This document shows, one piece after another, positions 1-64,000 of a stretch of 64,000 nt of DNA (position 1 is its first letter; each line of letters starts with the position of its first letter). The notes beneath the pieces are model-generated. The model saw only the letters and a list, made by a program, of their open reading frames with translations, had not been told where the DNA came from and did not search any database. The position numbers and the translations under genes are program-made. Source of the stretch: an uncultured Candidatus Sumerlaeota bacterium (GTDB lineage Bacteria > CAYMEV01); assembly GCA_964389675.1 (NCBI GenBank), contig CAYMEV010000002.1, positions 124,001 through 188,000 on the forward strand. Direction: 5' to 3'.

Positions 1-1
1 A

Positions 2-586
2 ATTAAATGGGATATCAGAACGCGTATTGATACAATTGATGAAGCCATAATGGAATCTATAAGGAAAGCAGGATGCTATAAAGTCCATATAGGAATCGAG
101 AGCGGTTCAGACAGGATACTTGAAAAGATGAATAAAGGTATTGATACTGCCGGGATTATAAAAACAGTCAATAATTTGAAGAAATATGGTTTTGAGGTTC
201 TCGGATACTTTATGATCGGATACGTGGGAGAAACGCTCGATGAGATAAATGAAACGATCAATTTCAGCCTCAGCCTTCCCCTGGACTGGGCTCATTACAA
301 TATAACACTTCCTGTACCGGCGGTGCCTCTTTTTGACGATGCAGTTGAAAAGCATATTATAGAAAAGGACTATTGGAGCAGGTATACACTTATGCTTGGA
401 GAGATAAAGCCGCCAGCCTATTTTAATGACAGCGGGCTTTCAGCTGAAGAGCTTGAGGATCTGCTAAAAAATGCATACCGCAGGTTTTATCTTAGACCTT
501 CCAGGATCCTTAACTGCACCATCAAAATGCTTGATAAGGATAGAATAAAAAATGGATTATCAGGGCTGTTTCAGCTTTTGAGGTAA
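2..586 (+). CDS. Radical SAM protein, probably B12-binding class (C-terminal part; 5' truncated by the window)
   Basis: Frame open from position 2 (IKWDIRTRIDTIDE...). Motifs AGCYKVHIGIESGSDRILEKMNKG and GYFMIGYVGET are typical of class B radical SAM C-terminal halves. Confidence 0.8.
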   Translation: MKWDIRTRIDTIDEAIMESIRKAGCYKVHIGIESGSDRILEKMNKGIDTAGIIKTVNNLKKYGFEVLGYFMIGYVGETLDEINETINFSLSLPLDWAHYNITLPVPAVPLFDDAVEKHIIEKDYWSRYTLMLGEIKPPAYFNDSGLSAEELEDLLKNAYRRFYLRPSRILNCTIKMLDKDRIKNGLSGLFQLLR

Positions 587-591
587 AATAA

Positions 592-1029
592 ATGGAGTAT
601 ACTGTAAAAAATGAAGATGAACTGGCCGGTATTGCTTCAGTAATCCATGGATCTGTAAAAAGGGGTGATATTGTTGTCTTTGATGGGGAGCTTGGTGCAG
701 GCAAGACTGCCCTGATAAAAAGAATCTGCAAACTTTACGGCATTGAGAGTAATAAGGTAAAGAGCCCTTCCTTCAGCATACATAATGTCTACCTCGGTCC
801 TGAAATAATTGTAAATCATTATGACCTCTACAGGCTGTCAGATATTGAGGACCTTAGCATGCTTAATATTTTTGAAAACATTGAGAATTCTATTACTTTA
901 ATAGAATGGGGAGGCAGGTTTATTGAATACTTCTATGAGAACTGCAGGCTGATTATTACTATAAGGTATATTGAAAACCTTAATGAAGGCAGAAGGGTTT
1001 ATATTAGAAAAGGTGGGAAAGAGGGGTAA
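592..1029 (+). CDS. tsaE: tRNA threonylcarbamoyladenosine biosynthesis ATPase TsaE
   Basis: GELGAGKT Walker A, VKSPSF, HYDLYRL and IEWG motifs; 145 aa. Confidence 0.95.
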   Translation: MEYTVKNEDELAGIASVIHGSVKRGDIVVFDGELGAGKTALIKRICKLYGIESNKVKSPSFSIHNVYLGPEIIVNHYDLYRLSDIEDLSMLNIFENIENSITLIEWGGRFIEYFYENCRLIITIRYIENLNEGRRVYIRKGGKEG

Positions 1030-1042
1030 GAACCCCTCTTTT
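1018..1042. terminator. Probable bidirectional intrinsic terminator between convergent tsaE and gdhA
   Basis: AAAGAGGGGT-AAGA-ACCCCTCTTT, 10-bp perfect stem. Confidence 0.65.
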
Positions 1043-1047
1043 AAGTC

Positions 1048-2331
1048 TTATAGCCAGCCTCTTAACTTACATGATTTTTCAACTCTGTGAACGGCTATCA
1101 TATATGCTGCATCCCTCATGTAGACATTCTTTTCTTTTGCCAGATCGTAGACACCCTCATAAGCTACAGTCATCTTTGTATCCAGTTTTTCCAGGACTTC
1201 CTTTTCTGACCAGTAATAATTCATATTATTCTGTACGCCTTCGAAATATGAACATATAACACCGCCGGCATTGCACAGGAAATCAGGTATCAGATGCACT
1301 TTCTTGCTGTAGATCACCTCATCTGCATCCTGCGTTGTAGGGCCATTTGCAGCTTCAGCTATTATTTTTACCCTGGAGAAATCTATGTCGTTTACATTGT
1401 CCTTTCTGAGAACGCCTTCTGTTGCAGCAGGAACAAGGATATCAACGGATTGTGAAAGCCATGCGCCTCCATCCAGAATCTCATATCCTGCCTTTTTTGC
1501 CTTTTCTTTATCGATCGAACCGAATTTGTCAGTTATTGATTTAAGGTACCCGGCATCAATCCCGTCCCTTTTCTTGAATGTATAAGGTTTCTTGTCTATA
1601 TTGTCCCAGCATGAAACAGCAATGACCTTTCCTCCTAACTGAGTAAAAAGGAGTGCAGCATATTGGCCTACATTCCCGAATCCCTGGATAGAACATGTTT
1701 TACCGTCGATATTCTCGCCCATTTTCTTTAAAGCTTCTCTGATCGTATAGATAGCGCCAAAACCTGTTGCCTGTGTCCTGCCCAGTGAACCGCCATAATT
1801 TGCAATTTTTCCTGTTATTACGCCTGGCTGCTTGCATCTTGCAATTGTCTCATATTCATCCATGAGCCACATCATATGCTGTGCATTGGTCATTACATCC
1901 GGTGCAGGAACATCATTGTTAGGACCTACTATATCAAATATTTTTCTCATGAAGCCTCTGCAAAGCTTTTCCTGTTCGGTATCGCTCATTTCCCTGGGAT
2001 CACATATTATGCCGCCTTTTCCGCCTCCAAGAGGGATATCTGATACCGCACATTTCCATGTCATCCATGTTGCTAAAGCTCTAACAGTATCAACTGTTTC
2101 TTCCGGATGGAACCTGATCCCTCCCTTTGCTGGCCCTCTTGCTGTATTATGCTGTATTCTGAATCCTTTGAAGACCTTAACCTTACCATCATCCATCCTG
2201 ACAGGGATTGTGATATGCATCTCTCTCTCAGGCCAGAGAAGAAGCTCTATAGTGCTTGCATCTAATTTTAATTGTTCCGCAACCTTTAAAAATTGATTCT
2301 GGGCCATCTTAAATGGATTCAAGTGTCCCAT
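1048..2331 (-). CDS. gdhA: Glu/Leu/Phe/Val dehydrogenase (glutamate dehydrogenase)
   Basis: RGPAKGGIRFHP, GGGKGG, DVPAPD, GFGNVG, EAANGPTT, PDFLCNAGGV; AGGAGG RBS. Confidence 0.93.
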   Translation of the reverse strand: MGHLNPFKMAQNQFLKVAEQLKLDASTIELLLWPEREMHITIPVRMDDGKVKVFKGFRIQHNTARGPAKGGIRFHPEETVDTVRALATWMTWKCAVSDIPLGGGKGGIICDPREMSDTEQEKLCRGFMRKIFDIVGPNNDVPAPDVMTNAQHMMWLMDEYETIARCKQPGVITGKIANYGGSLGRTQATGFGAIYTIREALKKMGENIDGKTCSIQGFGNVGQYAALLFTQLGGKVIAVSCWDNIDKKPYTFKKRDGIDAGYLKSITDKFGSIDKEKAKKAGYEILDGGAWLSQSVDILVPAATEGVLRKDNVNDIDFSRVKIIAEAANGPTTQDADEVIYSKKVHLIPDFLCNAGGVICSYFEGVQNNMNYYWSEKEVLEKLDTKMTVAYEGVYDLAKEKNVYMRDAAYMIAVHRVEKSCKLRGWL

Positions 2332-2505
2332 ATTATACCTCCTTTTGTGAAAACATATTATATTTAGTCATACCTTATCGGTTTGCTATCTTCTATAATA
2401 TGCAACTAAAAAATTTGTAAAGAAAAAGTTTATTGATATTTTATTATTTTAAGGTTTATATAAACTTCAGTAATATTTATTCAAAATAGAGGGGTCATTC
2501 ATTAA

Positions 2506-3465
2506 ATGCTTAGCAGAAACGAATATTTGAAATTCAGCAGTTTCCTGGATAATAAAAGGAGTGTTCTAATTGCCGGCCACAGGAACCCGGACGGTGATTC
2601 AGTATCAGCAATAATTGCTTTAAGGATCTACCTTGACAGAAAAAATATTGAAAGCGTTATGGTAACATTTGATGATATACCTAAAGAATATGCCAGCCTC
2701 CCGTACAGCACTGAATTCACGAGAGGCGAAAATGTCAGGGGGGAATTTGATGCTCTGGTGCTGTTTGAATGCGATTCATTCGAGAGGAGCGGGTTAAATG
2801 GCTATTCGTCAATTCCCTCAATGAATATTGATCATCATATATCGGGAAAAGAATTCGCTGAGGTGAATATTATTGATCCCTCAGCTTCAAGTGTCTGTGA
2901 AATGATCTTTTATTGCCTTCTATACAGCGGTTTCGATCTAAATGAGGAAATAGCAAGAGCTTTGTTTACAGGAATTGCGTCAGACACAGGCTTTTTCAGG
3001 TTTTCAAATACAACATCAGATACCTTTTATGCTGTTATGAGCCTTATGAAATTCGGAATCGAGATAAACAGGATATATAAAGAGATATATGAAAATTACT
3101 CATTATCAAGACTCAGGCTTATAGGGCATATACTGTACACAGGCAAATTCTATGAAGATATAGGCACATTATGTGCTGTGCTGAACAAAGAATATATTGA
3201 TACCTATAATATAAAAAAGACAGATCTCGAGGGTATTATAAACTACATGCTTTTGAGCAGTGACCTGGATATAGCTGTCCTTATCAAGGAATTTGTAAAA
3301 GATGAATGTTTTGTGTCACTTCGGTCTAAATCCATTGCAGATGTAGGCGAAATTGCTGGCAGTTTTAATGGTGGAGGCCACAGGCAGGCAGCTGGATTTT
3401 TCATGAAAAAACCCCCGGAAGTAACTGAAAGGATACTGATTAAGGCTATAAAGAAGAGAAAATGA
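2506..3465 (+). CDS. nrnA: DHH/DHHA1 phosphoesterase (NrnA-like oligoribonuclease/pAp phosphatase)
   Basis: HRNPDGD, NIDHH, DTGFF, SLRS and GGGHRQAAG motifs. Confidence 0.88.
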   Translation: MLSRNEYLKFSSFLDNKRSVLIAGHRNPDGDSVSAIIALRIYLDRKNIESVMVTFDDIPKEYASLPYSTEFTRGENVRGEFDALVLFECDSFERSGLNGYSSIPSMNIDHHISGKEFAEVNIIDPSASSVCEMIFYCLLYSGFDLNEEIARALFTGIASDTGFFRFSNTTSDTFYAVMSLMKFGIEINRIYKEIYENYSLSRLRLIGHILYTGKFYEDIGTLCAVLNKEYIDTYNIKKTDLEGIINYMLLSSDLDIAVLIKEFVKDECFVSLRSKSIADVGEIAGSFNGGGHRQAAGFFMKKPPEVTERILIKAIKKRK

Positions 3466-6400
3466 TTGAAGAGATCAAAGATCTAATCCCGGACAGGTTT
3501 CAAGACCCCAGGATCCTGGGATCGGGAAGTGCATCCAGTGTCTTTAAGGCCTGGGATCAGAAGCAGCAAAGATTTGTGGCTGTTAAAATTGCAAAGAAAG
3601 AGGAATTCTCAGGGCACGTTAAAAAGGATTTTGAGATCCTGAGCGATCTGAACCATCCCAACCTTTGCAGGGTTTACTCAATTGATGTTCACAAAGAGGA
3701 AGGACTTGTCGTATTATACCTTGAGTACATTGACGGAATTGATATATTGCAGGCAAGTGTGCCCCTGGATTTTGCACTGCTTGCCAGAAGACTCAAGGAG
3801 ATACTTCTGGCTCTCGATTATATTCATTCAAAAGGCCTTGTCCATCTCGATATAAAGATAAAAAATATCCTTGTTCAGAAAAATAAAAGATGGACAGATG
3901 GCGAGATAAAGATTCTTGATTTTGGCATATCAAAGAAGGTCAGTGATCTGGATGGAAGCAATATATCCGGGACAGTTCATTACATAGCTCCGGAACAATT
4001 TCTCGGAAACAGGATCAGCCAAAAAGCAGACCTTTTTTCTCTTGGAGTTCTATTATACAGGATTATTACCACAAGATTCCCATTTGAAGGAAAAAGCATC
4101 AATCAGGTGATGCAGAATATTATTAATGCTACCCCGATTCTGCCATATATCCTCAATCCTAATATACCATACTATATGAACATGATAATTGAAAATTTAC
4201 TGCAGAAGGATCCCGGGCAGAGATTTGATTCAGCCAGGGAGATCCTGGATATACTTAATTCATATTCAGAATCCTATGACAAACACTTCAGCTATACAAG
4301 CGGAATAATGCACCCTTCTCCTTTTGTCGGAAGAGATGACCTCATTGGACGTATAGACAGCGATATATCCGCATATTTCAATGGGGAAAATCAGCAGGAT
4401 TTTATAGTGCTTTATGGTGAAAAAGGAATAGGGAAGACATCTGTTTTGAACAAAATAAACAATATCCTTCTGCTTAAAGGCTATGGCTCGCAGATTTATA
4501 ATCCCAGGACTGACAGTAAAATCCCTTATGAGATGATCTTTGACCTGCTGACGCTTTTTATGGATACAAGCATGGGTTTCGAATACAAAGGACATATTGA
4601 AAGGCTTTTCGATGAGTATTATTCTGGAATAAAGGAAAGCATATTCCTGAACAGGAACAGGATCTTTGAAAGCCTGATCGAGTTTTTTAAATCAGTTTCT
4701 GCAGATACCAGATGTGTATTTCTTATTGATGATTTTGAACTTTCAGGGAAAAGCGATATTGATCTTCTGAACAATCTGATACCGGCTATAATGAGAGGGA
4801 AAAATTTCGTTTTTCTTGTAACCTGTGATGAGTCTGATTATCGCCATATTTCTAGGAACCTGTCTTTTCCGGTAAAGGATTTCAAGATCGGAGCCCTTAG
4901 TGAAAATCAGACAATAGGGATTATTGAGACTATTTCAGGCAACCACAATATCCCTCAGGCAATAAAAAGGTATATTCTGGAAAATTCAGGAGGAAATCCG
5001 ACATTTATTGTAGAGCTTTTCAGGCATATCTGGTCAGATTATATAAAAGATCTTAGCGTAGACCACATTTTCAGAAATGAAATGCCGGTCACCAACAAAT
5101 TCAGGTTTGTATTTGACAGAAAGATCAAGGAACTGAAATCCGATGAATTGCTTCTATTAAGATATGCGGCATTATTCAACCTTCCTTTCAGGGTCAGCAC
5201 TATTTCTGAGCTTCTGGAAAAAAGAATAAAGAATGTCCCTGAAGTGATAGAGGGGCTTATAAATAAGGATATCCTTGAGCATATGCAGGGTGAAAGATTT
5301 ATTAGAAGTAAAAGGAGAATTTACAATATAATTATTAAAGAGGGGATAGATAAAAATGCCTACAGGGAGATACATCGTAAGATTGCTTTATTTCTGGAGA
5401 GAAAGAAACCAGACAACCCTGTGGTTCCAGATGAAGAAATTGCATATCACTTCATAGAGGCCCGGGATGCAACAAGAATGGATTTCGTTCTATCAGTTAT
5501 AGACAGTATATTCAGGAAGGGGAGCTTAAGCCAGTCTATATCCATGATTGAATCAATCCTTGAATTTGTCAGCACTGATGATCCATATTTTGAAAACATT
5601 GTGGATAGATATTTTGTGAGTCAGTATTATTCAGGCAATTATAAAATACTGCTTCGCTATTTATCTGATCTGAGCAGTGAAGCTAAATCAAAAGGCATAT
5701 TGTCGCATAAGATAAAGCTGTACCAGGCAAAGGTATATAATGAGCTCCGCAGCTATACAGAGGGAATGAAGATTCTTGAGGAATTAGGAAAGCATATTGA
5801 TCAGGATACAGACCCGGCTTTTCGTTATGACTACCTGATCACCAGATTTATAATGAGTTTCAGGTACATGGCTTATGCTGATTCTGGAGACGAGCTTCTG
5901 GATGATGTAATGAACTCTATGCAGAAAGATGACATGCCGGATAGAATTCTTTGCGAATATAAGATGGCCCTTGCAAATTACTATTATATCAGGCATAAGT
6001 TTAAGGAAGCACTTTCATACTGGATAGAAAGCTATAAATACTACAAAACTGTCAATGATCTTTACGGACTTTCAAGGACCAGTAATAATATATCCCTGAT
6101 CCACCTGAATAACGGCAATGTGAATAGTGCACTAAAATTTATGAATGAAAGCGCTGAGTATGACAGGCTTCTTGGCAATCTGCCTTCACTCGGGAAGACT
6201 TACGGTAATCTGGGGGTAATATACCAGCATAAACTTGAATTTTCAACCTCACTCAGGTATTACCTGGAATCTTTGAATATAAGGGAGAAGCTGGGGCTAT
6301 CTGAGGTCTATAAAATCTATAATAACATTATCTATATCTATTATGTATTAAACAGATATGACAGTGCATTCGAGCTGATCAGCAAAATAGAAAATGACAT

Positions 6401-7076
6401 AAAGAAAGAAAATAAACAGGAATTTTATAATACATATATTTCAAAAGCAAAATGCCTGATGGATATCAGTGATTATAACAATGCCCTTGATATACTTGAT
6501 GATATCTCTAAGCATCTGGATGAATGGAATTTCGAGATGAGTATGATCAGGATGAAATGCCTTTATTTTATTGCAGACATGGAGAATTTTGAGAAGATTT
6601 CAAAAACCATTATTCAAAGGCTGATATCCGGAGGAGATGCTCTTGAAGGCCATTCAAACAGTATATATGAATCCCTTGAATTTTTTTCCGAGAATAGATT
6701 TATTAATAATAAAAGCCCGTTAAAAGAAAAGTACCTAAGGCTAAAAATATCCAGGGCAAATTCAGCCTACAGGATAAATATCCTTTATTGCCTGAGCAAT
6801 ATAGAAGAGGACAGGTATTTATGCCTGGAATACTTATCTAATGCAATAAGGTTCGAGAAAAGGATAGGAAGGCCCCTTAGCCTTTTAAAACTTTACTACA
6901 GAAAATCAGAGATCTTATTCCAACTTGGCCAGAGAGATGCAGGTACTGAGACCCTGAAGATGGCTAATTATTACTTCAGGCAGCTCAGGACCAATATACC
7001 ATGCAAGTATATGGATTATTTCAATAACTCACCATTCTATAAGAATTATATTGAAAGCTTTCAGGAGCTGTGCTGA
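3462..7076 (+). CDS. Ser/Thr protein kinase - P-loop ATPase - TPR protein
   Basis: Kinase motifs LGSGSAS, VAVK, HLDIKIKN, DFG, YIAPE; FVGR; Walker A GEKGIGKT; LIDD; GGNP; C-terminal TPRs (YGNLGVIYQ). ATGA overlap with nrnA. Confidence 0.85.
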   Translation: MIEEIKDLIPDRFQDPRILGSGSASSVFKAWDQKQQRFVAVKIAKKEEFSGHVKKDFEILSDLNHPNLCRVYSIDVHKEEGLVVLYLEYIDGIDILQASVPLDFALLARRLKEILLALDYIHSKGLVHLDIKIKNILVQKNKRWTDGEIKILDFGISKKVSDLDGSNISGTVHYIAPEQFLGNRISQKADLFSLGVLLYRIITTRFPFEGKSINQVMQNIINATPILPYILNPNIPYYMNMIIENLLQKDPGQRFDSAREILDILNSYSESYDKHFSYTSGIMHPSPFVGRDDLIGRIDSDISAYFNGENQQDFIVLYGEKGIGKTSVLNKINNILLLKGYGSQIYNPRTDSKIPYEMIFDLLTLFMDTSMGFEYKGHIERLFDEYYSGIKESIFLNRNRIFESLIEFFKSVSADTRCVFLIDDFELSGKSDIDLLNNLIPAIMRGKNFVFLVTCDESDYRHISRNLSFPVKDFKIGALSENQTIGIIETISGNHNIPQAIKRYILENSGGNPTFIVELFRHIWSDYIKDLSVDHIFRNEMPVTNKFRFVFDRKIKELKSDELLLLRYAALFNLPFRVSTISELLEKRIKNVPEVIEGLINKDILEHMQGERFIRSKRRIYNIIIKEGIDKNAYREIHRKIALFLERKKPDNPVVPDEEIAYHFIEARDATRMDFVLSVIDSIFRKGSLSQSISMIESILEFVSTDDPYFENIVDRYFVSQYYSGNYKILLRYLSDLSSEAKSKGILSHKIKLYQAKVYNELRSYTEGMKILEELGKHIDQDTDPAFRYDYLITRFIMSFRYMAYADSGDELLDDVMNSMQKDDMPDRILCEYKMALANYYYIRHKFKEALSYWIESYKYYKTVNDLYGLSRTSNNISLIHLNNGNVNSALKFMNESAEYDRLLGNLPSLGKTYGNLGVIYQHKLEFSTSLRYYLESLNIREKLGLSEVYKIYNNIIYIYYVLNRYDSAFELISKIENDIKKENKQEFYNTYISKAKCLMDISDYNNALDILDDISKHLDEWNFEMSMIRMKCLYFIADMENFEKISKTIIQRLISGGDALEGHSNSIYESLEFFSENRFINNKSPLKEKYLRLKISRANSAYRINILYCLSNIEEDRYLCLEYLSNAIRFEKRIGRPLSLLKLYYRKSEILFQLGQRDAGTETLKMANYYFRQLRTNIPCKYMDYFNNSPFYKNYIESFQELC

Positions 7077-7087
7077 TTGCCCGGCTA

Positions 7088-7116
7088 TTGACTTTTTAAA
7101 TAAAATTTGATATAAT
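7088..7116 (+). promoter_or_regulatory. sigma70-type promoter for the 7168/10814 operon
   Basis: TTGACT-N17-TATAAT with extended -10 TG; AAGGAG RBS before the ATG. Confidence 0.75.
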
Positions 7117-7167
7117 ACTACACGGATTTATAAGTTTTCCTGTTTATAAATTTTTTTAAGGAGATTC

Positions 7168-10100
7168 ATGATGCATAATAAACCCAAACAGTTTCTTATT
7201 ATGTTGTTTTTTGCCCTTTTTATATTTTTTATCAGTATGACCGGATATTCTGATACGGAAATTGGAGATGAAATAGACTTCTATATTGGAAACTGGCATA
7301 TTTCAGGGGCGGTCACTGATATTGACATAAATATCACTGTTGACGGCTGGGTTGAAGTTGAGGGAGTCGGGATCCTGAGCCTTACAGGATTAAAAATATC
7401 AGCACTTGATTATATGAACAATGGTGATATCATAGTCACTGACAGTGGTACTGTAAGCCTTCAGAATGCAGTATTTGGAGGCTTAAATATTACTTTTATC
7501 AGCGGGCATATTGATTCTGGCCATATTTATGGAAATGCAGTCCTGAACACTTCCAATGGTGTATTGGATCTTACCTTTGATATAATGGCTGGCCAGAATT
7601 TCAGCTTTACTGTTGCTTCCAAGGATCTCCAGTTTGGAAACCTGGTCCTGACCGGTTTCTATGGAAATATTACCAGTCAGGGTTTCTTTGGAACAGGCTT
7701 TGTGAATATCAACGGGTATAATGCTCAGATCAATGTATTTTGCGATCAGGACAATACAATGTACGCTTCTATGGAACAGGGGAGCTTTAGCATATCTGGC
7801 ATTGCCTTTTCTAATGTCAGTCTTTACATAGATTCCCAGGGAAATGTCCAGGGCAGCGGCAATGCTTTAATACCAGCCTTCGGGGATAATATAGCAGTCA
7901 GTATTATTTTTGACAGCAGCAGATTTATTTTTAATTTTTCCCTTCCGCTTATAGACATAAACGGGATTTATTTTAGAAATATCTCTGGATCACTTACAAA
8001 CAATGAGATCCTGCTGAATGGGGAGATCTATTTTCCTCAGACAGATACTGCCTATGGGATCATGGGACTCATAATTGATAAAAATGGTAATATCATCGAT
8101 AGTCCAGTATTCTATTTTGAGAACCTGGCTGTCGGCGATATTCTGCTCAGTGGGCAGATGCGGATTACCGATGAAGGTTATCATATAATAACTGCTCAAG
8201 TGGCATTCTGTGATACTCTTTTGACAGTTACCAATATGAAGCTTTCAAGCAGTCTTGAGCTTCTGTATGCCGACAGTATCAGCCTTCAGAATCTTAGCAT
8301 AGGAGATCTTTTAATAAATGGGAGCGCTTCTCTGTCAGTCAGCCCGTTCCAGCTTGCTATCGATGGCCAGCTGTCACATCAGAACTGGAACATTTCTGTA
8401 ACAGCCTTTCACCTGGACCAGGATGGAAATATTTTAAGTTTCGGTTCTGCAACAGGCGAATTCAATATTGATGGTTATATTTTCACCTGCATTGTCCAGT
8501 TTGAGAACCAGAACCTGCTGGATTTCTTGCTGACCATAACAATCCCTTCTGTTACCATTGACGGGTGGACTCTGAAGACTGCACAGATAAGAATCTCAAG
8601 TGACGGATTCGAGATAGTCTCTGCACTGCTTTATTACATGGATGCAAGCCTTTCAGTCACCAATATGGTTTTTGACCACCAGTGGAATATAATCTCAATG
8701 GATAATATCTCAGTCAGTAATATTAATATCGGGCAGCTGACCTTTAACGGGAGTGCATATATTCAGTCCCAGCCCAGGGCTTTTGTGTTCTCTGGCAATA
8801 TTGGAAATCCTCCTTTCAGCATGATTTCTGTTGAGGAATTTCAAATGAATGAAAGCGGAGAGATAATGGATGCAGGAACTATTGGTGCTTCAGTAATACT
8901 GGGTGATCTTAGTTTCTATGGAATTGTTGAATTTGAAGGCAGCTCTGTATCAGATTATTTGCTGGTAATGTCCTCCGATGAAATTGTTTTGGGTGATATC
9001 ATAATATATAATTTTGAGGGCAGCATTTCCTCTGCAGGATTTGCCGGGACAGGCAGGCTTGTATTCAACAGCAGTGATTATATGGTCATAAATTTCGCTG
9101 TTTCTGATGAGGGAATATTTACAGGAGGGATCACTGACGGTTCCATTACACTGGGATCTGTCCTTATAAACAATATAAATATCAGTATAGATAAGCAGGG
9201 CCTTGTCTTTGCATCAGCACAGGGGACTTTTCCCTTTTTGACGGAATCAGTGCTTTCATTGGGATTTGAATTCTCACAATCAGGATATATTATATTGTCT
9301 GCTTCGGCAAGCCAGGTCAATCTGGACTATTTTATAATCCGGAATGTCAGTATCGTACTGGAGGATGATTTAATTGCCATATCAGGAAATGCTGAATTTA
9401 CTTCCCTGGGAGGTGCGTCAGCATATGTAAACAGGATTGTATTTAATATGAACGGTGAGTTCGTAAGCGCAGAATCTTTCGGGGTTGAGAACCTGCTGAT
9501 AAATGGCTTTTACGTAAGCGGTGAGGCAACTGTCAATGATCAGGGCATACTGATATCCATTGGTGCTATAAACCTGAACAATACAGGTTTTAGCATAACA
9601 AACCTGCTTCTTGGCTGGAATGGAGATGTCATAAGCATGGACAGTTTTGCTGTAAGCGGGCTTTCAATCGGCGATTTCAGCTTCAGCGGCTCAGCAGTAC
9701 TTGTAAATTATCCCGAAAGCCTGACCCTCAGCGGTTCAATAACATTAAACAGCCTGGGTTATATTTCTGTAACTAATCTCTATATGGATAGCCAGTGGAA
9801 TATTATATCTGTTGATCAGGCATCAGCTTCAATAAGCATCCAGGATGTATCCATATCTGGAGAAGCAGCACTGTTTAAGGATATGGTCTATATAAGCGGC
9901 AGTGCCTCATTGCCATTCTTAAACGGTCCAATTGCATTCATGGCAGATATTATTAAGTCTGAAGACGGAAGCGGCATTTTCAATTCGGGATATGATCTTA
10001 TTGCTGGAGGTGTAAGCATACCGGAATTTCAGGTTGGTGGCTACAGCATTTTGAATTCATCTATTTACTTTGATACTGAGGGCATTGAAGGCGAGGGTGG

Positions 10101-10794
10101 GCTGGTACTTCCGCAGACTGCCAGCATAATGGTAAAGTATAAGTTCGGATGGGATGGAACATTTTATCATACCTATATTGCAGCAACAGGCATGAATATC
10201 CCACTTGGAAATTCAGGCCTTTTTCTGCAGGGTGCCGGTGGCGGACTTTATCACTATACAAACCCTGAAGAATGGGTGGTAGAGCTCTATGGAATGCTGG
10301 GCGATGTAACTCAGACATTACAGGGCGATGTTCTCCTGTCTGTCAGCGACCTTGGCGTAGTATCCGGCGTTGGCGGGCTTTATATACGCGGTATTGCCAT
10401 GGGTATGGCTTCTTTTGAATTCAATAATCCCGGAGAGGTCTTTACATGCCAGGCATGGCTTGGAGAGGATCCCAATCAGGGTTTGGACATATATTTTGCA
10501 TCCCTGAAAGGAGCAGTAGGATTTCAGAAGAACTGGGGGTATCAGTTTACAAGGGGATATGGCTATATAAGTGTTAATATTTACTTTTTGCCAGTATTAA
10601 GCGGTAAAGCATTCCTCTCGGATAATGGCGGATACCCTTCAAGCTGCTTTTTGCCCAGAGACGGGCTTTCAGCAGGTATTGAGGTTGGATTCTGGAACTG
10701 GAAGAAGGTTTATGGAGCAAGGGTTCTCTGGGACCCGTGGGATCTGGATGCATTTGAATGTTCAGAATTTCCTGATTATAGTACTAATTATTAG
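7168..10794 (+). CDS. Large secreted all-beta repeat protein, function unknown
   Basis: N-terminal signal peptide; acidic and Gly/Ile/Ser/Phe-rich; alternating hydrophobic beta-strand pattern; internal repeats. Confidence 0.75.
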   Translation: MMHNKPKQFLIMLFFALFIFFISMTGYSDTEIGDEIDFYIGNWHISGAVTDIDINITVDGWVEVEGVGILSLTGLKISALDYMNNGDIIVTDSGTVSLQNAVFGGLNITFISGHIDSGHIYGNAVLNTSNGVLDLTFDIMAGQNFSFTVASKDLQFGNLVLTGFYGNITSQGFFGTGFVNINGYNAQINVFCDQDNTMYASMEQGSFSISGIAFSNVSLYIDSQGNVQGSGNALIPAFGDNIAVSIIFDSSRFIFNFSLPLIDINGIYFRNISGSLTNNEILLNGEIYFPQTDTAYGIMGLIIDKNGNIIDSPVFYFENLAVGDILLSGQMRITDEGYHIITAQVAFCDTLLTVTNMKLSSSLELLYADSISLQNLSIGDLLINGSASLSVSPFQLAIDGQLSHQNWNISVTAFHLDQDGNILSFGSATGEFNIDGYIFTCIVQFENQNLLDFLLTITIPSVTIDGWTLKTAQIRISSDGFEIVSALLYYMDASLSVTNMVFDHQWNIISMDNISVSNINIGQLTFNGSAYIQSQPRAFVFSGNIGNPPFSMISVEEFQMNESGEIMDAGTIGASVILGDLSFYGIVEFEGSSVSDYLLVMSSDEIVLGDIIIYNFEGSISSAGFAGTGRLVFNSSDYMVINFAVSDEGIFTGGITDGSITLGSVLINNINISIDKQGLVFASAQGTFPFLTESVLSLGFEFSQSGYIILSASASQVNLDYFIIRNVSIVLEDDLIAISGNAEFTSLGGASAYVNRIVFNMNGEFVSAESFGVENLLINGFYVSGEATVNDQGILISIGAINLNNTGFSITNLLLGWNGDVISMDSFAVSGLSIGDFSFSGSAVLVNYPESLTLSGSITLNSLGYISVTNLYMDSQWNIISVDQASASISIQDVSISGEAALFKDMVYISGSASLPFLNGPIAFMADIIKSEDGSGIFNSGYDLIAGGVSIPEFQVGGYSILNSSIYFDTEGIEGEGGLVLPQTASIMVKYKFGWDGTFYHTYIAATGMNIPLGNSGLFLQGAGGGLYHYTNPEEWVVELYGMLGDVTQTLQGDVLLSVSDLGVVSGVGGLYIRGIAMGMASFEFNNPGEVFTCQAWLGEDPNQGLDIYFASLKGAVGFQKNWGYQFTRGYGYISVNIYFLPVLSGKAFLSDNGGYPSSCFLPRDGLSAGIEVGFWNWKKVYGARVLWDPWDLDAFECSEFPDYSTNY

Positions 10795-10813
10795 GCAGTA
10801 AAGGAGAAAGATA

Positions 10814-11536
10814 ATGAGAAGGATAATATTATTCATTGCTGTATTTGCTTTTTCTATCAATTGTTTGTCTCAGGAGCTTGATTTTTTCAGCCCGGAGAGG
10901 ATTATGCCCGGTTATGAGGCCAGGTATTTAAAGACAGTCAACGAAGATGGCAGGGACTTGTTTTCAGGGATTATTTCAATTCAAAAGCTTGAAACCAGTG
11001 AAGATGATAATAAAGACCAAAGGTTTATTATAGGCTATATGGATAAGGGGTCAGCAAAAAAGATAGATGAATTCTTAATAACCTATGATAAAGCTGCAAA
11101 GCATATAGTCAAAGTCCAGCAGATCATAGACGGTATTGCTGTAGATATAGAGAAAGAAGACGGAATTAAAGAACCTTACCTTCTTATGCAGAAGGACAGC
11201 CTTGATAAGATCTCACCAAAGAGGGAGAAACTGTCAGAAGAGATTAAAATACTTGATATACTGGTTCCTGCTGAGCTGGATAAATATTCATATACACTGA
11301 AAAATGAAGTTAAAGACCCGAATAATCCATATCTGGTCCTCAGTGTTACATCCAGGATTGAAGAAAGGAAGTATACAGGCAGGCAAAAGGATCTTCCTCC
11401 ATTGCTGAGATATGAAAAGGAAACGGTTGTATCCAAAAGATTTGTCAATAAAAGGGATCCTGAAAGAAAATACCCAATGAACAGGGATATTCCAATGATA
11501 ACAGTGATTGAGCTTATTGAGTATAAGAGAAGGTAG
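10814..11536 (+). CDS. Secreted hypothetical protein
   Basis: AAGGAG RBS; signal peptide MRRIILFIAVFAFSINCLS; 19 bp after the upstream gene. Confidence 0.75.
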   Translation: MRRIILFIAVFAFSINCLSQELDFFSPERIMPGYEARYLKTVNEDGRDLFSGIISIQKLETSEDDNKDQRFIIGYMDKGSAKKIDEFLITYDKAAKHIVKVQQIIDGIAVDIEKEDGIKEPYLLMQKDSLDKISPKREKLSEEIKILDILVPAELDKYSYTLKNEVKDPNNPYLVLSVTSRIEERKYTGRQKDLPPLLRYEKETVVSKRFVNKRDPERKYPMNRDIPMITVIELIEYKRR

Positions 11537-11541
11537 TTTAA

Positions 11542-11572
11542 TTGCAGGGCTCCATATAGTGAAGCCCTGCAA
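11542..11572. terminator. Hairpin between convergent genes, probable terminator
   Basis: TTGCAGGGCT...AGCCCTGCAA, 10-bp stem; no strong U-tract. Confidence 0.55.
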
Positions 11573-11583
11573 GGCTGTTTGTA

Positions 11584-12663
11584 CTAACTTTTTTTCCTGA
11601 AATCTTTCATGAATCCTATGAGTTTTTCAACGCCATCAAGCGGGAAAGAATTATAGACAGATACCCTTATGCCTCCGACTGACCTGTGACCCTTCAGGCC
11701 CATCAGATCTATTTCGGAAGCTTCTTTTACAAACCGGGCTTCCAGATCCTCAGATGGCAATCTGAAGGTTATATTCATGACGGACCTTGAATCTTTTTCA
11801 GCATGTCCCCTGTAAAAATCAGGATAAAGGTCAATTGTGTCATAAACCAGTCCGGCTTTTTTGTTATTATTGCTTTCGATTGCGGACAATCCGCCATTAT
11901 CAAGCATCCAGGAAAGCACCTCATTGATTATATAAATGCCAAATACCGGAGGTGTATTGAATGTACTCTTTTTTTCAGAATGCGTCTTATAAAGTGTCAT
12001 TGTAGGATGATCAGATGAAGCTTTTTCAAGGAAACTCTTCTTAATAAATACTACAGTAACTCCTGCAGGGCCTATGTTTTTCTGTGCGCCTGCATAAATC
12101 AGGTCAAAATCAGTAAAGTTGATCCTTTTGCATAGTATATCAGAGCTCATATCGCATATCAGCGGGACACCCTTTATTCTGGGGTATTCTTTCCATTGGG
12201 TGCCGTATATGGTGTTATTTGATGTAACATGGAGATAAACTGGATTTGATGAAAAATTGTGTGTTTTTGGCAGATATGAAAAATTTTTATCTTCAGAGGA
12301 ACTTGCAACATTAACATTTCCAAAGAATTTTGCTTCTTTAATTGCCTTTTTTGCCCATGTGCCAGTATTTATATAATCAGCTGTCTGGTCTTTTGACAAA
12401 AAATTAAGGGGAATCAGGTAAAATTGTGTGCTTGCACCGCCTCCGAGGAATAATATGTCATAATCATCGCCAATGTTCATCAGGGTATGAAACCGTTCAA
12501 TGCACTCTTCATACATTTTGTTGAATTCTTTGCCCCTGTGGCTCATCTCAAGAACACCGATTCCGCTCTGTCTGAAATTTATGATATCTTCCCTTGCCTT
12601 CTCCAGTACCGGCAATGGCAATACTGCCGGACCCGGGGAAAAATTATATTTTCTGTTATACAT
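11584..12663 (-). CDS. serC: Phosphoserine aminotransferase
   Basis: YNFSPGPAVLP, EMSHR, DMSS, YAGAQKNIGPAG (PLP Lys), NTPP, KGHRSVGGIR. Confidence 0.96.
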   Translation of the reverse strand: MYNRKYNFSPGPAVLPLPVLEKAREDIINFRQSGIGVLEMSHRGKEFNKMYEECIERFHTLMNIGDDYDILFLGGGASTQFYLIPLNFLSKDQTADYINTGTWAKKAIKEAKFFGNVNVASSSEDKNFSYLPKTHNFSSNPVYLHVTSNNTIYGTQWKEYPRIKGVPLICDMSSDILCKRINFTDFDLIYAGAQKNIGPAGVTVVFIKKSFLEKASSDHPTMTLYKTHSEKKSTFNTPPVFGIYIINEVLSWMLDNGGLSAIESNNNKKAGLVYDTIDLYPDFYRGHAEKDSRSVMNITFRLPSEDLEARFVKEASEIDLMGLKGHRSVGGIRVSVYNSFPLDGVEKLIGFMKDFRKKS

Positions 12664-12737
12664 AAATACCTCCTTTTATGATGAACTTTATACATATAGT
12701 CTAATATTTGCCAATTTAATCAAGAAAAATAAAATAC

Positions 12738-12765
12738 TTGAATTTGAACGCTTTGCACATATAAT
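12738..12765 (+). promoter_or_regulatory. Candidate sigma70 promoter of the tmk operon
   Basis: TTGAAT-N16-TATAAT, ending 12 bp before the tmk ATG. Confidence 0.45.
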
Positions 12766-12777
12766 GCTTTTGTTATT

Positions 12778-13419
12778 ATGAGTAAGAATAGAGGAAGACT
12801 AATTACATTTGAAGGTCTTGACGGTTCAGGCAAGACAACACAGATAAGGCTTTTGTCAGCCTTCCTGTCAGAAAATAAAATAAATTGCACCCTTGCCCGT
12901 GAACCGGGAGGAACTGCTGCAGGGGACAGGATAAGGGATATACTGATAAGCAGTGATCACAAGCTCTGCAGAGAGACGGAGCTTCTGCTGATAGAGGCAT
13001 CAAGAGCACAGATTGTGCAGGAGGTTCTACTGCCGGAACTGGAAAAGGGAAAATGGGTGCTGCTGGACAGGTATTATGATGCTACAATTGCATACCAGGC
13101 ATTCGGCAGGGGAGTTGATATTGAGATATGCAACTGCCTTAACAGCTTTACTACATTCGGCATTGAGCCTGATATGACATTTCTGCTTGCTATTGATCCT
13201 GTTGAGGGCTTGAGAAGGAAAAAAAATCAGTTTGAGGATATGCTGGACAGGTTTGAAAATGAATCATATGAGTTTTTCAGGAAAGTATCAGAAGGATATG
13301 ACTATATTATGGCTGCTAACAGACACAGGGTTGTGCAGATATGTGGTTCAGATCCTGCTGATAAAATTGCTCAAATTATAAAAGGCCATATATTAAGGCT
13401 TATTGAAGGTAAGAAATGA
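12778..13419 (+). CDS. tmk: Thymidylate kinase
   Basis: FEGLDGSGKTTQ, REPGG, DRY, AYQ, DRFE. Confidence 0.96.
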   Translation: MSKNRGRLITFEGLDGSGKTTQIRLLSAFLSENKINCTLAREPGGTAAGDRIRDILISSDHKLCRETELLLIEASRAQIVQEVLLPELEKGKWVLLDRYYDATIAYQAFGRGVDIEICNCLNSFTTFGIEPDMTFLLAIDPVEGLRRKKNQFEDMLDRFENESYEFFRKVSEGYDYIMAANRHRVVQICGSDPADKIAQIIKGHILRLIEGKK

Positions 13420-14336
13420 AATTGTTCAGCAGTATTACAGGGCACGAATATCAGAAAAAGCTGCTGACACAGCTTTTGAAGTCAGGAAGGGTGCCCCATC
13501 TGATGCTTTTTTCCGGCCCTGAATCAATAGGGAAATTTGAGATGGCAGTTGAATTTGCCAAAGCTCTTCTCTGTAAAGAGGAAGAATTCTACTGCGGCAA
13601 TTGTGAAATATGCAGACAGCAGTTTGATATTCACGTTATTGAGAGAGACGGCAGTTATATCAAAATAAACCAGCTGAGAGAGATGCAGTCCATTGCCGAA
13701 GAGGGGCCATTCAGGGCTGACAGGGTCATCTTTCTTATAAGGGATGCAGAATATATGAATGAAGAGGCAATGAATTCTTCATTAAGGATATTTGAAGAAC
13801 CTTATCCTGACGTGAATATCATATTAATAACCCAGAACAAGACAAAACTTTTGCAGACAATTATTTCCAGGTGTTTTGAAATAGATTTTTATCATCTCAG
13901 GGAGAAAGAGATCATAAGTATCCTCAAGGAAAAAATGGGTTTCAGTGATGAAAAGACAGGCGAATATATAAATATTTCAGAAAGCTCACTGGAATTTGTC
14001 AGTGCCGTTGATTCAGAACTGTTTAAGAAGCTTTACGAAGATGGAACCTACAGGATATATAGCATGCTGATAAATGACTGCACTATATTAAACATCACCA
14101 GGGTCCTGGATATTATCAGCAGAAAGGATATATTGCTTTTTTTCAGGCTTTTTATAGGCTATTTAGAAAAAAACATGAATAATCTTATTAATCTGCTGAA
14201 GGACAGGTATAATCATTTAATGAAGCTTGTAATAAGCCATATGGAGATGTATACTTCATATAACCTTAACGAAACAGTATTTCTGGAATCATTTTTATTA
14301 AGACTGAAAGGGGTTTTAGAGAATAGCCATGATTGA
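13416..14336 (+). CDS. holB: DNA polymerase III subunit delta'
   Basis: HLMLFSGPESIGK, Zn motif C..CGNCEIC, EEP, TIISRC; conserved position after tmk. Confidence 0.9.
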   Translation: MKLFSSITGHEYQKKLLTQLLKSGRVPHLMLFSGPESIGKFEMAVEFAKALLCKEEEFYCGNCEICRQQFDIHVIERDGSYIKINQLREMQSIAEEGPFRADRVIFLIRDAEYMNEEAMNSSLRIFEEPYPDVNIILITQNKTKLLQTIISRCFEIDFYHLREKEIISILKEKMGFSDEKTGEYINISESSLEFVSAVDSELFKKLYEDGTYRIYSMLINDCTILNITRVLDIISRKDILLFFRLFIGYLEKNMNNLINLLKDRYNHLMKLVISHMEMYTSYNLNETVFLESFLLRLKGVLENSHD

Positions 14337-15459
14337 GAAGGATAAATGTTATAATACCTATCTGTTTTATTTTCAGCAGCTTGGAAAATGCTATCCATAT
14401 CAGATAGAAAAAAATGATATTGATATTAAGGTTGGAGATTTTGTTATACTGGATACTGAAAAGGGGATTGAGTATTCCATAACAAAAAAGGTCTATCTTG
14501 ATAATAAGAAAAGAAGCAGCTTTTATATCAAGAATTTTCTCAGGAAAGCAAGTGATGAAGATCTTGATACTATCAAAAAGATCGAATCTCTTGAAAAGGA
14601 AGCATATCAGCTCTGTAAATCAAAGGGATATGAGCTTAACCTTCAGATGAAGCTGATAAAAGTCAAATATCTTTTTGATTTTTCAAAGGTTATCTTCTAT
14701 TTTACCGCCAACGGGAGGATAGATTTCCGCGAGCTTGTCAAGCAGCTTGCCTTTAAGCTTAAAACAAGGATTGAAATGAGGCAGATAGGTATAAGGGACG
14801 AGGCTAAGATATTAGGGGGGCTGGGTATCTGTGGCCAGCATACCTGCTGTAACCTTTTTATGTCGAGGTTTGACCCTGTTTCACTGAAAATGGCCCGGGA
14901 CCAGAATCTGTCATGCAACCCTTCAAGGATAAGCGGTGTTTGCGGAAGATTAATGTGCTGTATGTTCTATGAATATTCTACCTATCTTGATCTGAAAAAG
15001 GAATTTCCCAGGGTAGGATATAAAATCCATCATTCTGACGGGATAGCTGAAGTTACAGCGGTAAACTATATATCCAAGAAAGTATGGGTAAGATTCAGCA
15101 AAGATGGCAAGGAAATTATTATGGACCTTGATTCAATCAGGGAACTGAACTGGGAATCAACAGAAGAGATTTCAGAAGAGCCTTGCGATGAGGAGGAAAT
15201 GGAATACCCGGATAATATTCCATACAGGAACAGCAATGATTCATTGCCTGCAGAGGAAAGCAAGCCTTTTCCCGAAAGCTCTCCCGGCGGTAATAAAAAT
15301 CCGCAGAGTGCCAAAATACCACACTCTGAAAAAGACAATGAATCAAAGAAAACTGGCAAAAAGACGGAAAAAAAGCAGGTTTTTTACAGTAAGACCGCCA
15401 AAAAGCTTGCAGAAAAATCCTATTCCAAGAGGCCTTTCAAGGTACCCAAGCGAAAATAG
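14329..15459 (+). CDS. ricT: PSP1-domain protein (YaaT/RicT family) with low-complexity charged C-tail
   Basis: FYFTANGRIDFRELVK, RIEMRQIG, GICG..CC, SGVCGRLMCC; tmk-holB-PSP1 synteny. Confidence 0.88.
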   Translation: MIEKDKCYNTYLFYFQQLGKCYPYQIEKNDIDIKVGDFVILDTEKGIEYSITKKVYLDNKKRSSFYIKNFLRKASDEDLDTIKKIESLEKEAYQLCKSKGYELNLQMKLIKVKYLFDFSKVIFYFTANGRIDFRELVKQLAFKLKTRIEMRQIGIRDEAKILGGLGICGQHTCCNLFMSRFDPVSLKMARDQNLSCNPSRISGVCGRLMCCMFYEYSTYLDLKKEFPRVGYKIHHSDGIAEVTAVNYISKKVWVRFSKDGKEIIMDLDSIRELNWESTEEISEEPCDEEEMEYPDNIPYRNSNDSLPAEESKPFPESSPGGNKNPQSAKIPHSEKDNESKKTGKKTEKKQVFYSKTAKKLAEKSYSKRPFKVPKRK

Positions 15460-15467
15460 CCTGATAG

Positions 15468-17165
15468 ATGGAAGATTTTTATTTATATATTAAAAATGTG
15501 CTTGAAAAACTGCTTGTATTAATAGAACCTTTTGAAAATAGCCGTCCTGCAAGAATAAAATATGCTGTTATCAGAATTCAGAAAGCCTGTTCAGCAAGAT
15601 CATCAAAAAGATATATCGAACCAGTCAGTTTTAAGAGAAATTCACCTGCATTATTCTTCCTGGTCAGGTTATTTTCATATATTAACCAGTATATTGATTT
15701 TTATGACAGGAATGACAGAAAAATATCTGTGGATGCTTTGAAAATCAGGAATAACAGTCAATGGATTACCGAAACTGCAGTAGGGCCGAATGATGTAATG
15801 GCATATATATCTGGTAAATGCGGTATTAAGTGTGACTTTTGCTATCTTAAGGGCAATCCTGATTTTATGAACAGGCTGAACAGGGGTATTAGTGAAGATG
15901 AGATCCTGTACAGGCTTGAATTGTTCAAGCATGGAAAATGCTTCACGCAGAGAAATATACTTTCTACCGATGAACAGACTACACATCCCTTGTTCCTGTC
16001 CGCTCTTAAGGGGATAAGAGAAAAGAACAGGGCTCCTGTATACATAGAGACCAATGGAGTTAATCTTACTGAGGATATGATAAAATCTATAAAAAAACTG
16101 GGCAGGATCCACCTTAATGTGTCTGTTAATATCCTGACTGAGGAGCTCAGGAAAAGCATTCTTTGCGATAAAAAACCGGACAGGATAAGAAAAAACCTGA
16201 GACTGCTGTCTGAAAATGAGATCCCGTATTCAGTCAGCATTGTCCCCTGGCACACAGTGCCGGAAGAAGAGACAGCCAAGATTGCAGAATTTTGCTCGGA
16301 TATTAATGTAAATCACATTCTTATCAGGCTTCCGGGTTATACATCCTTTTATTCCAGGAGAAAACTGTATGATCTTGATGAGCTCTGGTCAAAAAATATA
16401 GATATTGCAGAGGATATCAGAAACAGGTTCCAAATTCCGGTTATCGTGCAGCCAAGCAAGTATGAACAGCTTCGTGCGGATAAATACTGGGAATATCCCT
16501 TTGTCCTTGGTATTATTAAAAATTCACCTGCATCAAGGAGCGGATTAAAGTATTCTGATCATATATTGAGAATTAACGGGCAGAGGATGCTCTGGAGAAA
16601 CGAGGCTATAAAATCCCTGCTCATGCACCATATTAATGAAAGTGATATTAATCTCAGAATTCTCAGGGACGGGGTTCAATCAGATATCAGAGTTAAATAC
16701 GGTTCAGGGTCATATCCTTATGATGTCTCGGATTACAGGTGCCCCTACGGGATATATTCATCAGATGATATAGATTACAAGAGCCTGATCTATATGAAAA
16801 ATTTAATCTCTGTCCTCAATCCCCAAAATGCTGTCCTGATAACTTCAAAACTCATGCTGAAGTCCTATAAAAAGCTGGTCGAGCTCTTTAATCTGAAAAA
16901 GGATTTTGAAAATCTAAAACCACATATAGTACCGAATCTGTATTTTGGCGGAAATGTTTTTATGGGCGATCTGCTGGTAGTCAGTGATATTATTGATTAT
17001 CTGGACTCATTGCACAGACAGGGGAAAGATATCGATGCTGTCCTTATTCCTTCAAGCATGTTCAATGAATATGGAAATGACCTTCTGGGAAGATGCTATA
17101 AGGAGATAGAATATATTACCGGAAGAAAAGTTTTCCTGATTCCCGCCCATATTATTTCTCTTTAG
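15468..17165 (+). CDS. Radical SAM protein with internal PDZ domain and C-terminal DUF512-like domain
   Basis: CGIKCDFC (CxxxCxxC), ETNG; PDZ-like NSPASRSGLKYSDHILRING; DUF512-like NLYFGGNVFMGDLL...VLIP. Confidence 0.8.
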   Translation: MEDFYLYIKNVLEKLLVLIEPFENSRPARIKYAVIRIQKACSARSSKRYIEPVSFKRNSPALFFLVRLFSYINQYIDFYDRNDRKISVDALKIRNNSQWITETAVGPNDVMAYISGKCGIKCDFCYLKGNPDFMNRLNRGISEDEILYRLELFKHGKCFTQRNILSTDEQTTHPLFLSALKGIREKNRAPVYIETNGVNLTEDMIKSIKKLGRIHLNVSVNILTEELRKSILCDKKPDRIRKNLRLLSENEIPYSVSIVPWHTVPEEETAKIAEFCSDINVNHILIRLPGYTSFYSRRKLYDLDELWSKNIDIAEDIRNRFQIPVIVQPSKYEQLRADKYWEYPFVLGIIKNSPASRSGLKYSDHILRINGQRMLWRNEAIKSLLMHHINESDINLRILRDGVQSDIRVKYGSGSYPYDVSDYRCPYGIYSSDDIDYKSLIYMKNLISVLNPQNAVLITSKLMLKSYKKLVELFNLKKDFENLKPHIVPNLYFGGNVFMGDLLVVSDIIDYLDSLHRQGKDIDAVLIPSSMFNEYGNDLLGRCYKEIEYITGRKVFLIPAHIISL

Positions 17166-17367
17166 CTGAGTCATACAGGCTAATTACACGGTTTTCCCCT
17201 ATCAGCCTGAATCCATCGATAGCAATCTCTTCGCCCTTAAATGTCAGGATTACGAGGTCTAATAAGGCTCTTAGGTTCTCCTTTATAAGCTCAAGCCTAG
17301 GATCCCCGTCTCTGACAGTCTTTTCATCAGGTTCTTCAAGATTAATTATAAATTTATAATCTTGCAT
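17152..17367 (-). CDS. Small hypothetical protein (71 aa)
   Basis: AAAGGAG RBS upstream of the ATG; normal globular composition; divergent from the peptide gene. Confidence 0.65.
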   Translation of the reverse strand: MQDYKFIINLEEPDEKTVRDGDPRLELIKENLRALLDLVILTFKGEEIAIDGFRLIGENRVISLYDSAKEK

Positions 17368-17461
17368 TACTTACTCCTTTAGATTTTCAGATCATGCATA
17401 ATAACCGACTTAATTATTCTATGCACAAAAAAAAAAAAATAAATAAAAATCCTTTTTTTAT

Positions 17462-17491
17462 TTGACAAACGGTAATAATTGAATGTATATA
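17462..17491 (+). promoter_or_regulatory. Candidate sigma70 promoter for the peptide gene
   Basis: Perfect TTGACA at 17462, TATATA 18 bp downstream, A/T tracts upstream. A second TTGACA lies at 17600. Confidence 0.45.
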
Positions 17492-17685
17492 GTATTATTA
17501 AGAACGGAGAGTTGTATAAGGATGATTGCATATAAAGAAGTATTAGCAGATATAAAAAAAAATAATTCTCAGTTTTTTATAAAATTATGAATATTTTTTT
17601 TGACATTTTTTATAATTTAAGTAAATATGGTAACAATATTAATTAGAATAAAAAAAAACAAATGTGAAAATAAAAGGAGGTTACA

Positions 17686-17901
17686 ATGAAACATTACACA
17701 AGACCAGTTATCGTAAGTCAGAAGAGTTTTGAGACATCAGCACTTGCTTGTATTAAGACACCAGGTGGCGGAAGTATGCATGCTGGAGCAGGAACAACAT
17801 ATATTACAGGTTCCGGAGACATCGGAAATGGAACATTCCATCTCAACACTGGTTACTCATCAACATCATTACCATGTGACTACTTGCTGAACGTTTCATA
17901 A
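17686..17901 (+). CDS. Putative RiPP precursor peptide (71 aa)
   Basis: AGGAGG RBS; leader MKHYTRPVIVSQKSFETSALA with YxxP motif; Gly/Ser/Thr-rich core with Cys22 and Cys64; C-terminal Ser; own terminator; flanked by a kinase and a nucleotidyltransferase. Confidence 0.8.
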   Translation: MKHYTRPVIVSQKSFETSALACIKTPGGGSMHAGAGTTYITGSGDIGNGTFHLNTGYSSTSLPCDYLLNVS

Positions 17902-17918
17902 GTTTTAGATTTCCACAG

Positions 17919-17951
17919 AAAAGGGCCTTTTATTAAAGGCCCTTTTTTTTT
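17919..17951. terminator. Strong intrinsic (bidirectional) terminator after the peptide gene
   Basis: AAAAGGGCCTTT-TATT-AAAGGCCCTTTT followed by a T-run. Confidence 0.9.
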
Positions 17952-17970
17952 GCTTTATCCTTTATCCTTA

Positions 17971-18756
17971 TTATACTATATCAAACACACTCCTGTCCTT
18001 TTTAAAATAAAGGTCATAAAATGCCACTTTTGTTACTAAATCATGTGCCAGAGCCAGCAGTCTTGCATGAAGGCTTTTCTCCTTGCCAAAGAACAGGATG
18101 TTCGGCATCAGCCTGTTAAGTGCAGAACCGGGCTTTAAGATGATTTTTTTGTTGTTTTCATGCTTGTTCAGAAAATATACAGATCTTATTAAAGCTCTGT
18201 CATTAACACCTCCAAATGCAAATTTGCTCATGAACGGAGTGCCGAATGAATAGTAGCTGCCCCTGAATTTCCTTATTGCTACAATCTCATCCGAAAGTAT
18301 GGTAAAATTGTCTCCAAGCTCTGCAATGGTGCTTTTTCCCGACCCTGATTCACCTGTAAATATATAAGCGCTATCATCCCTTTTTATGGAACTCGAATGC
18401 AGCAGGAAGCCATCCAGTTCTATAATAAGGAATACCGAAAAAAATACTCTCAGAAAAGAATCCAGAGAATGTATATTGGGAAAGATGGTGAAAAAACCTT
18501 TTCCTTTAGATAAATCAAAGCTGCCTGAAAGGTCTGGTTTCTCGATATGAATGATCCCTTCCGAAATCTCATAGGAAGGTTCTGCATCGGATCCTGAGCT
18601 ATCGACCTCATACTTGTAGCATATATTGATTAGATAATCAAAACTGCTTTCCTCTGAGATAAATGATTCATATTTTGCAAAAACGCTTTTATGTATATCA
18701 AATTCGAATTCAAATTTTATCTTTATACTGCATATATCCAGGATAATCTCTTTCAT
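17971..18756 (-). CDS. HPr-kinase-related P-loop kinase (ScmC/PadeK-like)
   Basis: GFLLHSSSI, FTGESGSGKST, LSDE, GTPF motifs. Start placed at the second Met (MKEIIL) behind a GGAAAGG RBS; the ORF extends to 18798. Confidence 0.82.
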   Translation of the reverse strand: MKEIILDICSIKIKFEFEFDIHKSVFAKYESFISEESSFDYLINICYKYEVDSSGSDAEPSYEISEGIIHIEKPDLSGSFDLSKGKGFFTIFPNIHSLDSFLRVFFSVFLIIELDGFLLHSSSIKRDDSAYIFTGESGSGKSTIAELGDNFTILSDEIVAIRKFRGSYYSFGTPFMSKFAFGGVNDRALIRSVYFLNKHENNKKIILKPGSALNRLMPNILFFGKEKSLHARLLALAHDLVTKVAFYDLYFKKDRSVFDIV

Positions 18757-18899
18757 AAAATGGCCTTTCCCGTATAAATATTTTTTCCTGTTTAGCATAT
18801 TTTACCCGGAGTTGTCAAACCATATTTTGTCAGTGAGCAACCCGGCATTATTTTCTTGACTTAAAAACCCTATGATATTTACTAAGAGACCTATAAAGC

Positions 18900-20189
18900 A
18901 TGGATATGATTAATAAGACTGAATACTTTAAAACCTCTGAAGAAAAATTCTCATTTATTTCTCTTTTTTATGATAAAATAGACGTTCATATGGAATTACT
19001 GGAGAAATATTCCAGAACAATAGACTGGCGTCATATGTTCGCAATAGGCATTAAAAACCATCTGTTCGGTTTTTACTACAGAGTTTTAAAGAATATCAAT
19101 ACCGGCTGTATTCCAAAGGATTTCTTCGAGGGGTGTAGAAACCATTTCTTCTTCAATGATGCAAAAATAAGAATATATTTCAGGGAAATACAGAAATTTA
19201 ATGAACTCATGGGCAATTGCAAAATAAATTATGTCATGACACGAGGTTATGTCTATTATTATCTTCTCTACAATAAGCTTCCTGTCAGGGAATTTAATGA
19301 TATTGACATATATGTGAGGAAGGAGGATGTCAGAGAAGTGATCAGATGCCTGGTCAGCGCAGGGTATATTAACCCTGGCGAAAAGAAAATAAGATACTTC
19401 CTTAAGCATCACATTCATATCCGGGTAGAAAATCCTGTAAACAAGATCGTATTTGAAGTACATTGGGCAGTAGACCATAATTATAATCTTATCGATATAC
19501 CGGTGGATGACCTGCTGAATTCTAAAGTAAAGGTAATTATTGAGGGTTCTGAGATTTCTGTCCCTTCATTAGAGAGGGATTTTCTAATAAGTGCTGTCCA
19601 TGCACTGAAGCATTCACCTCTATTAAAGTATTCACAATGCAAAAGCGATTTTTTTGAAATGCTCTTCAAGAACAGCTCTGCAGTGAAATACCTGGATCTG
19701 TATAGAATTATCAAGCTGCACGGTGATTCTATTGACTGGCAGCTCTTAATCAGAATTTCAAAGGACTGTTATTGCGACGATTACCTCCATGTAGTCCTGT
19801 CGCTCCTGAAATATGTTTTTGATGCTCCTGTAAAAGATGAAATTCTGGATAAGCTCTCTGGATATTCTCCTGGTTTTCTTGAGAAAACTACAGCTAAATA
19901 CCTTATTAGCCGGTCAGATACATTCAGCAGAAATAATGGATTTTTGAATAAAGCTGCTGCAAAGATTATTAACAGCTGTAAAAACAGCCTTATATTTAAT
20001 CCGGTCAGATTTATCGATCTTTTCAGGTATCTGATTCCGCCATCAAGATATATGGCTTACCTGAAAAAAAAGAATGTCAGTCTGCTTAAAAGAAACAGGA
20101 TATATCTCTTTTTAAGGGGAATTATGCACCTGTTCAGAAACCTGATTGATGCAATGATCGGCCATCAGGACTTATTATTCGATGATTGA
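18900..20189 (+). CDS. Nucleotidyltransferase family protein (NTP_transf_5-like)
   Basis: RG...LY....REFNDIDIYV, FEVHW, H(ALK)H and YLDL..I...IDW motifs. Confidence 0.82.
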   Translation: MDMINKTEYFKTSEEKFSFISLFYDKIDVHMELLEKYSRTIDWRHMFAIGIKNHLFGFYYRVLKNINTGCIPKDFFEGCRNHFFFNDAKIRIYFREIQKFNELMGNCKINYVMTRGYVYYYLLYNKLPVREFNDIDIYVRKEDVREVIRCLVSAGYINPGEKKIRYFLKHHIHIRVENPVNKIVFEVHWAVDHNYNLIDIPVDDLLNSKVKVIIEGSEISVPSLERDFLISAVHALKHSPLLKYSQCKSDFFEMLFKNSSAVKYLDLYRIIKLHGDSIDWQLLIRISKDCYCDDYLHVVLSLLKYVFDAPVKDEILDKLSGYSPGFLEKTTAKYLISRSDTFSRNNGFLNKAAAKIINSCKNSLIFNPVRFIDLFRYLIPPSRYMAYLKKKNVSLLKRNRIYLFLRGIMHLFRNLIDAMIGHQDLLFDD

Positions 20190-20353
20190 TTTTCCTTTTC
20201 ATCATCGTCGGTCTTTTTTCCTTTCAAAGCATCCTTAAAGTTCATTATTCCTCTTCCTAACCCCGCTCCGATCTGAGGGATCTTCTTAGGCCCAAAAATT
20301 AACAGAGCAATTATAAGAATGATAATAATCTCTGCAGCGCCAGGAGTCCACAT
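20165..20353 (-). CDS. tatA: Twin-arginine translocase subunit TatA
   Basis: EIIIILIIALLIFGPKKIPQIGAGLGRGIMNFK. Confidence 0.93.
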   Translation of the reverse strand: MWTPGAAEIIIILIIALLIFGPKKIPQIGAGLGRGIMNFKDALKGKKTDDDEKENQSSNNKS

Positions 20354-20420
20354 AGATATCTCCTTTTTTTCTTGAAAATAGGTACTGGATAAATAGTATA
20401 CCCTTGGGGGTTTAATATCA

Positions 20421-22778
20421 ATGTTTTTTTTTAAGAGTTATTTTAAATATCTGTTCCCATTAGTATTTGCAATCATTTTTATTCTTGCAATCCACACATT
20501 TTTTATTAATGAAGCTAAAGTAATAAGGTCATATTCAGAAGAAAACTATCAGGATGTGATTAATCTGCTTGAAAAGAAAGAAAATTCAGTTCTCAAGGAT
20601 AAAGACCTTAGCTATATGTATGTAAAATCTTTATTAAAATTGGGAAAAACCGATGAAGCCGTGCATTTCCTTAACAGATACAGGAAATCCGGGGATAATG
20701 ATGAGCAGATGGACTATTTATACAGGATAAGCAAGATACTTGATATCTGCAGTTACTACATTAAGCAGAAGGGTATACTGAAAACAATAAGGGCTTATCA
20801 GATAGAGCCTGTCATCAATGATAATTATAATGATATTCTTGAATTTTACAGGATATCCAGCATGGTTGAAAGCTCCAATCAGCTTTTTCTGCATAACAGG
20901 AACATAATAATATCTAATACAATCAGCATTTCCGAAAATAGAACGGAGCTTATGCTGGACCTGCTTTCACTGGATTATCCTGAGCTTCTTAATATTGTTC
21001 TTTCCAATATTAAGCATGATGAGATCGGCTTCTTTTCAGAGCAGATATCAGAGATCCATGACAGTGGAAGGGATGTGGACAAGACATTATTATTGGAGCT
21101 TATTAAGAATATAAAAGGGTACGATATACAGAAGCTTATTAAAAAGGCTGCTGATGAAAATGCAGAAGATCCTGAAATGCTTTCATCCCTGGCCAAAATA
21201 ATGGCAGGCCTTGACTATGGATTTGTCAAAAAGTATATAGACATCTTTATATCAAGTGTGGATATAAGGCTTAAGTCTGCAGGAATTATACTCCTGAGAC
21301 ATTATATTCCTGAGAATGGTGAGGCTTTTGATTTATTTGTAAAGCTTCTTTCAAATAGTGAATATGATCCTGTTTTATTCGGATTATACAGGACGATTCT
21401 GGTTAATCTGGAAGAAGAAGCAAGACTATTGATATTAAAAAAATGGGAAAGCCTTCATGAAGATATTAAAGAGGTCTTTGCCCTTCTTTCTGTTATCGGC
21501 AAAGACAGGTCCGCTACTGATTATATAAGGAGGGAAAAGGGACTAAAGTGGAGGCTTTGGGAACAATTGACAGGAAATAACGGGCTGGAATCCACTGAGG
21601 CAATATCTGGAGAGAATGAAGAAATCCAGGTTGTGTTCCTGATATCGATCGATACGCTCAGAAGGGACCATCTGGAGCTTTATGGTTATAAGAGGAATAC
21701 ATTTCCAAGAATAACGGAAATTGCAAAAAGACGGGGATTGGTATTTTCAAATTTTTATTCTAACAGCTCCTGGACTCTGCCCTCACATGTATCAATGCTT
21801 TCAGGACTATCGCCTGTAGATCATGGTATAAATGGTTTGAATGACATTATAGACGAAAATGAAAACTGCATTTCAGGCTTTTTAAAAGAGAGGGGATTTA
21901 TAACTCTTGCATTTGTGACACATTCATTTGTTTCGCAGAAACATAATTTTCATAAGGGGTTTGATTTTTTCTATTACAACCAGGAAGAGGATTCAGCTTT
22001 AATCATTCAGAAAGCAGAGTCTGTAATGGACTATATTATTAAAAATGGCTTATCCCGGAAGCTGTTTGTATTTATTCACATTTATGACTGTCACAGCCCC
22101 TATACGCCCGTAGATAAGTTCGATATATTTAAATCATTACCGCCACATTTTATTAAGGACAATGAATATATAAACGGTCAGCAGAACCTGTATGACGGTG
22201 AGATATTATATGTTGACAGCAATTTGTCCAGTTTAATGGCTAAAATGGATAATATTTCTGAAGCAGTATATTTCATCAGTTCTGATCATGGAGAGGAATT
22301 TCTTGAGCACAAGGGTGTGCTGCATGGGACCACGCTTTACCGGGAAGTCGTTGAAGTTCCTTTTATAGTTATTGGAAACACCGAATATACATCTGGCCTG
22401 GCGCAATACAAGGATATGTTCCTGGTGAACCAGGATACGCCATTCCTCATCTTAAAAGCACTTGATGTTGAGCAGGACACTTTCCTGCTTTCAGAAGATA
22501 CTGTAGAGATGTTGCTGTTTAACGGTAATATTGCTAAATACTCATATATTGAAGACTATAAAAAGCTGTATTATGATATTTCAAGGGATAAATTCTCTGT
22601 TTTTGATTTAAGGAAGGACATTATGGAACTAAAGCCGATAAATATTGAGAAATACCCTAAAATGAAAGAAAAGGCCGTGAACAGAATGGAAGCATATATA
22701 GAGACCGAACTTCCAGTACAGCTTGAAATGACTGAAGAACAGCTTGAAATGCTGAAAGCACTTGGATACATAAGCTAA
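20421..22778 (+). CDS. Membrane-anchored TPR/HEAT-like + sulfatase/alkaline-phosphatase superfamily protein
   Basis: N-terminal TM; helical repeats; ISIDTLRRDHL, WTLPSH, HSPY, YDGEI, SDHGEEF, HG, C-terminal LKALGY. Confidence 0.85.
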   Translation: MFFFKSYFKYLFPLVFAIIFILAIHTFFINEAKVIRSYSEENYQDVINLLEKKENSVLKDKDLSYMYVKSLLKLGKTDEAVHFLNRYRKSGDNDEQMDYLYRISKILDICSYYIKQKGILKTIRAYQIEPVINDNYNDILEFYRISSMVESSNQLFLHNRNIIISNTISISENRTELMLDLLSLDYPELLNIVLSNIKHDEIGFFSEQISEIHDSGRDVDKTLLLELIKNIKGYDIQKLIKKAADENAEDPEMLSSLAKIMAGLDYGFVKKYIDIFISSVDIRLKSAGIILLRHYIPENGEAFDLFVKLLSNSEYDPVLFGLYRTILVNLEEEARLLILKKWESLHEDIKEVFALLSVIGKDRSATDYIRREKGLKWRLWEQLTGNNGLESTEAISGENEEIQVVFLISIDTLRRDHLELYGYKRNTFPRITEIAKRRGLVFSNFYSNSSWTLPSHVSMLSGLSPVDHGINGLNDIIDENENCISGFLKERGFITLAFVTHSFVSQKHNFHKGFDFFYYNQEEDSALIIQKAESVMDYIIKNGLSRKLFVFIHIYDCHSPYTPVDKFDIFKSLPPHFIKDNEYINGQQNLYDGEILYVDSNLSSLMAKMDNISEAVYFISSDHGEEFLEHKGVLHGTTLYREVVEVPFIVIGNTEYTSGLAQYKDMFLVNQDTPFLILKALDVEQDTFLLSEDTVEMLLFNGNIAKYSYIEDYKKLYYDISRDKFSVFDLRKDIMELKPINIEKYPKMKEKAVNRMEAYIETELPVQLEMTEEQLEMLKALGYIS

Positions 22779-23464
22779 TTATGATTAAAATAACGAAGAA
22801 AGAACATTCTGAAATATGTTTTCAGGTATGATATAGCAAAAAGGAATAGCCTTGCCTTTGAGCTTCCTTTCTCGCGCGGCTGGTATTCAAAAGGTATTTC
22901 CATAATTTTAAGCCCCTTCGAGTACATTTTAATAGCAATTTCGATCAGTATATCAAAATTCCTGGAGCTGAGTTGAATACCTGATATGGACTTTCTCTCA
23001 TAAAGTCTGTACCCGCTGGAAATATCCTTCAATGGAAGCAGTAATGTACGGCAGAAAAAGACATTAAGCACCCTGCTTGCCATTTTCCTTATTATGGGCA
23101 TGTTTGCCTTTCCGCCATTAATATATCTTGAACAAACAAGAAGGTCCGAGCTTCCCCTTTCTTTCCAGATCTTTCTGATATAATTGGGAGGATGCGAAAG
23201 ATCGGCATCTATGGTGAGTATGTATCTTCCGCTGCATTCGCTGAACCCCAGCTTTAAGGCATTGCCGTAGCCTTTACCGTTCTCTGTTATATATTTAATT
23301 TTCCCCGTATTTTCGTTTGCAGGCGGTTTCTCATTATCCGGTATTACAATAACCGTTTCAAAATTGATCCCGTTTTCCTGCAGTATTGAATTTATAGAGG
23401 GAAGCAGGAGGCTGAGGTTATCAGCCTCGTTCTTCGCAAGTATCAGGATAGAAAGGTCTATCAC
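22775..23464 (-). CDS. GT2 glycosyltransferase (polyprenol-phosphate glycosyltransferase-like)
   Basis: GYGNA, DADLSHPP, SRY..GG, DISSGYR, R..GSSK. Confidence 0.88.
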   Translation of the reverse strand: MIDLSILILAKNEADNLSLLLPSINSILQENGINFETVIVIPDNEKPPANENTGKIKYITENGKGYGNALKLGFSECSGRYILTIDADLSHPPNYIRKIWKERGSSDLLVCSRYINGGKANMPIIRKMASRVLNVFFCRTLLLPLKDISSGYRLYERKSISGIQLSSRNFDILIEIAIKMYSKGLKIMEIPFEYQPREKGSSKARLFLFAISYLKTYFRMFFLRYFNHN

Positions 23465-23479
23465 TATTTCATTGATATG

Positions 23480-24664
23480 CTATTTCTTGGCTTCTTTGAG
23501 CTCTTCAATAAGAGCCTTGTATTTTTCAGGTTCATAAGGGGTCACTTCACCATCTACGATTACACCCAGCTTGGGAGATTTAATGCATTCACCTGTGCTG
23601 GGATTAAAGGATGTTTCACCGGATATTCCAGGGAAGTTCTGTATCCTCACAAGGTTATCCCTTAATTCCTTGCTGGAAATCCTGGTGGACCCAGCTCTCC
23701 TGAAAGCATAGGCAATAAGCATGAGGGAATCATATGAAGATGCGGCAAATATGTCAGGAACAGAATTAAATTTTTCACTGTACTTGTTCACAAATTCCAT
23801 AACATGCTGCTGTGTGCTTTTTGGATCATAATCCGGATAGGTAAACAGGATGCCGTCTCCAGTATCCCTGACAAGCTTGAAGAATTCAGAATTATAGAAG
23901 GAGCCGGGGCCGATAACAGGATAATATTTATCCAGTTCACTCAACTTAGCTACTATTTTTGAGCATGGTTCATAATAACCAGCCAGCAGTATCGCATCAG
24001 GGTCTGCATCCTGTGTTTCTTTCAGCAGCTCTTCAAAATCCTCATCTTCACTTGTGAAATGCTTCATAAGCCCCACATTACCCTTTTTTTCCAAAAACCT
24101 CTCTCTGAAAGCTGCTGCCCATTGTGTCGAATATTCAACATTCTGCCATAGTATCGCAATGTTGTCATAGCCCATGTCATTGCAGATCTCAACCATTCTT
24201 ACCGCTTCAATTATGTCTGAGGTGGTATTCCTCATAACATATTCGCCTCCCACTTTGGTGAGATTAGGCGTTGATGCGGTAGGTGTCAGCATGAGAGTCT
24301 GGGTTTTCTGGGCAAGGGGTGCAACTTCAAGTGCCTCGTCGCTGGAACCTGGACCTATGAGGATGGAAATTCCTTCCTTGTTAAGCTTTACAAATGCTGC
24401 ATATGCACCTTTCCTGTTGCCTTTGCTGTCAAAATAAACAAGCTCGATAGTCCTGCCACCAAGAAAATCCTTTACCATCTTAGGATCTGAATTAATCTCC
24501 TCTGCAGCGAGATCAAGACCTCTTTTCATTGATAATCCATATTCCTTGGTCGGGCCTGAGGAATCAATAATGACCCCGATTCTGATAATCTTAGGGCCTC
24601 CGCAGGAAAGAGCAAGGCATGCCATCAGTGCAAAGATCATTAAAAGAGTTATTTTGTATTTCAT
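23480..24664 (-). CDS. Lipoprotein, LivJ/LivK-type periplasmic binding protein
   Basis: Lipobox LALSC; IGVI..SG; LAAEEIN; GPGSS; YD; GISGETSF. Confidence 0.85.
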   Translation of the reverse strand: MKYKITLLMIFALMACLALSCGGPKIIRIGVIIDSSGPTKEYGLSMKRGLDLAAEEINSDPKMVKDFLGGRTIELVYFDSKGNRKGAYAAFVKLNKEGISILIGPGSSDEALEVAPLAQKTQTLMLTPTASTPNLTKVGGEYVMRNTTSDIIEAVRMVEICNDMGYDNIAILWQNVEYSTQWAAAFRERFLEKKGNVGLMKHFTSEDEDFEELLKETQDADPDAILLAGYYEPCSKIVAKLSELDKYYPVIGPGSFYNSEFFKLVRDTGDGILFTYPDYDPKSTQQHVMEFVNKYSEKFNSVPDIFAASSYDSLMLIAYAFRRAGSTRISSKELRDNLVRIQNFPGISGETSFNPSTGECIKSPKLGVIVDGEVTPYEPEKYKALIEELKEAKK

Positions 24665-24712
24665 AAGATTCTCCTTTCAAAATTATTACATAATAATTAT
24701 AATACAAGAATA

Positions 24713-25732
24713 TCAAGCAAGCAATGGCGAAATCGATAATCTATTGTTAATATTATAAATAATATTTGCAAATAAAGGTGCAATGCTTACTTCTTCATAC
24801 CACTCATTGTCCTTAATGAAATCAATGCCGTGAAAAACAGCATCGGTACCGATAAATTTTGTGAAGAGCCTGGCTTCAAAAGCTTCCTTGAATAACATGC
24901 ATGCATTCTGGTTCAAAAAGGGCATACTTGCAGAAATATAAATCTCATTAGCATTATGGCCTTTAAGCAGCTCAATTGCCTTAATAAATGTCCCTCCTGT
25001 TGCGACCATATCATCGATGAGAAGAACGTCTTTTCCCTTTACATCACCTATCAGCATTGTATCTGTAATTGTGCTTTTTTTTGAGTAATCCCTCTGCTTG
25101 TATATCATGGCAAGCTTTGAATTGAGCATATTTGCACAGGTTTTTGCCCTGTTTGTCCCGCCTATATCAGGGGATACAACTACAAGATTGTCTTTTTTAT
25201 AGATCTCTTTAATCCTGTTTACTATCAGTTTTTTTGCTTCAATGTTATCAAACTTTGTATTCTGGAAAAATCCGGCAATCGAAGGTGAGTGTATATCAAG
25301 CGTTATCACTCTGTTTGCACCGCTCAATTCTATAAAATCAACAACAAGCTTTGCTGTAATCGCTTCCCTGCAAAGCCTTTTCTCCTGTCTTGAATAAGCA
25401 AATTGCGGGATAACAGCTGTAACATGATCAGCATCTGATTGTTTTGCAGCATTTATGGCGGTGCAGAGAGACATGAGATTGTCATTTGGCGACCTGTCAG
25501 AAAGCGGGTCATCAAAAAGCTGTATTATATAAACATCACTGCCTCTTATGGGTTCATTTATTACTGTTTTTACTTCTTTATTTGCAAAAGTGACTTCCTG
25601 TGTATCTATGATATGAATTGCGGGGTGCTCTTTCTTTGCAAGTATATCATTTATGTTTTTAACAATCCTGTTGGCGAGCAACCGGCCAGACTCGCATGAA
25701 ATTATTACCAGCTCACCTCTGTCTCTTGGCAT
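24713..25732 (-). CDS. prs: Ribose-phosphate pyrophosphokinase
   Basis: FAYSRQEK, LDIHS, VSPDIGG, DDMVATGGT. Confidence 0.93.
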   Translation of the reverse strand: MPRDRGELVIISCESGRLLANRIVKNINDILAKKEHPAIHIIDTQEVTFANKEVKTVINEPIRGSDVYIIQLFDDPLSDRSPNDNLMSLCTAINAAKQSDADHVTAVIPQFAYSRQEKRLCREAITAKLVVDFIELSGANRVITLDIHSPSIAGFFQNTKFDNIEAKKLIVNRIKEIYKKDNLVVVSPDIGGTNRAKTCANMLNSKLAMIYKQRDYSKKSTITDTMLIGDVKGKDVLLIDDMVATGGTFIKAIELLKGHNANEIYISASMPFLNQNACMLFKEAFEARLFTKFIGTDAVFHGIDFIKDNEWYEEVSIAPLFANIIYNINNRLSISPLLA

Positions 25733-25820
25733 TAATCTCCCCTCCGCTTATATAAAATATTATTTGTTTCGCCAGCATTGTCAATGTTTTTATTCTTTCA
25801 CGACACGCTTCATTTATAGT

Positions 25821-27785
25821 CTATTTCAGGTATTTATCAAACCATCTGATAAAAAGCTTTAGTCTTTCAATCCTCCTTAACGGGTCGCCTCCCCTGTTTA
25901 AGCCATGTGATTCCTTAGGGAAAATTACCAGCTTAGCTTTTTTCCTGAGGATCTTCATTGCAGTATAGAGCCCTTCTGCCTGATTAAGAGGTGTTCTGTT
26001 GTCATTATCTGAATGCACTATTAAAAGGGGGGCTTTTATATTATCAACAAATCTTATAGGTGACATATCCCAGTATTTATCAAGATTTCGCCAGAAATAT
26101 CCCTTGAACTGCCTGGGAGTAAAATAAGAAAAATCTGAATTTTCAGCCATTCCAATAAGGCTTGAAACGCATCTTTCCGTTATTCCTGTTTTGAAATAAT
26201 CTGTTGTCCCCAGCAGCCAGTTTGTCATAAAACCGCCATAGCTGCCCCCTGTAACGCCTATCCTTTTATTATCTATAAAGTCCAGCTGTTTTACCCTTTC
26301 CATAATAATTGAAATATCTTCAGAATCAGGTCTTCCCCAGTTATTTTCCAGTTTTTTTGCGAAATCATAGCCTTTTCCCATTGAGCCTGTTGGATTGCTG
26401 TATAAAATCACATATCCTGCTGAAGCCATTACCTGCAGTTCGAAAAAAAAGGTATTTGCAAACTGCGCATGCGGGCCTCCGTGAATATTCAGGATGAGAG
26501 GGTATTTCTCATTTTTATTGAATTCTGGAGGCTTAATAAGCCAGTAATCAACATCAAATCCATCCTTATTCATAACAGAATACTGAGCTGGTTCAGAAAT
26601 GGATTTTTCATCAATAAAGGCCTGGTTAAAAGAAGTCAGCTTCTTCTTAGAATAATCTTTAAGGTCAATTCTGTATAATTCGGAAGGCTTTGACGGAAAA
26701 CTCAATACGGCATAAATAAATTCCCTTGAAATGTCATAGTCTATTACATTATATGATGTGTCGGTAATTGCCAATGATTCATTGTCTTTGAAAGAATACC
26801 TGTATATTCTGTTGCTTGCATTCTCGGATACATTAAAGAAAACACAGCTGCTGTCTTTAGAATATATGGGGTTTTTGAACCAGCCTGTCTGTTCCATGTC
26901 GGAAATAGTGTTTATCTGGGCTGAATTTATAATTTCCGAAGAAGCGTTAATATATTTTCCGTCTTTGATATTGTAAATAATGAGATCATACTTTCTGGCC
27001 CCGGAGAATTCATCAGGATAAAAGTGAGAGATAACCGCAAGAGTGTTTTTATCAGGAGAAATGTCAAAGGATGATTTCGGGCCTTTTTCAGTATCTGTTC
27101 TTATTATTTTTTTCTCATCAATATTAAAATATACTATGTCATTATAATGAGCCCTTGCATATATATCCCTCGAGAGATTTGTGATGAAATAGCAGTTGCC
27201 GGAATCTTTATCGATTATAAGGTTTGATTTAGGCCTGTTGCTGGTCTTAAGGATTTTGAGCTTTTTCTCTTCAATGTCCAGGATATAAAACTGGGGAAAA
27301 TCCTTTGGGTAATAGCCCTTTCCGTCCATCTTATAAACAGGTTTGTCAAACTCGTAATATACAATGTCCTTATTATGCCTGATGCCCTGAATTTCATCTT
27401 TCTGACAGATCAGTACAGCCTTTCTTTCATCCAGCCATTTAAATTCCAGTATACTTATATCATCAAGATCAATTATCTTGCCGGGTTCCCCGCCATTTAT
27501 CCTGATTGAATAAAGTGCACTCTTATCATCTTTTTCCCTGTTTGATGAGAAGAATATGCTTTCGGAGTCCGGACTCCAGCAAATGAACTTATCATTAGAA
27601 TCCTGACTGGTCAAGGCTATGGTTTTCCCCTCTCTGATATTGTGCAGATAGATATTTTCCTTGTATTTATATTTTTTTATCTCTTTTACTGAGATTATCA
27701 GGTATTTTTCATCCGGGGATACTGATATCTTTTCCAGAAACCTGAGTTTTTGTATATCTTCGGGTTTAACCTTTTCCTTTTTCAT
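25821..27785 (-). CDS. S9 family peptidase (beta-propeller + alpha/beta hydrolase)
   Basis: WSPD repeats, IHGGPH, GGSYGG nucleophile, D.R, ESHG. Confidence 0.93.
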   Translation of the reverse strand: MKKEKVKPEDIQKLRFLEKISVSPDEKYLIISVKEIKKYKYKENIYLHNIREGKTIALTSQDSNDKFICWSPDSESIFFSSNREKDDKSALYSIRINGGEPGKIIDLDDISILEFKWLDERKAVLICQKDEIQGIRHNKDIVYYEFDKPVYKMDGKGYYPKDFPQFYILDIEEKKLKILKTSNRPKSNLIIDKDSGNCYFITNLSRDIYARAHYNDIVYFNIDEKKIIRTDTEKGPKSSFDISPDKNTLAVISHFYPDEFSGARKYDLIIYNIKDGKYINASSEIINSAQINTISDMEQTGWFKNPIYSKDSSCVFFNVSENASNRIYRYSFKDNESLAITDTSYNVIDYDISREFIYAVLSFPSKPSELYRIDLKDYSKKKLTSFNQAFIDEKSISEPAQYSVMNKDGFDVDYWLIKPPEFNKNEKYPLILNIHGGPHAQFANTFFFELQVMASAGYVILYSNPTGSMGKGYDFAKKLENNWGRPDSEDISIIMERVKQLDFIDNKRIGVTGGSYGGFMTNWLLGTTDYFKTGITERCVSSLIGMAENSDFSYFTPRQFKGYFWRNLDKYWDMSPIRFVDNIKAPLLIVHSDNDNRTPLNQAEGLYTAMKILRKKAKLVIFPKESHGLNRGGDPLRRIERLKLFIRWFDKYLK

Positions 27786-27911
27786 AAAACTGCTCCTTTG
27801 AATAAGATATTTGCATTTTGATAAGAAATACTTTAATTTATTATTATAAATTAGTTTAATATATTAAATTGTAAATAAATTATTAAAATACTAATCTACC
27901 AGGAGGAACCA

Positions 27912-28400
27912 GTGTTTAATAATATCGAAATAGTAGATATTGAGAAGCCCCAGGACATAAATGTAATTATTGGATGTTCCCACTTTATTATGACAGTCGA
28001 AGATATTCATGAGATGATTGCAAGGACTAATCCAGCGATCAGGTTCGGTCTGGCATTTAATGAAGCATCAGGCCCGTGTTTAATAAGGAAAACAGGCAAT
28101 GATGACGGCCTTTTGGATCTTGCAGTAAAAAATGCATCTAAAATCGGTGCAGGACACAGTTTTATCCTCTTTATAGATAAAGGTTTTCCGATCAATATTC
28201 TGAACTCGCTTAAGATGGTACCTGAGGTATGCAGTATATTTTGTGCCACAGCCAACCCGGTCCAGGTTATCGTCTGCATGTCTCAGCAGGGCAGAGGCAT
28301 TATTGGCTGTATTGACGGTTACAGCCCTAAGGGCATTGAAAAAGAGGAAGATATCAAAGAGAGGAATTCATTGCTTAAGGCCATAGGGTATAAGCTTTGA
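27912..28400 (+). CDS. Adenosine-specific kinase family protein (DUF355)
   Basis: HFIMTVED, GLAFNEASG, GAGHSF, FPIN, CATANP; GTG start with AGGAGG RBS. Confidence 0.88.
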   Translation: MFNNIEIVDIEKPQDINVIIGCSHFIMTVEDIHEMIARTNPAIRFGLAFNEASGPCLIRKTGNDDGLLDLAVKNASKIGAGHSFILFIDKGFPINILNSLKMVPEVCSIFCATANPVQVIVCMSQQGRGIIGCIDGYSPKGIEKEEDIKERNSLLKAIGYKL

Positions 28401-28404
28401 GTTT

Positions 28405-29394
28405 TCAGTACTTCCTGATGAGCCTGTCCTTATTTTTATGCCAGTCATAAGCGCTTTGAATCATATCCTCAAGTGTATGTGCCGGTTTCCACCCCAGAAG
28501 ACTGGTTATCTTTGAGCTGTCTGCAATCAGCCTGGAAGGGTCCCCTTTTCTTCTCGGGGATATCCGTGTTTTAATATCTTTGCCTGTTATAGACCGGACA
28601 GCACTGATTATCTCTTTTACGCTGTATCCTGTTTCTGATCCGAGATTGAAAACATCGGATTTATTATTGGACAGCAGATAGTCAAGGGAAAGCAGATGAG
28701 CCCTGCTGAGGTCGGTAATATGTATATAGTCCCTGATGCAGGTTCCATCAGGTGTATCATAATCATCTCCGAATATATCCAGATGTTTTCTTTTTCCAGT
28801 CACAATATCCAGTATTATTGGGATCAAATGTGTCTCAGGCTGGTGTGCTTCTCCCAGTTCTCCTGACTTATCAGCCCCGGCTGCATTAAAGTACCTCAGT
28901 GATATGCTTTTCAATCCATAAGACAGATCAAGGTCAGAGAGCATTTCTTCGATAAACAGCTTGCTTTTGCCATATGGATTTAATGGTTTTGTCGGGTGCT
29001 TTTCATTAATTGGCAGGTATTCAGGTTCACCGTATACTGATGCTGTTGATGAGAAGATGAAATATCTTATATTGTTCTTAACCATTGCATGCAGCAGGTT
29101 AACAGCACCTGTGATATTATTCTCAAAATACTGGATAGGATTAGAATATGAATCCCCTACGATATTCAGTGCTGCAAAATGCATTACGGCAAGAGGTTTT
29201 TCTCTTCCTGCTACTTCAAATATCCTGTCCTTATCAGTAAGGTCGCCTCTGTAGAAACGATTATGGCCTGTCAGTGAAATGTATCCATTAAATAGGTTAT
29301 CGAAAATTACAGGTTCATAACCTGCTAATTTAAGCTCCTTTGCAACATGTGAACCTATATAACCGGCTCCTCCGGTTACAAGTATTCTTTTCAT
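28405..29394 (-). CDS. galE: UDP-glucose 4-epimerase
   Basis: GGAGYIGSH, YGKSK, LRYFNAAG, PDGTCIRDYIH; start placed at MKRILV. Confidence 0.94.
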   Translation of the reverse strand: MKRILVTGGAGYIGSHVAKELKLAGYEPVIFDNLFNGYISLTGHNRFYRGDLTDKDRIFEVAGREKPLAVMHFAALNIVGDSYSNPIQYFENNITGAVNLLHAMVKNNIRYFIFSSTASVYGEPEYLPINEKHPTKPLNPYGKSKLFIEEMLSDLDLSYGLKSISLRYFNAAGADKSGELGEAHQPETHLIPIILDIVTGKRKHLDIFGDDYDTPDGTCIRDYIHITDLSRAHLLSLDYLLSNNKSDVFNLGSETGYSVKEIISAVRSITGKDIKTRISPRRKGDPSRLIADSSKITSLLGWKPAHTLEDMIQSAYDWHKNKDRLIRKY

Positions 29395-29546
29395 CCTTAA
29401 ACCTGCTTTATTTTTTTCTTCTATATAGTAAACAATCATTAAAAGTTCAAGAATTAAATTATATTGGACTTAATATTAAAATATTATATAGGTAATTAAC
29501 AGCATGAATATGCGGATCAAAAACTATAAAACCAAAGGAGCTTGAT

Positions 29547-30506
29547 ATGCCAATAAACCTTAAAGGAAGACATTTTCTGACACTTCTGGATTTTTCTCCT
29601 GAGGAGATACAATATCTCCTGGATCTTTCAGTCACATTGAAGAACAGTTTCAGGGCCGGACAGAAAAACAGGCTTTTAGACGGAAAATCAATTGCTCTCT
29701 TATTTGAGAAAACATCCACAAGAACAAGATGTGCATTTGCTGTAGCAGCTTCATCAGAGAGCGCCCATCCTGAATACCTTGGGAAAAATGATATCCAGAT
29801 GGGTAAGAAGGAGAGCATAAAAGACACAGCAAGAGTTCTATGCAGGTTCTTTGACGGCATTGAGTACAGGGGGTTTGAACACTCAATAGTCGAGGAGCTT
29901 GCAAGGTATTCCTATGTGCCTGTATGGAATGGGCTGACTGATCTGTATCATCCAACGCAGGTATTAGCCGATTTTCTTACAATATATGAAAATTTCCGCA
30001 GGCTTAAGGGTATAAGGCTGGTCTATGTAGGTGACGGAAGGAACAATGTCGCTAATTCTCTCATGATCGGATCGGCAAAGATGGGCCTGGATTTTGTGAT
30101 AAGCGCTCCTGAAAATCTTTTTCCTGAAGAGACGCTTATTAATAAGGCCAGGGATATTGCTTCAGAGACCAGGGCGAGCATAAATTTTGAGACAGACTGC
30201 AAAAAGGCAGTAAAGGATGCTGATGTAATATACACTGATGTATGGGTCAGCATGGGTGAAGAAGACAAACCGGGAATTGCCGAAAGGATTGAGTCTTTAA
30301 GGCCTTATCAGGTAAATTCCGAGCTGTTCAGGTCAACCCGTAAGGATAGTACAATCTTTATGCACTGCCTGCCTGCTCACCATACTCATGGCATACATGA
30401 TATGGAAGTGACAGAGGATATCTTTGAATCAGGGATCTCAAAGGTTTTTGATGAGGCTGAGAACAGGCTTCACACAATTAAAGCCATTATGGTGGCTACT
30501 TTATAG
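29547..30506 (+). CDS. argF: Ornithine carbamoyltransferase
   Basis: STRTR, HPTQ, DVWVSMG, HCLP. Confidence 0.95.
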   Translation: MPINLKGRHFLTLLDFSPEEIQYLLDLSVTLKNSFRAGQKNRLLDGKSIALLFEKTSTRTRCAFAVAASSESAHPEYLGKNDIQMGKKESIKDTARVLCRFFDGIEYRGFEHSIVEELARYSYVPVWNGLTDLYHPTQVLADFLTIYENFRRLKGIRLVYVGDGRNNVANSLMIGSAKMGLDFVISAPENLFPEETLINKARDIASETRASINFETDCKKAVKDADVIYTDVWVSMGEEDKPGIAERIESLRPYQVNSELFRSTRKDSTIFMHCLPAHHTHGIHDMEVTEDIFESGISKVFDEAENRLHTIKAIMVATL

Positions 30507-30563
30507 CACAGAGATTACTCTGTGCTTGGCAAAATACAGCACAGAGAGTACTCTGTGCTTGGC
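30505..30563. repeat. Tandem doublet of a 26-bp palindromic repeat (REP-like or double terminator)
   Basis: AGCACAGAG-ATTA-CTCTGTGCT-TGGC (30505-30530) and AGCACAGAG-AGTA-CTCTGTGCT-TGGC (30538-30563); 7-bp spacer, one mismatch. Confidence 0.9.
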
Positions 30564-31277
30564 TTAATTATTTGCCTCATTAAAGATGCAGATGCTTGAA
30601 ACTGGACATTCCATGCAGTAAGGTTTCCTTCTGCAGTGTGCTTTGGCGTGTTCCACGAGCAGACCGTGGTATTCCTTATAGACTGATGTATCATCTGGTA
30701 TAGAGCCTTCAATGAGCTCTCTTATCTCATCATATTCCTCATCACCGTCTATGATCCCCAGTCTGAAAAAGATTCGCCTTGTATATGAGTCTACTACGAA
30801 TACCGGCATATTAAATGCATAAAGCAGAATAGAATCGGCAGTTTCTTTCCCTATACCCCAGACTGAAAGAAGCATTTCCCTTGCAGTGCAGATACCATAA
30901 TCCCCGAGGGCATCAATGCTGCCATTCAGTTCGCTTTTTATGAACGACAGGAGGTATTTTATCTTTTTTGTTTTCTGGTTGAAATAACCTGCCTTTTTTA
31001 TCCTGCGGGAAAGCTCGCTGTGAGAAATCCTGTCAAGTGAGGGAAAATCTAACAAACCCTCTTCTTTCAGGCTGATCAATGTGGCTTCAACATTTTTCCA
31101 GCTCGTATTCTGTGTCAGGATAGCGCCAATACATATCTCAAATTTTTCATCTTCTGTCTTTTCCCTTTTATTAAACTCAGCTTTATAAAGGCATTTCTTT
31201 TCCTTTAAGAGAGGCCACCAGTTCTGGTATCCATAATTCGTTAAAAGAATGTCATACAGGTCACTGATTTTATTCAT
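30564..31277 (-). CDS. HhH-GPD DNA glycosylase, endonuclease III-related (MpgII-like), 4Fe-4S
   Basis: GAILTQNTSW, GIGKETADSILLYA, VVDSY, C-x6-C-x2-C-x5-C. Confidence 0.88.
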   Translation of the reverse strand: MNKISDLYDILLTNYGYQNWWPLLKEKKCLYKAEFNKREKTEDEKFEICIGAILTQNTSWKNVEATLISLKEEGLLDFPSLDRISHSELSRRIKKAGYFNQKTKKIKYLLSFIKSELNGSIDALGDYGICTAREMLLSVWGIGKETADSILLYAFNMPVFVVDSYTRRIFFRLGIIDGDEEYDEIRELIEGSIPDDTSVYKEYHGLLVEHAKAHCRRKPYCMECPVSSICIFNEANN

Positions 31278-31366
31278 TAATATATCTGCAATAATGTATT
31301 TAGATTGATTATTAATGGTTTTTCCTGTATTGTCAATCTATAAAACCGAGCAGGAGGTGGATAAGC

Positions 31367-32008
31367 ATGGTTACCAGTGATCTGATTATTCAGGAGATAC
31401 TTGCTCATTTTCCCGAACCGAAAATAGAGCTAAAGCATAAAAATGCCTGGCAGCTGTTTGTTTCTGTAGTACTTTCAGCTCAGTGCACAGATAAGACAGT
31501 CAATGAAACTACTGCAGGGCTTTTTAAGAAATATCCTGATATTGAGAGTTATCTGGGTATTAACAATGAAGAGCTCGAAAAGCTGATATATTCCACAGGT
31601 TTTTATAAGAATAAGTCCAGGACCATACTGAATGCAGCAAGGTTCCTTAAAGAAAAGCATGATGGACAGCTGCCTTCGACTATGGAAGAGCTTCTGAAAG
31701 TGCCCGGCCTCGGAAGAAAAAGCGCAAATGTAATACTCAGTGCATTATATAAAAAGAATGAAGGGATAGTTGTTGACACACATGTAAGCAGGGTTTCAAA
31801 AAGGCTGAAGCTTACAGGGCATAAGGACCCTGTAAAGATTGAAAGGGACCTGATGTCCTTTTTTGACAGGGACCAGTGGGGGACCCTCAGCATAGGGCTT
31901 GTTCTTTTTGGAAGGTATATATGCAAGGCAAAGAAACCTGAATGCAGCCTCTGCGGGCTTAAAGGATACTGCGGTTTCTATGAGGAAAATAATCATAAAA
32001 AGGATTAA
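31367..32008 (+). CDS. nth: Endonuclease III
   Basis: LSAQCTD, PGLGRKSANV, VDTHV, C-terminal Fe-S cluster motif; AGGAGG RBS. Confidence 0.94.
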   Translation: MVTSDLIIQEILAHFPEPKIELKHKNAWQLFVSVVLSAQCTDKTVNETTAGLFKKYPDIESYLGINNEELEKLIYSTGFYKNKSRTILNAARFLKEKHDGQLPSTMEELLKVPGLGRKSANVILSALYKKNEGIVVDTHVSRVSKRLKLTGHKDPVKIERDLMSFFDRDQWGTLSIGLVLFGRYICKAKKPECSLCGLKGYCGFYEENNHKKD

Positions 32009-32014
32009 TCAATA

Positions 32015-33697
32015 ATGTTCCTTCCAGTCAACAAAAATGACATGAGGCTTAGAGGCTGGGACCAATGCGATTTTATTCTGATCACACCCGATGCTTATGT
32101 TGACCATCCCTCATTTTCTGCATCAATAATATCAAGATTTATTGAGAGCTACGGATACCGGGTAGGCATAATATCTCAGCCGGACTGGCATGACCCTGCC
32201 AGCTTTCTTAAACTTGGCATTCCAAGGATTGCTTTCGGCATATCCGGAGGTAATGTCGATTCTATGGTTATGAACTATACTCCTTCTAAAAAAAGGAGAA
32301 AAAGCGATGCATACTGCGAGAACAACAGCCCCTATTTTCCTGATTCCAGACCCTCAGTTAAAAGCAGGATCAGGCCGGACAGGGCAACTATTGTTTACTG
32401 CAATCAGCTCAAAAGTGCATGCAGGGATAAGCCTGTCATAATCGGCGGAGTTGAGGCAAGCTTAAGAAGGTTTGCCCATTATGACTACTGGTCTGATAGT
32501 GTCAGAAGAAGCATACTGTTTGATTCAAGGGCAGATATACTCATATATGGCATGGGTGAATTTCCATTGCTTAAAGTCTTAAGATACCTGGAAGCCGGTA
32601 ACAGGACAGAAGACATAAGAATCCCGCAAACTGCTGTAATTAAAAGAGAGCTGGAAGGTTTGGGCGATATTGATTTCATTCCAAGCTATGACGAGGTTGC
32701 CGGTGATAAGGATAAATTTGCAGATGCTTTCATGAAAATATACAGGAATGCAGATAAAATGCCAATAGCGCAGAAACAGGACAGCAGGTTCCTCGTTTCA
32801 TTCCCTCCGATGCATATAGGCAATAAACAGCTCAATATGATCTATGACCTGCCCTTTGAAAGGAAACCCCACCCTGATTATAAATATATTCCTGCTTTTG
32901 ACATGATTAAGGAATCAATAACAATTCTAAGGGGCTGTTATGGCAATTGTTCTTTCTGTTCCATCAGTTTTCATCAGGGTAAAGAGGTTATATCAAGAAG
33001 CACCGAGTCTATCCTCAAAGAAATTGAAATACTATCCGGAATGGATTACTTTGAAGGCAGTATATCAGACCTGGGCGGTCCATGCCCCAATATGTATCAT
33101 TCCAGATGTCTGGCAAAAAACTGCAATGAAAAGAAATGCATTAGCGGGGGCAGCCTGTGCAAAAATATGAAACCGGGGCTTGAGGAATTTCTTAAGCTTC
33201 TAATAAAGGTAAAAAGGTTACCATTTATAGATAAACTTGATATTTCATCAGGTATAAGGGTAGAGGAGGAGCTGCTGCCGGATATACTTATTGATCATAT
33301 TATAAACAGGCTTAATATCGGCCAGCTTAAGATCGCCCCTGAATCCGGAAGCAGGAAAGTCCTTGATATTATGAATAAAACTCCTTTGGAGTGCTTTGAC
33401 AGGTTTTTCAAGGTGTTTTTGGAAATAAAAAGGAAATCAAAAAGCAGGATAAGGATGTATCCTTATTTTATAGCTGGGCACCCGGGTGAAGATGAAAACT
33501 GCCTGAAGGAGACAATTCAATTTATCGGGGAAAATGATCTGATATCTAATAACTGTCAGCAGTTTACACCGACCCCCATGACCCTTTCGACTGCGATATA
33601 TTATCTTGGCTTTCATCCGGAGACAAAAGATAAGATATTTGTTCAGAAAGACCAGAAGGTACTGAATGACTGGAAAAAGATGATCGTTGAAAGATGA
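32015..33697 (+). CDS. YgiQ/UPF0313 family radical SAM protein
   Basis: DAYVDHPSF, GGVEASLRRFAHYDYW, RGCYGNCSFC, PYFIAGHPG, FTPTPMT. Confidence 0.92.
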   Translation: MFLPVNKNDMRLRGWDQCDFILITPDAYVDHPSFSASIISRFIESYGYRVGIISQPDWHDPASFLKLGIPRIAFGISGGNVDSMVMNYTPSKKRRKSDAYCENNSPYFPDSRPSVKSRIRPDRATIVYCNQLKSACRDKPVIIGGVEASLRRFAHYDYWSDSVRRSILFDSRADILIYGMGEFPLLKVLRYLEAGNRTEDIRIPQTAVIKRELEGLGDIDFIPSYDEVAGDKDKFADAFMKIYRNADKMPIAQKQDSRFLVSFPPMHIGNKQLNMIYDLPFERKPHPDYKYIPAFDMIKESITILRGCYGNCSFCSISFHQGKEVISRSTESILKEIEILSGMDYFEGSISDLGGPCPNMYHSRCLAKNCNEKKCISGGSLCKNMKPGLEEFLKLLIKVKRLPFIDKLDISSGIRVEEELLPDILIDHIINRLNIGQLKIAPESGSRKVLDIMNKTPLECFDRFFKVFLEIKRKSKSRIRMYPYFIAGHPGEDENCLKETIQFIGENDLISNNCQQFTPTPMTLSTAIYYLGFHPETKDKIFVQKDQKVLNDWKKMIVER

Positions 33698-33735
33698 TAT
33701 TGAAGGCAGGATACCCTGTTTATTGAGGTAATCGG

Positions 33736-35136
33736 TCAGTTAAGAATCCAGTATAGCAAAGTTGATGGCTTTTTCCTGATTAGATAGTAACAGTATGTAT
33801 TTTTATTTTGCCTGGTTTCAATAAGAATGTTTACCTTTTCATAGAGTTTAAGGGGACTTAAATTAGACCCGACTTTGTGGTTTTCCCCAAGAATTTTTCT
33901 ATCCTGCCTGTCTGTAATGGCCTTCTCATAGATCATGAAAAAATTTGCAAAGAACATTGTATACAATACACAGATAAGCATCAAGACAGGTACTGCTTTT
34001 TTGTATCTTACAATAAGAGATGCCAGCATTATAATAAGATAGGGGAAGAGGCCCATGAGTATTCTCGGGCCGAAGCTTTTTCCCCCGTGCCAGATTGTAT
34101 AAAAGTTCATAAAGATAAATACAGTTAAAAGAACTGAAAGAAAGAGGTAAAATATTTTCTTTCGCTTCCACAGGGGAAAAATACCAAACATTGATATTAG
34201 GAACAGCGGAGCCCACATAAGGATGCCACGGGAAGGGGAGAAGAAATATTTCGGCAGATTGAAGGCTGATATACTGAACTGCCTATCAATATCCGGGAAT
34301 TCATGCGCAATATGCAGGTATCCGGAGGTGAGGACCTCTCCATAAAGACTGTAATTATAGATACCAAGGATTATAGCAAATGGAAGAACTCCCAAAGAGA
34401 AACATACAAGGCTGATGATATTCTTTTTTGAAAAACGGTGGTTTAGAATAATTATATATGAGAAATATGGTAATATATATATGAGATTGAAATTCTGGAC
34501 TAAAATTGAAGATCCAGTTGAAATGCCCAACAGGAGGTACAATACAGCTGTTCGAGTGTCTTTTTTATCCAGTATAATCAAAAATATCCAGAGAGACAGG
34601 GAAAGCAGGAAAATAACCAGAGCATGAGCATAGGATGGAGAGAACTGGCTGTAGTAAAAAAATGGAGTCCCCAGATATAATGCAAATATGGAGATAAAAG
34701 AACAGGAATATGGAAAGTACCTTATAAGCAACAGAAAGCCAATAATCAGGGAGCCCAGGGTGTAGAAAACCGTTCCCATGGTAATTCCTAAAACATCCCT
34801 GTTGCTGATAGAGGGATATCTGGATATTTCATCCTTGCATTCAATTCTATCAGGAAGGAAGCCTGATAATCTTAAAAAGGGATAATAAAAGAAAGCATAT
34901 CCGCAGCTGTACAGGAAACCTGGCCTTTCATCAATTCTGCTGACAGTCCTTCTGATATTTGGAATATCTTCAGGCACATATTCAGGATTAAACCCCCCCC
35001 CACGTTCAACTAAAAGCTTTGTCATTACATAATAAGTGATCCCGTCACCTTCAATATTCGGGGTCAGCCATAATATAGAAATAAGGAGAAAAAAAGCATT
35101 TATCAGAACTATATAGGTTATCTTTTTCCTGTTCAT
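33736..35136 (-). CDS. Polytopic membrane protein, GT-C fold glycosyltransferase-like
   Basis: About 10 hydrophobic segments; DG..YY first loop; FFSPSRG; WHGG.SFGPR. Confidence 0.65.
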   Translation of the reverse strand: MNRKKITYIVLINAFFLLISILWLTPNIEGDGITYYVMTKLLVERGGGFNPEYVPEDIPNIRRTVSRIDERPGFLYSCGYAFFYYPFLRLSGFLPDRIECKDEISRYPSISNRDVLGITMGTVFYTLGSLIIGFLLLIRYFPYSCSFISIFALYLGTPFFYYSQFSPSYAHALVIFLLSLSLWIFLIILDKKDTRTAVLYLLLGISTGSSILVQNFNLIYILPYFSYIIILNHRFSKKNIISLVCFSLGVLPFAIILGIYNYSLYGEVLTSGYLHIAHEFPDIDRQFSISAFNLPKYFFSPSRGILMWAPLFLISMFGIFPLWKRKKIFYLFLSVLLTVFIFMNFYTIWHGGKSFGPRILMGLFPYLIIMLASLIVRYKKAVPVLMLICVLYTMFFANFFMIYEKAITDRQDRKILGENHKVGSNLSPLKLYEKVNILIETRQNKNTYCYYLIRKKPSTLLYWILN

Positions 35137-35368
35137 CTAATACATCCTAGATTATGTATTATAAATGCTGATCAGCAATAATTTCCGGCAATCATTTTTA
35201 TGCAGTCGGCAACAGGAAATAAAAAAGCCTGCACAATATAACCTGACCATACGATTTTATCAGGCCAGGATGTCTTTATTATGCAATGCTTCTCATGTAT
35301 CGCCTTCAGTTCCCATAGCTGATGAGTTTTGCTGTCATGGGGCTTTTTCAGAAAGCCTGGTATTTATG

Positions 35369-36604
35369 CTATAATAAATGTATTGCAAGGCCGCTTCTCA
35401 GCTTGGGTTCAAACCAGGTTGATTTTGGCGGCATAAGCTTCCCTGCATCAGCAATGGATATCAGCTCTTCTATCGAGGTGGGGAACATTGAGAAAGCAAC
35501 TGTAAATTCCCCGCTGTCCACAAGCCTGACAAGCTCCCTGGTGCCCCTGATTCCTCCGATAAAATCTATTCTTTCATCTTTTCTCGGGTCCTTGATCCCG
35601 AGTATGGCATCAAGCAGATTGTTCTGCAGGATACTGCAGTCAAGGCTATCAACCGGGTCATCCTGATTATATGTGTTTTTTTTCGGTTTAAGTGTGTACC
35701 ATTCACCCCTGAGATACATTGAAATATTATGAGGGCTTTCAGGTTCTGCTTTATCTGTTTTATCCAGAGAAAAGGATTTTTTTATCTCATTGAGGAAGGC
35801 ATCAGGTGACAGGCCATTCAGGTCCTTTACGGCCCTGTTGTAAGGGAGTATGTTCATCTGGTTGTCAGGGAAAATGACACACAGAAAATAATTATATTCC
35901 TCTTTTCCAGTATGCTGTCTGCTCTCAGCCTTTTTCATATTCATGATCCTGACAGCAGAGGCGCTTCTGTGATGCCCGTCAGCAACATAAAGGGGATTGA
36001 CAGACTGAAAAAGGCCGGTAATCTGATGGATTTTGCCTTTATCCCTTAAAACCCAGAAGGTATGTTCAATATCATCCTCTGAAACAAAATGATATTCAGG
36101 ATCCTCCGCTGATGCCATATCAACTATTTCATCAATTTTTGGGTCATGCCTGTAGGTTATAAAAACAGGCCCGGTCTGTGCATTAAGGGTCTGTATATGC
36201 CTGGTCCTGTCATTTTCCTTATCTTCTCTTGTTTTCTCATGTTTCTTTATAATGTCCTTCTCATAATCATCACATGAACAGCATGCGACGATGCCTATCT
36301 GACTGTGGCCCCCCATTTTCTGCCTGTACAGGTATATGTACTCCTCCGGGTCCTGGGTAAAAAAGCCGTCATCTATCATTTTATCGAGGTTTTCTTTGCC
36401 TTTTTTATATACCTTCTCGTCATAGAGGTTAATATTCTCCGGAAGGTCGATCTCAGGCTTATTTATATGCAGAAAGCTTATAGGGTTTCCTTCTGCAATC
36501 TTGCGAGCTTCCTGTGAGTTGATTACATCATAGGGATGACTTGCTATCCTGCGAACATACTCCTTTTTGGGACGAAGCCCTCTGAAAGGTTTAATAATTG
36601 ACAT
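35369..36604 (-). CDS. DUF1015 family protein
   Basis: IKPFRGLRP, PYDV, KKHEKTR, YVADGHHR, MPPKSTWFEPKL. Confidence 0.92.
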   Translation of the reverse strand: MSIIKPFRGLRPKKEYVRRIASHPYDVINSQEARKIAEGNPISFLHINKPEIDLPENINLYDEKVYKKGKENLDKMIDDGFFTQDPEEYIYLYRQKMGGHSQIGIVACCSCDDYEKDIIKKHEKTREDKENDRTRHIQTLNAQTGPVFITYRHDPKIDEIVDMASAEDPEYHFVSEDDIEHTFWVLRDKGKIHQITGLFQSVNPLYVADGHHRSASAVRIMNMKKAESRQHTGKEEYNYFLCVIFPDNQMNILPYNRAVKDLNGLSPDAFLNEIKKSFSLDKTDKAEPESPHNISMYLRGEWYTLKPKKNTYNQDDPVDSLDCSILQNNLLDAILGIKDPRKDERIDFIGGIRGTRELVRLVDSGEFTVAFSMFPTSIEELISIADAGKLMPPKSTWFEPKLRSGLAIHLL

Positions 36605-36653
36605 TTAGTTATACCTCCTGTAAATATTCACTGATAAAAGGTATAGAGATTTA

Positions 36654-37814
36654 ATGATCATTAGTCAAGAAAACAAAAAAGGGATTTTTTTATGCATTTC
36701 AGTCCTGTCAACGGCATTTATATGGTGTATAATACCTTTTGCACGTGATTTGTCCGTTATTTTCAATCTATTACAGGAAAAGGGCCTTTTTTTCCCTTTT
36801 TTAGCAGTATCATTTATTGCTGTCTGGTCGATTTCTTTCATTCTAATGAAAGATTATCTGAAGATAGTATTTCCAGGGATGCTTATTTCATTTGCATCCA
36901 TAGCAGTCCTTTTATACTTTATGATTAATATACCCATACTCCTTGAAAAGATTCACCTCCTGATGTATGGTGCTTTATCGGTATTTCTGTATTTTTACCT
37001 CCTGTTTTTATATGATAAGGTCTATTCAGCATTGCTTTCAGCAGCTGTAACATTTAATATCGGCCTTATTGACGAACTGATCCAGTATTTTGTCCCGAAC
37101 AGAGTTGGAGATTACAGGGATATCTTTTTTAATTCAGTATCTGCAGTAATCGGGCTTGCTGTCTTCTACCCCCTTACCGCATACATGAAAAAGAGGACCG
37201 GCTATAAATCCGTTATAGCAGTTTATATTCTGTTTATATTGTTTTTTTCCGGATCATTCTTCTTTATATCCTTTATTCACGGCTTTGGATATAAGCATCA
37301 TGACGGCAATATAGTATTCTTTTCAACATTCAGAAAAGGGGATCTGATTGAATACGATGCTGTAAACAGGGGTTTATACGATAAAGAAGTCCGTGGCCTT
37401 ACAGGTGTAAAGATGAGTGATTATTTAGAAGCTTTCAGCAGAAGGAAGGACCCTTATATTTATGAGCTGATCATAAGAATCTACCGATATATTTCCTTTA
37501 AGAACAAAATAGAAGATGACACTATTGGCAAAAAGGAGATATTAAGGCTGGAAAACAGCTTAAAAGGCGAAGAATATATTCTTCGCACCTATTTTAGGAA
37601 TGGCATAAAACCTCTGGAAAATGAGGTTTTTAATCTTAAATTGAAACAAAACCCCCGCGGGAATGGTAAATATAAGAGCATGATACTGGATGACATTTTT
37701 TATTATTGTTCCAGGCCGGTTCTTGGTGCTTTTTTGCTGATAATCCAGGCAATTGTCGGAATAATTTTATATTACTGGTTTGTAATCAAAGGACAGAAAA
37801 TATTAAAAGCATAA
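36654..37814 (+). CDS. VanZ-like membrane protein
   Basis: EKIHLLMYG, DELIQYFVPNR, D..FN; multiple TM segments. Confidence 0.75.
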   Translation: MIISQENKKGIFLCISVLSTAFIWCIIPFARDLSVIFNLLQEKGLFFPFLAVSFIAVWSISFILMKDYLKIVFPGMLISFASIAVLLYFMINIPILLEKIHLLMYGALSVFLYFYLLFLYDKVYSALLSAAVTFNIGLIDELIQYFVPNRVGDYRDIFFNSVSAVIGLAVFYPLTAYMKKRTGYKSVIAVYILFILFFSGSFFFISFIHGFGYKHHDGNIVFFSTFRKGDLIEYDAVNRGLYDKEVRGLTGVKMSDYLEAFSRRKDPYIYELIIRIYRYISFKNKIEDDTIGKKEILRLENSLKGEEYILRTYFRNGIKPLENEVFNLKLKQNPRGNGKYKSMILDDIFYYCSRPVLGAFLLIIQAIVGIILYYWFVIKGQKILKA

Positions 37815-37829
37815 AAATTTCCGGTGATA

Positions 37830-37859
37830 TTGACTTTAGCCATTAGATTGCTGTATAAT
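37830..37859 (+). promoter_or_regulatory. sigma70-type promoter of the mutS2-dnaG-rpoD operon
   Basis: TTGACT-N18-TATAAT. Confidence 0.65.
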
Positions 37860-37899
37860 TATCTCAAGTTTCTGCACACCTTATTAAAGGAATTAATAT

Positions 37900-40281
37900 A
37901 TGGATAATAAATTTGATATAAAAAGCCTCGAACTGGCTTTAATCCTTGATCATATTTCAGAATATCTCTTCACAGCCGGTGGGAAAAACATTTTATACAA
38001 TGTCAGACCTCTGGGCAGCATAGAAGATATAAACAGATCTCTCGATTTTTTCAGACAATGCATGAGTTTTTATAACAGGCATTCATCCCTGTTAAGCTTC
38101 GATATGCCTGATTCCCTTGATTTTACCGGAAGGATTACCTATGAATGTATTCTGGAAGCGGAGGATTTCCTTGGGATCATCACTGTTATAAATACTTCAG
38201 GCAGACTGAAATCAGCGTTAAAAAGGGCATCAGATGAAAGACAGGATATACTGGAGAAATACTGCAGGGATCTTGATGAACTGACAGATCTAAAGCAATC
38301 GATCTGCCAGGTATTTGATGATGAGGGGAATATAAAGGACAATGCGTCCAAGCTTCTTCGGAGCCTTAGAAGGGAAAAGCTGTCTGCAGAGAATAATATC
38401 AGGGATAAACTCAGGAAATTCATCAATGATAATGCAAACAGGGACATAATCCAGGACTCCTATATAACAAGCAGAAATGAGAGATATGTAATTCCGGTAA
38501 AGAGCAGCTTCTTTAAGTTTTATAAAGGTATTGTACAGGATAAGTCATCATCAGGGATTACATCATTTGTCGAGCCTGATTTCATAGTATCTGATAATAA
38601 TCGGAAAAAGGAGATTGAGATAGAAGAAAGGAACGAGCTGCTCAGGATATTAAAGGATCTCAGCAGAAAGGTCAAAGAGGCAAGTGGCGGTATCCTTAAG
38701 AATATTGACATAATTCATCGCCTTGATTTTGGTTTTGGAATATCAGCCCTCAGCTTTAAACATTATTATAATATTCCATTTGTAGGCGAAGATTCAGTAA
38801 TTGATCTAAAATCTGCCAGACATCCGTTATTGATATTCATAAAGGGATATGATGAAACAATTCCAGTTGATATAAAGATTGAAGATGAAAAGAGGATTGT
38901 TGTCATAACCGGCCCGAACACCGGAGGAAAGACTGTTGCCCTTAAGACAGTAGGGCTGATCTGCCTTATGGCAAACTGCGGCCTTCCTGTGCCTGCAGAA
39001 CCGGATTCTGTTCTGCCTCTTCTTGATTATATAATGTGTGATATCGGGGATGAACAGAATATTAACCAGAATTTGTCCACATTTTCTTCTCATATCACCA
39101 GGATAAGCAGGTTTCTGGAATATGCAAACAGCAGGAGCTTGATTCTCATAGATGAGATTGGAGCTGGTACAGACCCTAAAGAAGGTTCAGCTCTCGGAAT
39201 AGCCATTCTTGAATATTTGAGATCAAAAAAATCAATTGTTATTACTTCAACACATTATGGAACAATTAAGGCATTTGCTCATTTCAGAAAAGGCTATCTC
39301 ACCTCAATGGTCGAATTCAATAAGGATACCCTAAAGCCTACTTACAGGCTGATTACAGGAGAAGTAGGGCATAGCAATGCAATATATATAGCTGGAAAGA
39401 TAGGCCTGAAAAAAGAGGTTATTGATATTGCCGAACAGCACCTTGGCGAAAAGGAAAAGGATATTGAAAGGCTGATAAACAGCCTTGAAGAAAAGAATAA
39501 AAACCTCTCTGAGAGGCTCTCTGAGCTGGAGCATGAGAAATCAGAATTCAGAAAACAGCAGAAGAAGCAGAGAAATATACTAAAAGACCGTTACCAGGTT
39601 ATCTTTGAGATCGAAAAAAGAAGGCTTGAGGAGATCGATGGACTTTTAGGCAGGACCCGGGCCGTGCTGAACAAAAAAAAGAAGAGCAGGGCAGCCGGCA
39701 GTGAACAAAAATCTCCAAGAGAAGACATTGTGGAAATCCAGGAGAGTGCTGAAAGGATCAGAGAAGAGATTGTAAAAAACTCAGATATCAATCTGCCTGA
39801 TAATGACTATGAATCCCACAACTGCATCCCAGAACCTGGCAGTTATGTGAAAATAAAGAATTTCAGCGGGGATTTTCAGATACAGAATGTGGACAGAAAG
39901 AATAATGAATATGAGGTTGTACTGAATAATGTGAGAATGAAGATAAAAGAGGATGATATAGAAAGGGTAGTGTCGGGGGGCAACAGGATAAATAAACAGT
40001 CTGCGGATGCATTCCTGGACCATTACGGATCAAGGCCGGTAGCAAACGAGATTAATATTATAGGTATGGATGCCGAAAATGCAATAAGGACTGTTGAAAG
40101 CATCATTGATGATGCATATTCTGCAGGGAAACCATATATAAGGATTATTCACGGGCTTGGGGAAGGTATTCTCAGGGAGGCGGTAAGAGAGTATCTTAAA
40201 ACAAGGAACGAGATTAAGGAGATTATCAGAGGTGAAATTGTATATAAAAATTCAGGTATTACAGAAGCAGTCTTTTTTTGA
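37900..40281 (+). CDS. mutS2: Endonuclease MutS2
   Basis: ARHPLL, TGPNTGGKT, LSTFSSH, DEIGAGTDP, C-terminal Smr domain (IIHGLGEG). Confidence 0.95.
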   Translation: MDNKFDIKSLELALILDHISEYLFTAGGKNILYNVRPLGSIEDINRSLDFFRQCMSFYNRHSSLLSFDMPDSLDFTGRITYECILEAEDFLGIITVINTSGRLKSALKRASDERQDILEKYCRDLDELTDLKQSICQVFDDEGNIKDNASKLLRSLRREKLSAENNIRDKLRKFINDNANRDIIQDSYITSRNERYVIPVKSSFFKFYKGIVQDKSSSGITSFVEPDFIVSDNNRKKEIEIEERNELLRILKDLSRKVKEASGGILKNIDIIHRLDFGFGISALSFKHYYNIPFVGEDSVIDLKSARHPLLIFIKGYDETIPVDIKIEDEKRIVVITGPNTGGKTVALKTVGLICLMANCGLPVPAEPDSVLPLLDYIMCDIGDEQNINQNLSTFSSHITRISRFLEYANSRSLILIDEIGAGTDPKEGSALGIAILEYLRSKKSIVITSTHYGTIKAFAHFRKGYLTSMVEFNKDTLKPTYRLITGEVGHSNAIYIAGKIGLKKEVIDIAEQHLGEKEKDIERLINSLEEKNKNLSERLSELEHEKSEFRKQQKKQRNILKDRYQVIFEIEKRRLEEIDGLLGRTRAVLNKKKKSRAAGSEQKSPREDIVEIQESAERIREEIVKNSDINLPDNDYESHNCIPEPGSYVKIKNFSGDFQIQNVDRKNNEYEVVLNNVRMKIKEDDIERVVSGGNRINKQSADAFLDHYGSRPVANEINIIGMDAENAIRTVESIIDDAYSAGKPYIRIIHGLGEGILREAVREYLKTRNEIKEIIRGEIVYKNSGITEAVFF

Positions 40282-40299
40282 GGTATGTTTTAGCTTGGC

Positions 40300-42036
40300 A
40301 TGAAAGATGATATTGTCAGAACTATAAAGGAATCAGTAGATATAGTCGACCTTATTTCTTCATATGTGAACCTGGAAAGAAAATCGGATAAATATTATGG
40401 GTTGTGCCCTTTCCACAATGAAAGCAAACCTTCCTTCACCGTGGACCAGGAAAAGGGATTTTATTATTGTTTCGGGTGCCAGAGGGGTGGTGATCTTATA
40501 AAATTTGTTGAATCCATTGAAAACATGGAGTTTATGGAAGCTGTGCATTTCATATGTGAAAAATATAATATAAAAGTAAATAAGGAGTGGAAAAAATCGA
40601 AAAAGGATATAAATTATCTCTTTGAGATAAACAGAAAAGCCCTGCAGGTATTTTTTTCCAACCTGTTAAATACTAAGGAAGGTCAAAAGGCCATTGCCTA
40701 CATTAAAGCAAGGGGCATTCTGCAGAAGACAGTAGATGATTTTTCTCTCGGCTATTCCATGGATTCATGGAATTCCCTGTATAATATCCTGCATTCAGAA
40801 TATACAGATGCTGAGCTGGAAACATCAGGGCTGTTCAAGAAAAATGACAGGGGCTACCTCTATGATGCTTACAGAAATAGAGTAATATTCCCCATCAGAG
40901 ATATCCATGGAAGGGTTATAGGTTTTGGAGGCAGAATAATCGGTGACGGAGAAAAGGAGGCAAAATATATCAATTCACCCAAAACCGATCTTTATGAAAA
41001 GGGAAAGAACCTTTACGGCCTTGACATTACAAGGAAAGAGATCTCAAGGCTTGGTTCTGCTGTTTTAGTTGAGGGTTATCTTGATGCTATATCGGTTTAT
41101 CAGGCTGGAATCAGGAATGTGTGTGCATGCCTGGGTACAGCCCTTACAGAATCTCAGATTAAGCTTCTGAAACGATACTGCAAAATATTCTATATATGCT
41201 TTGATTCTGATTCAGCAGGTGTTAAAAGCGCTTTGTCAAACTTTGATTTATTTCAGGAATATGAAATTGACAGTTACTATATTGATATCAGGCCCTCAAA
41301 AGATCCTGATGAGTTTATTAAGAAATTCGGAGCAGATGCCTTTTCAGAAAGGATGAAGGAATCACTATCCCTGGAGGATATTGTGATAAGAAAGTATATG
41401 GACAGCATTGTCAGTGATAAAAAAAGTCTTGACAAAGGTCTTTTTATGGATACTATGGCAAGACTTTTGTCAATAAAGGATTATATTAAAAGATATAAAT
41501 ATTTTGAGGAACTGGCTTCCTTGCTGAATACAAGCAGTGATTCAATGCTCAGGGAATACAAACGAACTGCAAGATTCAGGAATATCAAAGGAAGGCCTGC
41601 AAGGTCAGATCATACAGATGAGCCTGTGATTCCTCAAAAAGAAATAAAGGTATTGAAGGCATTATTTCTTATGACCAGGGAGGAAATGGATTACTTTCAG
41701 GAAAGCTTATATGAAATTATTTCATTAAATTCCCCGATACGAGTTCTTTTCAGGAATGTATATGACAGTGGCAAAAATGCGACTTTCTCTGAACTTAAAG
41801 AGAAGATACCATTTATGGATGAAAAAATTGCCGGTATAATTGTCAGAATTGAACAGGAGCTTGAAAATATTTCGGAGGAAGGCAAAATGGAGCTAAAAGA
41901 AAGTATATTTTTAAAACTTCTTAAAGCCAAACTCGGTATATTACAAAAAAAAATCTCTTCCGAGAGTGATAAGAAAGTGCTTGAAGACCTTCTAAAAGAA
42001 AAGATCGAGTTAAAGAGAAGATTACTAAAAACATGA
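40300..42036 (+). CDS. dnaG: DNA primase
   Basis: CPFH...CFGC zinc finger, GFGGR, KYINSP, EGYLD, TOPRIM FDSD, KDPD. Confidence 0.97.
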   Translation: MKDDIVRTIKESVDIVDLISSYVNLERKSDKYYGLCPFHNESKPSFTVDQEKGFYYCFGCQRGGDLIKFVESIENMEFMEAVHFICEKYNIKVNKEWKKSKKDINYLFEINRKALQVFFSNLLNTKEGQKAIAYIKARGILQKTVDDFSLGYSMDSWNSLYNILHSEYTDAELETSGLFKKNDRGYLYDAYRNRVIFPIRDIHGRVIGFGGRIIGDGEKEAKYINSPKTDLYEKGKNLYGLDITRKEISRLGSAVLVEGYLDAISVYQAGIRNVCACLGTALTESQIKLLKRYCKIFYICFDSDSAGVKSALSNFDLFQEYEIDSYYIDIRPSKDPDEFIKKFGADAFSERMKESLSLEDIVIRKYMDSIVSDKKSLDKGLFMDTMARLLSIKDYIKRYKYFEELASLLNTSSDSMLREYKRTARFRNIKGRPARSDHTDEPVIPQKEIKVLKALFLMTREEMDYFQESLYEIISLNSPIRVLFRNVYDSGKNATFSELKEKIPFMDEKIAGIIVRIEQELENISEEGKMELKESIFLKLLKAKLGILQKKISSESDKKVLEDLLKEKIELKRRLLKT

Positions 42037-42048
42037 GGGGGGTAGTAA

Positions 42049-43845
42049 ATGTCGGACAATTATAATTTTAAGGAAATAAGCAAATTGATATCCTTGGGAA
42101 AAGAGAACGGCTATCTTACTTTTGAACAGGTAAGCGATATTTTGCCTGATGAGCTTAACACCCCTGATAAGCTTACTGAAATATGCGGGATTATTGATGA
42201 AAATAATATTGAACTTATATCAAAGAATGAAGAACAGAACAGGACCAAGATGTATCAGGAAGAAGAAAAGGATGATATTATAGAGACTGCAAATCTGCCT
42301 GCAGTGAAGACTATCGGTTATGAACCTTTGAGGATGTATTTCAAGGAGATGGGGAAGGTCCCTCTCTTAACCAGGGATGGTGAGGTTGAACTGGCGAAAA
42401 GGATAGAGCGTGCAAAAGAAGACCTGCAGGGGGCCTTATGCAACTGTATCCTTGTTGTTGAAGAACTTTTTGTAATGGCTAAAAGACTCAAGCAAAACCA
42501 GATAAAAATACTGGACATAATCAAGAATGCTTCAGAGATTGAAGATGAAGAAGAGATCGATGATCTCGATGATATCGCAGAAGGCCTTCTTGAAGAAGAG
42601 GATAATGAGGTCAAAACTCTTGCAGATCAGCTTACAGCGGAATTTTATGAAAAGGTTGATAAGATAAAGAAGCTTCATCAAAGATTGAAGCCCATTCTTG
42701 AAAAGGATATAAAAAATGCAGGTAATATTAACAGGGATCTGGTATATAAATATCAATCGCAGATTAGACAGCATTTTGCTGAAATACCATTTACAGACAA
42801 TATTATAAATCAGTTTGTAAACATAATACGCGAACTCAATACAAGGATTATTTCTGCAAATAACTGTATAAATGCTGTAGATTCCAGATTCGGCATGCCT
42901 CTGAACAAGTACAAGCAATTTTTAAAGACAAAGGAAATGGATGAAAGCTTCAAAGTCCCGGATATTTCATTAAAGTATGAGGATATTGAGGAATATGAAA
43001 AGAAGGTCAGGAATGCCCGCAGGAAAAAGAGAAGAGCTGAAATTGAGAGCCTTTTGAGAGAAGATGAGATAAGGAACATCCTTATGACCATAGAGGTTGC
43101 TAATGAACAGGCCGAAGAAGCAAAAGCAAAGCTGGTTCAGGCGAACTTAAGGCTGGTTGTTTCTCTTGCAAAAAAATATACCAACAGGGGCCTTCACTTC
43201 AGCGACCTTATCCAGGAGGGCAATATAGGCCTTATGAAAGCTGTTGATAAATTTGAGTACAGGAGGGGCTACAAGTTCTCAACATATGCTACATGGTGGA
43301 TCAGGCAGGCTATAACCAGGTCCATTGCAGATCAGTCCCGTACAATTAGAATTCCCGTCCACATGATAGAAACAATAAATAAGCTGCTGAAAATATCCAG
43401 GAAACTTGTCCAGGAAAACGGAAGAGAGCCAAGTGTTGATGAAATAGCTGAAAAGATGGACCTGCCTGTTATAAAGGTAAGAAAAATACTTAAAATTGCA
43501 CAGGAACCTATTTCACTTGAAACCCCGATTGGTGAGGAAGAAGACAGCCATCTCGGGGATTTCATAGAAGATTCAAAAGCCATTAACCCTGAAAAATCAG
43601 TTGTTGTCGATAATCTTCAAAAGATCATGGACAGGCTCCTGAAAACATTAACTTTCCGTGAAGAGCTTGTCATACGCAAGCGTTTCGGCATTGCAAATGA
43701 ACTGGAATCCACACTTGAAGATGTGGGAAAGGAATTTGCCGTGACAAGAGAAAGAATAAGGCAGATCGAATCCAAGGCCCTGAGAAAGCTGAGGCATCCA
43801 TCGCGTTCAAAGAAACTGAAACCATTTCAGAATAATATAAGATAG
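42049..43845 (+). CDS. rpoD: RNA polymerase primary sigma factor
   Basis: Region 1.1, non-conserved insert, [37 protein letters not shown]. Confidence 0.98.
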
Positions 43846-43846
43846 C

Positions 43847-45202
43847 TCAGGGGTTCAATAGTTCTTTTTCTGATACAGGCCTTAATGATGCGCTGTAAAT
43901 GTCCTTTATAAATACCGCTGCTGATAAGACTATCAGTGGGTCGAAAGGGATTCTGAACCTTGTATCTGAATTCAGTAATACAGATGTCAGATAAAATGAG
44001 AGAAGTATTATATTTATAAAAACCAGCCTTTTCTTGAGTATATTAATTACTGAGACACAGACAGCCCCTGATAACAGCATCAGTGATAAAAAAGGGCTGA
44101 GAAATCCTCTGGCAGGGATTTTGAATAAAATGGATGCCCTTATAAGCGTCATATTCAGATAATTGACCGGGTCTTTTAATATAATGCCTGCAAGGTGTTT
44201 TTTTATTTCATTCTGGCGGGATACTTCGCTATATCCCTTGATATCCGGAAAATCATAGAGATATTCTCTTTTTAATGCATGATGCAGTGCCATGTCCTCA
44301 AGGGGATTCAGCTCCTTTTTGTCCTGATAGAGAAAAACGGGATTATTCCTTGCCCAGAGTGTTATCGCCCCTTTTGTAGGAAATACGACAATTGAATTAA
44401 AAACATAGTAGTTTCTTATGACCCATGGAGCAGTGAACAGGCATATTATGACCAGTATGACTGCCAGGTATCTCTTTCTGTTCCTGCAGTATCTAAATAA
44501 TACAGCAGGGAAAAGGATAAATATGCTCTGGGATTTAGTGAGAAAAGCAAATGATGCCAGTAATCCAATGATCAAGGATGTTCTTAAGTGGCTGCTTTTA
44601 ACTTCATGAGACTCAAGGGCAAAAACAGCCAAGCTGATAATAAATAAAAACAGTGTTTCAGACATTATTTTCTGGTTATAAATCATGTTTAAAGGCAGGA
44701 ACGCGATGAAAGTCCATACAAGCAGCAGGGATTGCCTGGAGTGGAAATAAGACTTTGAAAGCCTGATAAGGAAAAGCATGGCAAAAAAATAAAGCAGTGA
44801 GTTCATTAATTTTATCAGTATTATCTGCCTTGACAGTGCTCCCAGCAGGCTTATAATTATCGGGAACAGGGGTTCCCAGAATGCAGTCTTTGAACCGGTT
44901 TTTACTGTAGCCCTGAAATAATCATCTTTTATATCAGCTGTCCCTACAGTCTCTGAAAATGCTTTTCCCTTGTCAGACATATCTTTTTCAGAAACCTTTA
45001 TATCAGGCATTATAAATTCTTTGTGCTTTATTATATTATTCCTGAGGCTAATATATATAAGCTGGTCCTCAACCGGGAAAACCAGGCTGTTGGCTGATAA
45101 AATATTTATAAATAAGCTGACAGCGAGAAGCAGGGCCAAAAAACAGCAGGAAAAATTATCTTGTTGATTTTGCATGATATAAGCATTATATTTTATTTTC
45201 AT
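43847..45202 (-). CDS. ArnT/PMT-like (GT-C) membrane glycosyltransferase
   Basis: Polytopic; PLFP, MSETLF, PWVIRNY, RFRIPF motifs; true start uncertain (alternative Met at 45175). Confidence 0.72.
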   Translation of the reverse strand: MKIKYNAYIMQNQQDNFSCCFLALLLAVSLFINILSANSLVFPVEDQLIYISLRNNIIKHKEFIMPDIKVSEKDMSDKGKAFSETVGTADIKDDYFRATVKTGSKTAFWEPLFPIIISLLGALSRQIILIKLMNSLLYFFAMLFLIRLSKSYFHSRQSLLLVWTFIAFLPLNMIYNQKIMSETLFLFIISLAVFALESHEVKSSHLRTSLIIGLLASFAFLTKSQSIFILFPAVLFRYCRNRKRYLAVILVIICLFTAPWVIRNYYVFNSIVVFPTKGAITLWARNNPVFLYQDKKELNPLEDMALHHALKREYLYDFPDIKGYSEVSRQNEIKKHLAGIILKDPVNYLNMTLIRASILFKIPARGFLSPFLSLMLLSGAVCVSVINILKKRLVFINIILLSFYLTSVLLNSDTRFRIPFDPLIVLSAAVFIKDIYSASLRPVSEKELLNP

Positions 45203-45232
45203 GAAAATAAAAAGGAATTTGATAATTGCCCT

Positions 45233-46576
45233 ATGACAAGTATTCTGATTGCTGATGATGAACCTTCTATTCTAAGGACATTATCCATGATTCTCGAAAA
45301 AAACGGGTATGATACTTTTCAGGCCCCGGATATAGACCAGTCTGTCAGGATTCTTGAAAGCAATAATATAGATATTGCCTTCCTGGATATAAGGCTTGGT
45401 ACCGAAAGCGGTCTGGATCTGCTGGATATAGTCAGGCACAGGTACACAAATACTTCCGTTATAATGATCAGCGCCTTTTCATTGATGGATGAAACAATGA
45501 AAGCGCTCAAGCTTGGAGCGGAGGCATACATTGCAAAGCCAGTGAGAATGGAAGAGGCCATTTTCCATATAAAAAAGATCATGGAAAAAAGGGAGATTAT
45601 TGATCAGAATAAAAAGCTTAAGAGGATATGTGCATATACCGACAGGGATTACTCAATTGTCGGGGTCTCAGAAAAGATAAAAAAAATACTGGATATGGTA
45701 TACCAGATCAAAGATTTGCCCAGCCCTGTTCTAATAGAGGGAGAAAGCGGTACAGGAAAAGAGGTTGTAGCCAAGGCAATACATTTTCTGGGCAACAGGA
45801 AAGAACACCCCTTTACCGGTATCAACTGCTCTGCAATACCTGCAAATCTTTTTGAATCAGAATTATTCGGATATAAAAAGGGCAGCTTTACTGGTGCTGT
45901 TTCAGATTTTGAAGGGCTTTTTGCACAGACAGGTATCGGGACATTCTATCTGGATGATATCGATGATATTCCATTGGAATTTCAGCCCAAGCTTCTTCGA
46001 GTATTGCAGGAGAACAGGTATAGAAGGATAGGGGATACACTGGAGCATAAACTCGAATCCAGAATTATAGCCTCTTCAAAGGAATCGCTAAAGAACAAGG
46101 TTGAGGAATCCGCTTTCAGGAAAGACCTTTATTACAGGTTGAACATTATTAATATATACATACCTCCCCTCAGGGAAAGGAGGGAGGATATAATCCCCCT
46201 GGCTGAATATTTCCTTGAAAAGAAAAAGAAATACCTGGGTATCAGCGATAAATATCTCGATGAGGATGCAAAAAAGCTGCTTTTAGGATTTGATTATAAA
46301 GGGAATGTAAGGGAGCTTGAGAATATTATTGAGAGATCACTGATTTTTTCTAAGGGGACAGGGATTTCAGAGGATGATATAAAAAGAATGGCAAGTAATG
46401 ACATGGATTCTGAAGCAGGATATAATCAAAACCTTAAAGAATTACTCAAGAACAGGGAAGCTGAAATCATCAGGGAAACGCTTCAGAAATTCAAAGGCAG
46501 CAGGCGAATGGCCGCTGATCATCTCTCAGTGTCAATAAGGACACTTCTTTATAAAATTAAAGAATACGGCCTCTAG
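45233..46576 (+). CDS. sigma54-interacting response regulator (NtrC/AtoC family: REC-AAA-Fis HTH)
   Basis: ILIADDE, FLD, KP; GESGTGKE; ESELFG..KGSFTGA; FRKDLYYRL; GNVREL; HTH. Start placed at the MTSILIADD ATG. Confidence 0.93.
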   Translation: MTSILIADDEPSILRTLSMILEKNGYDTFQAPDIDQSVRILESNNIDIAFLDIRLGTESGLDLLDIVRHRYTNTSVIMISAFSLMDETMKALKLGAEAYIAKPVRMEEAIFHIKKIMEKREIIDQNKKLKRICAYTDRDYSIVGVSEKIKKILDMVYQIKDLPSPVLIEGESGTGKEVVAKAIHFLGNRKEHPFTGINCSAIPANLFESELFGYKKGSFTGAVSDFEGLFAQTGIGTFYLDDIDDIPLEFQPKLLRVLQENRYRRIGDTLEHKLESRIIASSKESLKNKVEESAFRKDLYYRLNIINIYIPPLRERREDIIPLAEYFLEKKKKYLGISDKYLDEDAKKLLLGFDYKGNVRELENIIERSLIFSKGTGISEDDIKRMASNDMDSEAGYNQNLKELLKNREAEIIRETLQKFKGSRRMAADHLSVSIRTLLYKIKEYGL

Positions 46577-46669
46577 TTTTTTATTCTTTAATTAAGTGTT
46601 AGATATGATATACTCTATCAACAGGTAAATAAAAAAAATTAGTCTAAATTAGAACGAGGTTGATGCAAA

Positions 46670-49003
46670 ATGAGGTTTGATAAAAAAGATTCAGTTCTAA
46701 TCACATGCGCTTTACCATATGTCAATAATATACCTCACCTTGGAAACATGGTTCCAATAATAAGCGCTGATGTTTATGCAAGATTCTTAAAAAGCAATAG
46801 TATAAAAGCCATATATATATGCGCCACAGATGAGCATGGTACCAGAACGGAGCTTGAAGCAAAGAAGCAGGGCAAAACTCCGGCTGATTATTGCTCAGGT
46901 CTTCATGACAGGATAAGAAATATATTTGACTGGTTTAATATCGATTTTGATTTCTTTGGTAGAACTTCGGATATTGAGAACCATAAGATGACACAGCATA
47001 TATTTAATAAGCTTTATAAAAACGGCTATATTTTCAGCGATATCCTTGTCCAGTTATATTGCAAAAACTGCGGGATTTTTCTTCCTGATACATTTGTTCT
47101 CGGAAAGTGTCCATACTGCAATAATCCCGATACAAACGGTGATCAATGTGATGTATGCGGGAAATTCCTTGATCCTGTCGAGCTCATTGAACCCAGATGC
47201 AAGACATGCGGAAGCTTGCCTGAAAAGAAGGAATCAAAGCATCTGTTTCTTGATCTTCCAAAACTTTCTCCACTTATAGAGAGCTGGCTTAAAACAAGGT
47301 CTGAGTGGCAGGGCATAATTATTCAGCTGCCATTGTCATGGATAAAAAAGGGCTTAAAGAGCAGATGCATCACAAGGGACCTTGAATGGGGGGTCAGGGT
47401 TCCTCTTGATGAATACAGAAACAAGGTGTTTTATGTATGGTTTGATGCCCCTATAGGATATATAGGCTCTACAATGAAATGGGCAGAACAAAATAGCCTT
47501 GACTGGAAAAAATGGTGGAAGGATGGTCAGACCAGCATAATACACTTTCTGGGGAAGGATAATGTCCCGTTTCATACCCTGATGTGGCCCGGCAGCCTCC
47601 TTGGAGCTGATGATGGATTTAATCTGCCATATTATATCTCTGCGAATGAATACCTTAATTATGAAGGCGGCCATTTTTCAAAGAGCAGGAACAGGGGCAT
47701 CTTTTCAAATGATATAACACAGCTGGGCTTTCCTGAAGACTTTTGGAGATTCTATATTATCAGGAAGAGGCCTGAAAAAACAGACACTGATTTTTCATGG
47801 GAGGATTTTATAAGCGTGATCAATACCGACCTTATTCAGAATTTTGCGAATTACGTGAACAGGACGCTTAAATTCACCTATAAGAATTATGGCTGTATAC
47901 CATCTGAGTGTGGCTTCGATGAGGAAATGCTTAAAAACACAAAGGAGATAGAAGAAAGGATTATAGAGGCCTATTTTGCTGCCAATCTTAGAACAGCACT
48001 AAATTATATTATGAGCCTTTGCGATGCAGCCAATAAGTATTATCAGGATAAACAGCCCTGGAGTGTTATCAAGAATGACAGCGATGAAGCAAAAAGAATT
48101 GTATATACATCCATATTGCTCCTTTACAGGATAATGACGTACATAGAACCTATCATCCCGGCTACATGCGGAAGAATAAAACATATCATGGGTATTGAAA
48201 AAAAAGATGCTATAGATGGCGGGGAAAAGCTTAATGAACCTAAAGCCTTGTTCAGTATAATAGAAAAAGACCGGATAACTGACCTTACTGAGAGATTCAG
48301 AGGTAAGTCCGACTCACCTGACATACCTGCTGATTGGGCTGAATTCAAAAAGGATCCAAAAATTACCTGGGAATGCGTAATAATGGAATTCAGGGATGTA
48401 ACCGTAAGAAAGAAGATCGGTTCCCTTCAAAAGCTTAAAAAGGATACTATTGATAACCTGGATATTGGCTCACTAGAAGGGCTGAAGCATATAAACAGGT
48501 ATTACGAGGCTTTTGATATCCATGACAGGGGAAAATCCATTCCCTCGCCTGTTAATCTGCTGAATATTGTTAAGAAAAGCTCCAATATCCCGAATATCAA
48601 CTCACTTGTTGATATATATAATCTTCTCTCTCTGAAATACGGCATTGTTATGGGAGCATACGACAGGAGAGCCATAAAAGGAAGTATACTCTACAAAATT
48701 GCTGATGGAAGCGAGGTATTCATCCCTGTAAAAAATAAACAGAAAGAGGAGATATTTCCAGGTGAGTGGGTGATAGCAGATGAAAGCAATATGGTCATTA
48801 CAAGGATGCTGTCAAAGCAGTCTGAAGCAGTTGCAGTAAGCAAGGACAGCAGGGATGTAATAATCTGTATTCAGGGTAACCCTGATATCAGTACCGGGAC
48901 TATGTCTGAGGTGTCAGGTGAACTGATAAAGCTTATATCTGAATTTTGCGGAGGAAAGCATAGAATTCTTTATTCCCCCGGGGGAGTAAAAATCCATAAA
49001 TAG
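46670..49003 (+). CDS. metG: Methionyl-tRNA synthetase with C-terminal B3/4-like domain
   Basis: ALPYVNNIPHLGN, DEHG, four CxxC knuckles, YVWFDAPIGY, GKDN..FH, HFSKS; C-terminal INSLVDIYNLLSLKYG...GAYD. Confidence 0.95.
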   Translation: MRFDKKDSVLITCALPYVNNIPHLGNMVPIISADVYARFLKSNSIKAIYICATDEHGTRTELEAKKQGKTPADYCSGLHDRIRNIFDWFNIDFDFFGRTSDIENHKMTQHIFNKLYKNGYIFSDILVQLYCKNCGIFLPDTFVLGKCPYCNNPDTNGDQCDVCGKFLDPVELIEPRCKTCGSLPEKKESKHLFLDLPKLSPLIESWLKTRSEWQGIIIQLPLSWIKKGLKSRCITRDLEWGVRVPLDEYRNKVFYVWFDAPIGYIGSTMKWAEQNSLDWKKWWKDGQTSIIHFLGKDNVPFHTLMWPGSLLGADDGFNLPYYISANEYLNYEGGHFSKSRNRGIFSNDITQLGFPEDFWRFYIIRKRPEKTDTDFSWEDFISVINTDLIQNFANYVNRTLKFTYKNYGCIPSECGFDEEMLKNTKEIEERIIEAYFAANLRTALNYIMSLCDAANKYYQDKQPWSVIKNDSDEAKRIVYTSILLLYRIMTYIEPIIPATCGRIKHIMGIEKKDAIDGGEKLNEPKALFSIIEKDRITDLTERFRGKSDSPDIPADWAEFKKDPKITWECVIMEFRDVTVRKKIGSLQKLKKDTIDNLDIGSLEGLKHINRYYEAFDIHDRGKSIPSPVNLLNIVKKSSNIPNINSLVDIYNLLSLKYGIVMGAYDRRAIKGSILYKIADGSEVFIPVKNKQKEEIFPGEWVIADESNMVITRMLSKQSEAVAVSKDSRDVIICIQGNPDISTGTMSEVSGELIKLISEFCGGKHRILYSPGGVKIHK

Positions 49004-49012
49004 TTGAGGCAA

Positions 49013-50656
49013 ATGAACTATTTCGAATGCCAGAGCTGTGGTGCCTATATTGATGAAAAATCTAAGGGTATTGCAACTATATGTCCTTACTGCAACAGCA
49101 GAAATATAAAAAGGTCAGAAAGCGAAAAGGACCTTCTGAATCTCGAGTGTCCATTCTGCGGAGGGGCATTTTCACTTCCTGATTCATATAATATGTCGAA
49201 ATGCCCATATTGCAGCAGAAGCATATTTATTCAGATGGCTAAAGATATCCTCCAGTTTTTCTATGAGCCTGCGAGAAGTATAGATGAATGCAGTGATATA
49301 GCCTTGCAAAGGGGGTTTTCAGAAAGAAAAAGAACTGTATATCTTCCCTTCTGGGCTTTAAGAGGAACCCTGATATCCTGGATTCTTGGATACAGAAAAA
49401 TAGAAGCCCCGAAGGCACCCCAATTAGCCGGGAGTTATGCATCATCCTACCAGTCAGGTATTCCTGCAGCAGCAGGAGCTTTTCATGTTTCTGAACAGAA
49501 GGCATTCAGAGATTTTTCATCGAGATTATTATTTATTTCAATCGGGGATTATGTAGCCAGGATGATAAAGCAGTATAATCTCGGTACACGGATATATATA
49601 GAAAAATTATCAGTTAAAAATTATGAAAAGCTTGCTGAGTCAGCAGACCTGCTAAAACCGTTATTCAGTACAGAGGAAGCAATGGATAAGCTGATGGATA
49701 TTGCGTATAAGCCTCCTGCAGTCGGCAAGGAATCGGTTGTAGTCCAGTCTGTCAGACTGGATATGGTCGGGAAAAAGTTCCTTTTGATCTATGCCCCTTT
49801 CTTCAGGTTTTCAAAAGCTGGCCAGTCACTGCTTATTGATGCCTTTTCCAAAGAGCCGTACATTGTTTCTGACAGGGTACTCTTTGACCCTGCACCCAAA
49901 AAGATCGATGACAGCCTCTATGGTTACAGAGTTGTTTCTGCTTCAGGCGACAGGCATCCTACGATCGGAGCTTTGGACCTTGTCCCGTTCCTGTGCCCTG
50001 TATGCGGTGCTGACCTGCCGGAAAAGAGGCTTGACTGCTTTATACAATGCAAAAATTGTAAGGCAAACCTGGTAATAGAGAATGACCGTCTAAAAAAGAT
50101 CGATGCATTCTATGTTGATATACCAGAATCATTTATGAGTAATCCCGACAGGTGCAGGATAAAATACTATCCATACTGGAGGTTTAAGGCTGTATTTTAT
50201 TCCAGTGGCAGGAAGATTGACCAAATAAGCAGATTGAGATTCCTGTTTACAGGCTTTATAGACAGATATCAAAGAGATAAGGAATTCCTGAACATTTTCA
50301 TGTATATTCCAGCTTTTGGCAGGATCAACAGCCCGGGCCTGGATAAAATTTCCTCGATATATACCAAAATGCAGATAGTTTATGGGTATTCAGGGGAATT
50401 TGATGAAACTAATGAAAAAGCAGCTGTAATATATGATCACGATGATGCGGAGAACTTTGCGTATACCATATTGCTTAAAACCTCAAACCTGAATAAGTCA
50501 TCGAGCATAAATAGAATTAGAAATAACTTTATCAGGTTGAAAGACCCGAAGCTGTTTTATTTTCCATTTCTTGTCAATCCGGTGGGAATGCACATGGACC
50601 CAATATTGGGCCTTAATTATATGAAAAATTCCTTTGTATCTGAGAGGTCTTATTAA
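49013..50656 (+). CDS. Multi-zinc-ribbon hypothetical protein
   Basis: Six CxxC pairs; YLPFW/YYPYW motifs; ATG at 49013 with GAGG RBS. Confidence 0.75.
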   Translation: MNYFECQSCGAYIDEKSKGIATICPYCNSRNIKRSESEKDLLNLECPFCGGAFSLPDSYNMSKCPYCSRSIFIQMAKDILQFFYEPARSIDECSDIALQRGFSERKRTVYLPFWALRGTLISWILGYRKIEAPKAPQLAGSYASSYQSGIPAAAGAFHVSEQKAFRDFSSRLLFISIGDYVARMIKQYNLGTRIYIEKLSVKNYEKLAESADLLKPLFSTEEAMDKLMDIAYKPPAVGKESVVVQSVRLDMVGKKFLLIYAPFFRFSKAGQSLLIDAFSKEPYIVSDRVLFDPAPKKIDDSLYGYRVVSASGDRHPTIGALDLVPFLCPVCGADLPEKRLDCFIQCKNCKANLVIENDRLKKIDAFYVDIPESFMSNPDRCRIKYYPYWRFKAVFYSSGRKIDQISRLRFLFTGFIDRYQRDKEFLNIFMYIPAFGRINSPGLDKISSIYTKMQIVYGYSGEFDETNEKAAVIYDHDDAENFAYTILLKTSNLNKSSSINRIRNNFIRLKDPKLFYFPFLVNPVGMHMDPILGLNYMKNSFVSERSY

Positions 50657-50657
50657 G

Positions 50658-50936
50658 ATGGCTGTAAAATGCCCTTATTGCTTCCAGTTTAATTCGACAG
50701 GTACCATAAGGTGCATTTTCTGCAGCAGGTATCTTGATGATAAAGGTACAGAGGCAGGAGAAGATGAGCTGATGGGAGATCATGTATTTGATTATAGAAA
50801 GGGAGTCAAGATTGATCTTGCAGAGCAGAGTGGTAATGAGCTGACAGAAAAGGAGTTTGTGAATATAGCAAAAGTTACGGGAATAGTTGTCCTGATAGTA
50901 AGTTTTTTAATTCTTATACTAAAGACTATATTATGA
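50658..50936 (+). CDS. Small zinc-ribbon protein with C-terminal TM helix
   Basis: CPYC...CIFC, hydrophobic C-terminus, GAGG RBS. Confidence 0.7.
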   Translation: MAVKCPYCFQFNSTGTIRCIFCSRYLDDKGTEAGEDELMGDHVFDYRKGVKIDLAEQSGNELTEKEFVNIAKVTGIVVLIVSFLILILKTIL

Positions 50937-50939
50937 CTT

Positions 50940-53900
50940 TTGGATAGGATAGTTGTGAACATAATAAATAACATAATTGACAGGCGATATAACATAATCA
51001 GAAGGCTCGGATGCGGAGCAATGGGTGATGTTTATCTTGCTGAAGATCTGCTTCAGGAAAATTCCAGAATCGCCCTTAAAATTATAAGAGGCAAGGGGCT
51101 GAATTATGAGAAGGCAGGACTTTTTAAGAAGGAATTCTCAATCCTTAATATGATAAATCACCCGAATATTATGAAAGTTAAGGATTTTGGCTATGATAAT
51201 GCCAGAAATATGTTCTACTTTACAAATGAATTCATTGAAGGGCACACACTCAGGGAGCTTTTAGAGAAAGGGAAAGAATTTTCCTTGGGGGATATACTGG
51301 ATATTGCTGTATCACTTGGAAGGGCAGTTGATTTTATCCACAGCAGGGGTATAGTCCATAGGGACATAAAACCCGGCAACATAATGGTCGATCCGGACAA
51401 TAACGTAAAACTTATGGATTTTGGCCTTGCCGATCTAATTAAAAAGGATGATGCAAGGTTTAAGGGTACCTTATATTATGCAGCACCTGAAAATTTTACA
51501 GAGGGTACGGACTGTAAATCGGATATATATCAACTGGGGATTGTCCTTCTGGAATTGGCGACATGCCAGAATATCTTTGGAAATATTGCATCAGACAGGA
51601 TCATAGAAATTATGGGAAATAATGACCTTTTTACCATTAACAGGGCCAGGGCTTTTGAGAGTATAAGGGATAAAAGACTTGAACATATTCTCAATAAGAT
51701 GACTGCATTTGATAAAAATGACAGGTATATGAACTGTGCAGAAATAATATTGGATATAAACCGTTTATTCGAAAGGAATTACAAGCTGGAAAGCAATGCA
51801 ACAATGGAATCTTACTTCACAAACCCGGTTTTCATTGGAAGGGAAGATGAGCTTTCCATGCTGAAAACAAATATTCAGGATGAGAAAGGAAGCAGGATAT
51901 TTATTCTTAAGGGTTCTGCCGGTTTAGGCAAGGACATGCTAATTAATGAGATAAAGAAATTCTGCCAGATGGATGAACTGCAGTTTTTTGAAGGCAGGTG
52001 TCTTGATTCAGCAATCAGCAGTAAAATAGCCTTGCAGGAGCTGCTTGGTTATTTAATGCTTTATGCGCCGGATGATATTCTGGATGAGGCAGGCAGTGAT
52101 ATTGCCATGATATTGCCGAAAGAAGAAAGGCTCAGCAAATTCAGCCCGCCGGATTATAGCAGTCAAAGCATGGCAAAAGAAATCATGATTGATTCCATAA
52201 CAGACCTTTTTATCCTGTATGCTGAACAGTCTGAAAAGCAGAGTGTAATTGCACTCAGGGATTTTCATTATGCTGACAGTGATCTCAAAGAAATCTTTAA
52301 GAATTTATGCTATAAGCTCCAGAAAATGGAATCAGGTAATCTCAGGCTTATTATCTCTATTAATCCTGATCATGCAGATCAAAATGATTTTCTGGACTTT
52401 CTCGGTTCAAATAAGCTTCATTTCGTTAACATTCTTCTTAAGCCTTTTACAGCAGTTGAAGCAGGTCTATATACAGAATCAATATTTGGAACTGAGAAGA
52501 CAGATGACAGCATACATAATATATACAGCTATTTAAGGGATATATCATCTGGAATTCCAGATTTCCTTAAAGAGATAATAAGAGAGTTCGTAAATAGCGG
52601 ACAGATTCATAAATCCCAGGATAAATGGATCCTTTCGCCTGAATTCAGCAAGGAACTCAGTATAAAGGATAAGGATTTTAAGGGCTTGATTCAGGAAAGG
52701 CTGGAAAGAACTGATTTTACTGCGGAACAAAAAGAATTGCTGAAATTTATATCTCTTTTCTCAAAAGCCCCTAATGTTCGTGAACTGTCATTTTTGATGG
52801 GTAAAAAACCGCAAGAGATTGTACATATGCTTGAAGAGCTCTCAGATAAGTCTTTAATATTAGCGCGCAAGGCTCAGAATGAAATAAACTATGCCTTTAT
52901 TAATCAGCTATTGCAGCGGAGTATTCAGGATCAGATAAATCCTGGGGAGAAGGCTGAAAAGAACCTGAAAATTGCAGAGGCCCTGGAATATTTATATAGA
53001 GGGTCTATTGAGATGCTTCTCGATATTGTATCATATCATTACAGCCGGTCCGGTATGAAGGATAAAGCAGAAGAATACCTTCTCCTTTATGCTGACCAGT
53101 GTGATAAGCTCCACAAAGCTGAGGATTCGGTCAGGCTGTATAAACAGGTACTGGGTATTACAGGCGAAGATCAGATAGAGAAGATTGCTCAGGTAAGTCT
53201 GAAACTAGCAGCAAATCAAATGGTTTTAGATCAGAATGATGATGCCGTTGATTCTGCCAGGAAAGCACTGTCATTAGCCAGAGAAATTATGGATAAAAGG
53301 CTTCTGAACAAGTCCAGGCTTGTTTTGGCTCAGGCATTGGCTAAAGCTGGCAATAAAGCAGATGCGATATTGATTCTTGATGAGATTTTGAATTATTATT
53401 CAGGTAATGAAGAAGATGATCTGCTTATAGAAGCATATAATGAATATGGGAATATATACTGGAAAATGGGTGAATATGACACTGCCAGAAGCTTTTTTCT
53501 TAAGCAGATTGATATTGCTTCCAGGAAAAACAACAGGAAGAGTATTGCCAAGGCACATAATAATATAGGTTTAATAATGTTTCACGAAGGAAATACAGCT
53601 GATGCAAAAGAGCATTTCCAGAAGTGCCTTGACTACAGCCTTGAGGAAAATGATCTGATCCTTACAGGAATAGCGATGGGCAATATGGGGCTTATATTCT
53701 GGAAACAGAAGGATTATGAAAGAGCCCTTGAATTATTTGAGAGCAAACTCGAGATATCGAGAAAACTTGGGCTGAAAAGGGAAATATCTGTTTCACTTGT
53801 TAATATTGCTGATATTATGTCAGATAAAGGAGATTATTCAAAAGCAGTTGATATATATGAAGAGCAGATCGGGTTGACCAGGCTTATAAATGATAGATAT

Positions 53901-56588
53901 CTGAATACAATAACCGGCATAAATCTTGGTACAGTGTATAAGGAAATGGGTGATATTAAAAGTGCTTTTGCAGCATTACAGGAATCAAGGATCAATGCTG
54001 AAGAAATAGAGCATAAAGAGCTTCAGAGCGTTTCCCTTATCAATCTGGGTGATATATACAAATTATTGGATAATCTGGAAATGGCTCAAAAATGCTATAA
54101 TGAGGCAATATCGATCGCCGAGGAAATAGAGCTGAACATGTACCTTCCCTACTATTATCTTACCAGGGCTGACTTGGCTTTTCAATCGGGTGATTATGAA
54201 GATTGCCTCAGGTATACATTAAAAGGACTCGATGTTTCAGAAAAGATAAATGACAGGAGCCTGATGACAGACCTGAAAATAATTTCTCTGAAATCTGAAT
54301 ACTACTTATCCGGAGACGAAGCTGAGAAATCAGAGATTCTTTCCAAGATGAAAAATTATGCTAATAACTGCAATGAAGACAGGGAATTAGCCCTCGTAAG
54401 CTATGAAATTTTCAGGATAACCGGTAAATTCTTCTGGGGCTACAGTGCATTGAAATATTATAGAAGGCTGTTTAAGCGTATAGAGAAATATGAATATAAA
54501 AACAGGATAGAAAATCTTGAGAATATACTAAGGCTCAAATATCATGATTTATCATCTGATGACTATATAAGCGGGATATTCCTTGATGAGTCACTGGATA
54601 AGCTTAATCAATCAGAAATAGTAAACAATTTCAGGGAGCTTGACAGATACAGGAAGCTTGACTACTTTGCATCAGAAATTATTTATCTCTGCAGCAGGCC
54701 GGACTGCAGCAGGGATTTTGCTGGAAAAATTTCAAACTCAGCAAGCTATATCAAAAATCTTATAAAAAATCTTGAGAAAGAGAGTTTTCGTGAAAGGAAA
54801 AAAGACAAGCCAGGGACAGGGGAGACTGAGGAAATTGAGAAGGAAATCAGCAGCATAATTACAGGAAACACAGACAGGGACATACGCAATGTGGAAATGC
54901 TTCTTGAGGCTGTAAGAGCATCATCTTCCACGCTTGATGTAGATGTGCTCCTGGTTCGGATCATGGATATGATACTTAAAATTACAGAAGCTGAACGCGG
55001 TTTTATTCTTCTTAAAAGCAAGGAGGATGGAACCCTCAAGATCAGCGTAAAGAGGGCAAAAAACCTCTCAGATGATGAGATCGAGGAAGATTTCAGCAGG
55101 AGCATACCTCAAAAGGTACTGCAGACCGGTGTGCCGGTCTGCCTTAAAGATTCTGCAGTTGAATCAGCTACGACAAGCATGCTTGACCTCGACTTAAGGT
55201 CAGTCATGTGTGTCCCGCTTCAGATAAGAAACTACAGGTTCGGTGTAATTTATGTTGATAGCCATACTGCATTAAAGCAGTTTACAGATACAGACCTTTC
55301 TTTCTTTAATGCTCTTACAAGCCAGATTGCAGGAGCAATAGAAAATGCGAGGCTTTATAATGAAGCAATAGAACTTACCAACAGGATACAAAGCTACAAT
55401 CAGGAGCTTCTGGAGAGTGAAAAGAGCCTGAAAATATCCAAACTGGAGGTTGAAAAGCTTAAAAATCTCCTTGATAATATTATCAATTCCATTCCCGCGA
55501 TGATACTTGCTATTGATACGGAAAACAGTGTTATAATGTGGAATAAAACAGCATCCTGTCTTACCGGTATCAGCCATGGCAATATTACGGGGAAGAATAT
55601 TTTCCAAGGACTCCCGTATTTTGAAAGATATAAGGGCAAAATTGAAACAGTAAAGAGCAGCAATAAGGTTTTACACCTTTTTAAGGAAAAAATTGATTTT
55701 ACGCCTGAGTGTGAAACATTTTATGATGTCCTGATATCTCCGCTGATCGGTGGTGAGAGTACTCTAGGAACAGTCTTCCGTATAGAGGACACAACAGAAA
55801 GGGAAAAGAAGAACCAGCAGCTTATTCAGGCTCAAAAGCTTGAGATAGTTGGAACCCTGGCCAGCGGCCTTGCCCATGATTTTAATAATGTCCTGGGTGT
55901 CCTGATTGGTTCCATATCACTTATAAAGATTAAAATCAAGTCACTTGAAATAAATACCAGAAACCAGATATCAGAATACCTTGATTCGATGAATACCGCT
56001 ATACAAAGGGCAAGAAACCTGGTAGTCCAGCTTATCAGCCTTACAAGGCGGGATAGAGTGGATTTCCTGAGAGTCGACCTTAATAGCTGCATTAATACCG
56101 TGGCTATTTTATGCAATGCAAGCCTGGATAAACGGATTGATTTCCACTTCTCATTATTCCCGGGACCGGCATATGTCTTCGGCAATTCAAGTCAGATCGA
56201 GCAGGCACTTCTCAATCTGTGCATTAATGCCATGCATGCCATGACAATAATGAATACCGGTCAGAACAGGCTTGGAAACAGGCTGGAGCTTAAGGCCGAT
56301 GAATTTACAGCAGATGAAAATTTCTGCGAGGTCTATCCTGATGCAACCAGGGGAAAATACTGGCTGATGTCCATAATCGATCAGGGTGTTGGCATGGATT
56401 CAGCCACTCTATCAAAGATATTTGACCCGTTTTTCTCCACCAAGAATAAGGATATTGGGACTGGACTGGGGCTTTTCATGGTTTATGACATAATCAGGAA
56501 GCATTCAGGCATTATTACTGTTGAGAGCACTCCCGGAGCCGGAAGCCGTTTTGATATATATCTGCCTCAGGCTAAAGACGCCTGCTGA
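50940..56588 (+). CDS. Hybrid Ser/Thr kinase - ATPase - TPR - GAF - PAS - histidine kinase
   Basis: HRDIKPGN, DFG, APE; FIGRE; GSAGLGKD; TPRs; GAF (RSVMCVPL, GVIYVD); PAS; LAHDFNN; NLCINA, DQGVG, FDPFFSTK, GTGLGL. Start may be GTG at 50955. Confidence 0.9.
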   Translation: MDRIVVNIINNIIDRRYNIIRRLGCGAMGDVYLAEDLLQENSRIALKIIRGKGLNYEKAGLFKKEFSILNMINHPNIMKVKDFGYDNARNMFYFTNEFIEGHTLRELLEKGKEFSLGDILDIAVSLGRAVDFIHSRGIVHRDIKPGNIMVDPDNNVKLMDFGLADLIKKDDARFKGTLYYAAPENFTEGTDCKSDIYQLGIVLLELATCQNIFGNIASDRIIEIMGNNDLFTINRARAFESIRDKRLEHILNKMTAFDKNDRYMNCAEIILDINRLFERNYKLESNATMESYFTNPVFIGREDELSMLKTNIQDEKGSRIFILKGSAGLGKDMLINEIKKFCQMDELQFFEGRCLDSAISSKIALQELLGYLMLYAPDDILDEAGSDIAMILPKEERLSKFSPPDYSSQSMAKEIMIDSITDLFILYAEQSEKQSVIALRDFHYADSDLKEIFKNLCYKLQKMESGNLRLIISINPDHADQNDFLDFLGSNKLHFVNILLKPFTAVEAGLYTESIFGTEKTDDSIHNIYSYLRDISSGIPDFLKEIIREFVNSGQIHKSQDKWILSPEFSKELSIKDKDFKGLIQERLERTDFTAEQKELLKFISLFSKAPNVRELSFLMGKKPQEIVHMLEELSDKSLILARKAQNEINYAFINQLLQRSIQDQINPGEKAEKNLKIAEALEYLYRGSIEMLLDIVSYHYSRSGMKDKAEEYLLLYADQCDKLHKAEDSVRLYKQVLGITGEDQIEKIAQVSLKLAANQMVLDQNDDAVDSARKALSLAREIMDKRLLNKSRLVLAQALAKAGNKADAILILDEILNYYSGNEEDDLLIEAYNEYGNIYWKMGEYDTARSFFLKQIDIASRKNNRKSIAKAHNNIGLIMFHEGNTADAKEHFQKCLDYSLEENDLILTGIAMGNMGLIFWKQKDYERALELFESKLEISRKLGLKREISVSLVNIADIMSDKGDYSKAVDIYEEQIGLTRLINDRYLNTITGINLGTVYKEMGDIKSAFAALQESRINAEEIEHKELQSVSLINLGDIYKLLDNLEMAQKCYNEAISIAEEIELNMYLPYYYLTRADLAFQSGDYEDCLRYTLKGLDVSEKINDRSLMTDLKIISLKSEYYLSGDEAEKSEILSKMKNYANNCNEDRELALVSYEIFRITGKFFWGYSALKYYRRLFKRIEKYEYKNRIENLENILRLKYHDLSSDDYISGIFLDESLDKLNQSEIVNNFRELDRYRKLDYFASEIIYLCSRPDCSRDFAGKISNSASYIKNLIKNLEKESFRERKKDKPGTGETEEIEKEISSIITGNTDRDIRNVEMLLEAVRASSSTLDVDVLLVRIMDMILKITEAERGFILLKSKEDGTLKISVKRAKNLSDDEIEEDFSRSIPQKVLQTGVPVCLKDSAVESATTSMLDLDLRSVMCVPLQIRNYRFGVIYVDSHTALKQFTDTDLSFFNALTSQIAGAIENARLYNEAIELTNRIQSYNQELLESEKSLKISKLEVEKLKNLLDNIINSIPAMILAIDTENSVIMWNKTASCLTGISHGNITGKNIFQGLPYFERYKGKIETVKSSNKVLHLFKEKIDFTPECETFYDVLISPLIGGESTLGTVFRIEDTTEREKKNQQLIQAQKLEIVGTLASGLAHDFNNVLGVLIGSISLIKIKIKSLEINTRNQISEYLDSMNTAIQRARNLVVQLISLTRRDRVDFLRVDLNSCINTVAILCNASLDKRIDFHFSLFPGPAYVFGNSSQIEQALLNLCINAMHAMTIMNTGQNRLGNRLELKADEFTADENFCEVYPDATRGKYWLMSIIDQGVGMDSATLSKIFDPFFSTKNKDIGTGLGLFMVYDIIRKHSGIITVESTPGAGSRFDIYLPQAKDAC

Positions 56589-56589
56589 A

Positions 56590-57492
56590 TTAAATATTTT
56601 CCTTTCTGATAATCAGATATAGACCGCTTGCTGATAATACCAGGAAGAATATATAAAACATAAAATTTGCATAAATATTGTACATTGAAACGAAGGATAA
56701 AAAATTCCAGGCGGAGTGGATTAAAACTGAAAAAAAGAAGCAGTAGAAAAGATAATAAAGCTTTTTTTGAAGAGCGACAGCACTGAATGCTCTATATATA
56801 AAATATCCCATGAATATGGAAAATATAAGATGGCCGGCGAAAATATTCCTCATAATGCGTATGTAATGGCCAAATTCAAGAGAATAATACATGTTTTCCA
56901 TAAGTGTAAACCCCAGGGCAGTGAAGCTGAAGTAAAAAATGAGGCTTAATTTATCCTTTCTTTCCATTAAAAAATATACCAGTATAATATAAAGAGCAAG
57001 CTTTGAAAACTCTTCCACCAGACCTGTGAATGTGCTGAAGATAAGGATCGACAGATTGTTGTTAAGCATATTTTCCTGGAGCCCGTATCTAAGCTGAAGA
57101 ATTTGAGACATGAACTGGAGGGTGATTATTGTATACCTGTCAAAAAGGCTGTAAATATCAGTTACGATTTTAGTAGAGAGTATGCCTGCTAAAAAGGACA
57201 GAGGCATTAGCGCCGGACTATAGGCAGAACGGTAATATGTTAAAATATACATGATAAGAATAAACAGGAGAAATACGGCTATATTTGATAAAGCAAATAC
57301 CATCATGTCAAATGAATAAAATATTGTTGCCATGGTGTTCATTATCATTTTATCTTCCAGCATGTACCTTATCAGAAGTATGTATGATATTATAATCCTG
57401 ATAATGAAGAGCCTTTTTTTTTCGCTGGTAAAACGAATAAAGTTTGAAAAAAATATAACAAGGATAATACAATAAAGCTTATAGTCTGTCAT
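56590..57492 (-). CDS. PrsW-family intramembrane protease
   Basis: GLVEEFSK, ALGFTLMEN, GHLIFS, HSAWN motifs; polytopic. Confidence 0.82.
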   Translation of the reverse strand: MTDYKLYCIILVIFFSNFIRFTSEKKRLFIIRIIISYILLIRYMLEDKMIMNTMATIFYSFDMMVFALSNIAVFLLFILIMYILTYYRSAYSPALMPLSFLAGILSTKIVTDIYSLFDRYTIITLQFMSQILQLRYGLQENMLNNNLSILIFSTFTGLVEEFSKLALYIILVYFLMERKDKLSLIFYFSFTALGFTLMENMYYSLEFGHYIRIMRNIFAGHLIFSIFMGYFIYRAFSAVALQKKLYYLFYCFFFSVLIHSAWNFLSFVSMYNIYANFMFYIFFLVLSASGLYLIIRKENI

Positions 57493-58492
57493 TCTGGTCT
57501 CTGCTTAGCCTTTCCAGGTATTCTATTCTATGCTTATTATCTTCGATAAAATAATCATAAACGGGTTTTTTGTATCTATTATGGAATTTTCTGGCACTGT
57601 CAAGGGCCTTATCCGTATCATTCAGCTCCTGATAAAAGATAGCTGAGAAATAGTGAAAAAATGGGTTATCAGGATATTTTTCCATCTCCAGGGAAAGCAT
57701 TTTAAGTATAAGGACTATGAACATGTCTTCGATCTCAGGACTGCTGATAATCGAATTTGTAAGCTTGCATGCTTCCATTCGATAGAAATAGTAATTTTTA
57801 TCTGTTGATATATAAACAAGTAACTGAAGCAGCTTTGCATCGATAAATTTATCATCCGACATGGTCCTGTTGATGTAGTTCAGAGACCTTGCATAATCCC
57901 TTTCCAGATAGTAATAGAACGCATACTGGTAATACAGGTCAACTTTCTGATCCTCCGGTACAGGTATTACAGCTGCTTTATCAAGGTATTTCTTAAGAAG
58001 GGATAAGTTTTCCCTGTTTGTATCCTTATCAGACTGGTATGCATAATATATTGCTATATGGAGAAAATACCGGTATTTTAAAAGAGGAGGGGTTGATGGC
58101 AGTTCTGCAAGATTCATCATTTCTTTCAGGTAAAAATCCTTCTGTTCGCTTAATCCCCAGTTCAGTGCAATATTCAATAAACGGAAGATATTTTTTTCAT
58201 ATGACTCCTCAAAATACTGGGCAGGATATCTGTCGAAATAAAGCGACCCAATCAACTGTATATCAGACGGGACCCTGTATCTTTCCCTGAGGATATCAAT
58301 AAACTCAGATATGCCTGATAAATCATCCATTTGAGAAAATTCACTCATGAGAGGCTCAATATTCAATATATTGAAGACCGTAAACAGAAATACCAGTATG
58401 GAGAAAACAATAAATAACAGAAAGACTGCACATATCAGCATTCTTATCTCGAGGTTGCTGATTGTTGTGAGATCTTTTAGCATATTCTTCAT
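57479..58492 (-). CDS. Membrane-anchored TPR-like protein
   Basis: Single N-terminal TM followed by Tyr/Ala-rich helical repeats. Confidence 0.65.
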   Translation of the reverse strand: MKNMLKDLTTISNLEIRMLICAVFLLFIVFSILVFLFTVFNILNIEPLMSEFSQMDDLSGISEFIDILRERYRVPSDIQLIGSLYFDRYPAQYFEESYEKNIFRLLNIALNWGLSEQKDFYLKEMMNLAELPSTPPLLKYRYFLHIAIYYAYQSDKDTNRENLSLLKKYLDKAAVIPVPEDQKVDLYYQYAFYYYLERDYARSLNYINRTMSDDKFIDAKLLQLLVYISTDKNYYFYRMEACKLTNSIISSPEIEDMFIVLILKMLSLEMEKYPDNPFFHYFSAIFYQELNDTDKALDSARKFHNRYKKPVYDYFIEDNKHRIEYLERLSRDQNDRL

Positions 58493-58499
58493 ATTTTCC

Positions 58500-59168
58500 T
58501 TATTCAGCCTGGACTTTTGTGCCGTCGTATGAATACCCTATATAATGCCTTTCATCCTCTCCAGGAACAGCAAACCAGCTTATATTAAATCCAAGGTCCC
58601 TGTAGTTATAGTATAATTCATAAAACTTTCCATGCCCGCTCGGGTATACGAAGAACACAATTCTTGTCTTAAGGGGATTGAGCTGACTTAAAACAGCATC
58701 AAGGCTTTTATATTTTTTCTGGTCACTATGGTCTGATGGAGGAGAAAAGGCAAACCATGCGTTTTTTGCATCGCCTGATTTTACCGGTAATGTGGATATC
58801 CTGTACAGGTTATCGATATCTTTTTCAAAGTAGAAAGTATCCCTGGATTGTTCTTTTAGCCTTTGATACAGAGATTCAAAATCAATATAGATTGCATGTT
58901 CATCATAAATGATTGCCAGGACAATATTATCATAATCCTCCATTCTTGACCAGGGGATGTCAACAATTACTGGCATTCTTTTGTTAAGGTACATTTTTTC
59001 TTCTTTTGAAATATTGATTATTTCAATGGCCTTTTCCTTTGTGCTGGATGGCAGAAGCATTATTATTACTGCAAGGAATATAATTATTCCAAGCACATTC
59101 GAAATAATATCAAGAAGGCTGCCATAATTGAATTCTATCGTATTATTTCTATTTCTGTCTCTTCCCAT
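58500..59168 (-). CDS. ExbD/TolR-like bitopic motor subunit
   Basis: Short N-tail, then SLLDIISNVLGIIIF TM with conserved Asp; in operon with a MotA/TolQ gene. Confidence 0.62.
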   Translation of the reverse strand: MGRDRNRNNTIEFNYGSLLDIISNVLGIIIFLAVIIMLLPSSTKEKAIEIINISKEEKMYLNKRMPVIVDIPWSRMEDYDNIVLAIIYDEHAIYIDFESLYQRLKEQSRDTFYFEKDIDNLYRISTLPVKSGDAKNAWFAFSPPSDHSDQKKYKSLDAVLSQLNPLKTRIVFFVYPSGHGKFYELYYNYRDLGFNISWFAVPGEDERHYIGYSYDGTKVQAE

Positions 59169-59722
59169 ATATTATCTATCCTTGGTAATTCATCTTCTAT
59201 TGCCGGTATTTTTGAAATATTCAGCGGGTAGAAATCATCTCCATACTGTTTTTTCAGTTCAGTTTCAGACATGTAGATATATTGGGAAAGCTCATCCGCA
59301 AGCTTATAGGTATCGGAAGTAATGCCTATTATTATGGAATAGCGCTTTTTCCTGCCCTGCCTTTTGTAAATGCAGTTAAGCTCATAGATTTCCCTGATGA
59401 AATTTTTAATATCATTGATGTCATCAAATTTAACTGTTTCTTTATACACTGCTGAGCTTTTATCAGCACCAAGCAGAAGAAATACGGGATTAAGCCAGAG
59501 CGGGCTCCCGTAAATGTCATATTGGATCCTCCTGGGTGTGAATATGGAGCTTGTTTTCTCAATATGATCGATCATGACATTTGAATCAGACTTTAATCCC
59601 TGATATGAAGCAATAAAAAGCATGTTTACAGCTATTATAAAAATTATAGTCCCTATGGTAGAAAAAAGTATATCTATAAATGAGAATTGGGGCGTGCCTC
59701 CATCCTTGCGCCTAATCTTCAT
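59135..59722 (-). CDS. ExbD/TolR-like bitopic motor subunit
   Basis: Basic N-tail, then FSFIDILFSTIGTIIF TM with conserved Asp; overlaps the MotA/TolQ gene. Confidence 0.62.
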   Translation of the reverse strand: MKIRRKDGGTPQFSFIDILFSTIGTIIFIIAVNMLFIASYQGLKSDSNVMIDHIEKTSSIFTPRRIQYDIYGSPLWLNPVFLLLGADKSSAVYKETVKFDDINDIKNFIREIYELNCIYKRQGRKKRYSIIIGITSDTYKLADELSQYIYMSETELKKQYGDDFYPLNISKIPAIEDELPRIDNIWEETEIEIIR

Positions 59723-60788
59723 TGCCGGTATTCTTATTGGTATTGCTGTATTCTGCAGTGTTCAGCCCGGATATCATCCTGTCCATTCTTAAGCACAGGA
59801 TCTGAATGCTTTCAGATAGCTTCCCGCTGGTATCATTAAGCCTTTCAATTGCCATATGCAGTGAGTCAAGGTCATGATCAGTCCTGGCTTTATCCTTTGC
59901 CGGGTACAGGACCGGGGCTATGCAGTTCTTTGTAAATGCTTCAATCTCTCCAATAAATTGAGTTTCCTTATTTTTCAGAGCAGTATAAAATATCATCAGA
60001 GGGATGACCAGAAAAAGGCCTATAAAAGTAGTGTCAAATGCTGTCCTTAATCCATCTGTAACTGTTGTCAAGGATGAGAAAACCTGGTTTATTCCGCTGC
60101 TTTCGGTTTGCAAAGCTTCAACAGATACGGAGTTTTCCTTGAAGCTCAAAGACTGGGTAAAACCATCTATGGAATCTGTTATGCCCAGGATCGTTCCCAT
60201 AAAGCCAAGTATTGGGAGTATCCATATAAATACTCTTATAATGCTAAAACTTGATTCAAGCCTGTCGTACATGGATTCAAAATGTTCATTAATGCGGGAT
60301 TCAATATTTACGGACTGATACCTGGTAATTTCGTATAGGCTGTGAAGAAAGCTTGATTTGTATATGCCGGTATCATTCTTTGTATGTGCATCTATGATCA
60401 AAGTTTCTATGAATTTAGGTATATCGGCGAGATTTTTCCTCAACAGGGTAATAATATCGAGGTTCCTTATTATACCAAAAAGCCTTTTTTGCTTTATAAG
60501 GAGTGCCAATTTCAGCAATGAGAACAGCACTCCCCAGAAAAAAAGGAATGCAATAATCCTGCATATATAATGGTTTGTAAATATTCTATAAAGGTAATTA
60601 TTCACCATTGACAGGTAAGGCAGAGGGAAAACCCCGTAAAAGAACACATAGAATAATACTGCCATCAGAAGCGCAATAAAAAGCATTGCTGTGTCACCGC
60701 TCAAGCCTGACACAGCAATGCAGTTCCCGCAGTGCGAGCAGAAAATTGCTGAATCGCTCTTATTGCCGCAGACTTTGCATTTGTACAT
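59712..60788 (-). CDS. MotA/TolQ/ExbB proton channel family protein with N-terminal zinc ribbon
   Basis: WILPILGFMGTILGI and GLRTAFDTTFIGL; N-terminal CKVC...CSHC. Confidence 0.85.
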   Translation of the reverse strand: MYKCKVCGNKSDSAIFCSHCGNCIAVSGLSGDTAMLFIALLMAVLFYVFFYGVFPLPYLSMVNNYLYRIFTNHYICRIIAFLFFWGVLFSLLKLALLIKQKRLFGIIRNLDIITLLRKNLADIPKFIETLIIDAHTKNDTGIYKSSFLHSLYEITRYQSVNIESRINEHFESMYDRLESSFSIIRVFIWILPILGFMGTILGITDSIDGFTQSLSFKENSVSVEALQTESSGINQVFSSLTTVTDGLRTAFDTTFIGLFLVIPLMIFYTALKNKETQFIGEIEAFTKNCIAPVLYPAKDKARTDHDLDSLHMAIERLNDTSGKLSESIQILCLRMDRMISGLNTAEYSNTNKNTGNED

Positions 60789-60801
60789 ATTTATCCAATA
60801 A

Positions 60802-61230
60802 TTATTCTATTTTTATTATCTTGATATCTTCATTTTCAGGCTGAGTTGCTGTATAGCCTATAGCTCCCTTTGTTGAGGCAACAAAATCGATCAGCTCATT
60901 TTCTGATTCAAAGACCTGGGGCGGTGTCCCTTTGCCGGTAAATACTATCTGCCTCCAGTATGTATTATACTGGGATGATGATCTGCTGATAATATTCTTT
61001 AGGAATTCATCATTGGTTTCCCCGTTCTTAAGTGTTGCAAGAATGATTTTATCACCGTTTGACCAGTTAAGGATGTCACCCAGAAAGATATCCTGAAGCT
61101 TTTGTCTGGTAAGCCTGGTCTCAGGGACGCTGCTGTTAGCGATAATTACAAGATCTTCGCAGAGCATTGGGCCTGATATCAGAATTATTGCAATTAATGT
61201 AAACGATAAAGATAAAATTCTTTTTTTCAT
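60802..61230 (-). CDS. Small secreted PstS/PBP-like binding protein
   Basis: Signal peptide; DIFLG...W; YW...FTGKGTPP; VASTKGAIGY. Confidence 0.78.
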   Translation of the reverse strand: MKKRILSLSFTLIAIILISGPMLCEDLVIIANSSVPETRLTRQKLQDIFLGDILNWSNGDKIILATLKNGETNDEFLKNIISRSSSQYNTYWRQIVFTGKGTPPQVFESENELIDFVASTKGAIGYTATQPENEDIKIIKIE

Positions 61231-61247
61231 TTTACTCCCTCCATTCC

Positions 61248-62468
61248 TTAAAAATTAAATGTAGTCTTTACTGCGTAGAGGGTAAAATCCTCTTCTATGC
61301 CTTCAGGATTTTCAAAAGAGTGTAAAAGTGCTGCACCGCTCATCTTATGCAGTTCAAGTTTGAAAAGCCAGTTATAGGTAAGGTCAAAACGGACAGAGAA
61401 GCATAGGTCCTTCTGCCAGGCATAAAAATCAGGTAAACCCTGGTCTATAAAGCTTTGCCCTTCCTCATCATCTTTATTTCTGTAAAATTCACTGTAATAG
61501 GAAGCAAGCTCAAGCCAGTCAGCAAACCTGTATGATATCTGGCCATACCAGCCGTAAGGGTCTATCTCAAGCATTGTTTCCTGTCCAAGCACATTTACCG
61601 TGTATTCAGTATCACTGATATGGTACTCTCCTGTCAATACCAGATTGCCAAGCATCAGTTCAGCACTGTAGATAATATTGGAGATATAATCATGTTCAAA
61701 TGTAACTCTTGTCGATCCTATATTTGGTATGTCAATATATCCCTCATAATCTATAATAGCCCTTCCGTAGTTTATGCCGAACCGCAGTCCGTCAAGCGGG
61801 GTATTCCATCTGAAATAACCTCCGTAGACCATCTTCGTGTGTGCTTTTTTATCATACATGTCTGTAAAGCCCATGCTTGTGGCAACACTCATATAAAGGC
61901 TCTTTACAAAAGGGCTGTCCGTATCAATATTCAGTGTCCCGAAACCGAGGTCATATTCAAATCTGCCGAGAAAACCGGCCCTGAATGTACCATAAAAGTT
62001 TCCCCCGAGGTATGATCCGACAATTGCCCTCATATCCTCTGAATAAGAGCTCATAGGCAGAAGTATATTGGGCCTGAGCAGGTCAACGTCCCTTCCCTGA
62101 TTATGAAGTCCGTAAGGCATTTTCATCTTGCCGATCCTCAGTCCAAGTGCATCGGAGAAGTGATAATCTGCATAGCCCCAGTCAAGTACTATATTATTAT
62201 TTCCAACCGGGCCAAGATCCCTCGAGAACAGCTGTGCACCTATCCTCAGTTTATCAGAGACCTGAGACTGAACATTCAGTCCGAATTCATTGAACTCAAA
62301 AGTCCCTTCTTCTGTTTCTCCAAGATAATTATTATGATTGGATTTGAGATATCCCTGACTGATAAAGCCGTGAATCCTTAAGTCCAAAAGCCAGTTAGAT
62401 GCAAGTAAACTGGATGATGTCACTAGAAGCATGCATAAAACCATTAAGAGAAAACGATTCTTTTGCAT
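61248..62468 (-). CDS. Outer-membrane beta-barrel (porin-like) protein
   Basis: Signal peptide; HGFISQGY; LDWGYADY; amphipathic strands; C-terminal Phe. Confidence 0.8.
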   Translation of the reverse strand: MQKNRFLLMVLCMLLVTSSSLLASNWLLDLRIHGFISQGYLKSNHNNYLGETEEGTFEFNEFGLNVQSQVSDKLRIGAQLFSRDLGPVGNNNIVLDWGYADYHFSDALGLRIGKMKMPYGLHNQGRDVDLLRPNILLPMSSYSEDMRAIVGSYLGGNFYGTFRAGFLGRFEYDLGFGTLNIDTDSPFVKSLYMSVATSMGFTDMYDKKAHTKMVYGGYFRWNTPLDGLRFGINYGRAIIDYEGYIDIPNIGSTRVTFEHDYISNIIYSAELMLGNLVLTGEYHISDTEYTVNVLGQETMLEIDPYGWYGQISYRFADWLELASYYSEFYRNKDDEEGQSFIDQGLPDFYAWQKDLCFSVRFDLTYNWLFKLELHKMSGAALLHSFENPEGIEEDFTLYAVKTTFNF

Positions 62469-62620
62469 ATATTACTCCTTTCAAAATATTTGGTTTTTTG
62501 TTTTTTGTTTGTTTTATTTATTAATTTAATTATAAATTAAATGATGTTATTAGTCAAATTATTAGTAAAAATTATTTTTTTTATGACAATATTATTCCGT
62601 AATTTTCCCGGTGTTTTATA

Positions 62621-63718
62621 ATGAAAATTATTATTGATGCCAGAAAGATCTCTGATTTTGGCATAGGTGAATATATAAGGCAGCTCCTTGTCAACTATAA
62701 TAAATATATTAATAATGATGAATATCTGATACTTGTAAAAAACAAAGATGAATTCCCCTTAAAACTCAACAGCAATTTTCGTCTTATCAGTACTGATACA
62801 GGCCTTTATTCGCTTAAAGAGCTTTTTTACCTGGGGCTGTTCATTAATGGCCTCAAGGGCGATATTATTCACTTTCCACATTTTACGGTACCCCTTTTCA
62901 TTAAAGGCAGGGTAATAACGACAATACATGACCTTATTCACCTTAAATACATGGATTTGATGTTCAGCCCGCTGCATAAGTACTATCTCCTGCCTGTCCT
63001 AAAATATGCTATCAGAAGATCGGATGCAATTTTGACAGTCTCTGAGAAGACAAAAAATGATATCATACATTATTATGGTATCGGGAAAAAGAGGCTTGAT
63101 GTCATATATAACGGATTGAACGGTTTTGATGAAAACAGGGGCAAAAACGCCAGGCCAGGGAATATCAGGAGCCCTTATTTTCTATATGTAGGCAACCTTA
63201 AATTCCATAAGAACCTTATCAATATCATAAGAGGTTTTGCAATGTTTGAGAGAGAGGCTGGAAAGGATATCCGTATAGTCCTGGCTGGGGTTGAGAAGAA
63301 CAGATCCCTTGATGGTTTTTTAAGATATACAGACAGGTATATAGACCGCTCAAAAATAATAACAACAGGCTATCTTTCATCCGGCGGGCTTGCTAAGCTG
63401 TATGAAAACTCTCTGGGCTTATGCCTTATATCCCTTTGCGAGGGATTTGGCCTGCCTGCTCTGGAAGCAATGCATTTTCAAATCCCTGTTATTGCATCAA
63501 AGGATTCACCCATGGAGGAATTTTTAAAAGAAAACGGCATTTATGTTGATCCTTATTCCATAAAAGAAATTAAAAATGCTTTTTCCTATGTCTACAATAA
63601 CCAGCAATCCCTTAGAAAAAGTGTTGATAAGGCGAGGTTAAAAGATTTTCAATGGAGCATATCAGCTGAAAGAACCTATAATGTATACAGAGAGGTTTAT
63701 GAAAGTGCAGAAGAATAA
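62621..63718 (+). CDS. GT4 glycosyltransferase
   Basis: GIGEY, TIHDL, TVSEKT, KN, EGFGLPALEAM. Confidence 0.92.
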   Translation: MKIIIDARKISDFGIGEYIRQLLVNYNKYINNDEYLILVKNKDEFPLKLNSNFRLISTDTGLYSLKELFYLGLFINGLKGDIIHFPHFTVPLFIKGRVITTIHDLIHLKYMDLMFSPLHKYYLLPVLKYAIRRSDAILTVSEKTKNDIIHYYGIGKKRLDVIYNGLNGFDENRGKNARPGNIRSPYFLYVGNLKFHKNLINIIRGFAMFEREAGKDIRIVLAGVEKNRSLDGFLRYTDRYIDRSKIITTGYLSSGGLAKLYENSLGLCLISLCEGFGLPALEAMHFQIPVIASKDSPMEEFLKENGIYVDPYSIKEIKNAFSYVYNNQQSLRKSVDKARLKDFQWSISAERTYNVYREVYESAEE

Positions 63719-64000
63719 AATAGCACTTATTCATGATTGGCTGACAGGGCTGAGAGGGGGAGAGCTTGTTTTAGAAAACATTCTCAATGTTGTAGAGCAC
63801 GCTGATATATATACCCTCTTTTACAAAAGGGGTTCAGTGTCGGAGATCATTGAGAGTAATCCAATTACATCAAGCTTTTTGGACAAGATACCCTTTTCAG
63901 GTTCTTTTTACAGGCATCTTCTGCCGGTTATGCCAATTGCAGTGGAGTCTTTTGACATTACAAAATATGATATTATAATCAGTTCAAGCCATTGTGTTGC
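63699..64000 (+). CDS. GT4 glycosyltransferase (N-terminal part; 3' truncated by the window)
   Basis: Hand translation MKVQKNKIALIHDWLTGLRGGELVLE...IISSSHCV; not in the ORF track because it lacks a stop codon. Confidence 0.85.
   Translation, partial: MKVQKNKIALIHDWLTGLRGGELVLENILNVVEHADIYTLFYKRGSVSEIIESNPITSSFLDKIPFSGSFYRHLLPVMPIAVESFDITKYDIIISSSHCV

Follow-up and report, generated by a model that had tools for sequence, protein, structure and literature searches.

The window (the whole 64-kb stretch of DNA analyzed here) contains a short gene with the product MKHYTRPVIVSQKSFETSALAC...LLNVS-stop, a convergent gene for a kinase-like protein, and, divergent from the latter, a gene for an NTP_transf_5 nucleotidyltransferase-like protein (Table 1). 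An AGGAGG ribosome binding site (17675-17680) lies 5 nt ahead of the ATG of the short gene, a strong terminator-like hairpin follows it, and Gly, Ser, and Thr make up 24 of the 54 residues of its predicted core; on these points the initial annotation, which had described a 71-aa frame with these signals and a Gly/Ser/Thr-rich core ending in LLNVS, was borne out. No signal peptide was found in the product. Four other homologs (72 to 83% identity) and distant relatives in many genomes indicate that this is not a chance frame.

The hairpin has an A run ahead of it and a T run behind it and thus could work in both directions; terminator-like sites in the region number 5, versus 1.9 ± 1.4 in shuffles. 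The gene had also been credited with its own promoter. A scan for sigma-70-type promoters gave a result at chance (16 sites versus 13.7 ± 3.7), and what stands of that claim is a 318-bp AT-rich spacer together with contigs from RNA libraries. Three such contigs (17651-17924, 17671-17864, and 17684-17907; at least 99% identity), obtained in three metatranscriptome runs within a single study, extend over the peptide gene alone; as contigs they are no proof of transcription and do not define where transcripts begin or stop, and the end of the longest (X4) is not equated with a mapped transcription start. Two of the three stop at or just before the hairpin (17924 and 17907), and the third stops earlier, at 17864.

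Table 1. Features of the locus (window positions) and of the related cassette on contig C22 of the same genome (positions on that contig)
Feature	Position	Strand	Remarks
Small conserved ORF, 71 aa	17152-17367	-	No family match; conserved in G001
5' untranslated stretch with AGGAGG	17651-17685	+	Longest RNA-library contig starts at 17651
Precursor peptide gene	17686-17901	+	71 aa + stop
Predicted leader, residues 1-17	17686-17736	+	Y4-x-x-P7-x-I9 RRE-binding motif, F15-E16-T17
Predicted core S18-S71, 54 aa	17737-17898	+	Alignment A2, 14 sequences
Terminator-like hairpin	17917-17948	.	14-pair stem, 5 GC, loop 4, T tail; between convergent peptide and kinase genes
HprK/PEPCK-fold P-loop kinase-like protein, 275 aa	17971-18798	-	Convergent with peptide gene
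NTP_transf_5 nucleotidyltransferase-like protein, 429 aa	18900-20189	+	PF14907 E 4.5e-28; DxD D134/D136
Contig C22, kinase	44657-45484		
Contig C22, PqqD			
Contig C22, rSAM	45845-46939		
Contig C22, S26 peptidase	46949-47539		

Judged by its sequence, the window peptide is a member of a cross-phylum family of RiPP-type precursors, which supports the kind of product proposed initially. The family leader reads Y-x-x-P-x-[IV]...[FI]-E-T-x-A-L-x-C-x-K and is common to peptides inside cassettes of PqqD, radical SAM (rSAM), kinase, and peptidase genes in at least 10 unrelated genomes from several phyla. Y4, P7, and T17 are invariant in alignments A2 and A3; F15 is invariant in A2, and E16 is nearly invariant in both (at least 90% in A2). 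All 14 long forms in A2 share the stretch T17-L20, Ser18 included, and the invariant core residues there are A19, L20, C22, K24, H32, G42, S59, C64, and S71. Cleavage after T17 is predicted from the linear polyphosphorylated peptides (LPPs; LppA/K/B/S/D/N) of Bacillota, in which F-3, E-2, and T-1 are needed for the cut by the SPase-I-like LppS (Popov et al., Nat Commun 2026;17:6633, PMC13381572).

No feature of the family is better conserved than the C-terminal Ser. It is present in 14 of 14 sequences in A2 and in all 6 short forms (from the phylum of G015), and the frame ends in Ser in 25 of 27 hits among 401 genomes. Where the match itself stops short of the C terminus, the figure is 21 of 23, and the background rate is 6.0% of 2,585 ORFs. 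The residue ahead of it varies.

The AF2 model of the kinase-like protein (pLDDT 87.5) indicates a PEPCK/HprK fold, with Foldseek matches to ATP-PEPCK (E 3e-9) and HprK/P (1knx, 2e-5; 1ko7, 4e-5), in agreement with the HPr-kinase-like P-loop neighbor described initially. Its Walker A motif is intact (G149-ESGSG-K155-ST), H134 is invariant, and L168-S-D170-E aligns with the metal-binding DD position of PsmK, whose D158A/D159A form is inactive (PMC6993621). NCBIfam matches are weak (ScmC, 25 bits against a cut-off of 125; HprK_rel_A, 22.5 bits against 200); ScmC is the best NCBIfam match of the contig C22 kinase as well. A kinase match was found in 16 of 16 peptide-positive genomes, versus 63 of 385 peptide-negative ones. 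A lack of co-occurrence between precursors and such kinases, and a C-terminal Ser that is not conserved, had been named in the initial annotation as arguments against its proposal; among these genomes, neither was observed. The kinase gene adjoins the peptide gene in L003, with a different upstream gene, and in G347, and orthologs of the window kinase adjoin long-form peptides in G001 and L003 (clade support, 100/99).

The NTP_transf_5 gene, whose early assignment was confirmed, is the sole full copy in its genome, and its product also has a weak Aminoglyc_resit Pfam match. The expected co-occurrence of precursor and nucleotidyltransferase was likewise found: relatives lie within three unrelated cassettes (G168, G297, and, fused to the peptidase, G133), and PF14907 occurs in 5 of the 5 peptide genomes tested, versus 2 of 14 control genomes.

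The typical family cassette comprises a kinase, PqqD, a radical SAM/SPASM enzyme, a signal-peptidase-I-like protease, and sometimes NTP_transf_5. The first three and an S26-type peptidase ring the peptide in G015, G078, G079, and G075; all four are present in G085, where the S26 gene is further away, and G074 has PqqD and rSAM genes on a contig that starts just upstream of the former. Among 20 further loci fetched, 10 have an rSAM and 6 a kinase within the stretch. A system of kinase and transferase alone, with RRE and radical SAM absent, is not supported: the cassette on contig C22 of the same genome has both PqqD and an rSAM/SPASM enzyme. The latter is homologous to AlbA (116 bits), StsB (105 bits), and PapB (71 bits), all under the family cut-offs. 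The other two enzymes for which a genome search had been suggested, a B2 transglutaminase-type peptidase and a lasso cyclase, were not found in this genome (93.8% complete): PF13471 has no hits, and the single full Asn-synthase gene is accepted by TIGR01536 and falls short of the lasso-cyclase model, with 221 bits where 525 are required, as the earlier claim of no lasso cyclase would have it. The contig C22 cassette contains no precursor gene, and the gap between its rSAM and peptidase genes is too small for one. A genome-wide search for the leader gave one match, the window peptide itself. The sister species (G001) retains both loci.

We consider it probable that the peptide is this genome's only precursor from a cross-phylum RiPP family in which LPP-like chemistry (an HprK-like kinase, an SPase-I-like peptidase, a PqqD-type RRE, and sometimes NTP_transf_5) is combined with a radical SAM/SPASM enzyme, and on sequence evidence we judge it to be a real candidate for a radical-SAM-linked variant of an LPP-like system. 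Maturation is likely to take place in trans by the contig C22 cassette, the one basis for this being that the genome has one precursor and one precursor-less cassette. The precursor gene would give rise to a separate short transcript that stops at the hairpin. The contig C22 PqqD would bind the Y4xxP7xI9 leader, and the rSAM/SPASM enzyme could then cross-link the core, most likely through thioethers formed at Cys22 and/or Cys64. An HprK-like kinase, for which the window paralog is the best candidate, would phosphorylate a serine. Ser71 is the most likely site, following the precedent of paeninodin-type lasso precursors; the HPr-kinase homologs of lasso systems phosphorylate the C-terminal Ser of the precursor almost irrespective of the remaining peptide (PMC8498205). 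The adjacent NTP_transf_5 protein may decorate that phosphate, much as PsmN attaches hexoses to the C-terminal Ser phosphate (PMC6993621), and the contig C22 SPase-I-like peptidase would cut after F15-E16-T17, releasing the 54-residue core.

Several observations count against this reading. The locus genes alternate in strand and therefore do not form one operon, the 64-kb window holds no RRE, rSAM partner, or peptidase, and no clade restricted to long-form peptides is resolved in the kinase tree. Among the loci fetched outside G000 (the genome of the window) and G001, no relative of the window NTP_transf_5 protein lies beside a long-form peptide, and the stretches fetched around the six tandem copies of L004 and the G195 long forms (2 loci) have no kinase, rSAM, or NTP_transf_5 gene. 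The peptide of the G122 cassette ends in Gly-Gly and database member P0013 in Val. In the LPP study, which describes the characterized system nearest to this one, LppN had no detectable effect, and the residue phosphorylated by the kinase is core Ser3 instead of a C-terminal Ser (PMC13381572).

A linear product that is only phosphorylated by the kinase and decorated by NTP_transf_5, with no part for the contig C22 rSAM, seems to us unlikely. The precursor, kinase, and NTP_transf_5 genes do lie together, away from the rSAM gene, and LPPs are such linear products (PMC13381572); the long forms have only two Cys and a long Gly-rich insert absent from the short cassette peptides, and in L003 and G347 they have the kinase without the rSAM alongside. 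However, both Cys (C22 and C64) are invariant in 14 of 14 long forms, that of A-L-x-C across short forms as well, long forms with 'NNMF[AT]S' directly adjoin the rSAM gene in G195 and G347, and the contig C22 cassette would be left without a substrate, since the genome has no other matching leader. Such a stand-alone system may still borrow the RRE and peptidase of contig C22. It is highly improbable that the ORF encodes a small unmodified protein (e.g., secreted or structural) whose adjacency to the kinase and NTP_transf_5 genes in this genus is only inherited gene order. Synteny between G000 and G001 runs through tmk-holB-ricT-rSAM and tatA-sulfatase and so covers housekeeping flanks too, giving adjacency within the genus little weight, and the core in A2 is conserved rather than hypervariable; yet the leader recurs in cassettes of unrelated genomes, the kinase keeps its place in L003 despite the different upstream gene and accompanies every peptide-positive genome, and the product combines the lack of a signal peptide with a terminal Ser that persists while the residue ahead changes.

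A separate question, which concerns the site only and overlaps both the main and the linear-product readings, is whether the kinase targets Ser18 (FET-S) instead. We regard this as doubtful, though deserving some weight. Ser18 is directly behind FET in all 14 long forms, LppK phosphorylates core Ser3 of FETxxS alone, with S3A/T/Y abolishing the reaction (PMC13381572), and the four kinase paralogs of the genome, each conserved in G001, make two sites conceivable. Family-wide, however, no Ser occupies a fixed position behind E-T/E-K (ET-AAL-S in short forms, FEK-TAL-x-C in G144, FET-TAL-A-C in G297), whereas the terminal Ser is kept in nearly all hits, and lasso-type kinases specifically recognize a C-terminal Ser (PMC8498205). 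If Ser18 were the target, the C-terminal Ser could have another role, such as accepting an rSAM cross-link, signaling export or recognition, or providing the site for a different paralog.

The initial claim of an undescribed class gave way to the LPPs, linear kinase/NTP-transferase RiPPs published in May 2026, with an NTP transferase among their core genes and a leader, YxxPxVLxHQxIxFETxxS, that an RRE-dependent SPase-I-like enzyme cleaves behind T-1 (PMC13381572). Like these, the window peptide is a non-lasso RiPP candidate in which Y-x-x-P-x-hydrophobic precedes an F-E-T where cleavage is predicted. It differs from the LPPs, as that article describes them, in a Y-to-FET spacing two residues shorter, Leu rather than phosphorylated Ser at core position 3, the invariant C-terminal Ser and Cys of its family, and genes split over two contigs, with no MsbA-like exporter seen beside the window or contig C22 locus. 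Members of its family are found in many lineages outside Bacillota, whereas LPPs are called restricted to Bacillota by their authors, and its cassette has a radical SAM/SPASM enzyme, whereas "radical" and "SPASM" occur 0 times in the main text of the article. Paeninodin (PadeK) and pseudomycoidin (PsmK, PsmN) share a precursor with a YxxP leader and a terminal Ser, an HPr-kinase homolog with an acidic pair, and an "uncharacterised NTP transferase" (PMC8498205, PMC6993621); theirs is weakly like 2''-aminoglycoside nucleotidyltransferase, matching the Aminoglyc_resit hit here, and the DxD also corresponds. In contrast to what is described for them, this genome has neither lasso cyclase nor B2-type peptidase, the leader peptidase is of S26 type, and the 54-aa core lacks a ring-forming Asp/Glu at positions 7-9.

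The SynChlorMet cassette (TIGR04248-TIGR04251; ScmC, ScmD, ScmE, ScmF), for which our literature search found a database definition only, likewise has an HprK-like protein (ScmC), a PqqD homolog, and rSAM/SPASM enzymes, but scores here are far under the cut-offs (ScmC, 25-32 bits versus 125; ScmE, 142 versus 400; ScmD, 27 versus 100), and the cassette here has a single rSAM instead of two, plus an S26 peptidase. Sactipeptides and ranthipeptides (AlbA, PapB, StsB) resemble the family in their homologous rSAM/SPASM enzyme, invariant precursor Cys, and RRE-type leader; a kinase, SPase-I-like peptidase, and NTP_transf_5 are not part of them as far as the literature searched shows.

The small ORF at the left of the region first singled out is probably not a member of the system, being absent beside peptides elsewhere. 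On contig C25, its paralog is likewise found close to a paralogous rSAM-PDZ-DUF512 gene.

The 71-residue peptide encoded in the window is probably matured in trans, by a hybrid pathway in which the enzymes of a cassette on another contig of the same genome (C22) act together with the kinase and the NTP_transf_5 protein encoded beside the peptide. The gene itself is as the initial annotation described it. Its product carries the leader residues Y4, P7, I9 and F15-E16-T17, and the predicted core starts with S-A-L-A-C. Across an alignment of 14 long-form sequences, Y4, P7, F15, T17, S18, A19, L20, C22, K24, H32, G42, S59, C64 and the C-terminal S71 are invariant, and I9 and E16 are nearly so (at least 90%). 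A search of the PDB with the peptide profile returned nothing meaningful, and a search of the ESM Atlas returned hypothetical clusters only, all scoring below 0.9.

Features at and around the precursor gene (positions in the window)
Feature	Position	Strand	Remarks
rSAM-PDZ-DUF512 gene	15468-17165		
Small conserved ORF	17152-17367	-	Upstream of peptide gene
Precursor peptide gene, 71 aa	17686-17901	+	AGGAGG 5 nt upstream of ATG
Hairpin	17917-17948		14 pairs plus a T run
P-loop protein, 275 aa	17971-18798	-	Opposite strand to peptide gene, convergent
NTP_transf_5 protein, 429 aa	18900-20189	+	Pfam match at 4.5e-28; divergent from P-loop gene
tatA	20165-20353	-	Overlaps 3' end of NTP_transf_5 gene (20189) by 25 nt
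TPR-sulfatase gene	20421-22778		

The most consistent feature of the peptide family is its last residue. A word-indexed search yielded four further proteins at 72-83% identity to the precursor, and a profile compared with 1.84 billion representatives matched nine at E <= 1e-3, the top one (P0004) being one of the 71-residue close homologs from the word-indexed search. Among seven profile matches that were fetched, P0006, P0007 and P0011 are new full-length family members, all three ending in Ser; the other four comprise a 46-residue fragment (P0012), two long repeat proteins (P0008 and P0010) and a protein that has the leader and ends in Val (P0013). Shorter relatives occur in the phylum of genome G015 (6 of 26 genomes), where the peptides are 46-51 residues long, follow the pattern KKYxKPxIxSEKIIETAALSCGKC...NCGIxPxRS and end in Ser in all six cases. 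In a domain-wide sample of 401 genomes, 16 contained matches, 27 in all, and the frames at these matches, read without any filter on the last residue, ended in Ser in 25. Of the other two frames, that of G122 ends in Gly-Gly, and that of G234 belongs to a weak match, probably a spurious one. The terminal Ser is not imposed by the search, because 23 of the 27 matches stopped before the model's C-terminal end, and Ser is still the final residue in 21 of these 23; the residue preceding it is variable. For comparison, 6.0% of 2585 ORFs in the genome of the window (G000) end in Ser; the corresponding binomial figure of 9e-29 overstates the significance, as the matches are partly related to one another. 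Dispersed precursor genes are common in other genomes, with seven copies in G144 and further ones in G195. A high-GC metagenome contig (L004) holds six tandem precursor paralogs of 88-91 residues (9678-11433), all Ser-ended, flanked by an MscS/cNMP channel gene and a gene for a giant S8 protease (a 2113-residue subtilase); no kinase or radical SAM (rSAM) gene was found in the 19.8 kb around them.

Around the peptides of other genomes the recurring genes encode an HprK-like kinase, a PqqD protein, an rSAM/SPASM protein and an S26 (signal-peptidase-I-like) protein. The set is complete around the peptide in G015, G078, G079 and G075; all four enzyme genes are present in G085, with the S26 gene at a greater distance, and G074 has PqqD and rSAM genes on a contig that starts just upstream of the PqqD gene. 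At 20 further loci, the stretch included an rSAM gene in 10 and a kinase gene in 6, and eight of the 20 lacked cassette genes (two long-form loci of G195, three of G144, two of G197 and one of G050), as did L004. Matches to the kinase profile occurred in 79 of the 401 genomes, comprising all 16 peptide-positive genomes and 63 of the 385 others. The window peptide has the features of this unnamed rSAM, HprK-like, PqqD and S26 cassette family in its leader (Y-x-x-P...E-T-x-A-L-x-C), its terminal Ser and the presence of a kinase in its genome. The family models for SynChlorMet (TIGR04248-04251) were not reached at their cut-offs (ScmC, 25.2 and 31.9 bits against 125; ScmE, 141.7 against 400; ScmD, 26.8 against 100), and none of the papers listed by our literature searches describes a cassette that joins such a kinase to an rSAM enzyme.

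Some long-form loci have other neighbors. In G347 (L052, 7987-18168) the peptide lies among genes for a kinase, an ECF sigma factor, a zf-HC2 anti-sigma factor, an HtrA-like protease and a C25 peptidase, and G195, of the same family, has similar-looking neighbors by eye, with no kinase within the stretch fetched. Long-form precursors adjoin a gene for a large peptidase there and in L004, the first being the 1600-residue C25 peptidase of G347 and the second the S8 subtilase. G000 has 13 genes for gingipain-like Peptidase_C25 (on C1, C4, C6, C10, C29, C30, C38 and C50), compared to none in 14 control genomes, and none adjoins the window locus or the C22 cassette.

In G000 the precursor is on contig C2, outside any cassette. 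The C22 cassette is headed by a kinase gene and also comprises genes for PqqD, rSAM/SPASM, an S26-type peptidase and a sulfatase, and its rSAM and peptidase genes are separated by only 9 bp, at the place where the precursor sits in other genomes. Its PqqD gene is the sole discrete one of the genome, the one other PqqD match lying inside an rSAM/SPASM gene on contig C7, and the window peptide is the sole leader match in the whole genome. Most simply read, the C22 cassette takes its substrate from the window gene. The sister species (G001) retains both the peptide locus and a C22-type locus. Comparison of the C22 PqqD with LppB (9X8Z; E 0.2) and PbaB1 (9X90; E 0.032) gave weak matches. A second, unrelated RiPP-like locus is present on C7 (L074), where a gene for a membrane protein with about ten C-terminal ACHS/CHSAC repeats (1-1400) lies directly upstream of the rSAM/SPASM gene (1258-2814; 518 residues), whose product has an N-terminal PqqD-like domain. 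G000 and G001 are the only two genomes of this phylum in the GTDB set used, a very sparsely sampled lineage of marine sediment.

The P-loop protein of the window matches NCBIfam models weakly (ScmC and HprK_rel_A). Since PDB sequence matches to the kinase profile were also weak (PEPCK, 0.025; HprK, 0.41), a fold search was needed, and the AF2 model (pLDDT 87.5) matched ATP-PEPCK (E 3e-9) and the HPr kinase/phosphorylases 1knx (2e-5) and 1ko7 (4e-5). It reaches no HprK/P family model and shares with HprK/P proper the fold alone. The Walker A motif, His134 and an L-S-D-E motif are kept across 11 aligned kinase homologs. There are four kinase paralogs in G000, one of them that of the C22 cassette and each with an ortholog in G001, and no clade restricted to long-form peptides was resolved in the kinase tree. 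A predicted complex of the window kinase with the precursor scored 0.01 against a mark of 0.32, which speaks neither for nor against binding.

The NTP_transf_5 gene lies beside a long-form precursor only in G000 and G001, and this local link is suggestive rather than proven, because the synteny between the two genomes also spans housekeeping flanks. No foreign copy was found by tblastn with the window protein. An HMM built from eight PF14907 seeds located copies within cassettes of G168, G297 and G133, three unrelated genomes, where they adjoin PqqD, directly follow rSAM and are fused to the S26 peptidase, respectively; PF14907 occurred in all five peptide genomes tested, compared to 2 of 14 control genomes. 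The G133 fusion is a 553-residue protein (L056, 4237-5898) and is reminiscent of the B2-nucleotidyltransferase fusions that lasso clusters are reported to contain (PMC8498205). The window protein has a DxD motif at D134/D136.

Two described systems bear on the chemistry that may be expected. HPr-kinase homologs of lasso clusters are reported to act on the linear precursor, where they phosphorylate its C-terminal Ser and the remaining residues matter little (PMC8498205). PsmN adds one or two hexoses onto that phosphate, and the D134A/D136A variant of PsmN and the D158A/D159A variant of PsmK are dead (PMC6993621). The family studied here likewise has a terminal Ser, as a candidate phosphorylation site. 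The cyclase and B2 transglutaminase-type peptidase of the paeninodin-type lasso systems are absent from G000: the genome (93.8% complete) has no match to PF13471, and its sole full Asn synthase, an ordinary AsnB, reaches TIGR01536 but stays below the cut-off of NF033535 (221 against 525 bits). The second system is that of the linear polyphosphorylated peptides (LPPs), non-lasso RiPPs of Bacillota (Popov et al. 2026, PMC13381572). As described there, the LPP leader has the logo YxxPxVLxHQxIxFETxxS, the cut falls after T-1 and requires F-3, E-2, T-1 and the RRE, LppK places up to four phosphates on core Ser3, and LppN had no visible effect. The proposal of an undescribed class has thus been overtaken, as its central idea has been in print in that paper since May 2026. 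New here are the connection of the two systems, the subclass of long forms, the layout split over the genome and the RNA cover.

The window system and the LPPs share the logic of the leader and four enzyme types. The precursor has YxxPx[V/I] and F-E-T at -3 to -1, at a spacing two residues shorter than in the reported LPP logo, and an HprK-like kinase and an NTP transferase are encoded nearby, as in the LPP clusters, although the main text of the LPP paper does not call LppN PF14907. However, the discrete RRE and SPase-I-like peptidase encoded within LPP clusters have their counterparts, PqqD and the S26 peptidase, outside the window on C22, and no MsbA-like exporter was seen beside either the window locus or the C22 locus. 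The Ser at LPP core position 3 (FETxxS) is replaced by Leu in the window precursor, and the short forms read ET-A-A-L-S. Of an LPP system a linear product and no cross-linking enzyme would be expected, and the words "radical" and "SPASM" are absent from the main text of that paper, whereas the family of the window peptide has rSAM/SPASM genes in its cassettes, invariant Cys residues and an invariant terminal Ser. We consider a purely linear product of the LPP type unlikely, and an unmodified small protein very improbable; the rest of our expectation outside the trans-acting hybrid pathway falls to readings not named here. If the peptide is a RiPP, the C-terminal Ser is the somewhat favored phosphorylation site, because it is this feature whose conservation spans the entire family. 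Ser18 is a rather improbable site that the LPP precedent keeps as a live possibility.

The furthest-reaching version of the hybrid pathway is possible but doubtful. The long forms, Gly-rich, two-Cys, Ser-ended peptides of 70-90 residues, would then be a distinct class that is encoded away from its enzymes, is cross-linked in trans by a precursor-less rSAM cassette and, after (poly)phosphorylation on the C-terminal Ser by a kinase paralog dedicated to it, is capped by NTP_transf_5, a so far undescribed hybrid of rSAM and LPP chemistry. In this version the precursor gene would also seem to rank with the better-represented transcripts of its rare candidate-phylum bacterium in marine sediment. If the link holds, the kinase, SPase-I and NTP-transferase logic of the Bacillota LPPs would be one branch of a much wider multi-phylum family that is coupled to radical SAM enzymes, and the nearly universal terminal Ser would offer a simple handle for genome mining. 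The window contributes to this a long-form precursor subclass with in situ RNA-library cover of its gene and a clear example of a layout in which the core cassette lacks a precursor, and the precursor and a kinase/transferase pair are encoded elsewhere, so that the link would escape cluster-based miners such as RODEO or antiSMASH. It also poses the question of which Ser such a kinase modifies, one at the C-terminus, as reported for lasso systems, or one close to the cleavage site, as reported for LPPs.

In each of three metatranscriptome runs from a single marine-sediment study, one contig matches with at least 99% identity; the three span 17651-17924, 17671-17864 and 17684-17907. Together they cover the peptide gene from just upstream of the RBS as far as the hairpin, leaving the remainder of the 3.3 kb queried uncovered, and a DNA run (X2) covers the flanks. 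Such contigs cannot prove transcription or map ends, and the uncovered kinase and NTP_transf_5 genes say nothing about the expression of either; a short message of comparatively high abundance would produce cover confined to the peptide gene in this way.

Several neighboring genes were considered and set aside. TatA is regarded as coincidental. The TPR-sulfatase, of interest as C22 has a sulfatase too, has more than 10 paralogs in the genome; the two sulfatases are not mutual best matches, foreign loci have none, and it was rejected. The rSAM-PDZ-DUF512 protein was considered as a maturase because PDZ domains bind C-termini, and was rejected since its gene overlaps the string of tmk, holB and ricT genes and does not accompany the peptides at other loci. 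Its G001 ortholog (L001, 2423-4124) is in two frames with a break near 2779, a frameshift or an assembly error. Judged by its sequence, the small ORF is unlikely to be a hidden RRE and was dropped. It encodes 71 residues and has a paralog at 35% identity on C25. Both copies are close to paralogous rSAM-PDZ-DUF512 genes (15468-17367 in the window; L104 on C25, 201-3789), and the C25 copy comes after a gene for an 891-residue protein that looks cyanophycin-synthetase-like by eye.
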